Origin: Azolla caroliniana
Taxonomy: Eukaryota > Plantae > Polypodiophyta
Reading direction: 5' to 3'
Assembly: GCA_043228905.1 (NCBI GenBank)
Contig: JBHGNT010000015.1
Span: 2,480,001 to 2,544,000, forward strand
Length of the DNA stretch: 64,000 bases
The position numbers were made by a program, and so were the translations under genes. Shown one piece after another: positions 1-64,000 of the stretch (positions are counted from its first letter, which is position 1; every line of letters starts with the position of its first letter). The notes beneath the pieces are model-generated. The model saw nothing but the letters and a program-made list of their open reading frames with translations, did not search any database and was not told the origin of the DNA.

Positions 1-671
1 CATCGTCAGGTTGAGACAAGACCGCACCTATGGCAAAGTCAGAGGCGTTGGTTTCAACCTAGAAAGGGAGGGTGGAGTCGGCGTGGACTAACACGGGCGC
101 GGAGAGAAAATCTGCTTTGAGGGCATTAAAAGCATTGTGTGCCGCGGGAGTCCAAAGAAATGGAGTATCTTTTTGGGTAAGCTGGATGAGAGGTTGGACT
201 AGGGAAGAGAACCCCTCTATAAATCGTCTATAAAAATTTGCAAAACCAAGAAACGATTGTACCTGTTTCAGCCGAGTCGGGAGAGGCTAATCAGTGATTG
301 CGGCTACCTTGCGTTCATCCATTGTGATCCCGGTATGTGAGATCATGTAACCTAGGAATTTGACAGAGGTCCTATCGAATTCGCATTTCTCACTTTTGGT
401 GAAGAGCCCATATTCCCAGAGTTTGGTGAACTAGCCAGACGTGGTGTGTGTGCTCCTCCCAGTTGGAAGAAAAAACTAGGATGTCGTCAAGGTAGATGAC
501 CACGAAATGATCAAGATACTCTCGAAAAATATCGTTCATCATGTGATGGAAGACGGCTGAAGCGTTCGTAAGGCCGAATGACATCACTTTGTACTCGAAA
601 TGTCCATAGCGCGTCCGAAAGGTCATTTTCCACTCGTCCCCAGGCTTGATGCGCAACAAATTGTAGGCACC

Positions 672-1123
672 TGTTGAGAGACAAGCTCAACATCGGCCAG
701 ATCGGCTGAGCAAGCCGAGGACTGGATCGATTGAGACCGATCGGTTAGGCCAGACCGGTGCGTAAAACAGATGCGTAAACCGGTACGCAAACCGGTGCGT
801 AGGAAGGACGTATCGGTGCGTAAACCGAAAGGCCGTTAGAAAGATATTCCTCGTAAGGAATAGTTTTGGGAGTAAGAGTCAAGGCTCATTTATGAGCAGT
901 CAAGTATTGTCAGTACTTGTGCCAGCCCGATTGTCAGGGCTTGTATAAAAGTGCTCATTGAGCACATCCTATGTACAGATTGAGCATTATTTTTTAATTA
1001 AGTTCTTGTGTTTACTCTCTCTTTGTCTCTCCCGTGTGTACTGTGCAAACCTAAGCTTTCCATTAAACCTGCGTTTTCTGTTGTTCGTTTTTTCTATATT
1101 GCTTCCGCACGCCATTCCTTTCA
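672..1123 (+). repeat. 5' LTR of copia-1
   Basis: 452 bp, TGTTGAG...TTTCA; direct repeat of 6016-6466 with roughly two dozen differences, mostly transitions. Confidence 0.95.
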
Positions 1124-1135
1124 TGGTATCAGAGC
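1124..1135 (+). promoter_or_regulatory. Primer binding site (tRNA-iMet) of copia-1
   Basis: TGGTATCAGAGC directly after the LTR. Confidence 0.95.
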
Positions 1136-1205
1136 GCGAGTGTTGAGAACCTCTGCAATCGACTTTGCTTGAAGGAAAAACCAATGAAGAAGAACAAGAA
1201 AACCG

Positions 1206-4200
1206 ATGGACAGAGGAATGGCTAGCTTGCTTCCGACGGAGAAGCTCGACAGAAACAACTACGCGTCTTGGTCTTACAAGATGCACCAGTACATGCTTGG
1301 ACACGGTTACTGGAGCTATGTCAATGGTGCAAATGACACAGTACCCGATTCGACACACAAAGACTTCCCGGTGTGGGAATAATCGGCGAGCAGAGTGTTG
1401 TACTGCTTCGCGTCTTGTGTGGGTGAACAACTGTTAAGCTACGTTCGGGATGCAAAAACGCCGAAGGGTGCATGGGAAAATCTAAAGAAGATTTTCGCCG
1501 CAAGCACCACAACTAGGAAGCTTCAGCTCCGACAAGGGTTGAGCAACCTACGACAACACGATTTGTCGGTGGCTGACTATACCTCGAAGATCAAGGACAT
1601 ATGCGACTCCTTAGCTTCCATCGATGTGAACATCGAGGAAAGCGAGATGGTCCAAGTCTGTCTCGGGGGTTTGGCGTCAAAGTTCGGTGCGTTCCGAACT
1701 GGTGTGTGTACCCGGGAGAATACACCGTCCTTTTTCGACTTACAATCGATGCTCTTGGTAGAGGAGAACCACGCGGGTGCGTCAACGAGCATGCACACCG
1801 ATAGCAAGATGTTGTACACGGAGGGAGATAGGCTCCGTGGTCGTGGCGGACGAGGCGAGTCGGTACGCAATGGAGGCGGCCGACGGGATCAAGGAAGAAG
1901 GCACCGAAGTGATGCCGACAGCAATTCCGGACCCTCCGGAAACAGGGAGAGTCGAGGCGACAAGAACCGGCAAGGGAAATCCGCCGCGGAATGCTGGTAT
2001 TGTGGCAAGAAAGGCCATAGGGAGAGCAAGTGTTGGAAAAAGCGCGCCGAGTCGGAGGGGACCGGGTCCGGATCTGGTTCCGGACATACCGACAAAGGAA
2101 ACTGGCAGGGATCACACTACGCCGAAGGATCCAGAAAAGCCGGAAAAGGGTCAGTCTTCGTGACGAGACACGAAGCAAACTCAATGAAGAAGATCACCCC
2201 GAAGTCGGAGGAGGTGTGGTACGTCGACTCCAGCGTGTCAAACCACATGACGTGCCACGAGGAGTGGTTCTCATACCTTGAGAAACCGACGCAACCAGGA
2301 GTAGTCGCAACCGGAGACGACACTCCGCATCCAATCGCGAATGTCGGTGAAGTTCCCTTGAGCCATGTTGGGCAGAAAGGGAAACTTATGAACGTGTTAC
2401 ACGTCCCGACCATCACGAAGAATTTGGTGTCAGTCGGGCAGATCGTCGACCAGGGGATGCAAGTTCGGTTTACACACCTCGGGTGCTTCATTGATGAAGA
2501 AGGCCGTATTATTGCGCAAGGGCGCAGAGATGGGAGGATGTTCATCCTTGACTCTATTGATGGTGGCACCACAATGTTTGCGAAGGGACAGAAAGTCGAG
2601 TCGGACATCGACTTATGGCACAAGCGGATAGGCCACATCAACTACCAGCGGCTTCAAAACCTGCAATCGAAACAAGTGGTGTTCGGATTGCCCAAATTTA
2701 GTGGCCGGAAGACACAAATTTGTGAAGCCTGCCAGCTTGGGAAGCAACACTGACTTCCCTTCCCCAACGAGCGTAACCGGAGCCAGAACAAGCTCGACGT
2801 GATACACTCCGATGTGTGGGGACTGACACAAAATGTTAGTCTTGGTGGGAGCCGATATTTTGTCTCCTTCATCGACGACTACACACAACACACATGGATC
2901 TACCTCATCGAGAGGAAGAGCGAAGTCTTCAACTGTTTCCGAGACCTCAAAGGGTTCGTGGAAATGGAAACAGGAAGACAGATCAAGTGCTTGCGGTCGG
3001 ATGGCGGAAAAGAATACTTTTACGGTCAATTCAACAGTTATCTACAACAAATGGGAATTCGACGCGAATTTAGTTGCAGATACACGCCGGAGCAAAACGG
3101 CATGGCCGAGAGGAAAAATCGGTCGGTTGTGGAAGCGGCATGGGCAATGCTGGAAGAGAAGAGCTTGCCCAAGTTCTACTGGGCCGAGGCGGTAAGGACC
3201 GCGGTATACATCCAAAATCGGATCGGAGATAAAGTGTCGGCGCACAAGCTATATTTCGGAATGAAGCCGAACTTGCGACACTTACGAGTTTTTGGTAGCA
3301 TTGCGTATGTGCATGTGCCGAAGGAGAAAAGGAGGAAGTTGGACGCGAAAGCCGAGAAGTGTATCTTGGTCGGCTATTCGGATGAGCAGAAGGGTTATAA
3401 GTGCTATAACCCGTGTACCAAACAAACGCGCGTGAGCCGCGACATTGTGTTTGATGAGTCCGCATCCTGGTACTTGCCCCCGACTCCGGACCTCACCTCC
3501 AATCCGGGTTCTGACGATGAGGTCAGCAAGACTGAGATGCCTCCGAATGAGCCTGAAATTGGGACCCACGAAGAGAGTCCGATTTCGTTTCGGTTAAGTG
3601 GACCGAATGGATGACTGAGTCGTTTCGACTAGTCCGATGAAGAGCTAGCGAGTAGTGGAGACTTGGCCGTACACTCCCCGCGCAGGAAGCCGAGGAGACA
3701 GCTTACGTGCAAAGAGAAAGGGAAGAAAAAGCTGTCGGATTCCGACACGTATAGAAACGAGTCAGACCGACGCGAGTCCGACTTCGAGGAAAGCGGTGAC
3801 GGGTCTTCAAGAGCGAAGTCCGCGTCGGTCGAGAAGACCTCGACATCGGCTAAAGACCGATTACGCCGATCTACCCACCAGAAGAACCCAGTTGTGTGGT
3901 TCGGATACAACGAGTACATGGCGCATCATTATGCATACATGACCCGTGTAGCGGAAGTGCGTGAGCCGGAGAGCTACGTAGAAGCGGCTAAGGACGCGAA
4001 CTGGCGCGCCGTGATGAAGGAAGATATGCACGCATTGGCGGAAAACGAGACCTGGACCTGGTTGACGCACCAAAGGGTGTGAAGCCGATCAGATGTAGGT
4101 GGGTGTACAAGGTCAAGTATAACACCGACGGCTCGGTCAACCGATACAAGGTCCGGTTAGTAGCAAAAGGCTACGCGCAGAAACACGACATTGACTATGA

Positions 4201-5510
4201 TGAGACGTTTGCTTCGATCGTGAAGATGACAACCGTTCGTGGTTTGCTCGCGGTAGCTGCGGCAAAGGGGTGGCACTTACATCAGATGGATGTAAAGAAT
4301 GTGTTCCTACAAGGTGAGCTTGAGGAACAGGTGTACATGGTACAACCCCCCGGATTTCACTACGGAACGAACACCTCGGCGGTATGCCGATTGAAGCAGT
4401 CCCTTTATGGACTGAAGCAAGCCCCACATGCCTAGAACGCGAAGATCACGCAGCAACTGTGTCGGATGGGCTTTGCAACGTCAAAATTAGACTCTTCCCT
4501 GTTCATTCGGAAAGGTCGACTCGGGCCGGTTAGTATTTTACTATATGTTGATGACTTGGTCATCACCGACGTTGACCTAGGTGAAATCGACCACGTGAAG
4601 CTCCAGCTTGCGGCATCATTCGACATGAAGGATCTGGGGGACCTTCATTACTTCCTTGGGATCGAAGTGGTCCGCACCCCCGAAGGCATACTGATCAGCC
4701 AACATCATTACGCGCTGAATATGCTCTTCAAATTCGGGATGGCAGACTGTAAGTCCGTCTCGACTCCTCTTGATAGAACTGTCAAGCTCCACCCCAATTC
4801 CGGAAAGGTGTGCGACCCGACGAGGTTCCAACAAATTGTTGGAAGCCTTATTTACTTGACAATCACCCGACTCGATCTTAGTTATCCGATCGGGGTGATC
4901 AGTCAGTTTATGGCGCGACCTACCAAGGAGCACCTTCAGTGTGCGCAACGCATACTGCGGTACGTAAGCAGCACTAAGGACCGCGGACTGCTATTTCGGA
5001 CCGGTCTAGCCCCGCAGTTGGTTGGCTACATCGATGCTGATTGGGCTGGCAACGCCGCCGATCGCCGATCCACGTCCGGATACGTGTTCTCTCTTGGGAG
5101 TGTCGCGATAGCGTGGAGTTAGCAAGAAACAGCCGACAGTTGCACTGTCGAGCACCGAAGCCGTGTATAGAGGAGCGGTTGTCGTGACATGCGAAGCCAT
5201 ATGGTTGAAGCAGCTACTTAAGGATCTGTAGGTGGAGGTGTCTGATCCGACGACGATCTATTGCGACAACCTCAGCAGTATCCAGCTCGCGAAGAACCCT
5301 GTCTTCCACGCATGGACCAAGCACATTGAGGTGCACTACCATTTTGTCCGTGAGCGTGTCCTTTTTGGTGAAGTCAAACTTCAGTATGTTCCGACGGATC
5401 GTCAGACCACCGACATCTTCACCAAGCCTCTTGGTCTGGACAAGTTGCGGCAATTCTCGGGTGCGCTTGGGTTGCGTCACCTTGACGTGCCGAACTTGAG
5501 GGGGAGAGAC
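1206..5510 (+). pseudogene. copia-1 gag-pol polyprotein pseudogene
   Basis: ATG at 1206 (MDRGMASLLPTEKLDRNNYASW); zinc knuckle CWYCGKKGHRESKC; PR WYVDSS; GAG-pre-integrase WHKRIGH; INT HSDVWG...SDGGKEY; [17 protein letters not shown]; RH YIDADWAG...KHIEVHYHF. In-frame stops (1380, 2751, 3612, 4433) and frameshifts. Confidence 0.92.
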
Positions 5511-6015
5511 GCCCCAGATGACCACAGAAGGGAGCAGGAAAGGAGCGGAAAAGACCGTAGCGCCGAGTCGGATGACAAATTCGATTTCGGATCGGCTGAA
5601 GAAGCCGAGGGCGGATCCGGGGAAGAGTCCGAAAGCGGTTTAAGGGGAGCAGCCGAAAGAAAGAGCCAAAGCCAACCAAGCATGGGGGAGATGATGCCGT
5701 CAAGGGCGAGAAGACTGAAGACGAGTTGGAGACAACCAACTCGGACGAGAGCGAAACTGATCGGAGGTAGCCGAGTCGGTTCGAGTGTTTGATTCGGATA
5801 CACTGAATCAACCGAGGGCCAATTGGAAAAGAAGGCAGCAGGAGAAGCGCCAACACTACGACAACAAGGGAGTTGTGAAGGGTTGTACCGACCGGAAGGG
5901 TCGAAGTGCACGGAGTCGAAAAGACTGAGGAGCGCGAGCGAGGCGTGGAGCCAGGAGGAACCGGAGCGGTGATACGGAAGATCCCAAAGAGCCTCAAGTT
6001 GAGCTTGAGGGGGAG

Positions 6016-6466
6016 TGTTGAGAGACAAGCTCAACATCGGCCGGATCGGCTGAGCAAGCCGAGGACCGGATCGGTTGGTGTCGATCGGTTAGGCCGGACC
6101 GGTGCGTAAAACGGATGCGTAAAACGGTACGCAACCGGTGTGTAGGAAGGACGTATCGGTGCGTAAACTGAAAGGCCGTTAGAAAGATATTCCTCATAAG
6201 GAATAGTTTTGGGAGTAAGAATCGAGGCTCATTTATGAGCAGTCAAGTATTGTCAGTACTTGTGCCAGCTTGATTGTCAGGGCTTGTATAAAAGTGCTCA
6301 CTGAGCACATCCTATGTACAGATTGAGCATTATTTTTGAATTAAGTTCTTGTGTTTACTCTCTCTTTGTCTCTCCCGTGCATACTGTGCAAACCTAAGCT
6401 TTCCATTAAACTTGCGTTTTCTGTTGTTCGTTTTTTCTAGATTGCTTCCGCACGCCATTCTTTTCA
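6016..6466 (+). repeat. 3' LTR of copia-1, preceded by PPT GAGGGGGAG (6007-6015)
   Basis: Direct repeat of 672-1123, followed by TSD GCACC. Confidence 0.95.
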
Positions 6467-7771
6467 GCACCCCGAAGCTCGATTTTGAAGAAGATATGCC
6501 CAGTTCGGAGTCGATCGAGGAGCGTTGGAATTAAGGGCAGGGGGTAACTATTACACATCGTAACTTTGTTGAGACCCCGATAATCCACACATAAGCATAA
6601 GGAGCCGTCCTTTTTTTTGACAAATAAGATTGGTGCCCCAGCCGGTGATTTGGAGGGTTGAATGAAGCCCTTCACGAGATTCTTAACTAGATATGTGCGA
6701 AGAGCCTCAAGTTTGGGTTCAGATTACCCATAGACAGGACCGAATAGGGGATGCTCACTGGCGTGGAGTTTGATTGGGCAATCGTAGGTGCACCTGAGTA
6801 TTTATACAAGAAGGTGGGGCTATGTAAGCCAGCTAGAAATAGAATATGCATGAGGATGCATGCAATAGAGAATGCATGAGAATGTGTGCAAGCTAGAAAC
6901 TTCCAATGTTCAATCTATACTACATGAAGTTGGATAGGGTTGCTAAATAGAGACCATGAGGTCTTGGGTTCAATACCTGTCTTCCTCCATGGCTTCTAAC
7001 TGTTTAAACCGTTAAGTCGCAGTTATGCGGTTCGATTCGGTTCAAACTGAACCGTTGCGAATTGTTAGATACCACTTGATGGAATGAATGCGCGGAAGTA
7101 AGTAAGGACTGTAGGTTATGTGCTCTGCAAACAACACAAAGAATATGACCGAAGAAATGATGGAAACGTTGTCGTGCCTTTCGGCGTCGGATTGTTGCGT
7201 GAGTCGAGCGGAAACCGTTGAGGTTATGGACTAGAAAGAGGAGGAATTTAAGGCAAATAGGAATGTGAATAGGTTGTAATAAAGAGATATAGAACCTTGT
7301 GAATCTCACGAGTGTATTGTATTAGGTTTATTAGTATTTAAAACCCTAATAACAAATTAAAAAATATTGGAAAAGAGAGATAGAAAATTGTGAATCACAC
7401 AAGTATAATCAATTCAATCAATGTTTAGAAACCCAACAAAAATCGACAACAACCCCTTACAATTTGTTCCCCCTGTTGAGAATCAAGCTCAACTTGGTCT
7501 AGTGTGTGAACTCACCTTGAGAGTGAATAGACACTCCAACGGTCAAGAGTCACCATTATGTCACCACTGTGTATTCTAGCATTTAGTATGAGTCATAGAA
7601 TCATATTCTATGACACATAACTTATGAGCTTTCACATTCCCCATGCTCCATGAGTCTTGTAGTTAATGAAGAGAGAGGGTGACTATATAAAGCACCCTCC
7701 TCGCACCTTGTATGAGTTGAGTCTTTCTCCTTTATTAATACAATCTACCTTGCGTATACTCTGTGTCTCTT

Positions 7772-7802
<31 letters not shown>

Positions 7803-7839
7803 TACACACATAACACACATCTATTCCGCTACTCCGACC

Positions 7840-9555
7840 GTGGCGGAATGTTCATGATGAAACATAGAGCAAACTCTATGTTGGCCTCTACCTCAACTAG
7901 TGCCACTGGTCCGGAAGACGTATGGTTCGTCGATTCTGGTGCCTCGAACCATATGACATCGCATCAAGAATGGTTCCGAGAACTTCGAGAGCCGGACTGA
8001 CCCGACTATGTCGAAACCGGAGACGACACTACGCACCCGATTCGGCACATCGGCAATGTTCCGTTCGGAAAAGAAGGTAAGCAAAATTACATTAAAAATG
8101 TCTTGCAAGGAAAAGAATTTGGTCTCCGTTGGCCAAATTGTAGAGCAAGGGATGCAAGTTCGATTTAATCAAGGTGGTTGCTTCATCGAAAAAGACGGTC
8201 GACTCATCGCATGCGGACGAAGAGAGGGCCGAACGTTCATTCTCGACTCACATGAGATGAAATCGGCCATGTTCGCAAAGGGCATGAAAGCTGACTCCGA
8301 CATAGAGTTATGGCACAAGCGGATTGACCATATAAATCTCCAAAAGCTCAAAGCAATGAAATCGAAAGGAGTCGTCATCGGACTCCTGACGTTCAAAGAG
8401 AAGGAGATTGAAGGTATATGCAAAGCGTGCCAATTCGGCAAGCAACACCGACACCCATTCCCAAAAGAGCGGAACGTGAGCAAAGGTCTACTCGACGTAG
8501 TCCATTCCGACGCATGGGAACCGGCGTAGACGGCTACATTCGGCGGATGTCGATATTACGTGCTCTTCATCGACGACTTCTCTAGGCACACTTGGATCAA
8601 CTTGATGTGACAAAAGAGCAAAGTGTTCGGACACTTCCAAACATTCAAGAATGAAGTCGAGAAAGCCACGGGCCGACATGTACAATAGAAGCCATGTACA
8701 ATAGTCGAGAAACATTTTCCGAAGCAGCCAAGGATCCGTGATGGATAGAAGCCATGAACGAGGAGATGCAGGCACTACGCAAGAATGAGACGTGGGATCT
8801 CCTTTCCACCTCACCACACAAAAAGGAGATCGGTTGTAGATGGATTTACAAAGTGAAGTACAACGCTGACGGTTTCGTCAACCACTACAAAACGCGACTC
8901 GTAGCGAAAGGCTACACCCAAACGCACGGAGTTGACTACGAGGAGACCTTTGCCCCGGTGGCAAAGATAACGACGGTACGAACCGTAATTGCGCTTGCTG
9001 CGGCGAAAGGGTGGCATCTCCATCAAATGGACATCAAGAACGCCTTTCTACAAGGCGAATTAGAAGAGGAGGTGTACATGATACAACCGCCCGGCTTCAA
9101 CTCGAGCACCCATCTGAAAGTTGTATGCCAACTCAAGAAGCCACTCTACGGCCTCAAGAAAGCACCGTGTGCTTGGCATTCGAAGATAACACAATATCTT
9201 CATCAAATCGGCTTCCGTATGTCAAAATCAGACAACTCCCTCTACATACGAAGCGATTTTGCAAGTCCGATCAACATCATCTTATATGTGGATGACCTAG
9301 TAATTGGCGGTGAGCATCTCGTCGACATCAATAAGGTCAAATCCCTCCTTTCCGACAAGTTCGAGATGACGGACATGAAGGAGCTCCACTACTTCCTAGG
9401 CATCGAGGTAATTCGGACTCCGGCCGGAATCATGATCTCTCAACGGCACTACATCCTCAACTTGTTATACAAGTTCGGTATGGCTGAGTGCAAATCTGCG
9501 GCAACCCCGCTCGATCGCAATCTCAAACTAGATGCAAACTCCGGCACCAAAGCGT
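7840..9555 (+). pseudogene. copia-2 pol, 5' part (PR, partial INT, RT)
   Basis: ORFs 8008-8529 and 8754-9563 align by eye with the copia-1 domains; stops, frameshifts and an ~1 kb integrase deletion. Confidence 0.85.
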
Positions 9556-10108
9556 TGTCGTGAAGAAAACCGGCCATAGGCGGAATCGGAGAGAAAAGCG
9601 CATGAATCGGCTCTTACACGTATGGACGCATGACTTGATATTTTGTACCCGATTCATAAATGGATCGGTGGGTGAAAATACTAAGAAGCACACATTTATC
9701 AGGGGATTGTGTGTATCTCTGTCAGGAGGGACAGGGAATAAAGCGAATTGACAAGAGGATGGGGATATAAAAAGGAAGAAGGGGAGGGGCGTTGGAAAAA
9801 GAAGAAGAGGAAGTGTTGCTGTAGAACCGAGGGTCGAGCTCTCTCTCTCCTCGGATCGTCGTTCTCTGCGGGTGTCGGGAGTTCGCTGCCTCTGCTTCGT
9901 GGACAGCCCGTGTGCTTCCAGCAGAGTCTCTCCCTTTCCCCTTTTGTTTCTTCGAGTCGTGTGACTGTCGTCGGTGTGCGTGAGTAGGGTCCCCGTGTCG
10001 GGTCCATCGCCGCCTTGTCGGTTGTAACCGTCGGAGTTTGTAATCTCTTGTCATTGTAATTAAGTGTTATGTTCTATATCTCTCCTTCTCGCTTCTACGT
10101 GCCTGTGA

Positions 10109-10150
<42 letters not shown>

Positions 10151-10212
10151 CCTTGGTCCAAGACCCTTGTGGTCCCGCCCCTTTCTACACGTACTCGCGT
10201 AACGACGCGACA
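9556..10212 (+). repeat. 5' LTR of nested gypsy (contains (CT)n)
   Basis: 657 bp; highly similar to 15919-16587, with the length difference in the (CT)n tract. TATA-like GATATAAAAA at ~9764. Confidence 0.95.
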
Positions 10213-10216
10213 TATT

Positions 10217-10233
10217 TGGTGAACCCGACGTGA
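10217..10233 (+). promoter_or_regulatory. Primer binding site complementary to tRNA-Trp
   Basis: TGGTGAACCCGACGTGA is the reverse complement of UCACGUCGGGUUCA-CCA, the 3' end of plant cytosolic tRNA-Trp as I recall it. Confidence 0.8.
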
Positions 10234-10256
10234 AAGGGCGGCAAAGGAGTCGAAAG

Positions 10257-12370
10257 ATGAGGGGTTCGGAGCTAGCAGAGGCAATGGCGGTGGCCGTCGA
10301 CCGGCTGGTGAGCGCTCGTGAGGGGACGGGTACCCTCGACAGAGCCATTGAATCGATCGTCGGCTCTATAGGCCATTTCGGAGGGAAAGACGCCACAAGT
10401 TATTTGGAGGCTTACCGGGCCGGAATGATCATGAGGGATATCCCGGTGGACAGGCGGCTGTTCGGATTCCCTCGGGTGGTGACGCCGGGCATCCACGCAA
10501 AGGTGCTCGAGGTGCTGACCGGATGCCAGACTTGGGAGGAGTTCGAGCTGCAGCTCCTCGAGAAGTACGGGTTTGACGACTCGCTTCGGCTGTCGAGGCG
10601 GGACTTCATGGCGTGGGTGGAAAGCCCCGGAAAGGGGAGGAACACGTCGGTGCTCCTCTAGGAGTTCGAAAAACGGTTCGCGCGGCTATCGACACTGGAC
10701 CGGACGGTGCTCGAAACAAGTTGAGTGCTACTGTTTGTCAAGTCGGTGGACGCGCTCGACAGGGAAAAGGTGGGTCCCCTATTGGAAACAGACGAAGGGC
10801 TCATGGAAGACTGGGCCGTGGTAAAACGGGTCTGCAGTCGTTTCGACAAACGACGCGATTGGAGCGACGGAAGCTCGTCGGGGTCGAGGCCGGTCCCGGG
10901 GAGGAGGCTGGAGGAGCCGGTATCGGTGCCGGCCGGTAGGAAGGAAGAGACCCGAATCTGGCCGACGTGGTCAGAGGCCCATCCGGAGGAGCGACTCTGG
11001 AGGAGCTGACACAAATGGTGTGCGACCTACAGATCGCACAGGCCTGGAGAGACAGCGGCGAACAACCTCGCGACCGGAGGCCGCCGACTGGGCAGCGGTG
11101 CATGTGGTGTGACACGATCGGTCACATTCGGAAGGATTGCGCGAATTTCGCTGACGTGCTCAGGACCAACGTGGTGTACCTCTGGAACGGGCGGGTGCAC
11201 GCGAGCGAGACCCGGAGAGCCCTAGAACTGAATACAGGGCAGGACGGAATGAAGAGGTTGATGGAAGAGGCCGCGACACGCCATGTAGAAGCCATTAACT
11301 TCTCAGTGTCGGCAGGAATTCGGGTCGGGGGTGATGAGACCCAGAAGGCGAAGGACTCCGGATTCTGGCCGCTAGTGCTAGAAGGCCTCTCCGGAGTTCG
11401 GTTGAAGAAGGAAGAGGCGGACCGCGCGGAACAGCGGGTCCAGGAGATCACGGGTTGGGACAATCCGGTCGAAGAGAAGACGGGCTTCGTAGAAGCCGTG
11501 TGCCAGAACTACGAGGTTTTGGTGGAAGACAAACGGGCCGGAAAGGCCGGAGGGGTCGGTCCCCCCCAGAGGTACGAGACTCGGTTCGGACCGAAACCGG
11601 CCGGTGCCGGCATCCCGGGTGTGCCGGATAGGAAAAAGCAGGCGGGGTTTCGGTTGACCACCGAAATCGAGAGAGCAACGGACCTACGGAAGGTCCTTGA
11701 AGAGCGAATCCTCGACAGTAAAGTGGAGTTGTCATTGCGGGAGGTGTTGGGAATCGCCAAGAGGGAGTTCCACGACTCTATCGTAGACTTGGTGAAGCGG
11801 AAGAGGCTCTCGACGGAGCCGGAACTGGAGAAGCCAGTGGAAGTGCGGACCATGCACTTGGAAGACGAAGCCCTGGAAGACGAGTTGGCGGGAAGCCACT
11901 ACACGAAGCCGCATTGGGCCAGGGCAACTGTGGAAACCCCTGTACGGATCGGCAATGTCCTGGAACCGGTGGTGGCGTTGGTAGACCATGGGTCCGAAAT
12001 CAACTTGATGTCCATGGATTTCTACAAGAAGGGTAAATGGCCGATCAACACCAAGCACGGCTGGAAGATACGGGCGGCGATGCGCACCACGGAAGAACTA
12101 CATGGGGCATGTCCGAACGTAAGGGTGAAAATCGGCGATGTCGAGATCGACCAACACTTCTTCGTGCAGGAGACGTCCTCGCATCCGGTTATACTAGGAG
12201 AGCCATATATCACGACGGCACGGATGGAGACCAAGGTGCTGGACAACGGTTCAGCCTATGCAAGAGTCAAGAGCTAGGAAGGGCGTCACTCGGTCCAGTT
12301 CCTAACGGTGCGACCAAACCACGAGCGTAACCGCGAGGCCCTCAGCGGCGAAACCCGAGGGGATTTTTAG
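10257..12370 (+). pseudogene. gypsy gag-protease ORF (disrupted)
   Basis: ATG 10257; zinc knuckle CMWCDTIGHIRKDC; aspartic protease ALVDHGSEINLM...ILGEPY; natural end ...TRGDF* at 12370; premature stops at 10659 and 12275. Confidence 0.85.
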
Positions 12371-15300
12371 AGAGGGCTATCAAGGCGTGGGGCCGCGATA
12401 GTACGGACACTCGGGAAGAACCCCACAAATGTACAGTACGGAAGAAGACCTGTACCATAGGTAGGAAATTTTGGTTCTCCGATAGCGGAGGTTGTACTAT
12501 AACCAGCGTCAGCGGTCGGGAGAGGAAGCGAGCGGAGGAGCGGCTTAGGGGATGTGGAGTCCTCTTCCCCGACGAGGACATCAACGGCGCCATGGAGGCG
12601 GTCTCTTTTGACGACACCTTGGGCGAACTGCGAAAGGTGAGCGGTGAAGACCTTAGGGAAGACCGGACCGTTCCGGTAGGGTCAATGGGAATGTACAAAG
12701 TCATCACAGACTTCGGGGAAAGGATCGGGTCGGATCGGACGGCCTGCGTGGATACGAAATACAAGACTGTGGACCGGAAGGTGAGGCCAGTCGGGGCACC
12801 CTTGCCGAAGGGCAGCGAGGAGCGGATAAAAGGGGTCGCGTCGGACCCAAGTTTACGAAATCCGGCTGGCATAGGGCACCGGTTCACCGACATAACGCTA
12901 CGGGAGCTCAAGGTCGGTGGGGGCGGCTTTCTACTGCTGGCAGAGGAGGACCGGTTCTGGAGAATGCTCGGGGGGCACGAGAAGGCTTTCGCATTCTCAC
13001 CGGAGGAGATCGGTTGCGTAGACCCGACAGTTGTCGAGCCGATGGTGATCTTCACGGTACCGCATGTACCGTGGAATCTCAAGCCGATTCCGGTGCCGAG
13101 AGCTCACATCCCGAAGTTGATGGAGCTCCTGAAGCAAAAGGTGGAGATGGGCGTCCTCGAACCGTCGAGTGCCCCGTATTCGAATCGGTGGTTTACGGTG
13201 CCGAAGAAGAACGGCACGCTGCGCTTCATTCAGGACTTGCAACCAGTCAACAAGGTGACCATCCGTAACGCAGGAATCAGACTGACCATAGACGAGTTCG
13301 CGGAGGCCTTCGCCGGAAGGTCGATTTACTCTGTCGGTGATCTGTACTCGAGGTATGATCAGTTCCAACTAGCTGCGGAGAGCAGAGACATTACGACGAT
13401 GCGGACTCCTCTCGGCCTAGTGCGGATGTGTACCCTACCACAAGGAGGGACGAACTCAGTGGCTCACATGGTGAAGGCGATGAACAAGGTGTTGAGGGAC
13501 TGTATCCCGGACATCACCATGCCATTCTTAGACGACATCCCGATCAGGGGATGCCCGGTGGAGGAAAAGGACGAGGCAATCGGGCCGGATGGATGTCGAA
13601 ATTTCGTGGCGACTCACATCGATGACTGCGAGAAGGTGCTGCAGAGACTAGAAGGCGCGAGGCTCACCTTCTCCGGGGAAAAATCGGCCTTCGGGCAATC
13701 AGAGATCATGGTCGTCGGGCACCTATGCGGACCGTACAGTCGAAAATCGTCTCCAGCCAAGGTGGAAGCCATCTCCGCGATGAAGCATGACTGCAATTCC
13801 GTCACGGAGGTCCGTAGATTCTTGGGAGCGTGCGCATTCTACCACATCAGGATCCCGCACTACGCACATGTCGCGGAACCCCTCTACGAACTATTGAAAA
13901 ATGGGTGTAGCTTTGAGTGGAGGATGGAGCACACGGAGTCGGTACGAAGACTAAAGGAGGCGCTTACGGTAGTGCCGACTCTCTGTAAAGCGGTTTACGG
14001 CAAGGATGTTCCCATCTGCGTGACGGTGGACACCAGCCCGACCGGGATCGGGTGGCTAATCAGTCAGGAGGACAAGGACGGCGTATGATTCCCGATCCGG
14101 TTTGGGGTGAAGGTATTGAGCGAGCGGCAGCGAGGGTACGCCCAAGTTAAGCGCGAGCTTTGGGGTGTCGTTTCGGAAGTCAAGGCCGACAAGGATTATC
14201 TGATCGGGACAGAGGTGATCATCGAGACAGACTGCGTGCTGATACTCAACATGGTTTCTGGATGCGCGACGCCGGACCTAGCCATGCTCCGGTGGATAGC
14301 GTACATTAAGTCCCGGAACCCGGATATACGGCACATCTCCGGAAAGGACAACGCCATGGCCGACATGCTTTCAAGGGCAAGGTTCAATGACGAAGACGGC
14401 ATGGTTTCGGATGACGAAGAAGTCGGCGAGGACTTCTTCGGGTCGGCTAACGTAACGATGAGAAAAGGGAACACTCCGGCGCTTAACGAATTTGACGAAA
14501 GCGGGTACGACGGGGAGTGGCTCCAAATCGGGAGGTTCCTACGGACGATGACGCCAGACGCAGCATGGGCGAGAAAGGAGGCGAGCCGGGTACGGAAGAA
14601 GGCATACCGATTCTTCCTGCGGGACGGGTGCATATGGAGGCACCCAAAGAAGTGAAGCAGCATCCCACTCCGAGTAGTGGCAAAGAAAGAAGAGCAGGGG
14701 AAACTACTAGCGGCATTTCACGAGAGCCCCTGGGCCGGACACCGCGGAACTTGGGCGACGTTCGAGAAGCTAAAGGAGAAGTACTGGTGGTCGGGGCTGT
14801 ACCAGGACGTGCATCGGTTCGTAATGACTTGCGAAAGTTGTCAGATGCACTCCACAGTCCGACACCGGGACGAGCTACACCCGACCTACCCGCCTACGGT
14901 CCATTTCAAGTGGATGGAGGACTTGGTGATGATGCCGATGGGGGTAGGACAGATGTGATACCTGGTGCTTGATGGGAAGACTTAACGAACTAGGTGGAAG
15001 GTCGTGCACTGCAAAGCAAGACAACCGCGGCGGTATGCCGGTTCTTGGTCGAAGAAGTAGTGTGTCAGTACGGGTGCGTCGGGAGGATCGTGGCAGACCG
15101 GGGAGAGCTGGATGTGCGGGAAGCTGAGGAGCTGTTTGACCGGCTAGGCGTCAAACTCTCCCTCACTACGGCGTACAATCTGGAGGCGAACGGAAAGGTA
15201 GAACGTGGGCACGGGCCTATCGTAAAGGCGTTGGTGCGTGCATGCTGAGGGCAGGTCGGGAATTGGCCGCGACTCCTTACGCACTATGGGCGGACTGAAC

Positions 15301-15849
15301 TACACATAGTTTGGTAACAGGGTTTATGCCGGCAGAGCTGATGTACGGATAGAAGCCGATCATGACGGTGGAACGAACGGTTTCTTCATGGGTGGTAGTA
15401 GATTGGAAGGACGAAATGAGTCAGAGGAGTTGCTGGCAGCGCGGATCCGGCAGCTCGAGCGGAGGCCAGAGGACGTGATACATGCGAAGGAAAAGCTGTG
15501 AGTGGTAAGGGAGCGGAACAAGACCCGGTTCAATCGGACGCACCGGTTACGACCAAAGAAGATCGAGGAAGGCGACTGGGTCTTGGTATACTACAACAAC
15601 CTCGACAATCAGCAGAAGGCGGTGCAAAAGTTTGCTAGGAGGTGGTTCGGGCCCTACATGGTGACGAGCGCGAACGACAACGGCACGTACCACCTTGCGG
15701 AACTTGACGGGACATGGTTAGCAGTGCCAGTGGCCGGGAAGCAAATCAAAGCGTTCAAAAAGCGGTTCGAAGACGTGCCGGAGCCTGCGAGCGGGAGCGA
15801 CAACGATGATCAGTTCGGGCCCGGCGGAGAATCGGAGAACAACGACTGA
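12361..15849 (+). pseudogene. gypsy pol (RT-RNase H-integrase), disrupted
   Basis: RT QDLQPVN...LPQG...PFLDDIPI; RH VDTSPTGIG...ETDC; INT HHCC (HESPWAGH...CESCQ), core ADRG, GPY/F motif RWFGPY; no chromodomain. Confidence 0.88.
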
Positions 15850-15918
15850 GGCCGGTTTTCTTCGGTATCTACCCGTCTCTGGCGCATGTCGGTGGATGCG
15901 TGGTTTGGTGGGGGTGGA

Positions 15919-16470
15919 TGTCGTGAAGAAAACCGGCCATAGGCGGAATCAGAGAGAAAAGCGCATGAACCAGCTCTTACATGGATGGACGCGTGACTTG
16001 ATATTTTGTACCCGATTCATAAATGGATCGGTGGGTGAAAATACTAAGAAGCACACATTTATCAAGGGATTGTGCGTATCTCTGTCAGGAGGGACAGGGA
16101 ATAAAGCGAATTGACAAGAGGATGGGGATATAAAAAGGAAGAAGGGGGGGGGGGTTGGAAAAAGAAGAAGAGGAAGTGTTGCTGTAGAACCGAGGGTCGA
16201 GCTCTCTCTCTCCTCGGATCGTCGTTCTCTGCGGGTGTCGGGAGTTCGCTGCCTCTGCTTCGTGGACAACTCGTGTGCTTCCAGCAGAGTCTCTCCCTTT
16301 CCCCTTTTGTTTCTTCGAGTCGTGTGACTGTCGTCGGTGTGCGTGAGTAGGGTCCCCGTGTCGGGTCCATCGCCGCCTTGTCGGTTGTAACCGTCGGAGT
16401 TTGTAATCTCTTGTCATTGTAATTAAGTGTTACGTTCTATATCTCTCCTTCTCGCTTCTACGTGTCTGTG

Positions 16471-16525
<55 letters not shown>

Positions 16526-16587
16526 CCTCGGTCCAAGACCCCCGTGGTCCCGCCCCTTTCTACACGTATTCGCGTAACAACGCGACA
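15919..16587 (+). repeat. 3' LTR of nested gypsy
   Basis: Preceded by G-rich PPT GGTGGGGGTGGA; followed by TSD GCGT. Confidence 0.95.
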
Positions 16588-16591
16588 GCGT

Positions 16592-17307
16592 GTGAGCCGA
16601 CTCAGTATCAGCAACTCATCGGGAGTCTCATCTACCTCACGATCACTCGACCCGATCTCAATTATCTGGTCGGTCTCCTTAGCCAATTCATGCAAACACC
16701 GTGTGATGCTCACTTGGATTGCGCTAAGCGAGTTCTACGATATGTGAGCGACACAATGGATTACGACATCCTCTACAAGATCGCGATGCCAATACGACTT
16801 GAGGGGTACACAGACGCCGATTGGGCTGGCTACAAAGCTAATAGAAGATCAACCTCCAGATTTGTTTTCTCCCTCGACAACGAAGCAATATCCTGGAGCA
16901 GGAAAAAGCAATCAATCGTCGCTCTTTCGAGCATAGAGGCGGAATACAAGGGCGCGGCAGTGGCCGCATGTGAAGCCATATGGCTCAAAAGGATAGTCAA
17001 GGATATGGGCGTACGCATCAAGGATCTGACTTCCCTTTACTGTGACAACATGAGTAGTATCTATCTGGCTCGGAACCCGGTGTTCCACGTGCGGACAAAG
17101 CACATCGAAGTGCACTATCACTTCATCCAAGAGCACGTTCTAGCTGGCGATGTCGACCTACAACACATTAGCACCAATCTTCAAACGACCGACATCTTCA
17201 CTAAAGCCTTAAGAGCCGACAAGCTATGGCAATTCATGACCGATCTCGGATTGACGATCCCTGACCTGCCAAGTTTGAGGGGGAGTGTTGAAGACACTAC
17301 ACAATAA
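16592..17307 (+). pseudogene. copia-2 pol, 3' part (RT end, RNase H)
   Basis: YQQLIGSLIYLTITRPD...YTDADWAG...KHIEVHYHF...DIFTKAL. Confidence 0.88.
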
Positions 17308-17508
17308 CGCGTGGATTCCGCAACCACACAGCAAAGCCGCGAAGAAAGACGCAAGTCGAAGCACAGACTTCGCAACTACGCACAACGCAAGCTGGAGCAC
17401 GGATTCCACAACTCCGCATAAATTCGAGTTGACACGAACTCCGGAATGCAAGTCGAAGCGGATTTCGGATACCGTCTAAAACCGACCCGACTTGAGCTTG
17501 AGGGGGCG

Positions 17509-17811
17509 TGTTGAGAATCAAGCTCAACTTGGTCTAGTGTGTGAACTCACCTTGAGAGTGAATAGACACTCCAACGGTCAAGAGTCACCATTATGTCACC
17601 ACTTTGTATTCTAGTATTTAGTATGAGTCATAGAATCATATTCTATGACACATAACTTATGAGCTTTCACATTCCCCATGCTCCATGAGTCTTGTAGTTA
17701 ATGAAGAGAGAGAGTGACTATATAAAGCACCCTCCTCCCACCTTGTACATGTTGAGTCTTTCTCCTTTGTTAATATACTTTTACCTTGCGTATTCTCTGT
17801 GTCTTATTCCT

Positions 17812-17850
<39 letters not shown>

Positions 17851-17908
17851 CACACACATAACTCATATCTCTTCCGCTTCACAAGAATCCATCTCTTGAT
17901 TCTTTACA
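17509..17908 (+). repeat. 3' LTR of copia-2
   Basis: TGTTGAGAATCAAGCTC... matches 7474 onward; preceded by PPT GAGGGGGCG; ends TTTACA. Confidence 0.88.
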
Positions 17909-18749
17909 CCCCTCCCCTTATATAGTGATCGAAGAACCTAAGTATATCTTACTACATTCAAACATGATGCATTTTCTCTAACGCCAGTGTTCATGCACAC
18001 TGGATGTCTAAGCTTTTTCTATCATACTTTTTTTTTCTTTTTAACTCAAGTGTTAATGCACACTAGATGTACATGAATAACTTTCTTTATCATGTTTTTT
18101 CTTTTAACTCGAGTTATTATGCATGAATAACTTTTCTTTCATGCTTATCTAGAATATTTATGTGGGATGAACTTTTGTATAACTAGAATCTATAATTTTA
18201 ATACTCATAATGTGTTAGTACAAGGTAAGGCTTGGAATTGTTAACATTGAGGTACAAGGTTCAAATCTTACCCTATGCATGGAACATAATTATTTTCGTA
18301 TTCTCTCATATTTCTTTATACTTAGTCAATCAAGTACTCTACACATATTTTACGTAGTGTACAATACACACTACGACAACGTAGACACAGTTTCAGCTCT
18401 AATGGAAGCTTCCATTATTCACTGTTCTCTCTCTCAGAGCCTCGAGATACAAGAAGACTTTTTACAATGTTAGGTTATTGCTTATATATTAAGCCCTAAC
18501 TCTTTAGACGAGTTCACACTAGGATACAAAGCGGAAGGAGTCGGCCTTTTATGCCAACAATACTCATAATATGTATTTTAATTTTTTTAAAAATTATTTT
18601 AGTAACACTTTTATTACTAGTGGGAAACCTCAAAGTGAGGTGAAAACCCACAAAGAATAAAGAGAAATATACAAGTGTTGATTTAAACACTAAAGAGCTT
18701 AGAAGCACTCTAAGTAAAGAGTGTAAATTTGCAACGTGATGTCTCTAAG

Positions 18750-19260
18750 TTGAAGACAATCAAATAGAGATTGCCTGGGGGATTGCTTAAAAAAGCTAAC
18801 TTCATGTGGTTGGTTTCGATCAAAGACCTTATTATCGCGGGCCATTCAAATGGTCCAGCGTGCCCAAATCTTGCCCCTTGGAGAAAATAGACATTGCTGG
18901 ATTGGGCGCACAGAATTTGTCCAAATAGCCAAAAGTGCTTCCCAAACCTTTGGCCAAGAAATCTATGAGAAAGAGCACTTAGTCTCTGTACAAATGTTGT
19001 AGTGAATGAGTAAGTCCATAATAAGTGTGGACTATTTCTGATTGTCCACCACATTGTGCATAATGCAGCGAGGCTATCAATTGCTTTTGAATATTCGACC
19101 CAGTCAGGAGCACACAAATAGACATCTCCATAGGAATACCCGTTGCTTAAGTGGAAGTTTGGAGCTCCATAAGCTTGTAAGCCTATTTTCCCACCAAAAC
19201 TATGTTTTGTGTAGGTGCCATAAAGCATTTCCATTTTCTTGAATCCAAGGGGTAGGTTGC
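18750..19260 (-). mobile_element. Possible decayed LINE ORF2 C-terminal (zf-RVT-like) remnant
   Basis: Fragments such as C....PHLLW and KHFWLFG resemble the C-terminus of plant LINE ORF2; weak. Confidence 0.35.
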
Positions 19261-19405
19261 AACAATGTATTTTAAATAAAAAGTATGTTAAATACATAGA
19301 CCACGTATAGAATACATTAAATACTTGATATATTTGTATTGCCTCTAACACATGTTTTTAATTTTTTTTAGAAACGTTAAATATTTATTAAATACTTAGA
19401 ATATG

Positions 19406-19951
19406 GCGGGGGGTTGGCCGCCTATTGCAATTATGCCAGGTGCAAGGCACAATCAAGTGGGGAAATGTATGTTGGTTATCATGGCAGGCCCCAGTTGACA
19501 AGTACGAGCATTAGGAGGAGGGGATGACTTTGGTGATAAAAGCACAAGAGGTTCTTTTTTCCGCCATCGACAATATCCACTCAACTCCTATTAATGGAAA
19601 ATCTCAAGTTGTGTTGGAATTAGTCATCCCAATAACTCTCTAGATTCTATGGAAACAACGGTGTAGACAGGTTTTCTCCAACCAAACCGTGCATCCAATA
19701 ACGTTATGCAAGAGTATGGAGTGAAGTTGTAGCCACTCTAAAGAGCCAATACGATGGCCTCAAGGGTGGCTCCGATGGAGTTGAAAGACAATGACTAGCC
19801 TTTATCCAACAATGGTCATCCTCTCCCTTTCTTGAGTCCGTAGGTATCCACATAAGATGGAACTATCGTGTCCCTACAGGGATTTGTATATAATACTCTC
19901 ATTTGTAAAAATTTATAACTAATGGAATGAGGTTTTTTGGAAAATAAAATA
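19406..19951 (+). mobile_element. 5'-truncated LINE 3' end with TSD
   Basis: Translates to ILWKQRCRQVFSN...VWSEVVATLKSQYDGLKG...IRWNYRVP; (AAAAT)n tail; flanked by AAATAC(T/G)TAGAATATG at 19390-19405 and 19952-19967. Confidence 0.7.
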
Positions 19952-19958
19952 AAATACG

Positions 19959-20268
19959 TAGAATATGTGTAACATTTTTAAATGGCAATTCTAAAATGTA
20001 GAGTATATGTTAAATACTTAAGAGTATCACAAAACATATTCTCTACATAAACTACACATTTTTTCTACAACTATGGATTGGCTATATTTACAGTATTGTG
20101 GAAACATTAAATATTTGTTAAATACTTAGAATATGTGTAACACTTTTAAATGGAAGTTCTAAAGAATAGAGTATGTGTTAAATACTTAAGAGTATCGTAA
20201 AACATATTCTATACATAAACTACACGGTTTTTCTACAACAATGGATTGGCCATAGTTACGATATTGTA
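19959..20268. repeat. Imperfect tandem duplication, ~168-bp unit
   Basis: TAGAATATGTGTAACA...ATGGATTGGC occurs twice. Confidence 0.8.
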
Positions 20269-21876
20269 ATAAATGACTAAGTCATCATGTTCATTGAAAC
20301 CAAACACACAGAACTTGAAGACATTAATGATGAAAGAGAGTCCTCCTTGCCTTTTGAATTTTTAAGAATGCTTGAATATTTATGGAATGCGAGAGTTTCG
20401 ATTTTCTTGGACAATGGATTAAGATTTAACAAAGCTCGCCCTAATAGAATCAAACATGTTGAGGGATCCCATTGAAAGAAGGATATTACCCTCAACAAAT
20501 CCAAGCATCTACTTGGATCCAATAGAGAATACAAACAAGGATGTGGTTATCAATGTATTGATCAAGAACTTCAAGGAGTTCAAGAACTCGATTTTTAAAC
20601 TATATGAGCTCCCTAGACAACATCCAAACTTGGAAGGTGTTTATGGTCTCATGACAACGAGCACCTAATAAGACATGATTGTGTTGAATTGTAAGATGCA
20701 CTTGACGAGACTTGAATTACTAGGAAAATAACATGATCCATTGTTTGGAGATCTAGAAGTCCTAGTTACAGGTCAATTTAGAAAAGGCAGATGAAAGTTG
20801 ATGGAAGACAGAAAGTCAAGTACAGTGTATGTGATGCAATATGCGGCCTCAATTGGAATTAGAACTAGAAGTGGAAAAAACGAAATTTACAACTAAAAGA
20901 CAAAGTTTTAGTCAACTATACATAAGAAGCAATGGAAAGAAATACTCAACTTGAAGACACAGAAGATTGAGAGGAGGATTTAGACCTAGTTAATGAGAAG
21001 ATAAGATTAACTAAAACATCATGCCAAAATCATAAAGTTTTCATGTGGAGGATAAAATGACATCAAGGTGTAACGGGAGAATAAGTTCCTACTATGGGAG
21101 TTGGTACTCATTTATGTGTGGGTTTGTCCATGATTTAATGGATCCTAGAGATTATTTAGGTGAGCATGTTGTGCACAAGGATTCATTTGGTGAAGGTTGG
21201 AGTTGTGAATTGTATAGTGGGGCCGTCATGGATATAGTGTTGTGGAGAAGATCATGTTGCATGTTTATAAACAAGTGTTGGGCCTCTATCTATGGGTGGT
21301 GAGGAGAATTGATATTGAGAAGAAAAGAAATTATTTATTTGTTTGTTAAATATAGATCTCAAACCTTTGACCTTTAGATTAGAATAAATAGCTTGCCAAT
21401 CATTAAGTAGAAGATAGTAATTATAATTATTATTTTTCTTTCTTATATTTCTTTTTTCTATTCCTTTCTCTTTGTTTATTATCATAAAATCCCCCCCCCC
21501 CCCCCCCCCCTCCTTATATGACCCATATTTAGGAGTTTATGTAGGTCCTAACTATTAGAATGGGTGAACACATGGTGCCAATTGGTGTTCCTATTGTAGG
21601 ATCTCTCTCACATTGGTTTTCCATAAAAAATTATATAGTGAAGCAAATGTTCCACACAAGAGATAGCGTGGTTGGCGTGCCAAAAATGATTGACAAAATC
21701 ATAGGAGTTGTTTATCAATGCAATGGGAGGCATGTCTTTGAGTTCTTTAGAGTTTGCAAACAATTACGACTGCTTTCATTAGATTCATGTGGGGTTACAT
21801 GTCCAAGTACCACATATATTGTATGATTGATAGAAATTTTCTATAGCATTAGAACAAAGTAACAAATCACAATATC

Positions 21877-23740
21877 TGTTATACCCTTCCCTACATTATG
21901 GCCCATGGGGTCTCAAAACAATAAGAAAACACTGTCGGGACACCAATTAGGATGCCAATCATAGTTATATTTCATTATAAACACAAAAGCTTACAACAAT
22001 TCCAATATTGGGATAAACCATGATCCACCACTCATAGTTGGGACAAGTCAAGACAACTCCCCAAAACCACCAAAGGGAGAGAGAAAGATGATAACACACT
22101 CCTTAGAGCCAAGATAAGTATGAGAGAGTGAGATAATGGATCTAAGAAAATGGTAATGTGGGAATGGTTACAAATGAGGAAGAATTCTCCTTATATAGGC
22201 CAATTATGGTCGTTGAGAGGTCCCTTGGGACTCCTAGTTGGGACAAGATTAACCAACCCAAGGTGGTGCCTTCTTTGGGATTGGGATTGTTCCTCTTGGT
22301 GAGTCCCAACTCAGATTGGGATTGTGTCCCGGTTGGGACAACTTAGGGATACCGCATTCATCGGGGTCCCATGGGGCTTGAGTCCCATCAAGTATTCCCA
22401 AGCACTTTCATGGCTTGGGTCTCCACCTCAACCCCTCCAAGTCAATCTCGGTTATCTTCTTGGTAGCTCTTAGAGTAGGTTATTTTGCCTTAGCTTATCG
22501 TGCCTTTGTCAAGCTCATAGTCGTCGATCTCACTTTCTTTTCGTTGCGTTTGGTTCTTGGCTTAGTCACCTCGGGCTCAATCTCTTGGATCATGGTTCCT
22601 CGAGAGGGTCCATCTGGTTTCACCTCTTGATCCTCATCAATCCCTTCGTCTTGCACCTCTTCCTCATTCTCGAGCTCTTGTTTTGGGACACTTCCACCAT
22701 TGCTGGTTGCTTGATCTTCTTGGTTGGTTCTTCCTTTGTTTCCATCTCTATCTTGCGCTCCATCTTGGTCTCGACCTCCATCTTGGTCTCAACTGCGGTT
22801 TCCACTTACATTCTCATCTCCCAGGGGAACCCCTTTCTCGCCAAGGGTCTTCATAATGGGTGGAATCCCAATCATCCATTCGTTTCGCAATCTCAATTGC
22901 CTTCTCCCAAGTTGAGGGCTCCCACTTTTTTACTTCTTTTTGTACCGAGAGCTGCAATCCTTCAAGAAAACCTTCTAACTCGTCACAATCATCAAGATCA
23001 ATCAAATAATTCATTAGATTTTTATATTTATATATATAAAGGTCTAATTTCCCAATAGATTGAGGGAGAACCCTCCATCCTTCCTCCTTGAGGTCTCATC
23101 CCTTGGGATGAATTTCTTCTGCACTTGTCATTCGAAGTTCCCCTAATTCTCGAATGGCCATCTCCGCCTCTCTTGAAGGTACCACTCCTCGGTGTCGTTT
23201 TCAAGAAGTCTTCAAGAAATCCACTCTCTACCACCACCCAATCTTGTTGCCACAATTGACAGCACTCCAAGTGACTCTCCACGTCGATGATCCACGTCTC
23301 AAGCACCAAGGACTCCCTTGTCCTTGAGTACTCTCTTGTTAGCTTCCCTTGTGCAATTTCTCCTCCTCAACCCGCTTCTTGGTTTTCAATTAGGTTTCCG
23401 CGTGTTGCGCCATCACGATCTCCACTTCGTTCTCTCGCTTTCGTGGCTTTGTGACTGAGTCCCGATCATCTCTTTCTCTTTCCTCCAACACTTTCTTCTT
23501 CTTCTTTGTCATCATGTCATTTCCCAAGCCCCTATCTTTCTCTGATACCAAATGTTATGCCCCTAGATTATGGGGTCTCACGACAACAATCATAGTGTTC
23601 ATTATAAACACACAACCTTACAATAGTCCTAATATTGGGACAAACCACAATCCACCACTCGGAGTTGGGACAAGTCAGGACTGAGTCGAGAGAGAAAGAT
23701 GGTCACCAACTCCTTAGAGCCAAGATGAGAATGAGATTGT
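21877..23740 (-). mobile_element. Old, short non-autonomous LTR element with gag remnant
   Basis: Diverged direct repeats starting TGTTAT at 21877 and 23553 (shared TTGGGACAAGTCA.GAC and CTCCTTAGAGCCAAGAT); Met PBS on the minus strand at 23540-23550; gag-like WIIDVESHLECC and PSTWEKAIEIAKRMD. Confidence 0.7.
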
Positions 23741-24785
23741 AACGAAATTGGCTATATATGGGATTCTTATCGAGTATAGGTACAAGATTTGTCAATATTC
23801 TACTAGTGATACCACCGTCCATAGCTTAACTCGAGCAAACTCTTTATAAATAATTTGAGTCCTTGTGGTCCAACCCTTACAATAATCATTGAAGGTCTTA
23901 TCCTATATTTAAAATTCTCCAATCGACAGTTTAACTTGAGTCAATTCCTCATGACCACTCGAATCCTAACAATCAAACACTTTGAAAAACGTTGGATCGA
24001 CTTGATATAATCACCTCGATTACATGTGTATTGTGGTCATTGGGACTCAAATCCTTCTCCTATTGAAAATATATCTCAATAAGAAGAAAAAAAAACCCTT
24101 GTTTTTTTTTTTACTCATACTTCCCAATTAACTACAAAAATGATCTGTTTTGCTCATACTTTCTAATAACTACAAAAATGGCCGCAAAATGTGTTCATAG
24201 ATTCTAATAATTGCAAACGTGGGATTCAGAGAGACAGAGAGAGAAGGAGCCCTTCCATCGCCATAGCCCGAGCCACAGTTTCTGCAATCGCCCATCTTGC
24301 TGCCACTTCAAAGAAGAAGATGTTACACTCTGTGTGGAAACCCTAGAGACCGGTTCATTAGCCTTGCCTGAAGACTCAATCAAGGTTTTCATTGAAAAGA
24401 ACATCGATCGAGCTTCTACAATGCCGATAATTTTTTCTCTTCAAAGGGCAAGGTGAGATCTTTCTGGATTTTTCCACTCTTGTTCATGAAAGGACAGAAA
24501 GAGAAAAAAAAATCTGACCTAGATCGGTCAGATGAGGTGTGTTGAGGGAAAGAGGAAAGAGAGATAGATGGATAGGGTCTGTTTCCCCATTTTATCCATT
24601 TCTCTGCAAAAAGAGAAAATATCTGACTTAATTGTATAGATGAGCTGAGAGAGGAAGGCCTGGACAGAGAGATTACTTTTGCCTTGGATCGGTTGTATGA
24701 GCTGAGAGATAAGAGAGGAGATAGATAGAAAGTGACAGGAGATATATAGGCAGAGGTAGGGCTATATATATTTGTTTTTTTGAGG

Positions 24786-27700
24786 ATGAAACGAAGTGTT
24801 ACACTGGGTGTGCCTTCTGGTTCAGATAGAATTTCTGCAAAAGAGTCACCGGGATTCCAAAGATGGATGTTAGCCCTATGTGCCATCAGATTTGACCTAG
24901 AACAGGGTCAAGTAGTGGAATCATGCTACCCAGAGGGAGCCATCACTTCTGAAGAAGAAATAGATGTAGCATTTACTTCCTTCCCAGATTCCATGTCTCA
25001 GGGACATAACCGCACTAGTGTCTATGATTGCATGTTCTTCTTCCGAATCAGAAGGCGTGGCTCAACTTCAGCCATAAGAACTAGGTCTTCTCCCAATCCA
25101 GAAATGATTGATCACAATCCTCCAGAGAGAAGTAGTGTCGATGAGAGATCTACATCTCTCAGTAAAGGTGGACCTTCAGGTCTCTCTCAACCAGGGCTTC
25201 TTAGGAGGGTTACACGTGATGGATCAGTTTCTTTCGATGCTCGAAGGCTTGATGGTATATCTTATGATGATGGAAGTGGAAGGATTTGGACTTTGCCTAG
25301 AGGAACAAGTACTGAAGGTGGCATTGCCCTTTCTCAGCAAAACTCAGATCAAAGGAGTGTAGCTAGAAATAGTAGCCACGGTGGCCCCGGAAGTGGTGGT
25401 CCGAGATACCTTTATGGATTTGTTTTCAATAGGCAACGGAAGGATGAACGACTAAAACGAGGGGGTGAACAAAAGTCTGTGGTCATCCTATCAGAACGTC
25501 CTTATTCGAATGTTTTCAGATCTCTTTTGCAAATCTTGGGTCCACTTTACTTTGATATAGGATTCCAAGGGCTTGAACAGATTGCCAGCTATGTATCTCA
25601 GTGGCCAGCCCCTGTTCACGGTGCATTGATGGAGTTATCTGTTGGAAATGTTTCTCTGAGGGCGCATCTTCCTCCAGCTCATACTCTTCCTCCAGGTTGT
25701 GGCACACCAATGGATGATTTCACATCTTCAATGGCCCCTGCCTCCCCTTTGAATCCTTCTATCCCACATGGTATTTTCCATGAGGCTGATGTGTTTGGAA
25801 TATTTCGTGGTATTCTTTTGGAACTTTGGGAGCTTTGGGAACTTGTTCTTATTGGTGAACCATTGCTTGTTATTGCACCAACACCGTCACAATGTTGTGA
25901 AGCTGTGGCAGCATTGGTTGGTTTAGTGGCTCCTTTACCTTGCAGTGTGGATTTTCGTCCTTACTTTACAATCCACGATCCGGATTTCACTAGTTTGAAT
26001 TCTCTCAAAGAAGGAGAGACAATTCCTCCAATGATTCTAGGAGTTACAAATCTCTTTTTCCTGAAGGCTATGCGAACCCTTCCACATGTGGTGTCAGTGG
26101 GTTCCTCATTATCCATTCCAAATAAGACAATTGTAACAAGATCTAGTACACCAAATAATGGAGGTAATAATAACCTTGGGCGATTACAACTACAACTTTC
26201 CCCTCTGAAGAAATTTTCCCCAACCAATCTACTTAAGAATGCCAGGGTGAAACGTGATGGACCACTTTGTCTCATGACTGAACATAGAGAGGCTTTATGG
26301 ACAAATTATATGGCCACCACAAAGCCAGATACAGCAGTGTTGAATCGTCTTGTGGATGCTGGGTTATCACCAAGGATAGAAGAATCCATGACACTGGTCA
26401 ACAATGACATCCTTCGGCGTCATTTCTCCGAATTGACCACAAACTTCCTTGCTCCGTTTGGTCCGTACTTAAAGGCCACAGCACCACAAGAAGGAATATC
26501 ACCATTTGTAGATCCCCCACCATTGCTTCCCTTCGATGCTCATGGATTCTTGGAAGGACTTGGGGCAAGAGGTCCAGGGAAGTTCTTATCAAAGCGGTTA
26601 CGTTCCAACTGGCTTGATCTCTACAGGTATTGTTAAACTTTTGACATTTTGTACTTCATTTTCTTGTGAATTTATCTGATTGGCTGTCTCACTTTTCTTC
26701 TCTATAGGAGGTTCTTGAAAGGACCCAACTTCATGCCTTGGTTCCAAAGAAGACGTGCAGTCGCTGAGCAAGAACAACATCGTGTATGGAGGCAAGCAAG
26801 GGTTAAATCTGATATTCGTGTATTTATCTCGAAAATGTCAGAGGTGGAAGTGATCGATTCTTTCAATGCTGTAGAGCGGCAGTTACTAGCTGAAATACAG
26901 GTACATTTTACTGCTACATATTCTCATTTGTTGTATACCCTGAAATTTGAATTTATTAAAGGGAAAAACTCTGAAATACCCGAGTTTATCTGAATTACCC
27001 AAATGCCTATAAGAGTTAATTATTTTCCCAATTTATCTAGGTCACCCTGTGCTATCGGAACTATCATACAGCCAATTCAGCCTCTGTTTGTCAGTTATTT
27101 GCATATAAATTCAAGGTAGACATTTAGGGTTAGTCTTTAATGTTCTCTTCTTCTTAGAGCAAACCTTCACTTACATTTCTGTTCAGGTCTCTGATTAGTT
27201 ATGCCATAATACATTGTGAATTGCCAAACATTCTTTCGTTGAATGTCTGTAATGCAAATTCTTTCTCTTCCCAGTCCAATTCAGGTAATGCCCCTTCCAA
27301 AGATGTTAGAACTAAAAATCCTACTACAATCAGAACCATAATAGGCATGTGCAGTTTGGAATTGGGATGGGATAGTCTCCACCCTTTACTTCTTTTCTCA
27401 AGCATATCCTGCTAAATCCATACAATTCTGAAACCATAATTAGAGCTGCATCAGGAAGTTCTTCATTATTCATGCTGAACTCCAAAGCTTAAAGGTAACA
27501 ATATCTTGCAAAGGTGTTAGAACTAAAAATCCTACTACAATCAGAACCATAATAGGCATGTGCAGTTTGGAATTGGGATGGGATAGTCTCCACCCTTTAC
27601 TTCTTTTCTCAAGCATATCCTGCTAAATCCATACAATTCTGAAACCATAATTAGAGCTGCATCAGGAAGTTCTTCATTATTCATGCTGAACTCCAAAGCT

Positions 27701-30700
27701 TAAAGGTAACAATATCTTGCAAAGGTGTTAGAACTAAAAATCCTACTACAATCAGAACCATAATAGGCATGTGCAGTTTGGAATTGGGATGGGATAGTCT
27801 CCACCCTTTACTTCTTTTCTCAAGCATATCCTGCTAAATCCATACAATTCTGAAACCATAATTAGAGCTGCATCAGGAAGTTCTTCATTATTCATGCTGA
27901 ACTCCAAAGCTTAAAGGTAACAATATCTTGCAAAGGTGTTAGAACTAAAAATCCTACTACAATCAGAACCATAATAGGCATGTGCAGTTTGGAATTGGGA
28001 TGGGATAGTCTCCACCCTTTACTTCTTTTCTCAAGCATATCCTGCTAAATCCATACAATTCTGAGACCATAATTAGAGCTGCATCAGGAAGTTCTTCATT
28101 ATTCATGCTGAACTCCAAAGCTTAAAGGTAACAATATCTTGCAAAGGTGTTAGAACTAAAAATCCTACTACAATCAGAACCATAATAGGCATGTGCAGTT
28201 TGGAATTGGGATGGGATAGTCTCCACCCTTTACTTCTTTTCTCAAGCATATCCTGCTAAATCCATACAATTCTGAAACCATAATTAGAGCTGCATCAGGA
28301 AGTTCTTCATTATTCATGCTGAACTCCAAAGCTTAAAGGTAACAATATCTTGCAAAGGTGTTAGAACTAAAAATCCTACTACAATCAGAACCATAATAGG
28401 CATGTGCAGTTTGGAATTGGGATGGGATAGTCTCCACCCTTTACTTCTTTTCTCAAGCATATCCTGCTAAATCCATACAATTCTGAAACCATAATTAGAG
28501 CTGCATCAGGAAGTTCTTCATTATTCATGCTGAACTCCAAAGCTTAAAGGTAACAATATCTTGCAAAGGTGTTAGAACTAAAAATCCTACTACAATCAGA
28601 ACCATAATAGGCATGTGCAGTTTGGAATTGGGATGGGATAGTCTCCACCCTTTACTTCTTTTCTCAAGCATATCCTGCTAAATCCATACAATTCTGAAAC
28701 CATAATTAGAGCTGCATCAGGAAGTTCTTCATTATTCATGCTGAACTCCAAAGCTTAAAGGTAACAATATCTTGCAAAGGTGTTAGAACTAAAAATCCTA
28801 CTACAATCAGAACCATAATAGGCATGTGCAGTTTGGAATTGGGATGGGATAGTCTCCACCCTTTACTTCTTTTCTCAAGCATATCCTGCTAAATCCATAC
28901 AATTCTGAAACCATAATTAGAGCTGCATCAGGAAGTTCTTCATTATTCATGCTGAACTCCAAAGCTTAAAGGTAACAATATCTTGCAAAGGTGTTAGAAC
29001 TAAAAATCCTACTACAATCAGAACCATAATAGGCATGTGCAGTTTGGAATTGGGATGGGATAGTCTCCACCCTTTACTTCTTTTCTCAAGCATATCCTGC
29101 TAAATCCATACAATTCTGAGACCATAATTAGAGCTGCATCAGGAAGTTCTTCATTATTCATGCTGAACTCCAAAGCTTAAAGGTAACAATATCTTGCAAA
29201 GGTGTTAGAACTAAAAATCCTACTACAATCAGAACCATAATAGGCATGTGCAGTTTGGAATTGGGATGGGATAGTCTCCACCCTTTACTTCTTTTCTCAA
29301 GCATATCCTGCTAAATCCATACAATTCTGAAACCATAATTAGAGCTGCATCAGGAAGTTCTTCATTATTCATGCTGAACTCCAAAGCTTAAAGGTAACAA
29401 TATCTTGCAAAGGTGTTAGAACTAAAAATCCTACTACAATCAGAACCATAATAGGCATGTGCAGTTTGGAATTGGGATGGGATAGTCTCCACCCTTTACT
29501 TCTTTTCTCAAGCATATCCTGCTAAATCCATACAATTCTGAAACCATAATTAGAGCTGCATCAGGAAGTTCTTCATTATTCATGCTGAACTCCAAAGCTT
29601 AAAGGTAACAATATCTTGCAAAGGTGTTAGAACTAAAAATCCTACTACAATCAGAACCATAATAGGCATGTGCAGTTTGGAATTGGGATGGGATAGTCTC
29701 CACCCTTTACTTCTTTTCTCAAGCATATCCTGCTAAATCCATACAATTCTGAAACCATAATTAGAGCTGCATCAGGAAGTTCTTCATTATTCATGCTGAA
29801 CTCCAAAGCTTAAAGGTAACAATATCTTGCAAAGGTGTTAGAACTAAAAATCCTACTACAATCAGAACCATAATAGGCATGTGCAGTTTGGAATTGGGAT
29901 GGGATAGTCTCCACCCTTTACTTCTTTTCTCAAGCATATCCTGCTAAATCCATACAATTCTGAAACCATAATTAGAGCTGCATCAGGAAGTTCTTCATTA
30001 TTCATGCTGAACTCCAAAGCTTAAAGGTAACAATATCTTGCATTATTTAAAAGCTTTCTTGAGTTTCAGGTAATTTCAAGGAAATATATGGGACTTTCAA
30101 TGTGTGTGTGTGCCTGAACTGATCAATCTTTAACATTGTATGGTATTTCCATATATTCCATGGAGTTGATTAAATGCTTTAGTGCATACACAAATATTTT
30201 TATGCACATATCAAGAATTATTTTTATGATCTGCCCAATCTGTGAGAACCTTCAAAATTGCTATTTCATACACTCGAATTAGCAGGTTATCATGGACACT
30301 TATTGGGTTATACTGGAGAGATGAGTTAATGAAAATTGAGACCCAGACCCCTGAAGAGGATAAATAGCTCCCTTTATTTTTCATGAAGATCACGCCTAGT
30401 ATCTCCACCATGCATACATTCCAAAGTAACATGCTCTTCTGGTATTTTGAGGTGACATTGGTCACAAACTTTTCTTTTTCTGCTCAATAAGAAAAGGTCA
30501 GAGAGCTCAAACATGATAGCAAAGTCAATCTAATTAGTGAGGATGATTGTGTTATTATAGTGATGAATTATTATGTCTTATCATTCATTTGATGATGAAT
30601 ACAATTATTAACATTTACGGGCTCATTTAAAGACATTTTACTGTATTCTAGTTGGATTTCAGACAATAAAACTCACTTCTGCATTCCAACTCTAGGATTT

Positions 30701-31921
30701 TGTTGCCATTAATCTAAGCCATCAAATTTTATTGTCTGGGATATTTTGAGCTAAGCTTTAGTAATTGGATTTTGTTTCACGATATTCATGATATCTTCCA
30801 GTATAAGTCTTATAATATCATATATACCTTGTACTGGTGCAAACCGTACATGTACTGTATAGTTATGAGTGACTGACAACCTTGCTTTATGTCAATATAA
30901 ATCTCTCTATAAAAGAGGGAATTGTAAGAATCAGCAACAGCTCGGTTTGAGGCGAACTGAATTGGGAAATCACGGCTTAACCAGTTTGGTTTGGTTCAGG
31001 TTCAGAAATTTGTAAATGGGTTGGTTTTGGTTTGGCTTGGCTTGGGTGTTGAAGGGTTTGGTAGTATGTAGTATGTAGTATGTAGTATGTAGTATGTATT
31101 ATGTTGTTCCAACTTTGAACCCTAATATTTTGAGCTCTAAAAAAATAACCCTTTTCTGAAAAAAGTAATTAGGTTTGAGCCAAAACCAGAGCTTAATGGC
31201 TTGCAGTTTGTAAATCTCTTGAACCATTTGGTTTTTACTTGACAATCCCCCAAATGGTATGGTTGAACAGTTTCGATTTAAAGGTTTCACGTTCAGTTTG
31301 GTGTAAGGTTCAAAAAATACAGACTGTCTAACTGAACTGTTGCTGATTACTACAAGAAGAAGCCATATGTCATATAAATTGCTGCTTAGGAGTATGGTCT
31401 CTACATGGTGGATTAACAAAGCGAGTTATGTGAATTGTTATGCCAATTAATGCTAAAATCCACTAGAAAGGAAAAGAATATATACACATCTGTCCACTAG
31501 AATTATTTACCCAGTTGGTATTCCTTGTTGTATGAATAAGAATAAGAATAAGAATATATTGTTCTGTTAGTTACATAGCATGACTGCTAATTCATATGGT
31601 TAACCAAAGCTTCTTCTTCTTTAGACATTGCAACATGCAGGCATGGGATCAACTGATTCTCCAGCTTCTCAGAAATTGCGAGGTGACTTGAGGGCAATAT
31701 ACAATGTACTCCCAATGGATGTACAGCAACTACTACTTTTCAATCCTCAAAAAGCAGCTCTTCTCCAAGGAAGCAAGGAATTCTCAAAGCTTCCTGGTAG
31801 ACTATCAGTGCTTGTATCAAAGACCACAGATTCTTCATTCTCCATGAATAATGCCAGTACTGATTTAGGTAAGCCAAATCAAGAACCATCTTTGCATACA
31901 CTTGATTTAGAAAGAAATTGA
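24786..31921 (+). CDS. DENND6: DENN domain-containing protein, DENND6/FAM116 family (putative Rab GEF), ~776 aa, 3 coding exons
   Basis: Exons 24786-26626, 26708-26900, 31625-31921, GT-AG and in phase. Motifs FDLEQGQ..E.CYP, AFTSFPDS, YGFVFNRQR.DE...RGGEQKSVV, LWELVLIGEP, DFRPYFTIHD, LGVTN.FF, LRRHF.ELT.NFLAPF, LYRRFLKGPNF..W. Probable 5'UTR intron 24453-24639. Confidence 0.9.
27298..30042. repeat. Tandem array of 13 near-identical 211-bp units in DENND6 intron 2
   Basis: GTTAGAACTAAAAATCC recurs at 27305, 27516, 27727 ... 29837 with exact 211-bp spacing. Confidence 0.97.
30929..31348. mobile_element. MITE-like element in intron 2, with internal (TAGTATG)5
   Basis: Terminal inverted repeats AATCAGCAACAGCTCGGTT / AACTGAACTGTTGCTGATT (2 mismatches); GGTT/AACC-rich interior; no clear TSD. 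Confidence 0.55.
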
Positions 31922-33514
31922 TACTAGTTTTTTCACTGGGAGTGTGAATTATACTTCTTGATGGATGGCATTGCATGAAGTAAATGCAAGTGTAACTTGA
32001 CAACATAAATGGTTTTCTAGTCATGCGGTTAAAAATGAGAAATTCGCAAAGGTTTTGAGCATTGTTTATTTGCTTATTGCATGTTTTTTCTGTGTATTTA
32101 AGTGTCAAATAGCACTAACTTAAATATTGAGTTCTTCAGATGTACTATGATTATGACTATATCTATTCAACAGATATAATTTTAGTTTCTTTTGGAAAAG
32201 TGGAATCCCAAAATTTTACCATCAGCATTGTAACGGAAGCAAGAATGTGTTCGCAAATGTACTGATACTAATGAATTGGTCTTTAGTATCCTGTTCATTA
32301 AATTTGCAATGAAAGCCTTAAGCTGTAACATTAGTGAAGTTCCATAGCACTTCTACACAATAAAATCACAAAGTAAAAGCAAAAGCAAAAGCAAACAGTG
32401 ATATAATGAATTCCAGTGTATTTTTTATAATCACACTATTTAATCACTTTAAATGCATAGGCAACATATAATCCGCAAGGCATCCTAGAAAGAGTTATTT
32501 GTTGAATATATGAATGGGCAAAATCTCTTTCAAGCAGGCAATCAATCACATGATTGGAAAGGGTCATACAATAAAAAAATCGTGACATTCAACACATCAA
32601 GCACACTCAGTGATTGGAACGAACTTCTTTCTCAAACTATTGTTTAAAACAAGTGGTACTAATATGAAGGTCCCACTCAAATGAAAGCTGTTCCACTAAC
32701 TATCTAAAGGTGTGTATTATAGTTAATATAATCACAACATGATGATATGCTAGTCATTGGAACACCATTCCCATCTATGTACATTACTGCCCTGACACTT
32801 GAAAACACCTTTCTTTTTTAATTGTTCAGCATCTTTCTTTTTGTATTATTTTTCAGCTTCTTGTATGTATATACACTTCGCCTATTTGGTTTTTTACCCA
32901 CATTTGTCACATTTGTCTTTATGAACCTCTAAACATTTGTGTTTTTGAGGGACACAACATAAAATTGATGCACCACATTCAACATCTCAGAGGTAACATA
33001 TTTACACACATTATCTGTAAATTGTTAAAGTTTGATACAAGTGTAACACATGACATCTTACTTCGATTACATATCCTTACGAATTGGACTGGAAACTGCC
33101 AATTAATGTCCCACATTAGTCACTGGATTAATCTTTTATTTAAGGGAAGACACATTAGTCTTTGGATTCTTTTATCTAAGAGAAGTTCTTAATTTGAGAG
33201 AAAAGAACGTCTTACACCTTTATTTGAGAGAGAAAAGAATGTCTTACCAATAGCACGTTATTCCGTTTTATGTAGAAAATAATTTCAATGTAGCTTATTT
33301 TTCAAAGAATTAAAAACCTATCTATCAATCATACATGTTGTCACAACCCTACCAAGAGTTAAGCCTGCATGCTCTGGAGAAGTCAAATGTACTTTGAATT
33401 GGACTGGTGGATTATCCCAAAAATTTCAAAAGATCAGACTATCAAGCTAGTTTGCCTATGCAAACTCTACAGGGGTAAGTCCACACAAAACATTAGACAT
33501 CAAGATCGAATACA

Positions 33515-33658
33515 ATCCTTAAGGCCAGCTCGAATACAAACACTTACAGGTACAGAATTTGCAAAAGAAGGCTGATGTCATCCGATCCTTAAGGCTAGCT
33601 CGAATACAAACACTAATACGTAAAGAATTTGCAAAAGCAAGCTGATGTCATCCGATCC
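33515..33658. repeat. Two-copy 70-bp tandem duplication
   Basis: ATCCTTAAGGC.AGCTCGAATACAAACACT...GCTGATGTCATCCG occurs twice. Confidence 0.85.
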
Positions 33659-34975
33659 CAGTTTCAGAGCAACTGGTTGCAGACAGAAAAGGAACTTACA
33701 AAGGTGTCATGAGGGATGATGGCAATGATTTATCACTCAGCATCCCGCACATCCTCATGAATCCTGTAGTTATGGGACCAAAATAAATATTTCTGGATCA
33801 ATATGGAGCTGATAACCTTTTAATGTTCTTTGATAGTCAGTCTCAGATAACCTCTCAATGAAAAAAATAATTTGATAGTCCTGAGGGAATATCATATTGG
33901 CATTGCTCAAATAAGATATTTTCACAAGTGCACGAGAATCTGTGTCATAGCATGAGATCTGCAGGATGCAATGGATTCATTACAGCTCAGTCAAGGCTGC
34001 ACACCAACTAATATTGAGCATTAACACCACCAAATGTACAATTTCTTCCAACTTGGTGCATAATGCCCTTGATCAGAATGTGACTACCAAAATAAAAAAC
34101 ATCTATACAAATCTCCCTCAACATGTACAGCAGAGCTTGATAAAAAGCCAAGACTTGCTTATGAGAAGTTTCCAACTCCAACGATTGATAAAGAAGGAAA
34201 TTGCTTCCTGATTTGATTGCTAAAACAGCCTCCATTGTGACTATTGCGAATTTGCAAAGGTAGTCACCTCCAAATAATCACACAGAAACGTATGTGTATA
34301 TATATAGATCATACCTGGGCTGCCCAACCTACATCGTGTTTCTTTGGCAAATTATTATCATTGTCCCTGTATGGGAACAGAGAACCCTGTTCCTTTTGCC
34401 TCAGTAAGAGAAATAGAAATGTAGATACCATAATGACATCCCATTGGGCTAATAATTTATTTTGGGGCAGCATCACTTTGTCAAGCTATCATCATTGTGT
34501 CCATAAAAGGACAGTAAATCTGCTGCTTTGCTGCCTCAGCAAGAGAACTAAAACTTTGATAGCAGAAAGACCCTCCAATATAGGCTATAAATTAGTTGGC
34601 GAGCCAGCTCTCATTGGGTTTGTATATCATGAGTTTATGATTATCTCAGTAAGAGAACTCTCATAAAATCATTTAAGCCAGCTCAGAATATTTCATCAGA
34701 TGATATTCCTATCTGCCACAAAATGCAACTACTCTTTACGAGCCAAATTTGAAAGTGTTCTCCCAATTGACGGGACAAAAAACATATATTCGTTTGGCTG
34801 GTTGTTCAGACCACTCGAACGGTTTCAATTCCACCAAAAGACTAAGATTTTTTGCTTCAGCTCCATTTTTCTATAAACCTTGCTGCATTGCACTTGTTTT
34901 TCAAGATTTCTGTAGGTCTCACCATTCAGTTTGCACAGATACACGGTTAGCAACATCTGATGAAATCCTGCTATC

Positions 34976-37900
34976 CTAGGTGTCCTCTATTAAAGAATCC
35001 TCCCCAACCCCTACATTCGGTGTAGTATCTGGCTTTTCAGCATGCTCTTTAATGACAATATTGCTTTGGTTCTGAGACGGCATCTTAATTTCTTCAGCTT
35101 TGTTCATATGGCTAGGTGGCGGTCTAGGTACTTTAAGCAATCCAGGACCTTTGCTCAAAAGGAGAGGAGTGTTTGTACTCCGTGACGCAAGTAGATTTTT
35201 TACATTGGGAGAATTCATTGTTACAAAACATCCTCTCTCTTTTGCATCTGCAATGAGGGCGGCCCAATCCTCAGACTGCGCTAGTGCTGCAGCATTACCA
35301 ATAACCTGTCACAAATCATAAACAATAAAAAAGGTCATCAATAAGTGTGTATGTGAGGTATCATTTGAAATGTAATACTAACGACAAATACTTAAAGAAG
35401 CAAAAAAAAATGCACACAAAGGCGTGCTAAATATTTATAAAGTAAACGATATGAATAAATCAAGTATGCACACTTTTTTTGCAATGTATAATATTACTGC
35501 TGGGGAAATCTCAAAGTGAGGTGAAAATCAACAGAATATTTATGCTATGTAAAATTAAAAATATTAAAAACATACTACAGTACACGCATATATAAACAAC
35601 GAGCTCACACGCCTATTTTAACTTTTAAAGAAACCAGATACAATAATGATAAAGAGCATACCCAAAGGCATCGTCGAGCTCGTGTGAGAGCAACATTCAT
35701 CCTTCTTATATCAGCTACAAAACCCACTCCATGGCCAGATGCTCGGACACAAGACATTATCATAATGTCTCTCTCTTGTCCTTGATATGCATCAACTGTA
35801 TTGATATAGACCTTCTCAACATCAGCTCCGACCACACAACCAAATTCCTGCTGTAGGCACCTCAATTGCAGTTTGTAAGGAGTGATGACACCCACAGAAA
35901 CTTTACCCATTCCTGCTGACTTTATAAAGTTTTGCAAATGCTCATATAACCGAGCCGCAAAATGGGCTTCCGTGGTATTCTGATAAGAGACAGAGTTTCC
36001 CTTATGAGATTCTCTCCCATGGCTTACATCATAAAATATGTAAGGCCTTAAGAGAGCATCTTGATGGTAAGGCTCATCTGGCATAGATGAAACACTATCA
36101 CTATCCACAAGACGTCCTTGGTAGAAATAACGGGATGGGAAATCTCTTATCTGAGGATGCATGCGATACTGAACTGACAAAAGCAATGTAGGGCAACCAC
36201 CTTGCTGAAATCGTTCAAATAAGCTCCGACTATACTGTAATGTATGCGCAGCTCGACTTATAACAGTGGCTGGCAACTGTTGAGGATCGCCTATCAACAC
36301 ACATCGTGCTGCTCCTAAGCCCAATGGTGTTAAAATTGCTGCTTCACTTGCTTGGGCTGCTTCATCAATCACAACCATATCAAAACCATGAGTAAGGTGG
36401 TTGAATAGACGACGACCACTACTTGAAACTGTTGTAAACACAATCTCGGCTTCATTTGCAAAGCTTGCCTCGAGCTTCATGCGAGCATCCTCTAAAGAGC
36501 ATCCACCTCGCAAGCGGCTATCAACAATGTACAAACGAGACATCTCCACCAGCACTTTGTCTCTTTCTTCCACAATCGCTGCTAGCTGCTGCAACTTGGT
36601 ATCACGGGAATGATCTCTAGCAGAGAGAACATCTGGATCTACACCCACTGAGCCCTGCCCTCGAGCTGCTGCAGCTGCTGCTAATTCCTTCTGCAATGAC
36701 GCAACTTGTTGGGCCAAAAATAATTCTCTTGAACGAAGCTGTTGTAACCAGCCGACAACATCATCTTTAGACATTCCTAAGAGGTTATCTGACCTCCGTT
36801 CCACTGACACAGCTTGGGATGCCCTTGTTTGAGTATCAACACCCACCCGAGCAATGTCAGGCCTATACACTTTCATCTCTCCATCTATGAAGCCCCTTTC
36901 TAAAACCCTTGTTAGCAACTCATCAGTTGCAGCATTTGAGGGGGCACATACTAGCATTCTCGGTTTTGGGCACAACTTTGGAAGAATCCTTGCCAAGTTG
37001 CGATCCATTTTCTGCAAAACATCATCTAAACTGCCGCTCTGAATTGAGATGCTTTCTTCTATCTCCTCCGACTTGAGACTGTCTGGTGCAAGCTTCTTCA
37101 GCAATGCTGCATAATACCTTTGATATTGCACAAGATGTATTACGTTAAGCATACCCCAAACCGTATGTGTTTTACCAGTGCCAGGGGGGCCTTGAACAAG
37201 GGTGAAAGGCCATGAATCCTGGCGCTTCCCAGTTACGGTGGTATTGTGTGAACCGGATGCTGTATGCATTGCTGCCCATTTAATGGCTCCAAGCTGTGGG
37301 TTATTAAAATGCCTATGAAGATGTTGATGAAATGGTGGTGTAAAACATTCGGGCATTGCAGGGGGTTCTTCCTCATACCGAGGAAAAAATTCTGGTTTAG
37401 GGTTTAGTATAGCTTTGATCATCTGCATATTATATATTGAAACTTCAGCTGATGAGGATGACAACAGGGAATCAGAGAGAAATGGTAACAATGATGTGAC
37501 AAGTAACCTGTGATTGAAGGTTCTGGAAAGCATGCAATGCTACATATTCACGCTGGGTTGTTGCAAGAGACCCAAGAACTGTCAAATACCATGTCGTCCC
37601 CTTCGCTTGAAATTTTTTAATGATCACTTCTTCACTAATTTGGCTGCCAAGTAGACCCTTCGTAAGAATGAATTGTGAGTCAAGCCATAAAACTTACATC
37701 TCTAAGAAAACTTTACCAACACATACCTTTCACCTACATAGAAGCGAAGTGTAGCTCCATGTAAGTCTCTTGTATCAATAGGTATATATCGTCGAACAAT
37801 ACCAGCAGTACGGCTTGATATATCTGCTTCATTAACACTTGAACCATTGGTTCTTTTCATTCTAATGCCTGACAAAATTGACAGTAAGTTTCATGGAAAG

Positions 37901-40875
37901 ATCAGTAAAACTGATCTGCATGTACTTTTATGTGGAATGACAAGTTCGGTTATTATTGCAGGTATTATATTAACATCAACAAGATAAATGGCTTATACCT
38001 GCACCAGGCTTTGGAGTTGATACAACTGCAACATCTCCCTCTTTAAACCCTAATTTCGTTTGACTATCTAACGGTAGAACCACCAGATCATACCATCCTT
38101 AAAAATAGACATGCAAAGCAAACAATATTTAGTTCACTGATATCCACATTTTGAAGGACTAAAAGGTAATTTTCTTTTACCTCTTTCACGCCTTTCTACG
38201 CTCTTTACACACACTTGAATATGTGGGTCCTTGGCGACTCCCTCACACAATTCTTCCCATGTGCTGAGCAACTGTGCTCTACACTCTTCGAAGAGGAGGG
38301 GCTCAAATACATTCACATACTCTTGTACAGAGTCAAAATTACCAGGAACACATTGAAGTTCCGCCTCACCTGTGCCACAAAAACATTAACATAGAATTAA
38401 TAAATAAAAAAACGAAGTGATCACTTCCACTAAACTGGTGGAGTTCACGCACACCTGCACAAATCTCAAATTTTAAAAATCAATAGAAACACAAAGAAGG
38501 CATGATGTTTCTGCATCTGATAGATTCTGTAGCCATGTCTAGCATCAGATTATTGTGCGTAAGTACAAAAACCAGTTGTTCAAGTGCTCCAAATAGAAAA
38601 GAAGTGTTCAACAATATCACTGCCACAGTCCATGACCAAAAGCTTCACATTAATGAGTCGAGATTTGTTATCTGTGGTTACTTAACAAATTACCTATGTT
38701 CATCAAGATAAATTACATTATTATCTAAGAGTAGTGTCCAGAATCACTCTAAACAACAATTGCTCAAGAGATGCCCAGATTTAGGATTCTAAAACAACAA
38801 ACGCCCTCAGAAGCCTATTTAACACTCTAAATAATAGTTAGTCTTTAAAATTCGGTTTGAACCCCTCACAAAAACACATATAATGAGCAACGCTGATTCC
38901 CAAGCTCATTTAAGAGCTTAGTTATTTGTGGACAACTAACACAAATGGATGTCAAAGTACCTAGTTCTGGAATGATGATACACTGGAGAAAAAGCTCACA
39001 CTCTGCTCCCCCAGTGAATTTCATCTTGAAATGCTCAATATTCATCATGAGCTTCAACATACAATCATCTTGACACACTGGAAAAAAAGTGCTCGTTGGA
39101 AAGTTCAAACAGAAATCCAAGTATCAACACAAGACTCGTACTACCCCTAAAAATCACCAGATAAAACTGTCTTCACCAGTTTCTGGAAAATCAAGCTCCA
39201 CTTTCTGTTATGCCTTCTGACTCCGCTGATAATCATAGATAATTCAGAAGATTTGCCGAACAAATTGTTCCACTGGATGCTGTTCATGCAGCACCACCAG
39301 TGTAAGAGAAAATTATTTTTCCCATCCATATGTAATTGTAATTTGTCCCTTACCCTTATTTACAATTATCAGACTTGAAAAAGGGAAAGGAATATATTCA
39401 AAGAGGATTTCTCTTCAAAATACTAACCAGATGGCTTCCACAGTTTGTCACAAGTTGCCTCCCGATGAAGTCGCTCTATGGAAGAGTCTTGAGAATATGT
39501 TGTCACTTGTTTCCTGAAAGGGGTTGGATTTTTCTTTGGAGTAGGAGACCTAGCAAAGCTCGAAAGTTTCTCATCCAACTTTCCCTGTGCAAGATACTTT
39601 ACCACAGCAGTTTTAATTGGTTGAGAACCTTTTACTTTATCCTCTACATCTTGTTTCCCACTATTTTGTCTTCCAACTATCGTAGAAGAAGATCCTTCAG
39701 ACATGGAAGGCTGTGATACTAATGCACCATCAGAACCAATATCTGACAGTGGAAAGGCATTAGATTTCATTTCTGACGGGCTTGCACTGTTTAACATTCC
39801 ACTTGTCGCATTCAAATTCCTTGAATCTTTCAATCTAGGATCAATTGTTAGTGGAGGAACGACTGGAGTTTTGGGTGTATCTTTGTTACCTCTAGAAGTG
39901 GCTCCAGCGCTTTTTTTCACACTAGGAATCTTTGGTGGGGCTGCTTGTTTAGCAGCCTCCCGAACATCTAGAAACATAGTTTGCCTATTACGCTTTTTGC
40001 CCAACATCGCATCTTTCTGATCCAGTCTTCCTCTCTTTCCAAAACTTGTTGAAAATTTGGTTTCAGTAGAGAATTGATTGCCTTTAGACGGATCTACTTT
40101 GAGAGCATTGTCAATGGCTGATACTATACTAAGATTGGTTCTATTATTTTCTGTGTCTCTAGAAGATTGGTTTGCTACATTAGCATTTACAGAACTTTGC
40201 GGAGATGTTTCTTTATTGCTGAACTTATTTGAAGCTCTTTCAGAGTCACATCCATCTGAAACAATTAGCAAATAATCAAAATGCATCCCTAAATACAAAC
40301 CTATAGATTTAAGGATATTGTAAAAGGATAGAGGCATAACAACCTCCAGGTTGCATAGATCCAAAGCTTTTATGACCATTGCTATGCATATCAAGCTCCT
40401 TTTCTTCCAACTCCAGTTCCGATGGACAACTTGAAGGCTTCGATGTTTTATCCACATCACCATTTTGAACTGGCTTAAACACCATATCAGATGAAGTATA
40501 ATCAGCAATGTCTTTTTTATCATTATAATTACCAGAGTGAACCTCATCTTTGGAGGAAATAGGTTCGTTCGTACTTGCTCCTTTGGGCATTACCCTTACG
40601 AATGGACGGAAACACGATAAAGGATGTTGTCCAAGAGCAGGTGGCGCTTCAGCCAATGATGATGATGTTGATGTTGATGATAGTGATTGATCATATGCTT
40701 CTGCTTTTGAAAGAAAACTTCTATTATTAAACTGAGCTTGTGACTCCTTTGAAGGATGCATGAACCTAGATCCCACCTCAGTAAGAGGAGGTTCACATGC
40801 ATTTTGTGATGACATATCTGGATCATCTTCCGGTATTTCATTTAAATCAAACATTACTCTCCCTTTGTTCTCCAT
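34976..40875 (-). CDS. SF1 Upf1/SEN1 (DNA2/NAM7)-family RNA/DNA helicase, senataxin/MAA3-like, ~1338 aa, 8 coding exons
   Basis: Exons 40875-40344, 40255-39428, 38369-38181, 38097-37999, 37868-37727, 37643-37508, 37422-35662, 35305-34976, all GT-AG and in phase. Motifs QGPPGTGKT, VCAPSNAATDEL, VIDEAAQ, GDPQQLP, QYRMHP, VITPYK.Q, TVDAYQGQE, RMNVALTRAR, VIGNA. Confidence 0.92.
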
Positions 40876-41965
40876 TCTTCTTGTATTAAATAAGATAGAA
40901 GAGAAAGCATCGATTTCAGCCAACAGATCTCAACTTGTCTAAATTGAAAATTATTCTTCTTTTGGACCCCATTACTTTTGGATTCAAAAAGATCAAATAA
41001 TGAGCACCAATTTCACCCATAAAGCTACTTCATGTGTATCTTGTTATGTCAAGGAACTATCAGATCGGGCAAATAAGACCAGAATTGACAAAATTCTGCA
41101 CCATTTGGTTGACAGCACAATAACCCAGTTTTACTGAAACCTTCCTGCCCTGGAGAAGAAGAAAAAAAAGCACCTGTCACACCCTCTGATCGCCAATCAA
41201 CGGATAAAAAATTCATTCCATCAATCCATTCCACTTCTTCTTCTTTTTCTTCTTCTTCATCCCAATACTACTTCATATAGCATCCTCGGATCAAATACCA
41301 CTTCACACATGTACAGTCATCAGATCCCAATATACAACTTCATATACAATTACATGTATAAAGAAGATACCACTTCATACATCTACATACATATGCAGTC
41401 ACAAGATCCCATTATAACTTCATATGCATATACATGTACAAATAAGTGCACCCCTTCATAATACATATACACATGCATTCAAAATACCATTTTAAACGCA
41501 GACATGTGCAGTAACATTTCATGTGCATGTACAATAATAACACTTGTAACTTCATACACATACACATATACACGCCCTCCTAACACGGCCCATCCAATGG
41601 AGGAGCGAAAAGATTCCGACACACACACACAACAAATATATGTATAATACACACAGGTATATAAAAATGAAGGGGAAATTTCAGGCAATCGAAATTGAGA
41701 AGCAAAAAAGGGAGGCAATCAAAAACTAGAGGGTAATAGACAAACCTGATATATGTATAGACAGGGGAGGAGGGGGGCAGGGAGGGAGGAGGAGGTGAAG
41801 CTACTCCAGAGTTAGGGTTAGGGCAGAGTAGGAGGAGGGGGGGCGGCAGGGGCAGCAGCTGCAGGTCTACTCTGTTTCTTTGTGTGTGTGTGTGTGTGTG
41901 TGTTAGAGAGAGAGAGAGAGAGGGAGAGAGAGAGAGAGAGAGAAAGGGGAGGGGGGGTGTGGTCC

Positions 41966-41973
41966 TTTATATA
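41966..41973 (-). promoter_or_regulatory. Candidate TATA box of the helicase gene
   Basis: CTATATAAAGG on the minus strand, followed by a CT/CA-rich leader and a plausible 5'UTR donor (CAG|GTTTGT, ~41746). Confidence 0.55.
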
Positions 41974-42023
41974 GCAGGAGGAGGAACAGGGGAAGGCGGG
42001 GGGGGGAAGGGTTGCTCTGTTTC

Positions 42024-42058
<35 letters not shown>

Positions 42059-42207
42059 GCAGTTCCAGATTTACATTCACACCATGCCCTTCTTTTCCAT
42101 GTGTTCTTTCTTCTTCTTCTTCTTCTTCTTCTTCTTCTCTCTGCCTGCCCTTTACCCCCCCCCCCCCCCCCCCCATCACTTCTCCCTGGCCCTCCCCTGC
42201 CTTGCCT

Positions 42208-42550
42208 TTTCTTCTTCTTCAGTACCCTCCCTTTGCCTATCTGCTTGCTTGCCCAGTTACCGGGCCCTCTCTGGGCCCTCTCTGTACGCTACTATATCAT
42301 TTTATGTATATTGCTCGGACTACCGTCTCCTTTCTTCTTCAGTACCCTCCCTTTGCCTGCCTGCCCAACCACCGGGGCCTCTCTGTACGCTACTATATCA
42401 TTTTATGTATATTGCTCGGATTACTATCGTCTCCTTTCTCCTTCAGTACCCTCCCTTCGCCTACCTGCCCAACCACCGGGCCTCTCTGTACACCACTATT
42501 CATTGTATGTATATTGCTCGAGCCTCAGACTACCACTGTCTACTTCTTCT
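42208..42550. repeat. Three imperfect ~105-120-bp tandem units upstream of the helicase gene
   Basis: CTTCAGTACCCTCCCTT.GCCT...CCTCTCTGTAC.C.ACTAT...TATGTATATTGCTCG at ~42217, 42337 and 42441. Confidence 0.85.
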
Positions 42551-45071
42551 CTTGACCCTAACCCCCCCCCCCCCCCTTGACACACACGCAACAACAACCC
42601 CTTGTCCATAATCACTGTCCGTTTCACACTCGATCGCATCAAAGCCACAAAGTTGAGAGTAGTGCATGTGGTTTTCGATCCTTGCCTTGCACTACACCCC
42701 ATCCCGATCTCAATCGCAATCGGTCTCTCATGGATGATCAAAAGATACTTATTTGTCTATCTGCCCCCCTGCCAGTATGTTGAAGCTCGTGCATACCAAT
42801 GTGTGTGCATTTTCCTCTCACATAATCAATGGTAGTAGGAAATTTTGGCTCACTCACTTAATCACCCCGCTAGTATTTAGCTTCCGTGGGAACTTATGAG
42901 ATTCAAAACGATGTCTCAACTCCACCCCCCGTAAACTTGTATGTGCTAGCATGTAAACCATAAACACATGAGTTCATTGTAAGGAGATTTTGAAGCCCTT
43001 TATTTCCAAAGCATTTTCTTACATGAGGGTGAGGATTATAAAATTTATGTGTGTTATTTTCTCAAGAAAATAAAGAAAGAAAGAAATTTTCATAACAAGC
43101 GTTTCTTTGATAACTTTGAATGTGTGTAATGTGTAGGGCTTACATATGGCGATCCCCTTTATGTTATAAGGAATCCTTTATCTCAATTTTATGACAATTG
43201 AACATAGAATACCCATGTCATAGGATTTTGCATATAGTTAGCTCATTCATAGTTTGTTGCTCATGGCCTGTGTAAAATATATCATTCACCACCCGCAAAA
43301 GCATTGTGACAATATAGACAAGGCAAGTGAAACAACAACTCTGTCTCATAATGAATTATGTGCATATATTTTTTATGTGTAGTGTATTGAGAGTTAATGT
43401 TGTCTCTCAACAAGTCCACTTCACAATGAACATATCACACCTTGGTGTTCGTTTGATCCATATAGTTCTAAGCATCATAGCAACCTTTTATTTTTCCATG
43501 ATCAAGTTAGTCTCCAAGCAATGCCTTAACGCAAAAAACTTGCATTGAAGTCCCCCTAATCTAACCACGTCTAGACATACATAATAACATAATGCAATAT
43601 TTTTGTGTTGATTTTGAAGTGTATATATGTATGTATGCTAGTGGGATGAAAAGGTCTAGAAACAATCAATCATATTCATAAACAAAGAATCTAAGTCAAT
43701 GTACTTTTATTTATAAACATTGAATTTAGTTTCACATATGTATATGCATAGTGCAACTATTAACATGTGAGTAGTAGGGGAGAGAGCCTAGGGTGATGCT
43801 TACTAAAGCATAAACTCGAAACCTTGACTCCATGGATAGTTTCATGAATATATATGAATTATTTATAATTGGAAATTGAATACATAATTATAACGTACCA
43901 TTACATAAAATCTAAATTTGTTAAATTCATTGTAAAAAATGCTATTTCATTTTCTTTGAGATAGTTATAATGAAATCTAAAAAAATGAGTAATAAACAAC
44001 CCTAAAATTTGCTTATGTACTTCCATGAGGATGATATGATCTCTCAATGTATGTATAACCAACATCAAAGACATGGTTGATAATAAAAAAGGAATAACAA
44101 TGAGGAAATACTTTGTATGATGAAGAGCAAGAGCTTACGAAATCTAAAGAGTTTATGGCGGCCCACCATAAGCATAAGATACTCACACCAAGATAAGAGT
44201 AGATAAGAGAAAAAAAGGATGGAAGGCAATCTCAAATGGGATTTTAATACTTAGAGGAGGAAGAAAATACATTTTCTTTGATCAAAATAATATTTGTGTC
44301 CATCCATTTCGGTGTATGTTTTCTCGAAGTGTTTTATGTCACATGATTCTCATAAATGTATGTATATTATTCAACAAAATTATTCCACAATATATAATTG
44401 GTGGGCATGAGTTTCTCTTGATGGTTAGGTGAAATATCTCACACTTTTCCTTTGCAAATTACGAATTTGTTCATAGACCATGATCCTTCCCCCAAAGACA
44501 TGGAAACTAAAAAGGCAACTAAAACATTTCGAGCTAATCCATGGTGTATTTCCAATACAAGTATGCATATGTACATCATTGGTAACAATACATAATATTG
44601 TGTCATTGATTTGAAATCAAGGTCTCACATAACTCGTGTGCACAACACATTATTATTGGTCATGGGGCACATTGTATCATATCACAACATTCAAAATTGC
44701 ATACATCCCAGGGAAAAAAAAAGGTTTACATAAATAAGCTTGGATGTAATCAATAACAATGATAAACTAGATTTCATCACGTAAAAATATATTCTGTAGA
44801 ATACAAAGAAAGGAGTCGGACTTTGATAGTTCTATATGGTGTAAAGTACATGGCCCTCAACAACATTACCACTACTTTAGTGAATTTTCTACATTAGAAG
44901 ACAAGCTATTTATCTTGCATACTTTCTTCTACCCATAAGAAAATTGGCATCATAACAATCTTTGAATGGTACATGCTTTTATGGTGCCAATGGAAAGAAA
45001 TATAACACATACAAGAATATCAATTGCAATAAATGAATCTTTCAATATGTGTGGTGCAATTAAAAGAAAGC

Positions 45072-45073
<2 letters not shown>

Positions 45074-45137
<64 letters not shown>
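45074..45137. repeat. (GA)n microsatellite
   Basis: About 32 GA units. Confidence 0.95.
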
Positions 45138-45139
<2 letters not shown>

Positions 45140-46055
45140 TCTACTTCTCACAGTTCGAAAAGCCATCATCTACCTCTGTGACTCAAAAATACCATCCTCC
45201 ACAGTTACCAAACCTAGTTTTGCCATTCTATTAAACTCTGACTTTAAACTGTCTTTGCTTGGATATGGTCAGATTTGGCAAGCAATAGTACAATTGCCTA
45301 TTTTATCATCACCGATTCCACAATTGGTGGTGGTGGAACCGTGGAAGGTTGGTTATTTGCAATTAACACTAATGATGTTTACCGTAGGTTGGTTAAGGAT
45401 AGAGTTTGGGTACAGAGCAAGGTTTTGGATACATGTCACATTATCCGTGGAAGTGAATGGTGTGTTAGAGTTTTAGATGCAAGATGAAAGTCTCATATTC
45501 CTTTCTGTGCAAAGATATTTTTTTGGCGTGCTATGGTTGGTGGGTTACCTTTGGCTATGACATTAAAACGAAGACACATTGATAGTGGTACAACGATTGA
45601 TGAAGATTCTCGACATAGGTTTATATCTTGCCATGTTACTAAAAGTATATGGATAGTTATATTACAACTGTGGGGGTCATTGACTGGAAGTGTTTTGTCA
45701 CCTTTTCAATGGGTTTTCATTGAAGGTGATAGAGTTTTACCATCCCCAACGTATAAGTTTGTGTTTGATTATTTGAGGTACTTGGGCATGTGGTATATTT
45801 GGAACTTGCGGAATGGTTTCTTATTTGATGGGCTTTCTGGAGTATCTCAATAGATATGAGGATAAGAGGAAAGTTGATTTGGCAGTTTTCACAATTATGT
45901 TGTATGGGAACTTTGTCCCCTAACGAGTTACATTTGTGTTGTTTTGTATTGCATCACCTTAGAAGGTTGCCCTTGCCACATCGCTACTTTTGAAGTAGTT
46001 TTGATATCAAGGTTTTTTTTGTATTGTCATGTTGTTTTAATATAAACATACATTT

Positions 46056-46059
<4 letters not shown>
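45137..46059 (+). mobile_element. 5'-truncated, 5'-inverted L1-type LINE (ORF2 C-terminus)
   Basis: Forward part from 45252: LLGYGQIWQ...FFWRAMVGGLPL...EDSRHRFISC...FDYLRYLGMWYIWNLRNGFLFD, paralogous to 51030-51785. Segment 45137-45253 is the adjacent upstream ORF2 sequence in reverse orientation. Confidence 0.85.
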
Positions 46060-46108
<49 letters not shown>

Positions 46109-46434
46109 GAGAGGAAAAAACGCAAGAGTGGAGAAGGGAAGAAGAAGCGAATTTGTTTTTATTGTTGCTCTCTCTATCGATAACAGAATTGAGCACAAAG
46201 ACAAGCGTTGGAAAGCCCTCGAGTAGAGCTTCTCAACGAGATATAGCAAGTTGAATTTGGCCATTTGTACGAGATGCAGCGATAGCAATAAGGAATCTTG
46301 TGTTGTCGACATCCACATACTCAAAACTCATTGTGGGTCTTCGATTGCTTTCAAAATCTTCGACCTCTTCAATCGGGTGAGTTCTGATTTTCTCTCTTGT
46401 TCATGGAAAATTGTTTTTATCCCGGATCGATATA

Positions 46435-47948
46435 ATGATGGACATAAACATGAATTCCTCACAAATTGTGGGGGATATTGATATGGAAACAATCAATCCA
46501 AAAAAGAGTAATGTGATGGTTGAATGTAATCGTGAAAGGGAAGACATTGGAAGCTCTAAGAGGTTTAAGGGAATTGAAGAAATCAATGAGAAAAAATTAA
46601 CATATGCCGAAATAATACTTGTAGATGAAGTTGACAAGGATCACAGTAATTGGGATAATTTATGGGGAATTGCCAATACCTTATTGTCGGATATTGTGGA
46701 AGAAAATGAAAATGCAGCGAAAAGCGAAAGAATGCATTGAAGAGTATGTGCATGATGTGGAAGTTGATACTAAGGCAGTTTTGCAATCATTTGATGTATT
46801 CTATGATCGTGCTGTTATATTATTTTTTACCGGAAAACTCCCATATGTTAATTGGATTAAACAATGGTTGAACACAATCGTGTCACCAAATTGTGTTGAA
46901 AATATATATGCGGGACCACGAGGGTTTTATGATGTGGTATTTCGTTCACTGGAGCATCGAAGTGCATTGTTGGGTAAAGTTCTTGTGTTTTTTGATAAAC
47001 GATTGGTGCATGTTATGCAATGGTCCCCCGTAGTGGACTATCATGCTTTGTTAAAACAAGAATGACTTGTTTGGGTTACAGTGGATTGTAAGCATGCTTT
47101 TTTATGGCCACTTTTACCAGAGTTGATGAGTCAAATGGGTAAAGTGTTGGTATCTCCACATGCAAATGCTACAAATAAGTGTAGATTTTGTGTGTTATGG
47201 GATACAAGTCACAAGAGGTCAGGATGGGTGGGTATGAATGCTCCCGGTATGAGAAGTCTTTGTTTTAAACTGAAGTGGGAGACATTTGCAAGTCATTGTT
47301 TTGGATGTGGTGAATGGGGTCACTTTATGGCGGAATGCCACGGTCATTGTCCTTCAACTACAGAGGTTCCTATTGAAGGGAACGATAAGGAAGGAGTTGG
47401 GAGAGATGTTGGTGTTTCAGATTTTGTGGATGAAGGAACATCACCTAGATCAGGTTATAAAGAGGTCTCACTTCAAGGTTTGGGCCCTAAGAATAAGGGA
47501 ATTGAATCTATGGATATGGAAAAACAAAGTTTAGTGGTTAAAGATAAGGGGAAAAAACCGTTGGATAGAGCTAGTAGTGATGTTGTTGACAAAGATTGGC
47601 ATGAGGTTAAGGGCAAGTCGAAAGGGAAATCAATGAATATGCAGCGTAGTAGCTTGCCCACTACTCGTGTGGCAAGGTAATTCAAGAACTAGGGAGGGCC
47701 CTCGAAAAGTTCCTTGGCAACGACAATATAGGGATAAGGGATTACCCCTTCACCTTCAATTTGATTTATTGGGACGAGTTGTAAATTCTTCGAATTCTCG
47801 AGGTTTTCGTCAAGCGGGAGGACCTAAAAAAAAGATTTCGATAGACAACCCTAAGGATGTGGTGCATGAAAATCCATATGCAGCATTGGAGCATGCTTTG
47901 ACTAGTTTCATGACATCGGTTGCTCTAAAGGAGCAAGTGCTCCCATAA
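46435..47948 (+). pseudogene. LINE ORF1 (DUF4283-like RRM region plus zinc knuckle), disrupted
   Basis: AVILFFTG...WIKQW...GPRGFYDVVF...MQWSP; CFGCGEWGHFMAEC; stops and frameshifts. Confidence 0.75.
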
Positions 47949-47961
47949 CATTGTTGATTGA

Positions 47962-50900
47962 ATGAAAGTGGTAAAATGGAATGTGAGAGGGGCATGTTCT
48001 CCTCATAAGAAGTATATACTATGGGAAACTTTGTTAAGTAGAGAATGGGATGTAGTAGGTGCAGTTGAGCATAAGTGTCATGAGTTAGCAGGATCCACAA
48101 TGCATTTGCGTGGATATTCATCATTTTATGCAGGACATCTTAATAATCATTATTCAGGTGTGGTATTAATCGTGAGGGATAAGTATTATCCTCAAGTGGT
48201 GCATAATGATCCTTATGGTCGGTTTTTGGTTCTAGAAATCACTTTTTTTGGCAAGGTTGTGTGGGTGGTTGGGATTTATGCCCCTAACCAAGCCACTTAT
48301 GGGGTTCACTCCTTCAAACCCTATCTATTGGACGTCCAGGATTACTTATGGGCGATTTTAACATGTGTGTTGATGCATTTCAATCTACGTCTGAACATTC
48401 AATCATGGATGATCCTGAGTAACTTGCTTGGGACTCATTGGCTATGGAGGTTTTGAAGTTGGATGTTTGGACATAGTTGCAAGGGAATAATCCAGGTTTT
48501 ACCTTCCAATCTTCTCAACATAGACAAACATGGAGTCGGTTAGATAGAATGTATGTGATGCATGATGATTCTTTTTTATCGACATCACTTCGTATGAACG
48601 TTCTACAAGATGTTGGAACTTCAGATCACTTTCCTATTTGCTTGGAGGTGTGTAATCATGCAATTGACATGTATAAATCTTTACTTGGAAAGCCTCCACT
48701 ACGCTTTAACTCTTCTCTTTTGCTTTAACCTCACTTTGATTCTCTCATGGAGCAAATTTTGGTAAATTTTTCTCAACAAGTGAATCTTAAAGGAGTTAAA
48801 GCATGGGATATCACATTACGAAACATTAACATCATTCATCGTATGTATGGAGTAACCAATGCTCAACGAAGAAGAGGTCTTATTCGACAATTCTCACAAG
48901 TTCTCTCTAGGTGTAATGCATTATTGATACATACACCATTAGATGAGGAGCTTTTGGATATTCAGAGTCAATTGCATGGTATTATTTCTCAGTTGCAATG
49001 CCAAAGTTATCGTTATGCTAAGATGCGACAACTCAAGGAAGGACTCATTGATAATCAATGTCAATCTCATTTGTTTTTCCAAGCATTACATCCTACTTAT
49101 GCTCGATCTAATGTGGTACATGTGAAGCAAGGGGATGAATTGATAGTGGATCCTACAACAATAATTGACATATGTCTTCATTACTTTAAGGAGTTGATTG
49201 GTCCACAATTGTTAATGACAGATGAGGTGAGTAGAGCACGTCATGAGTTTTATGATGTGGTTGGATGTATTGTGCATGATCTCATTAGTCATGAATTGGA
49301 TGCAGATTTCACTGAGGATGAGGTGGATGTAGTTTTAAGGCATCTTCCTAGTGGTAAGAGCCCTGGTTGGGATGACTTGACAAATGAAGTTTTTAAGAGA
49401 TATTCCAACATTTTAAAGGGGCCCTTGACTTTGATTTTTCAACATTCTTGGGATTCTGGTTGTATGCCTCAAGCTTGGAAGATTGGTCTAATTAAACTAG
49501 TTCCAAAGGTGGCATCTCCTAAGTCATTTCATCAATGGAGACCTATTTCTTTGATGGGGGGGTTGTACAAGATATTTACGAAGGTCTTGGCAAATAGATT
49601 ACAAAAGTATTTGCCAAAGTTGATACACCCCGCCCAATATGGTTTTATTGCAGGTAGAAATATATTGCATAATGTGTTGAATGTTCAAATGGCCATGGAT
49701 TATGCTCGGAACACTCATCAAGAATTGATTATGGTGCAATTAGATTTGGAGAAAGCTTATGATCATGTTAATTGGTCTTTTGTTGCTGGGTTAATGCATA
49801 CAATGGGCTTTGGACCTCGTATGTCTTGCCTCATCTTTTTATTAGGACAAGATGTAGTGTCTCGAGTAATGCTTAATGGGTGAGTTACATCAGATATTGC
49901 CCTCACAAGATCCGTTTGTCAAGGATGCCCTCTTAACCCATTATTGTTTGCTATTGTTACTCATCCTTTGTTAGTGATGCTATCAAGACTTGCAATAAAT
50001 GGTGACATTGTGGGTTTACACCTTCCGTCCGGAGGGCAAATAGTAGCACAAGCTTTGGCGGATGATTCTTTCATGTTTGTACAAGCCTCACAGAAGAATC
50101 TTGAGAAGGGGATGCTTGTATGGAATCAGTTTGCATTGGCTTCCGGATTACATATTAATTGGAGGAAGTCTAGTCTCATATCATGCACTGAAAGGGATTT
50201 GGAATGTTTGGGATGGCAAGGATCCGTGGTGAAGAAAGGCTCTATTTTTCGACACTTGGGCTATCCATTAGGAATGAATGTTACAAATGGTCAATTGATT
50301 GAATGGATGTCTAGTAAGTTGAGGGATAAGTTCATGTATTGGAAGTCACAATCTTGGCCATTTCATGTTTGCTTGAAGGTTGTACAATGTATTATGGAAC
50401 CCATGATATTATATTACTTGCCATTATTGCCATGGACAAAGAAGGCGTTGAATTCTGTTTTGCAACCTCTTCGATATTTGTTGTGGAAGAAGAGGGATAA
50501 GATGGGAATCACATGGATTGCTTGGAATCATCTACCAACCCCGAAGCGATTGGGGGGTGGGGTTGGAATATTGAACTTATCTATGCATATGATGGCTCGT
50601 AGATTTTCATTATTACAAGACATGTGTTCAAACTCACAACCATGGATATCTATTGTTCGATATTTCATTGAGAACAAGGGTTTAACACATGGGAGGACAA
50701 CGATTAAGGCTTCATGGTGGCAATTACTGAATGGATGTATTTCACTTAGGATTCCGGGTTCTTCATGTGTTCAACACTTAGTTACCTCATGGCAAGAAGC
50801 ACTCTTGTTATGTGTATGGAAACCATCATCTAATAGAGAGCATTGTAACTCTTTGCAAAAAGAGTTACTTGTGTCTTCTCGGTTATTATGTTGGCCAGGA

Positions 50901-51785
50901 AAGGAGAGATTACGTTCTCAATTTAATCGTTTGTTTTGTTTGGGGGTCAAAGAGGTGGGAGATATAGTTGAGGTTCCATCTCAAAGAATTTTGGAGTTTA
51001 CTAAAGCACGACAATTATTACGCATCCCGCCTAATTATGGGTTTATTTGGCAACAACTACAGAATATTGCATTGATGCAAGGTCCCTTACCTCTACAAAC
51101 AGGAGAACGACCGTGGATTGATTGGAGTTTAAGGGGTCAAACACCATTGTTACAAGTGACTACTAATCTTTTGTATCATTGTTCCGTTGAGTCTCTTGGA
51201 TGGTTATCATCTAAGGCTGAAGAAGAATGGAAAATACACAAATCTGATCATGGGTGGTGGCAGATCTTACAACGTAGTTGGCATTCTAAATTGCCACATG
51301 TTGCAAAGGTATTCATTTGAAGAGTTTTGATCGGAGGATTGCCTTTGGGATTAGCTTTAAAGCGTCGTGGACTAGTAACGGGTACCTGCTTCTTTTGCAC
51401 AGTTAAGATAGAAGATAATACTCATCGATTTATACAATGTCCAATTGTTTGTCAAATTTGGAGTTACATTTCTCAAATTTGGCAAGTTTTATCACGGAGT
51501 TATTTGACACCTAGACAATGGGTGTTTGCACAATTTACATAGGCTGACCCAAAATCAGAGATGGAGATTGTTTTCCTATTTCTGAGATATTGGGGATTGC
51601 GTCATAATTGGAACATGCGCAACGCTTTTGTATTCGATGATAGACATGGAGTGAAAGCATATCTACGAAAGTTGAAGGGAGTACTAATGTGGCAATTTTC
51701 TTTATTGGAACAAGTGGAAATTCTTTCCTCGGTGGAGTGTTCGTCCTGCCTATTGGCAATTCAACATGTTCCACTACCCATGTAG
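47962..51785 (+). pseudogene. LINE ORF2 (APE endonuclease, RT, zf-RVT), disrupted
   Basis: MKVVKWNVRG, GIYAPN, GDFN, SRLDRMY, SDHFPI; KSPGWD, WRPISL, QLDLEKAYDHVNW, QGCPL, LADDS, HLGYPLG; CFFC...EDNTHRFIQC. Confidence 0.9.
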
Positions 51786-51880
51786 TGTAGTGTGGTTAGT
51801 GTGTGACCATACTCCATTGTCACACGTATTGTAAGTAGTGTTTTTCACACACATTTATTAATATAATTGTGTGTTTTCAC

Positions 51881-51930
<50 letters not shown>

Positions 51931-52320
51931 CAAATCTCCAATAGTATTAGAATTCTTATTACAAATGGTGTACCTTTATGGGATGGGTTTACATGTAGAA
52001 ATCACAACAATAATATAGTGTGATTGATTATATGTTGTTTTCATATAGTATTTGGGATCACATACATAAAATTTCACTTTGACATTGGAATCCACAATTG
52101 GATCATATGACCTTATGAATTGATCATAAATGAATATTAACTTAACTACCTAGGAAGTTAATTGGTAATGTTTGCACACCCAATAGAAAGCATATGCATG
52201 TTGTAAATTTAGGAGACACGCACAAGGTGAACGGAAATGAAACTCATAAATAGTGGTCAAGCATTTCTATTACAATCATAATGTAACACCACCCTATGAC
52301 CACGATGGCATATCACTTAT

Positions 52321-52650
52321 AAATAAAACATAGGACGTCTACAAACCAAAAGATGCAAGATTTAATTGCTCATTCTCCCATGAAGCATGAATCAAGTTTC
52401 CTTAAAGTGGTCAACATGACTCATACCGTCAAGTATTGATTGCACTTCCAATGGTCACTACTAAATACCAAGGGGTTGCCCTTCCTCAAACCAAAAGATA
52501 AAACATAAATAAAACATACAATCTCTACAAACCAATAGGCACAATATTTAATAGTTCATTCTCCCATGAAGCATGAGTTGAGTTTCCTTGAAGTGGCCAA
52601 CATGACTCGTAGGCTTTAGGTGTTGCACTTCTAAGGGTCAATACTGAATC
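52321..52650. repeat. Old two-copy ~186-bp duplication
   Basis: AAATAAAACATA...CATTCTCCCATGAAGCATGA...AACATGACTC at 52321 and 52507. Confidence 0.7.
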
Positions 52651-52989
52651 CTGAGGAGTGGGTTGGTCTAAGGGTTAAGGGATCTCACTCCCTAAGGGCA
52701 AAGACTATGTCATATATTAACATATAAAAGCACTTATCTCTCACTCAATGCAACTGTGGAAGCCTCAATGGTTTCTTAAGTTAATTTAAAATTAGCATAC
52801 ACCTAATCACTATAATAATTAAGATATATTGCATGAGGTGTATGGCTCTAGAGCATATAAATGGGGGGCAATGATGTGGGGTTGATATTAAGGATGAGGT
52901 ACAAGATTATGAAAAAGAAAAGGTTAACTTTGCAATGTGTATTATATACAAGAGGTTGATATGTTGAGAAAGTGTCGCCATGTATGCCT

Positions 52990-53340
52990 ATTAAATTAGT
53001 TCAGAATGGAGTGGTTGCGGAAACAATTAGTTCAATAACCTTATGGATTTTGTAGACTAACTGTAGATGTCGAATAATATTTCAACAAATTCAATGGAAT
53101 GTTGTGGATGTAGTCAAGGAGATTTGGGTGACCTTGGTGCATACACTAAAAGGAGAATATGATGTTATCAAAGGTGATTCAGATGTAGTGTTTCGAAAGA
53201 AAGAGGTTTTTAAGAAGAGATGGGAAATGATGACGATATTCAGTATGGTTAATGGTGGTATACGTTGGAGGTATCAGCCACCGCTCTAGGTATTTACTCC
53301 ATCGACATGAGGCATGTGGCCATGAATAACTGTTATTAGT
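52990..53340 (+). mobile_element. LINE 3'-end remnant related to 19406-19951
   Basis: ITLWIL...CRIIF...KEIWVTLVHTLKGEYDVIKG...IRWRYQPP parallels the 19.6-19.9 kb translation. Confidence 0.6.
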
Positions 53341-55085
53341 AATGCTTTGGGACATATGTATGTCTATAGTAGTCCAAGAGCAGTTGAAAAGGTAAAAATC
53401 TATGCTGAAATTTCATGTAAGTCACTTTAAACATAATATAAACCATTGTTAGAAAGAAGAAGACGAAGGTATATTTAATCTTAACTAAATAGATAGCTAT
53501 GACACAAGAAACATACAAGGTGTCTCAATGAATAAATAGTTGCCAAGTAAAAACCATATATATCTCAATTAATTACTGTGGAAAAGCTACGTGGAGGAAA
53601 GTGACTCAAAGTGGATGTAAAGAAGAGTGAATGGGGACCAAAAGGTAGGCCCAAATTTGGGGCACCCAGAGGTTTTTTTATATGAGAACTCTTGCTTTTT
53701 TATAGAAGTTGAACCCCTAAAGAGTTCCTTTTGGCATTACAATGTCATTGGCAATTAGTCATTCATACCCAATAAGGTTCCACACAAATTACAATATGTC
53801 ATGTTTCTTGCATGTGTTTTGCCAATGATCAATATTTTGGATTGAAAATAAGAGCCTTATAGGGTTGTTATAACTTATAACTAAATAATATGACATAGTT
53901 GTCCTCAATAAAGCAAAGATATGGAAAGATTATTGCAAAACCACAAAAGAAACTATCATAATCACATTGGTGAAGTCTACAATATAAGGTTTACAATACC
54001 ACTTGCAAGGTCAACAAAATGTGGGGAGAAGGTATTGTTTGTTAAGGCAAAATGAGTAGAAATTAACTATTGTTTACATGGTTGATTAATTGATGATTTG
54101 ATTTAAGTATCTTTGTAGCTTCATTGTAATCTCCCCCATTTTGATCAATATAATTTATACTCATTGGTGTACATGAGTGTTCTCTCTCTTTATACTCTCT
54201 CACACACACATTTACTTAGTTTATATACTTAATAATCTATAGAACAACAATCTCAAGTTCTTTACATTGTGTAAGAGGTATTGTGCCATCTTGTATTTCC
54301 AACTTTGGATAGTCTAGTCATGCTCCTTATTGCGGAGAGTGTTTCCTATTTGCATATTCATATTCATCTTCTTGTTGATAATTTCTCCTTCTTGTCATGT
54401 CGATTTCTCCCTTGACTCACAACAGAAGACATGTGATCGGGCTACTCCATATACAAGCTATGTGGCCACATTATAATAACAATGGTTGGTTTCAAGGTAT
54501 TAGTGCTACATGCTACATTGATAATGCCTTGACGTCACACTTGACTCCATGCATGAAAATTATGTAAGATGACATAAAGGAAAAGGATAACATGGGTAGT
54601 TGTGTAATGCATTAATGACTTGCAACAATGGGGTATGTTTATCAATGACGAGACCTTGAAAATTGATAACTTATGTGATTCTCCAGCCTCCATCGAAGAG
54701 GTGCAAGTTTGACTTGATGGCCTATCCATACATTTTGGCATCGTAAGAACCACCATCATCATGAGAGACATATTGCCATGTTCTTTGACCTACAACCAAT
54801 CTTGCTATTCAAAGAGAGCTACAATAAGGGTAATAAACAATTTGATTTGGAAATGCAAATGCCCTATCGAACTTAGATGATGATCGTGGACGATATAAAG
54901 GAAGAGGGTAACAAAATGAATGGAATAGTGAGCACACATGATCTTTGTAATAGCAAGAGGAGAACTTCCCATTTGAAAATGGGAAGTGAAATGGATGAGG
55001 AAACTCCAAAAGAAAGGGGGTGGGGTCAATGGTGGAGGAAACGATCATCAAACCTGAGTGTCACCATTGCGACATATCATGTTAC

Positions 55086-55466
55086 ATGGAGGTAGATGAT
55101 TGGAAGTTCAGAAGAGTGTTGTAGCCAACAATTGACAACTATGTTACCAACATATGAAAAAAGTGCTCTTGATGATTTCATAAAATCAACTCTATGAAGG
55201 CAAAACACTAGTGTTTTTCGATGAATGAACTTGCAATTGGTGGGCACTTGACTGACCAAGCAATGTGAAGGAATGGAGGCAGATGATTGGAAGTTCAGAA
55301 GAGTGTTGTAGCCAACAATTGACAACTATGGTACCAACATATGAAAAAAGTGCTCTTAATGATTTCATAAAATCAACTCTATGAAGGCAAAACACTAGTG
55401 TTTTTCGATGAATGAACTTGCAATTGGTGGGCACTTGACTGACCAAGCTATGTGAAGGAATGGAGG
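55086..55466. repeat. Two-copy 187-bp tandem duplication inside probable decayed retroelement sequence
   Basis: ATGGAGG.AGATGATTGGAAGTTCAGAAG... at 55086 and 55273, few mismatches. Confidence 0.85.
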
Positions 55467-55866
55467 GCAAACTAGAAGAATGTGGAGCAAGATGGATTGG
55501 ATATCTTTCCACATGGAACATCACATGATATATGCACACTTAAGACATATCATGAGAATGGTAGAATTCATTTGATATGGAGCTCGAACAATATGACATG
55601 GATTTGCTCAACGTGTTCCACTTGCTTGACAAGATTGATGGTTGGCTCGACTACCATGACTTGTTAAGGGTGGCATGGATGCGCTTGACTATGCTCCATC
55701 AACATTGCACAAATGCACTAGTCTATCTAGTTGATTAGTGTGACACCAATGTGGTGACAATGTGCTTAATGGTGTGATTCAAAACTCACTAAATGTCTTG
55801 CTCAATTGTCCACTCAATGACATGATTAACTCTTGACTTATTGATCCAATCAATGAACCAACTCAA

Positions 55867-56409
55867 TGTTACCCAGTGGGACAAGCAGGATAAACGGGAC
55901 AAGTGTGAAACGTAGCAAAAGTAGCCGAGCACTAACGGCCGAATAGGGAAGCCGAATATCAAGGAAGGAGTAGGTGGAAAACGCAGAGCAGAAAGGAAGC
56001 TATATATATCGAGGAGAAACAAACACAGGAAGGGGGGGGGGGGGGCATTATTGGAGCAGACTAAGCCTAGATGTATACTAGAAAAGAGGGAGTGAGAGTG
56101 ACCGAGTCTACTCGATACTTGTATATGTAATTGTATGCTACAATAATCGAATATACATATAAATACTTTGTGGGCAATTTCTGTGTCTGTCTCATCTCGT
56201 ATAATTATATCCACTTAACGTTTGGTCTGTGTAAGGACATAAGTGTGAATCGGTTGTAGCTAATTTCACAGTGTGTCCATCATATTCTCTGTAAACGATC
56301 CGAGCAATGCTCGTTAGTACGTTGTGACCTGAGTCTCTTACGCACCACGATTCCTTGACCCGATTACTCAGGAGGAGTAATCAAAGTTGTTCTCCAGGAG
56401 GTAGTAACA
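55867..56409 (+). mobile_element. Probable solo LTR
   Basis: TGTTAC...GTAACA termini; higher GC than flanks; TATA-like CTATATATA; inserted within a ~49-bp tandem repeat. TSD not cleanly resolved. Confidence 0.65.
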
Positions 56410-57254
56410 CAAATGACATGATTAACTCTTGACTTGTTGATCCAATCAACGAACCAACTCAATGACTCACTCAATGTCCCAATCAACCATTACGACATGG
56501 AGAAAGCAACTTGACCACTCGATTGTTACAATATTGTCAATTGATGTTATCCACATAAGTTTTAACACACCAACAAATGCAAGAGCAAAGGTGCCTAACC
56601 AATAAAGTTAGGTGAAGGTGTTGAATTGACAAAGATGTTGATGACTTCAATAAGAGGATGTGAAATTCCACTTCTACATTGATGATGAGCTACGTGTGCA
56701 TATGGCTAGGACACTCAAAGTGAAGAAAGCCATGCAAATGGATAATGAGTGAATATGTTTCTTAAATCAAAATGAAGATTTTTCAATTGGACAATAAAAG
56801 AAGAACGACGAACTTCTCCAAAGCATACTATGATGCAACATGAATACATCTTCAACACAATCAAAGTGAGAGAGGGGATCCTCAACATAGTTGAACCAAT
56901 CACTAGCTAGTTTGAAATGTACACAATGGGACTTGGTAGGGATAAAAGGTTTATACTCTTTGGTGCATATATATTTCTCTCTTTCACACAAATGATACAT
57001 ATTCTAATATGTATACACACTTGATCCTCTATATAATTACATTCTCTAGTTCTTGAGAATTGTTATATTTATATATGTCTCCCTTCTCTACTATTGAGAA
57101 TGCATGCACATGATTTAAAAATTGGCCACTCTCAAGGCATGATATCTCAAGGTATCAAGACTAAAAATTCTCAAATGGAGAGAAATGAAAACACAAACTT
57201 GGGCAAGTGTTTAATTGTGCATTACATCTTGACATGACCCATTGTTGGATTACA

Positions 57255-57580
57255 AATTGGATCACACCTTTTACATAAAGGGGGAGATATCGATTATATA
57301 AATGATTATCAAACAATCATAGTTGATTTTCTTATGACAAAGTTATTTGGATGTGTCATGGAAGCAAAACTAAGTGGATAAATTGGAGAGAATGGATAAA
57401 CAATAGCCCCTTCTCTTATGGAAAAGTTATTTGGATATGTATGGTCGCAACTCTAAGTTCATGAGATGGGGAGAATGGTAAGTTGGTTTATGAAAAACAC
57501 CATAACACCATTGACCACCTTATGACTCTTCTAGAGCTAATGCAGGAAATGTTGTTTGAAAGGTAAAGCATTAACATGTC
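57255..57580 (+). mobile_element. Decayed RTE-like LINE RT fragment
   Basis: KGGDIDYINDYQTIIV...MTKLFGCVMEAKLS and HHNTIDHLMTL resemble the RT N-terminal region of non-LTR elements. Confidence 0.55.
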
Positions 57581-57968
57581 GACTCATAGACGTGTCCAAA
57601 AGCATTTGTTATGAATTTTCTTCAAGTTAAGATACACACGCCATACATCTTGAGACTCTCACTTTCCATGATGATTATGAGCATCGAAATGTTGTGGACC
57701 ATATGCTTAAGGTTTAAAATGAAATGAAAATTTGTAGTATCGTTTTGGAAACAAGTAAAAAATTCAAAAAGATACACAAAAAGGCCAAACGATCGAGTTC
57801 AAGATGCATGGAAGAGATGACAAAAGGTAAGTCTGAATAATGGATGAATTACACTTGCTTTATGATGCACCAATATATTCTTTTGCAATTGAAGTTTTTT
57901 TTATGCCAACATATCATGACTTAGGAAATATGTGGAATCTCATGTTCCACATGATATATTACATATTT

Positions 57969-58630
57969 TGTTAAACACAGTGCTCGGCCACAACCGAGGA
58001 ATAGGATCAACTCCCAGAAAACAGGAAATACAAAATACACGAAGACAACAGAGAGAAAGGTACACAGGATGTTTTGCGTGGAAAACCCTAAATGGGAAAA
58101 AACCACGGGAGTCCTCAAACTCCAACTATCACTATAAACAGAGATGTACAATGGTGAAGCTACAAGGCAACAACCTTGAGCTCACTGTCTTCGCCACAGG
58201 CGGCGGCAATACACAGAGGCGTCGACCTCTTCCTTTCTCTCTCTTTCTCTCTCGGCTGCTCTCACTTCGCTCCCTCGGCTGAAAACATAAAATGAGCAAC
58301 AACATCTAAACTGTTTGCCCTAAGTCATATTTATACACATATGACTTTCGGGCTATTTACAAATATAGCCTCAAGGGCCCTTGGCAAACATATTCACAAA
58401 TATGTCCCCGCATCCGGATCTCTCTCCGGGTACATTCGTCATCCGGCTCCGTAGCCGGGGTCTTCAGCATCCGGCTCCGTAGCCGGGGTCTTCATCATCC
58501 GGATCCGTAGCCGGGTACTCTTCATCCGGCTTCATGCCGGGTACTCTTCATCATCCGGTTCCGTAACCGCAACCGGGCTTGCCGTCATTCATCTCCGGAC
58601 ATCCCATCCGGAGGGACCGAGATCCCAACA
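57969..58630 (-). repeat. 3' LTR of copia-3
   Basis: TG...CA termini; adjacent to the PPT. Confidence 0.97.
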
Positions 58631-58640
58631 AACTCCCCCT

Positions 58641-61600
58641 TCACTTCGGCATGGGATGTCTCTCCAATCCGATCCTCTTCCGGCATGCTTCCAGCTTGTC
58701 GGGTGTGAGCACCTTGGTCAGCATATCCGACCCGTTCTCGTCCGTGTGGATCTTCGTCAGTGCGAACTCCTTGTCTTCTATCCTTTCCCGGATCCAGTGG
58801 TATCTACGCTGGATGTGTTTCGTCCGGGAATGGTAGGCCGCGTTCTTCGCAAGGTGGATGGCACTCTGACTATCGCAGTAGAGCCGGTACTCCTCCTGCC
58901 GGATACCGAGCTCTCTAATGAAGTCCTTCATCCATATTATTTCCTTGCCGGCTTCAACAGCCGCCATGTACTCCGCCTCCGTGGTTGACAACGCAACCGT
59001 CTTCTGCAATCTCGACTGCCACGAAACGGCTCCCCCTGCATATGTCATTACATACCCTGATGTAGACCGGCTGGTATCCGCATCAGCCGACATGTCCGAA
59101 TCGGTAAAACCATCGAGTTCGGGCTTACCGGAGCCGAATCGGAGGCACATGTTCGAAGTGCCCTTTAAGTATCGGAGTATCCATTTGACCGCGTTCCAGT
59201 GCTCCTTGCCGGGATTACTCATATACCGGCTCACCACTCCGACTGCGTATCCAATGTCCGGTCGGGTACACACCATTGCGTACATCAAGCTCCCGACGGC
59301 AGAGGCATATGGTATCTTCATCATATCCTCCTTTTCAACTTTTGTCTTGGGACTTTGCTTGCCGGATAACTTGCAGTTTGCCGGGAGGGTCGACCCGACC
59401 GGTCTTGCTTCCGACATGTTGAACCGGTGAAGCACCTTTGTCACGTACTTCTCCTGTGACAGCCACAACTGCTTCTTCTTCCGGTCCCGGATGATGTGCA
59501 TCCCTAGTATTTGCCTCGCCGGACCCAGGTCCTTCATTGAGAAAGTTCGGTGAAGCGCTTTCTTCAGCATCCGTATCTTGGCCTGGTCCCGTCCGACGAT
59601 CAACATGTCGTCCACGTACAGGAGGAGTATTAGAAAGTCTCCTCCTTCAAACTTCTTCACAAACACGCAGTGATCGGACTGCGTTTTGTGGTACCCTTCG
59701 TCGGTCATGAAAGAGTCGAACTTCCAGTACCATTGCCGGGGAGCCTGCTTTAGTCCGTAAAGGCTCTTCTTCAACCGGCACACCAGGTGCTCCTTCCCTT
59801 TCTTCTCGAATCCTTCTGGTTGCTGCATGTAGATCTCTTCTTCGAGGTCACCGTGAAGGAATGCCGTCTTCACGTCCATCTGTTCTACCTCGAGGTCCAT
59901 GCTTGCCGCTATGCTCAGCACCGTTCGGATGGAGGTCATCTTCACTACCGGGGCAAATATCTCGTCGAAGTCGACGCCCTTCTTCTGCTGGAACCCCTTC
60001 ACCACGATCCTGGCTTTGTATCTCGGGGGGTTTCCGGCATCTCCCGGTTTCAGCTTGAACACCCACTTGTTTCGAAGTGCCCGCTTTCCTTTCGGCAACT
60101 CCACAAGTTCATATGTGTGGTTCTCATGCAGGGAATCCATCTCCTCCTGCATGGCACTTAACCACCTGCGGCTATGTGTGTCAAGCTTTGCTTCTTCAAA
60201 ACTCTCCGGCTCCCCCTCGTCAGTTAGCAGCACGTGCTCTGGTTCCGGAAATCTCCGGGGGGCCCTTCTCTCTCTTAGAGGATATCTCCGCTCCGGAGCT
60301 TCGGTAACCGGCTCCTCCGTTTCCTCTCCATCCGAATCCATTTCGGGATCGGGGCCGGTTCCGGTATCAGTTTCATCTTCCTCGGCCGGTTCTGTTTCTT
60401 CACCGTCTTCGGCCGGATCCTCGAGTGCTAACCGGTCCCTTGCCGGTCGGGACTGCTCCTCGTAGAGTTGATTCTCACCGGTCGACTTGGAGTTCTTCAA
60501 CTTCTTCTCCGACTCCCAGTCGGCGAGTGTCTTGTCCTCCATGAAGATGATATCACGACTCCGGAATATCTTTTTGTCGACCGGGTCCCATACTCGGTAG
60601 CCGAACTCGTCATCGCCGTAACCGAGGAATATGCATGGCCGGGTCTTTGGATCTAGCTTTCCTCTCCGGTCCTTTGCCACATGCACATATGTGAGACACC
60701 CGAACACCTTCAGATGCCGGTAGGATACTTCCCTACCGGTCCACACTCTCTGCGGCGTGTCTCCGTCCAAAGGCACTGAGGGTGATCTGTTTATCACGTA
60801 TGTCGCCGTCGACATTGCCTCAGCCCAAAATCCCTTGGGTAATTTCGCATGCGCCAGCATACTCCGGACCCTCTCCATTATGGTCCGGTTCATCCTCTCG
60901 GCCAGCCCGTTCAGTTCCGGCGTCTTCGGCACAGTAAACTCGAGCCGGATTCCCTTCGAGCGACAGTACTCCTCGAACTGCCCCCGGTATTCCCCTCCGT
61001 TATCCGCTTGTATCGCTTTCAGCTTCTTGCCGGATTCTCTTTCCACTCTCGCGTGGAGTTCTTTGAAGACGGACAATACTTGGTCCTTTGTCTTCAACGG
61101 TGCCGTCCACAGCTTCCGGCTATGGTCATCTATGAATGTTACGAAGTACTGGGCTCCGCCATGTGACTTCGTTTCTACCTGACACACATCAGTGTGTACC
61201 AACTCCAATGGTACAATACGTCTCATCGGTGGTCTTGAGCGGAAGGAGGTCCGGTTTTGCTTACCGGCCAGACAGTCGGTACACTTCCCCAGTTGTACGT
61301 GCTTTACCGGTATCAGGTTGTCTTCGGCAAGCCTCTTCATCCCCTTCTCGCTCATGTGGCACAGTCTCTTGTGCCACAGCTCACCGGTAGTGTCAGCTGC
61401 CACGTTCAGCTCCTCCGGACATAGCCGGGAATTCATCAGGTACAATGTGTTGACCTTCCGGGCCCGAGCCACTATCAGGCTCCCTTTGCTGAACTTCATG
61501 ACACCGTTCCGGATGCTACCCGTGTAGCCTTCATCGTCTAGCCTGCCGGCCGAAATCAGGTTCAATCGAACCTCCGGAACGTGTCGAACATCCTTCAGCA

Positions 61601-62714
61601 GCATCTTGCATCCGGTTGATGTCATCAGCCACACGTCTCCTATGCCGGCAATCCGGCATGTACCTTCATTTCCCATCCGGACACAGCCGTGCTCACCGGC
61701 TGTGTAGGATGAGAAGTATTTCTTCTCCGGGGTCAAGTGGAACGACGCTCCGGAATCGACCACCCAGGTCATCTCTTCACCGGCAAGGTTCAGCTCCCTC
61801 TCTTCGGTAATGAGCATTATCTCTTCTTCACTTGCCGCGAGTGCCATCGTTCCTTTCCGGTCCTGCCCTCGCCGATCCGGACCTCTCCGGTCCGTGGCTC
61901 CCCGGTATGCACCGTTTCTCTCCGGTGACTTCTTCGAATCGGTGTCGTCGGCTCCGTTGTCCTTTCGGTAATGCCGACAATTCTTCCGGAAGTGCCCCGG
62001 CTTCCCACAGTGGAAGCATGTGGGTCTTCCTCTTGACTGCGACCGGGTCCCCGACTTCTCCCGTCTTTGCGGACTCCGGTTCCATTGTCTTCCCCGTTCC
62101 GATTCGGTAAGCAGCGCCTTCGAGTCGGAGGCTGGTTCTTTATCTCTCCGACGCGCTTCTTCGTTCAAAATACTTGTCTTTACCGTTTGTAGGGACAAGT
62201 TATCTTCGGTGCAGGAGGTGCTGAGAGTCACCACCAAGTTCTCCCAGCTTTCCGGCAATGTACACATCAGAATGATGGCTTGCATTGCATCCTCCAACGG
62301 GAACTTGATCGCCGCAAGCTGGTTCACGAATCCCATGAACGTGCTTACGTGTTCCACCATACTCTCGCTGTCCCGGTACTTGAGGTTCACTATCTTCCTC
62401 ATCAGGGAGGTCCGGTTCAACGCATTCTTCCTCTCGTAGAGGCCCGACAGCTTCCGCCACATCTCATATGCGTTGGTGTCGTTCGCCACATGTTGTAGAA
62501 CACTTACATCGACATATTGCCGGATCGTCGCTACGGCTTTCCGGTTCAGGAGCTTCCACTCCGACTCTATTACTCCCTTGGGTATCTCGGCATTGTCGAT
62601 CGGTTCGTACAGGTCTCGGACGATGAGAAGGTCTTCCATCTTTATCTTCCAGTCGGCGTAGTTCTGTGAGTTCAACACCATCATGCCCGGAGGCCCACTA
62701 CCGCCGCCTTCCAT
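58641..62714 (-). CDS. Ty1/copia gag-pol polyprotein, 1357 aa (Tnt1-like)
   Basis: CFHCGKPGHFRKNC; WVVDSGASFH; WHKRLCH; HTDVC...ADNGGEY...GLAERMNRT; QMDVKTAFL, LLYVDDML; FTDSD...EAEY...CDSQSA...SDMLTK. No stops. Confidence 0.97.
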   Translation of the reverse strand: MEGGGSGPPGMMVLNSQNYADWKIKMEDLLIVRDLYEPIDNAEIPKGVIESEWKLLNRKAVATIRQYVDVSVLQHVANDTNAYEMWRKLSGLYERKNALNRTSLMRKIVNLKYRDSESMVEHVSTFMGFVNQLAAIKFPLEDAMQAIILMCTLPESWENLVVTLSTSCTEDNLSLQTVKTSILNEEARRRDKEPASDSKALLTESERGRQWNRSPQRREKSGTRSQSRGRPTCFHCGKPGHFRKNCRHYRKDNGADDTDSKKSPERNGAYRGATDRRGPDRRGQDRKGTMALAASEEEIMLITEERELNLAGEEMTWVVDSGASFHLTPEKKYFSSYTAGEHGCVRMGNEGTCRIAGIGDVWLMTSTGCKMLLKDVRHVPEVRLNLISAGRLDDEGYTGSIRNGVMKFSKGSLIVARARKVNTLYLMNSRLCPEELNVAADTTGELWHKRLCHMSEKGMKRLAEDNLIPVKHVQLGKCTDCLAGKQNRTSFRSRPPMRRIVPLELVHTDVCQVETKSHGGAQYFVTFIDDHSRKLWTAPLKTKDQVLSVFKELHARVERESGKKLKAIQADNGGEYRGQFEEYCRSKGIRLEFTVPKTPELNGLAERMNRTIMERVRSMLAHAKLPKGFWAEAMSTATYVINRSPSVPLDGDTPQRVWTGREVSYRHLKVFGCLTYVHVAKDRRGKLDPKTRPCIFLGYGDDEFGYRVWDPVDKKIFRSRDIIFMEDKTLADWESEKKLKNSKSTGENQLYEEQSRPARDRLALEDPAEDGEETEPAEEDETDTGTGPDPEMDSDGEETEEPVTEAPERRYPLRERRAPRRFPEPEHVLLTDEGEPESFEEAKLDTHSRRWLSAMQEEMDSLHENHTYELVELPKGKRALRNKWVFKLKPGDAGNPPRYKARIVVKGFQQKKGVDFDEIFAPVVKMTSIRTVLSIAASMDLEVEQMDVKTAFLHGDLEEEIYMQQPEGFEKKGKEHLVCRLKKSLYGLKQAPRQWYWKFDSFMTDEGYHKTQSDHCVFVKKFEGGDFLILLLYVDDMLIVGRDQAKIRMLKKALHRTFSMKDLGPARQILGMHIIRDRKKKQLWLSQEKYVTKVLHRFNMSEARPVGSTLPANCKLSGKQSPKTKVEKEDMMKIPYASAVGSLMYAMVCTRPDIGYAVGVVSRYMSNPGKEHWNAVKWILRYLKGTSNMCLRFGSGKPELDGFTDSDMSADADTSRSTSGYVMTYAGGAVSWQSRLQKTVALSTTEAEYMAAVEAGKEIIWMKDFIRELGIRQEEYRLYCDSQSAIHLAKNAAYHSRTKHIQRRYHWIRERIEDKEFALTKIHTDENGSDMLTKVLTPDKLEACRKRIGLERHPMPK

Positions 62715-62730
62715 TTTCTGTGTTAACCGT

Positions 62731-62742
62731 GCTCTGATACCA
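62731..62742 (-). promoter_or_regulatory. Primer binding site (tRNA-iMet) of copia-3
   Basis: TGGTATCAGAGC on the minus strand, 3 nt from the LTR. Confidence 0.95.
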
Positions 62743-62745
62743 CTT

Positions 62746-63407
62746 TGTTAAACACAATGCTCGGCCACAACCGAGGAATAGGATCAACTCCCAGAAAACA
62801 GGAAATACAAAATACACGAAGACAACAGAGAGAAAGGTACACAGGATGTTTTGCGTGGAAAACCCTAAATGGGAAAAAACCACGGGAGTCCTCAAACTCC
62901 AACTATCACTATAAACAGAGATGTACAATGGTGAAGCTACAAGGCAACAACCTTGAGCTCACTGTCTTCGCCACAGGCGGCGGCAATACACAGAGGCGTC
63001 GACCTCTTCCTTTCTCTCTCTTTCTCTCTCGGCTGCTCTCACTTCGCTCCCTCGGCTGAAAACATAAAATGAGCAACAACATCTAAACTGTTTGCCCTAA
63101 GTCATATTTATACACATATGACTTTCGGGCTATTTACAAATATAGCCTCAAGGGCCCTTGGCAAACATATTCACAAATATGTCCCCGCATCCGGATCTCT
63201 CTCCGGGTACATTCGTCATCCGGCTCCGTAGCCGGGGTCTTCAGCATCCGGCTCCGTAGCCGGGGTCTTCATCATCCGGATCCGTAGCCGGGTACTCTTC
63301 ATCCGGCTTCATGCCGGGTACTCTTCATCATCCGGTTCCGTAACCGCAACCGGGCTTGCCGTCATTCATCTCCGGACATCCCATCCGGAGGGACCGAGAT
63401 CCCAACA
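62746..63407 (-). repeat. 5' LTR of copia-3
   Basis: Near-identical to 57969-58630. Confidence 0.97.
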
Positions 63408-63964
63408 TATTTTACATCAAACGACAAAACCATATTTTTCTTTAAATGGGAAAACCAGATATAACCACACATGTTAGAGCTCATTTCTTTGTCCACCATC
63501 CTCACCATTGCTTCCATTTGATGTAAGATGGGGATGTTACAGTATAGGTGAAGAGATTCACCAACTATGCATTTACTTCGAGAGTCCGAGTATCACACTC
63601 AATTACAATGCCCCACCTTGGATAACACTTTAGTTTGCTTTCACCATGTTGCTAATATGCACAATCTTCATTCTCAATCACACTTTTTTTTTGTAAAAAG
63701 TCTTGACCACTAAGAGTTGCTACTCACATCCACGGATATTATGTAAAACATGGTCTACTTTTGGTTCCATAATCCATATTTGATATTCGAGGATGATAAT
63801 AAATCTATTTATACATCTCTTTTATAGTAATTGTCTTACTTACTATGATGAGCTATTATGCTATCAACACGAGGTTATGAATATAAATGAGCTTACAATC
63901 TCCACATAGTTAATATAACCTTCACATAGAACTAGGTCCACATTTAGTTAATATAAATGAGGTC

Positions 63965-63999
<35 letters not shown>

Positions 64000-64000
64000 G

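Follow-up and report, generated by a model that had tools for sequence, protein, structure and literature searches.

How does an LTR retrotransposon whose reverse transcriptase (RT) lies one base out of frame with its protease come to produce Pol? The question is raised by a Ty3/gypsy element of the fern Azolla caroliniana, found in a 64,000-nucleotide stretch of contig JBHGNT010000015.1 (hereafter the window; all coordinates refer to it and all features with a strand lie on its + strand). The prevailing view is that LTR retrotransposons of plants control the Gag-to-Pol ratio mostly via splicing or stop codons. A preliminary description of the locus had proposed a Gag-protease (Gag-PR) product accompanied by a frameshifted Gag-PR-Pol, a reading that the conserved layout reported below supports at the level of sequence; the dead state of the copy, its Phygy-like lineage and a branch in the -2 frame go beyond that description.

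A decayed Phygy-like element within a copia RT

The gypsy element is 7032 bp (7.0 kb) long and carries one Phygy hallmark, a 4-bp NCGN target-site duplication, and probably another in the primer site TGGTGAACCCGACGTGA. The duplication, GCGT at 9552..9555 on the left and at 16588-16591 on the right, flanks the element and represents one insertion only. The insertion point lies in the RT of a host copia element (7474..17775; LTR pair 7474-7740 / 17509-17775; RVT_2 E 7e-75), whose interrupted RT frame continues across the duplication. Alignment of the gypsy LTR pair delimits a 5' LTR (TG...CA) at 9556..10212 and a 3' LTR at 15919..16587, diverged by 2.9% (638 matches, 19 mismatches), and a purine-rich tract evident from the sequence precedes the latter at 15907..15918. 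The primer-binding site (10217..10233), which we take to correspond to tRNA-Trp, is identical or near-identical in 34 of 80 related loci, including L052 and L058 discussed below; a search for the primer tRNA returned three bacterial stretches, all devoid of a tRNA.

The Gag-PR frame (10257..12370) covers a zinc knuckle, a DUF4100 region and a retropepsin-type protease domain (11939..12274, with the catalytic motif DHGS at 11984-11995). The window protease gives a weak Pfam match (E 0.04), and the protease fold of a relative, P0002, resembles Ddi1 and retroviral proteases (E 5e-7). The preliminary description had this frame ending at the slippery heptamer, which is right as to position, but in the window copy the frame has already stopped at 12275, 31 codons upstream; it is also broken by stops at 10659 and 10722 and by a frame change near 10940-11010. 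In four runs, sister contigs that account for between 94% and more than 99% of the summed depth have a different base at 12275, and the relatives P0001 and P0003 are uninterrupted Gag-PR proteins of 706-717 aa. Pol (RT, RNase H, integrase and an SH3-like tail; 12367..15849) lies in the -1 frame, which opens behind a TAA at 12328-12330 and stays open over 12331-14088, reaching RT (RVT_1 E 8e-12); stops at 14086, 14653 and 14956 and frame changes within integrase break it further on. The window copy is dead, a record of the signal and no working example of it.

The non-chromovirus Ty3/gypsy clade Phygy has been described from P. patens alone, with lengths of 7656-9968 bp; its entry gives the ORF organisation as not determined and mentions no frameshift signal (Neumann et al. 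2019, PMC6317226). The Azolla element resembles this clade in its NCGN duplication, in being short and filled by coding sequence, in its close Physcomitrium patens homologues (P. patens proteins are close matches to it) and in having neither a chromodomain nor an extra RNase H, none being detected by Pfam in four Pol proteins (three truncated where their locus stops) or in the window Pol pieces. We name it Phygy-like because its 7032 bp misses the published range, which is itself descriptive and comes from one species. The TatI clade, which also combines a 4-bp duplication with tRNA-Trp, was considered and rejected, as 0 of 29 Pol linkers gave an RNase H family match and no additional RNase H is detected between protease and RT. 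A literature search found no description of a Phygy ORF layout or frameshift signal, and the layout described here fills the "not determined" entry for elements of this type.

The heptamer and the frame offset are conserved

The slippery heptamer G_GAU_UUU (12361..12367) spans the final two Gag-PR codons. GGATTTTTAG occupies 12361-12370, GGATTTT is unique on the + strand of the element, and a 6-nt spacer opening with the Gag-PR stop codon follows (12368..12373). The positions first assigned to the heptamer, the TAA, the -1 frame and the GCTATC/GATAGT and GTGGGG/CCCCAC pairings all proved correct.

To the 80 loci collected (76 from one assembly series; 39 clusters at 90% identity) we applied two exclusions: in L023, L045, L074 and L076 the sequence stops or is broken short of the junction, and L054 and L070 have neither a pattern heptamer nor Pol behind it. 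Of the 74 that remain, 58 have an open Pol in the -1 frame, 2 have one in the -2 frame and none has one in frame 0, with 14 left unassigned; 11 of the 74 are interrupted shortly after the slip site and 3 end too early. In all 58 the frame is open as far as the first Pol motif, and in 30 it extends over 900 codons or more. Sister copies with protease and RT in one frame, which the preliminary description had named as its refutation, number 0 of 74. The several private stops and frame changes of the window copy, together with its unremarkable folding when taken alone, might suggest that an indel private to this decayed copy produced the offset and that the downstream stems are a product of chance. 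That reading is already refuted because the offset is conserved, identical in 58 of 74 loci; moreover, in four runs of 1,582-7,174 contigs each, no indel is listed for the interval that separates protease from stem 1, and the stems covary, so that we accord it next to no probability.

At Gag-PR ends picked by their protein end alone (Asp-Phe-stop), the nucleotide sequence reads G_GAU_UUY in 61/61 cases (58 TTT, 3 TTC; 28/28 after dereplication), whereas upstream protease codons use GAC in 157/398 cases and TTC in 204/301, with G before Asp in 137/398. The stop after the heptamer varies (TAG 24, TAA 27, TGA 10; n=61), and in 5 loci it lies 5 codons further downstream with heptamer, spacer and stems unmoved. 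At the protein level, 47 of 120 matches end in xF (44 in DF) and 31 of 120 in [DG]F-xxx-P[LF], with Physcomitrium, Adiantum and Riccia entries among those bearing such C-terminal ends; relatives of the family occur in mosses, liverworts and ferns. A search anchored on RT found no protease in 77 of 83 non-Riccia Pol proteins. Viral contigs yielded 81 pattern matches, none of them a relative.

A Pol linker of 129 codons (12367..12753), weakly conserved and matching no known domain, leads from the slip site to TKYK, the first motif conserved on the RT side. Its structure model is of low confidence (pTM 0.31) and found no fold match, and a PDB sequence search returned chance matches only (E 0.03-0.85). 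In 29 loci, preselected because their frame is open (58/74 without that selection), this linker is open and alignable from its first codon and contains 0 stops, against 250 and 355 when the two other frames are read. Such a protein frame speaks against an Ogre-like intron between protease and RT, spliced from some transcripts, with the structure aiding splicing or packaging. Ogre does join its frames by splicing, as described in PMC6317226, and gene models in Riccia connect Gag-PR to Pol across the site; indeed, the long fused Gag-PR/Pol matches are Riccia gene models in 12 of 12 cases. Their joints, however, sit at differing places between models, as the guesses of gene finders would, and an intron leaves unaccounted for a heptamer fixed at synonymous sites 6 nt from a stem. 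We therefore consider an intron very improbable, and a frameshift signal would account for gene finders inventing introns at this junction.

A pseudoknot predicted from covariation

Stem 1 of the predicted structure pairs 12374-12381 with 12397-12404, at the place first proposed; it has 8 bp rather than 6, and 6 rather than 8 nt separate it from the heptamer. The window copy carries one private mismatch at 12403, a base at which 98-99% of sister depth differs, and the full stem is present in L002, L005, L016 and others. Applied to an alignment built on sequence only (L034, too short, omitted), RNAalifold recovers stem 1 unprompted, with two-sided changes in 6/8 pairs. All five covariation measures exceed 500/500 shuffles and pairing reaches 80% vs 24-45% in slid controls, both being controls that ignore relatedness among loci.

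Stem 2 (12387-12392 with 12421-12426), which covaries as well, would complete an H-type pseudoknot with a loop 3 of 11-16 nt across the family. Loops paired with their own partners score 15.9, compared with 13.6 +/- 0.36 for swapped partners (0/5000) and 9.4 for windows further downstream, and variants such as GAGGGU/ACCCUC, GCGAGA/UCUCGC, CAAGG/CCUUG and GGGACA/UGUCCC occur. The pseudoknot first proposed for the window is supported in that both stems covary family-wide, and the conservation check then called for finds heptamer, spacer, frame offset and both stems kept with compensatory changes; the window copy alone, however, is weak evidence. Its signal folds no better than shuffles when pseudoknots are left out (ViennaRNA z -0.89), its pseudoknot score is matched by 4/200 shuffles, compared with 0/200 for each of five relatives, and a rival 3-bp hairpin is possible inside loop 1. 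It is conservation rather than any single sequence that raises the signal above chance. Rfam holds no match to the signal. Contig depth peaks over this region (6.7 times the median bin in X1), a measure that cannot rank its parts.

A minority -1 slip as the likely route to Pol

What the sequences show directly is the layout, the heptamer with its 6-nt spacer, the frame offset, covariation in the stems and a Pol frame that is open and conserved from the slip site on. These features correspond to what defines a -1 signal: an X_XXY_YYZ heptamer in the upstream frame, a predicted structure 5-9 nt downstream and a conserved -1 ORF, GGA being a known variant of the slippery heptamer start (PMC5009743). 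We estimate at roughly 0.9 the probability that in this family, where protease ends the Gag frame and RT lies one base out of frame behind G_GAU_UUU and the predicted pseudoknot, a minority of ribosomes slip by -1, giving much Gag-PR and little Gag-PR-Pol. Counting against this reading, ENA protein P0213 (RT 59% identical) and five relatives at 41-48% combine protease and RT within a single frame. In such a model, the ribosome would pause at the pseudoknot with GAU in the P site and UUU in the A site, the tRNAs would re-pair on GGA and UUU, and translation would continue (…D-F followed by L-E-R-A-I…) across a linker of about 130 residues and on into RT-RNase H-integrase; cleavage of the precursor by the protease would follow inside the particle.

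A conserved RNA structure by itself names no function, and many Pol frames contain an early AUG. Pol could in principle be made separately, by re-initiation, internal initiation or from a sub-genomic RNA, with the structure serving that or packaging and dimerisation. Yet the first Pol AUG is scattered from codon 1 to 109, the Pol frame is open all the way back to the heptamer, and G_GAU_UUU is fixed at synonymous positions, leaving separate synthesis only a slim chance beside the -1 slip.

Relation to known retroelement and viral signals

The RSV heptamer is A_AAU_UUA, and umbravirus and dianthovirus signals are formed by a bulged hairpin with a long-range partner. With the alpharetroviruses (RSV, MAV) the element shares a protease in the Gag frame, in those viruses made in equal amount (PMC3185560), and Pol via -1 frameshifting (PMC5009743), here predicted; it differs as a plant retrotransposon without env, with a different heptamer and a 130-residue linker before RT. 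This alpharetrovirus-like layout is likely independent because in the more remote relatives a single frame encodes both protease and RT. The umbravirus/dianthovirus group, in the form of pea enation mosaic virus, provides the same G_GAU_UUU, read by plant ribosomes and soon followed by a stop (PMC5009743), bearing out the earlier recognition of GGAUUUU as a slippery heptamer of plant viruses, whereas the structure here is a predicted, compact local H-type pseudoknot.

Among plant elements, Ogre and Retand (Tat) likewise keep Gag-PR separate from RT-RNase H-integrase, Ogre through a spliced intron or intron-type gap and Retand through a single in-frame stop (PMC6317226). The earlier statement that most plant gypsy elements place protease in the pol frame or use one ORF is therefore too strong, a Gag-PR/RT split being common among plants in the same classification. 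No lineage tabulated there overlaps frames after protease, Tcn1 and Selgy overlapping before it (PMC6317226); the unusual feature here is that RT is reached by overlap and slip after protease. A 2003 survey counted just two types from plants whose frames are separate, +1 in each case (cited in PMC5009743). The present family adds a -1 signal that extends across a lineage and comes in dozens of natural versions.

A nested clade with Pol in the -2 frame

L052 and L058 combine the site AG_GUU_UUU and a 5-nt spacer with a Pol in the -2 (= +1) frame, open for 983 and 985 codons (dS 1.2, dN 0.10), and form a clade nested among -1 elements (support 100/99); upstream, the L052 Gag frame is open for just 286 codons. 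Four independent runs list no junction indels for either locus, and one gapless contig covers the -2 junction at depth 2431. New here is thus a nested clade in which, on a reading based on two families, the pseudoknot likely drives a natural -2 slip. As -2 and +1 yield the identical frame, Pol might also be reached by a +1 shift or by transcriptional slippage on the U run: in L058 a stop comes after UUU_UAC, so that tRNA-Phe could re-pair at +1, and the +1 frame was also that of both plant cases known in 2003 (PMC5009743). L052, however, has UUU_GAC, a poor +1 site, both loci share AG_GUU_UUU in the Gag frame and, compared with their -1 relatives, have the pseudoknot nearer to the site by exactly 1 nt, and L075, with G_GUU_UUC and a 6-nt spacer, has its Pol in -1. 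We regard a +1 shift or transcriptional slippage as unlikely.

On balance, we favor the broader view that Phygy-like elements of seed-free plants arrived independently at the Gag-PR / Pol arrangement of alpharetroviruses, using a compact pseudoknot, and that one lineage switched this pseudoknot from -1 to -2 (one spacer base lost, GAU -> GUU). A eukaryotic retroelement would then have a natural, protein-independent and structure-driven -2 shift, and the mRNA-tension model would gain a natural test: with a -1/-2 sister pair one spacer base apart, a spacer-tension model so far demonstrated on engineered HIV cassettes becomes testable on natural signals, and the pair also provides short frameshift cassettes suited to plant ribosomes. 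In shift-site sequence and -2 frame, L052 and L058 resemble arterivirus nsp2TF (PRRSV GG_GUU_UUU). Shifting at the PRRSV site depends on nsp1-beta and poly(C)-binding protein, and no structure is obvious there (PMC4937337), whereas L052 and L058 carry a predicted cis pseudoknot 5 nt downstream.

A conserved, probable frameshift signal between protease and Pol

The heptamer G_GAU_UUU (window 12361–12367) lies inside a 7,032-bp gypsy element whose LTRs (9556–10212 and 15919–16587) differ at 19 of 657 aligned bases, with GCGT duplicated at both flanks; it interrupts the RT gene carried by a copia element. The copy is dead: it carries stops at 10659, 10722, 12275, 14086, 14653 and 14956, and both Gag and integrase contain frame changes. 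All bases named in the preliminary description (12331..12430) are in place and the heptamer sits as claimed, but the Gag-protease (Gag-PR) frame leading to it is not uninterrupted, the stop at 12275, 31 codons upstream, having been overlooked. Taken alone, the copy does not stand out from shuffles in its folding (z −0.89), and 4 of 200 shuffles reach its pseudoknot score. Because a single dead copy cannot show a programmed offset, we turned to relatives to settle the question. A (CT)n microsatellite in the LTRs (10111–10148 and 16473–16526) is of unequal length between the two.

From a metagenome scan we used the best 80 of 189 relatives, 76 of them from one accession series, and obtained 75 usable sequences (74 loci and the window) that fall into 39 clusters at 90% identity, protease-region identity between pairs going down to 56%. 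Within this best-80 sample, 58 of 74 loci keep Pol open in −1 as far as its first conserved motif, 30 of them for at least 900 codons, and two keep it open in −2; the remaining 14 are interrupted early (11) or end too soon (3). The proposed offset is thus conserved across copies, and the arrangement that would have spoken against it, protease and RT in one frame, occurs in 0 of the 74 loci. In four sequencing runs, with 1,582 to 7,174 contigs per run aligned to window 12150–12800, the only indels listed fall at 12434–12447, in one or two contigs.

For the heptamer, codons were compared in 74 sequences (73 loci and the window) anchored by protein only. Asp-Phe-stop ends occur in 61, and all 61 read G_GAT_TTY (TTT 58, TTC 3), as do 28 of 28 after dereplication; across the protease region of these loci, Asp is encoded by GAC in 157 of 398 cases and Phe by TTC in 204 of 301, and a G precedes 137 of the 398 Asp codons. 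The heptamer is thus fixed beyond the requirement of the protein. The identity of the following stop varies (TAG 24, TAA 27, TGA 10). Picked by pattern, the heptamers of the 74 loci are GGATTTT (63), GGATTTC (4), GGGTTTT (3), GGTTTTT (2) and GGTTTTC (1), with a decayed one in the last locus. There is precedent for G_GA as first codon, and pea enation mosaic virus uses G_GAU_UUU itself (PMC5009743).

The predicted pseudoknot was evaluated on a sequence-only junction alignment of 39 rows, representing 38 clusters with that of the window present twice. RNAalifold predicts a single stem of 8 bp that begins 6 nt past the heptamer, with two-sided changes at 6 of 8 pairs and 1–3 broken cells per pair; the pairing proposed for stem 1 is retained, while its suggested size and start (6 bp, 8 nt) are revised. 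Against controls that ignore relatedness, an 11-pair version exceeds 500 of 500 shuffles on five measures and is 80% paired, versus 24–45% for slid controls. Since the register of stem 2 moves with the length of loop 3 (11–16 nt), it was tested alignment-free, in a comparison where the best helix of a few decayed rows is not the homologous one: the loop scores a mean of 15.9 against its own downstream partner (at least 12 in 38 of 39), versus 9.4 in later windows (at least 12 in 49 of 306); shuffles score 11.6 and swapped partners 13.6 ± 0.36 (0/5000). The predicted structure thus covaries in both stems. Pseudoknot scores of five relatives each exceed 200 of 200 shuffles, and in five loci the Gag stop lies five codons later, within the structure, with heptamer, spacer and stem spacing unchanged. 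Rfam gave no match. A small extra hairpin, CCGG...CCGG (window 12403–12415), can fold in loop 3 of the closest relatives; it overlaps the foot of stem 1 and does not appear in distant members.

We consider −1 frameshifting in these elements highly probable (about 0.9). The conserved recoding signal is real, and its mechanistic kind is already known.

The Pol leader and the Gag-encoded protease

The slip site is followed by a Pol leader of about 130 residues with a conserved pattern (window 12367–12753). If an Ogre-type intron separated protease and RT, this segment would be spliced out; in relatives the leader (118–153 codons) is instead alignable from codon one and holds invariant residues, which argues against an intron and suggests that the segment is translated. 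Pol synthesis by re-initiation is likewise disfavoured, as the first AUG is not fixed and falls anywhere from codon 1 to 109. Comparisons with Pfam, PDB and known folds gave no match and no known domain, which speaks against a TatI identity, where an extra RNase H is expected in the leader. P0401–P0404, distant relatives with a single frame, lack the leader or have a much shorter one.

The protease is encoded in the Gag frame. Its aspartyl-protease matches in Pfam are weak (E 0.04–0.09), and the predicted model of the related protein P0002 (pLDDT about 85–90 across the domain) matches Ddi1 and retroviral proteases (E 5e-7). The usual retropepsin motif is D-S/T-G; here it is DHGS (window 11984–11995), with D and G invariant in 30 relatives. 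Alpharetroviruses also have protease in frame with Gag, and their proteases, produced equimolar with it, are weak (PMC3185560).

Among the 120 listed of 224 protein matches, some of them named as Physcomitrium patens, Riccia or Adiantum entries, 47 end in xF shortly past the protease (44 DF), 31 in [DG]F-xxx-P[LF], 3 in VFx and 6 otherwise; 11 continue past the end and 22 lack an end motif. All 12 long fused matches to the protease are Riccia gene models, whose joints vary between models. Outside these models, an RT-anchored search found protease absent from 77 of 83 Pol proteins, the exceptions being P0213 (59% identity) and five at 41–48%. P0213, a basal relative seen as protein only, joins Gag region, protease and Pol within a single frame and comes either from a single-frame lineage or from a mutant copy. 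Since distant relatives carry protease and RT in one frame, the Gag-PR/Pol split probably arose within this clade.

A candidate switch to −2 frameshifting

In two loci, L052 (2835–2907) and L058 (2497–2569), Gag-PR ends in CAG GTT TTT, one codon and a stop, giving AG_GUU_UUU with stem 1 starting 5 nt past the heptamer. Only −2 (= +1) gives an open Pol frame, of 983 and 985 codons respectively, which includes RT, RNase H and integrase. In a midpoint-rooted, 23-row RT tree the two form a clade (support 100/99) that nests among −1 elements; they share 81% protein identity (dS 1.2–1.3, dN 0.10), and at the Gag tail they can be aligned with −1 relatives as far as Q-V-F versus Q-D-F. No indel was listed at the L052 junction in four runs under four organism labels (46, 78, 14 and 29 contigs); one gapless contig covers the full 241 bases (depth 2431) and other gapless contigs cross the site, while four listed contig pieces have gaps. 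The Gag frame of L052 itself is open for just 286 codons upstream, but proteins in its cluster are 724 aa long with an identical end. A third locus, L075, combines G_GUU_UUC and a 6-nt spacer with Pol in −1.

On a U6A heptamer the −2 optimum lies at a spacer 1–2 nt shorter than for −1, including with pseudoknots (PMC3458567, PMC7618472), and GG_GUU_UUU is the −2/−1 site of PRRSV, protein-driven there (PMC4937337). We find it fairly probable that L052 and L058 reach Pol by a −2 slip, a candidate pseudoknot-driven event, with +1 giving an identical frame; a −1 to −2 switch in this branch is likely.

Lineage and relation to described elements

The conserved primer site of the window's gypsy element is one that we take to be of the tRNA-Trp type. 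Phygy, a clade of non-chromovirus Ty3/gypsy elements, is defined by a 4-bp NCGN duplication (100%) and a tRNA-Trp primer (81%), and its coding organisation is listed as not determined by Neumann et al. 2019 (PMC6317226). Our element shares the NCGN-type duplication and likewise lacks a chromodomain and an extra RNase H; because its 7,032 bp fall below the P. patens range, we call it Phygy-like only. In the same source, Gag-PR and RT are split by a gap in Ogre and by a single stop in Retand; Tcn1 and Selgy have overlaps before the protease, and the table shows no overlap after it (PMC6317226). Atkins et al. 2016 cite a 2003 survey in which two plant types had separate frames, in each case +1 (PMC5009743), and frameshifting is mentioned only in general terms in the available text of a 2025 review on plant elements (PMC12786077). 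The open-access literature searched turned up no paper on the signal, nor do the available portions of PMC7466625, PMC5014426 and PMC2864245 describe it. In these sources the signal appears undescribed at this place, after the protease, and in this lineage; given their scope, and since the Tcn1 overlap may itself be a frameshift, we make no claim to the first plant −1 retrotransposon.

Other repeats in the window

A copia element on the minus strand (57967–63043) has one uninterrupted reading frame of 1,368 codons; its LTRs do not differ across the 300 bases compared, and it is a very recent insertion. A further LTR pair about 5.3 kb apart and 92–96% alike (672–6432) has an interior similar to that copia element which spans 7474–17775, and a 211-bp unit is repeated 13 times at 27294–30042, with copies 99% alike.

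Follow-up and report, generated by a model that had tools for sequence, protein, structure and literature searches.

Waldo, a member of the R1 clade, is a microsatellite-specific APE-type LINE of animals. In the Tx1 clade, which is likewise described as one found in animals, Kibi and Koshi of teleosts and the crocodilian Tx1-1_Crp group are APE-type LINEs that sit in (TC)n, (TTC)n and (TTCC)n/(TTTC)n repeats, and a family there counts as target-specific when this applies to more than 20% of its flanks (passages of PMC4494074). According to a passage of PMC4640811, target-specific APE LINEs are known from these two animal groups, Tx1 and R1. Among angiosperms, the SaTar/TAFTA MULEs are microsatellite-targeted, stack head to tail and expand their tracts (PMC5907723, in the part consulted). 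Plant L1 elements are characterised by an ORF1 of the DUF4283 type (excerpt of PMC5203782) and by an A-tail (excerpt of PMC3747384), and human L1 recognises poly(T)-A junctions, with the hairpin loop of its endonuclease (EN) shaping target choice (excerpt of PMC1950540). For ferns, the Ceratopteris repeat table of PMC6890710 lists 23,635 'L1-Tx1' elements, and no target analysis accompanies it in that part of the paper. Our literature search for a microsatellite-targeting plant or fern LINE returned none; Repbase and subscription journals lay outside its coverage, and Repbase may list one.

Here, we analysed a stretch of 64,000 nucleotides from Azolla caroliniana (GCA_043228905.1 JBHGNT010000015.1:2480001-2544000), hereafter the window, in which a first-pass annotation had recognised two related but clearly diverged LINEs, head to tail, with a (GA)n tract at each of three boundaries. 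The pair is confirmed, as elements A (45138-46059) and B (46114-51883) run in the same orientation and share 33-44% protein identity in the C-terminal part (tblastx E 7e-40), and the three tracts lie exactly where they had been placed. The features of the locus are the following.

45074..45137, plus strand: (GA)32 tract, 5' flank and putative target of element A
45136..45256, minus strand: element A, 5' segment in inverted orientation (97% to L021 by blastn, reverse match)
45260..46058, plus strand: element A, decayed forward part comprising the zf-RVT-bearing C-terminus of ORF2 and the 3' UTR
46060..46113, plus strand: (GA)27 tract with one interruption, boundary between A and B
46114..51881, plus strand: element B, a full-length LINE interrupted by stops and frameshifts; belongs to a second subfamily
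46381..47948, plus strand: ORF1 remnant of B, broken, DUF4283-like with zinc knuckle
47962..51785, plus strand: ORF2 remnant of B, broken, with APE endonuclease, RT and zf-RVT
51847..51874, plus strand: RNA hairpin predicted at the 3' terminus of B-type elements (z -3.6 for B)
51884..51925, plus strand: (GA)21 tract, 3' flank of B
51925..51931, plus strand: GT-TCTAC behind the 3' tract, echoing AC-TCTAC at 45138-45144

Absent from the first-pass annotation was the inverted start of element A, a piece of ~120 nt (family positions -558 to -678, counted from the C-terminal motif) that is the reverse complement of family sequence just 5' of the point where the forward part resumes. An inverted 5' piece is the form expected of twin priming, a process established for L1, and this twin-primed copy adjoins the 5' GA tract directly. 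Its forward part is 92-96% identical to L007 and L021 and has the terminus TTTACG. Element B is 97% identical to L030 across its 3' 1.6 kb and terminates in TTTTCACC, then AA; the DUF4283 match of its ORF1 (E 0.0055) falls below cut-off, and intact relatives exist. In the remainder of the window, (GA)4 is found within 25 nt by chance at a rate of 0.6%. On balance, A seems to have arrived first, by twin priming, with B then entering A's 3' tract. The TCTAC echo is no more than suggestive of a remnant of A's target-site duplication, its score ranking at p about 0.04 in a set of 240 cross pairs and being one of 16 tests. Under one reading, A would have duplicated the end of an existing tract, TCTAC would be the priming microhomology, and B would later have entered A's 3' tract; under the other, the left-hand letters are family sequence with one change, and the match arose by chance.

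Elsewhere in the window, nested LTR elements occupy 672-17878 (pairs 672-1123/6016-6466, 7474-7830/17509-17878 and 9556-10212/15919-16587), where two LTR types carry (TC)n tracts of their own, with no LINE inside them. A DENND6-like host gene at 24750-26636 (+) has its closest named proteins in Adiantum nelumboides (72%) and Ceratopteris (70%), with mosses and lycophytes at about 58-62% full-length, which marks the host as a fern. This is followed by a 211-bp unit repeated 13 times at 99% identity (27294-30042), a senataxin/Upf1-type helicase gene with AAA_11 and AAA_12 (35605-40929, -), and a young copia-type element (57967-63407) with 664-bp LTRs 99.8% identical and a single open 1368-aa ORF on the minus strand. 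A non-coding repeat (300-500 bp, unclassified) lies at 63405-63820 (-) and recurs at L032:5752-6226, L060:39-313, L020 and L025; it often starts just past GA or GATA-like tracts, and in four loci it stands beside LINE ends.

For a wider sample, 15 family proteins were aligned and converted into a degenerate DNA motif for a conserved C-terminal stretch ~300 nt before the 3' end, which within the window matches only A and B and in a scan of metagenome contigs gave 69 related loci. As the motif contains no flank, the sample was not selected for GA. All 69 loci are short-read contigs, the high-coverage ones being collapsed consensus paths, and the family contigs look like a single set of related assemblies. 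The 3' end could be scored in 51 of the 69 (18 fall short of the terminus); the doubtful L039 and L040 were retained among these as misses, and three ends that stop within the tract may be duplicates. From the 5' analysis 30 loci were dropped (20 start inside the element, six are internally rearranged and four are duplicates), leaving 10 full-length and 29 truncated loci, the latter yielding 30 truncated junctions with a second fragment in L066, all curated by eye against longer copies. As background served 90,643 non-LINE flank positions in related contigs, at 0.6% of which (GA)4 occurs within 25 nt. The motif had no matches in viral contigs, where a profile scan gave four distant loci (25-28% identity) that were left unused, and prokaryote genomes scanned for the family gave none either. 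In aligned run contigs (5,690-11,916 per run) the family is present in organisms coded A-E, with depth increasing toward the 3' end; the contig-divergence rows listed (24 of several thousand) are without GA, one of these analyses passed over the terminus repeat, and the rows are uninformative on flanks.

At the 3' ends, (GA)4 lies on the sense strand no more than 25 nt from the terminus in 28 of 51 cases and (TC)4 in none, against the background of 0.6% (binomial p 1e-48). The terminus is fixed within each subfamily and is followed by 1-12 A and then the tract (24 ends counted); an A-run of varying length behind a constant terminus is consistent with a poly(A) that was copied and then linked to target DNA. 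Consequently, the first-pass description of 3' ends lacking poly(A) suits A and B, with only 1-2 A before their tracts, and not the family. Most of the remaining ends continue into A- or GAAA-rich sequence. GA ends are found in seven of the nine subfamily bins with more than one member (DNA identity between bin centres mostly 50-74%), and since they extend across subfamilies as distant as about 50%, the habit looks ancestral. The A-type subfamily has GA at 9/9 ends, and the L057/L047 and L014 types have 3' ends without it (three ends). A conserved 3' hairpin was considered as a family-wide signal and rejected: the prediction is good only in B, L030 and L011 and weak in L063, with z below -2 in 4/19 ends and above -1.5 in most other subfamilies. 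Separately, coverage over the final ~50 nt of B-type elements is far deeper than over the body (L030:1866-1880), with many contigs diverging just upstream; numerous very short stubs, or a SINE with the same tail, may account for this. In L024 (oriented 4045-4076), a 32-nt stub lies inside the GA tract that follows an A-type copy.

At the 5' side, the 5' UTR of nine of the ten full-length copies (the exception being L057) is immediately preceded by a GA tract, beyond which the sequence is different and unrelated in each. Among the 30 truncated junctions, (GA)4 is found within 25 nt in ten, (TC)17 in one and neither in 19 (Fisher p 0.006 for the strand bias of GA versus TC). The ten GA-bearing junctions represent ten different truncation points, each separated from the end of its tract by 0-12 nt, and a LINE 3' end lies upstream of the tract in only one (L016). 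Six element bodies that were checked contain no (GA)4; hence the tracts at truncated junctions were not supplied by the element. Arrangements that would reflect the stacking of copies in tracts occur in the window and in L016, L024 and L026. At low coverage (<4x), GA is present at 8 of 19 truncated junctions, comprising 7/12 in copies that have a relative at 90% identity or more versus 1/7 in older ones; the lower rate in the latter would fit later damage hiding the true junctions. In the seven low-coverage copies with both ends, (GA)4 is at both in one, at the 3' end only in two, at the 5' end only in two and at neither in two. For target-site duplications, 4/16 copies give p 0.01-0.06 when compared with a cross-pair null, and none remains significant after correction.

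Taken together, copies of a fern two-ORF lineage of the L1 superfamily adjoin sense-strand (GA)n on their 5' and 3' sides some fifty to ninety times above chance, and almost always in one orientation, which is likely due to a preference of the APE for nicking (TC)n. The first-pass annotation had regarded (GA)n as a landing site, and a comparison of flanks with background (55% of 3' ends and 33% of truncated 5' junctions versus 0.6%) bears this out: GA at 3' ends and 5' junctions, with none in the element body, supports a landing site and not only a tail. Its expectation of 5'-flanking GA in most copies applies to the full-length ones (9/10) and does not extend to truncated junctions (10/30), and sequence specificity amounts to a strong preference that is not strict, 20/30 truncated junctions being without GA; GAAA-rich and ordinary L1-like sites are evidently used as well, and the preference is relaxed. 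As to mechanism, the observed position and orientation of the tracts suggest that the APE would first nick the (TC)n strand of a GA microsatellite, whereupon the nick-derived primer would pair with the start of the RNA's short poly(A) tail. Reverse transcription would then give the observed order of terminus, 1-12 A and target GA, with truncation and inversion seen among the products. A second nick, made slightly further along, would leave GA at the 5' side, sometimes together with bases past the tract. Because each insertion leaves tract on both sides, later copies of any subfamily could stack head to tail.

There is also a hint that the LINE family propagates GA repeats. The 5' tract of L060 adjoins a repeat at a point where L032's copy of that repeat has no tract, and with this contrast full-length copies may bring GA along. 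A wider proposal, which we put forward only tentatively, is that of an old and still intact fern L1 lineage whose microsatellite homing is independent of animal Tx1 and R1 and which both seeks and spreads (GA)n, starting transcription in the upstream tract, leaving tract on either side of every copy, making its own landing sites in this way and being a main source of GA microsatellites in these ferns.

Alternatively, targeting may be guided by RNA, the transcript carrying GA from read-through downstream and starting within the upstream tract, pairing with nicked (TC)n and seeding new tracts, with the endonuclease itself having just a bias for purine/pyrimidine tracts. The excess of GA at 3' ends (55%) over truncated 5' ends (33%) would agree with this, as would L020 and L037, where GA is at the 3' end only, and the L060 tract that lacks a counterpart in the homologous repeat copy. 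Moreover, the sole opposite-orientation case, (TC)17 directly before the truncation point in L024 (oriented 1-38), may be a GA tail left by an element that inserted on the opposite strand, at a site without GA. Even so, we think this alternative unlikely, for a variable-length A-run separates terminus from tract, L052, which lies at a site without GA, carries a GA-free A-tail and a likely duplication of 14 nt, GA before truncation points is beyond the reach of a tail alone, and the 3'-only cases can be secondary junctions, three of them ending in ACA, which we take to resemble LTR ends. More improbable still is an absence of targeting, with ordinary L1 insertion at fragile or open purine-rich sites or microsatellite breaks and GA arising later by slippage of the A-tail: purines make up 80% or more of 47/51 3' flanks, a good number of these being GAAA-rich, many 5' junctions are without GA, and the 3'-end tracts exceed control tracts in length (median 20.5 versus 11 nt), but slippage in the tail leaves 5' GA at ten different truncation points unexplained, and insertions at breaks would take either orientation, against an observed GA:TC of 28:0 and 10:1. 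Lastly, an assembly artefact, in which short-read contigs were joined via GA repeats, is very improbable despite the loci being such contigs, some at 20-85x and with visible chimeras (L032), because GA is retained in 8/19 low-coverage junctions, a mis-join already requires GA beside LINE sequence in the reads, and the window shows identical anatomy.

Intact ORF2s have Exo_endo_phos, RVT_1 and zf-RVT above cut-off in 3/3, and the best solved-structure match of the family EN/RT is human L1 ORF2p (E 2.5e-55). Intact ORF1s have DUF4283 in 3/5 (one above cut-off) and zf-CCHC in 5/5 (four above), and both ORFs are open in at least eight contigs. In the intact copies L011, L014, L042, L044, L048, L057 and L066, the start of ORF2 and the stop codon of ORF1 overlap, suggestive of coupled termination and re-initiation; B and L058 have a short gap instead. 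Further hallmarks of the L1 superfamily are the oligo(A), the 30 truncated junctions, and inversions in window A and L061. The closest named relatives are Adiantum proteins (46-55%), and a search of representative proteins for labelled relatives added none. In a quick ML tree of the RT (89 rows, 13 dropped for span, with no labelled Tx1 and no R1 RT), the family groups with five Adiantum proteins (SH-aLRT 99) as sister to Ceratopteris rows (99) and falls outside the seed-plant L1 clade (99); deep nodes are weak, and two Oryzias proteins of unassigned clade lie far from the family. The first-pass annotation had proposed an L1/Tx1-like family; the tree and the plant-type ORF1 both favour an L1 lineage of ferns, and the domain and L1 matches argue against membership of the R1 clade. 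In an alignment with the EN of human L1, the catalytic residues of the family's APE correspond. The EN hairpin loop, QS.Q[YH]..TW, is conserved in seven family proteins and one Adiantum protein, its sequence differing in all other rows listed; the loop may be what reads GA/TC. Loop length was discarded as a sign of Tx1, as seed-plant L1s share the same length.

If true, a (GA)n-preferring fern L1 lineage would be a separate plant origin of target specificity. With its intact ORFs and a preference that is strong in the A-type (9/9 ends) and weak or absent in the types of L057 and L014, it would provide a natural series for an EN shift from T-tracts to (TC)n. It would also bear on the source of fern microsatellites, and fern GA markers may often sit in LINE ends.

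Compared with the systems described above, the fern family exceeds the 20% of flanks given in the passages of PMC4494074, at 28/51 3' ends, 10/30 truncated 5' and 9/10 full-length 5' junctions. It resembles Kibi and Koshi as an APE-type LINE in pyrimidine/purine microsatellites, but these are animal elements, whereas the fern family has a DUF4283/zf-CCHC ORF1 and its own RT clade (in a tree with no labelled Tx1). Kibi's target is written (TC)n, which may denote either strand, and the sense-strand flank of the fern family is (GA)n; the family probably works like fish Kibi and is of separate origin. The SaTar/TAFTA elements are, in the part of their description consulted, non-autonomous DNA transposons mostly in TA or mixed tracts, while the fern family is a retrotransposon. 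With the seed-plant L1 lineages ME1-3 it shares two ORFs, an ORF1 of the DUF4283 type, an APE-RT-zf-RVT ORF2, an A-tail, 5' truncation and inversion, though seed-plant L1s form a separate clade (SH-aLRT 99) with a different EN loop, and the literature passages concerned report no microsatellite preference for them. Human LINE-1 aligns with the family in EN and RT and has in common with it the oligo(A) end, the twin-priming inversion and a purine-rich sense-strand target that implies a pyrimidine-strand nick; in the fern family, however, the run is (TC)n, and the EN loop is one residue longer and of other sequence.
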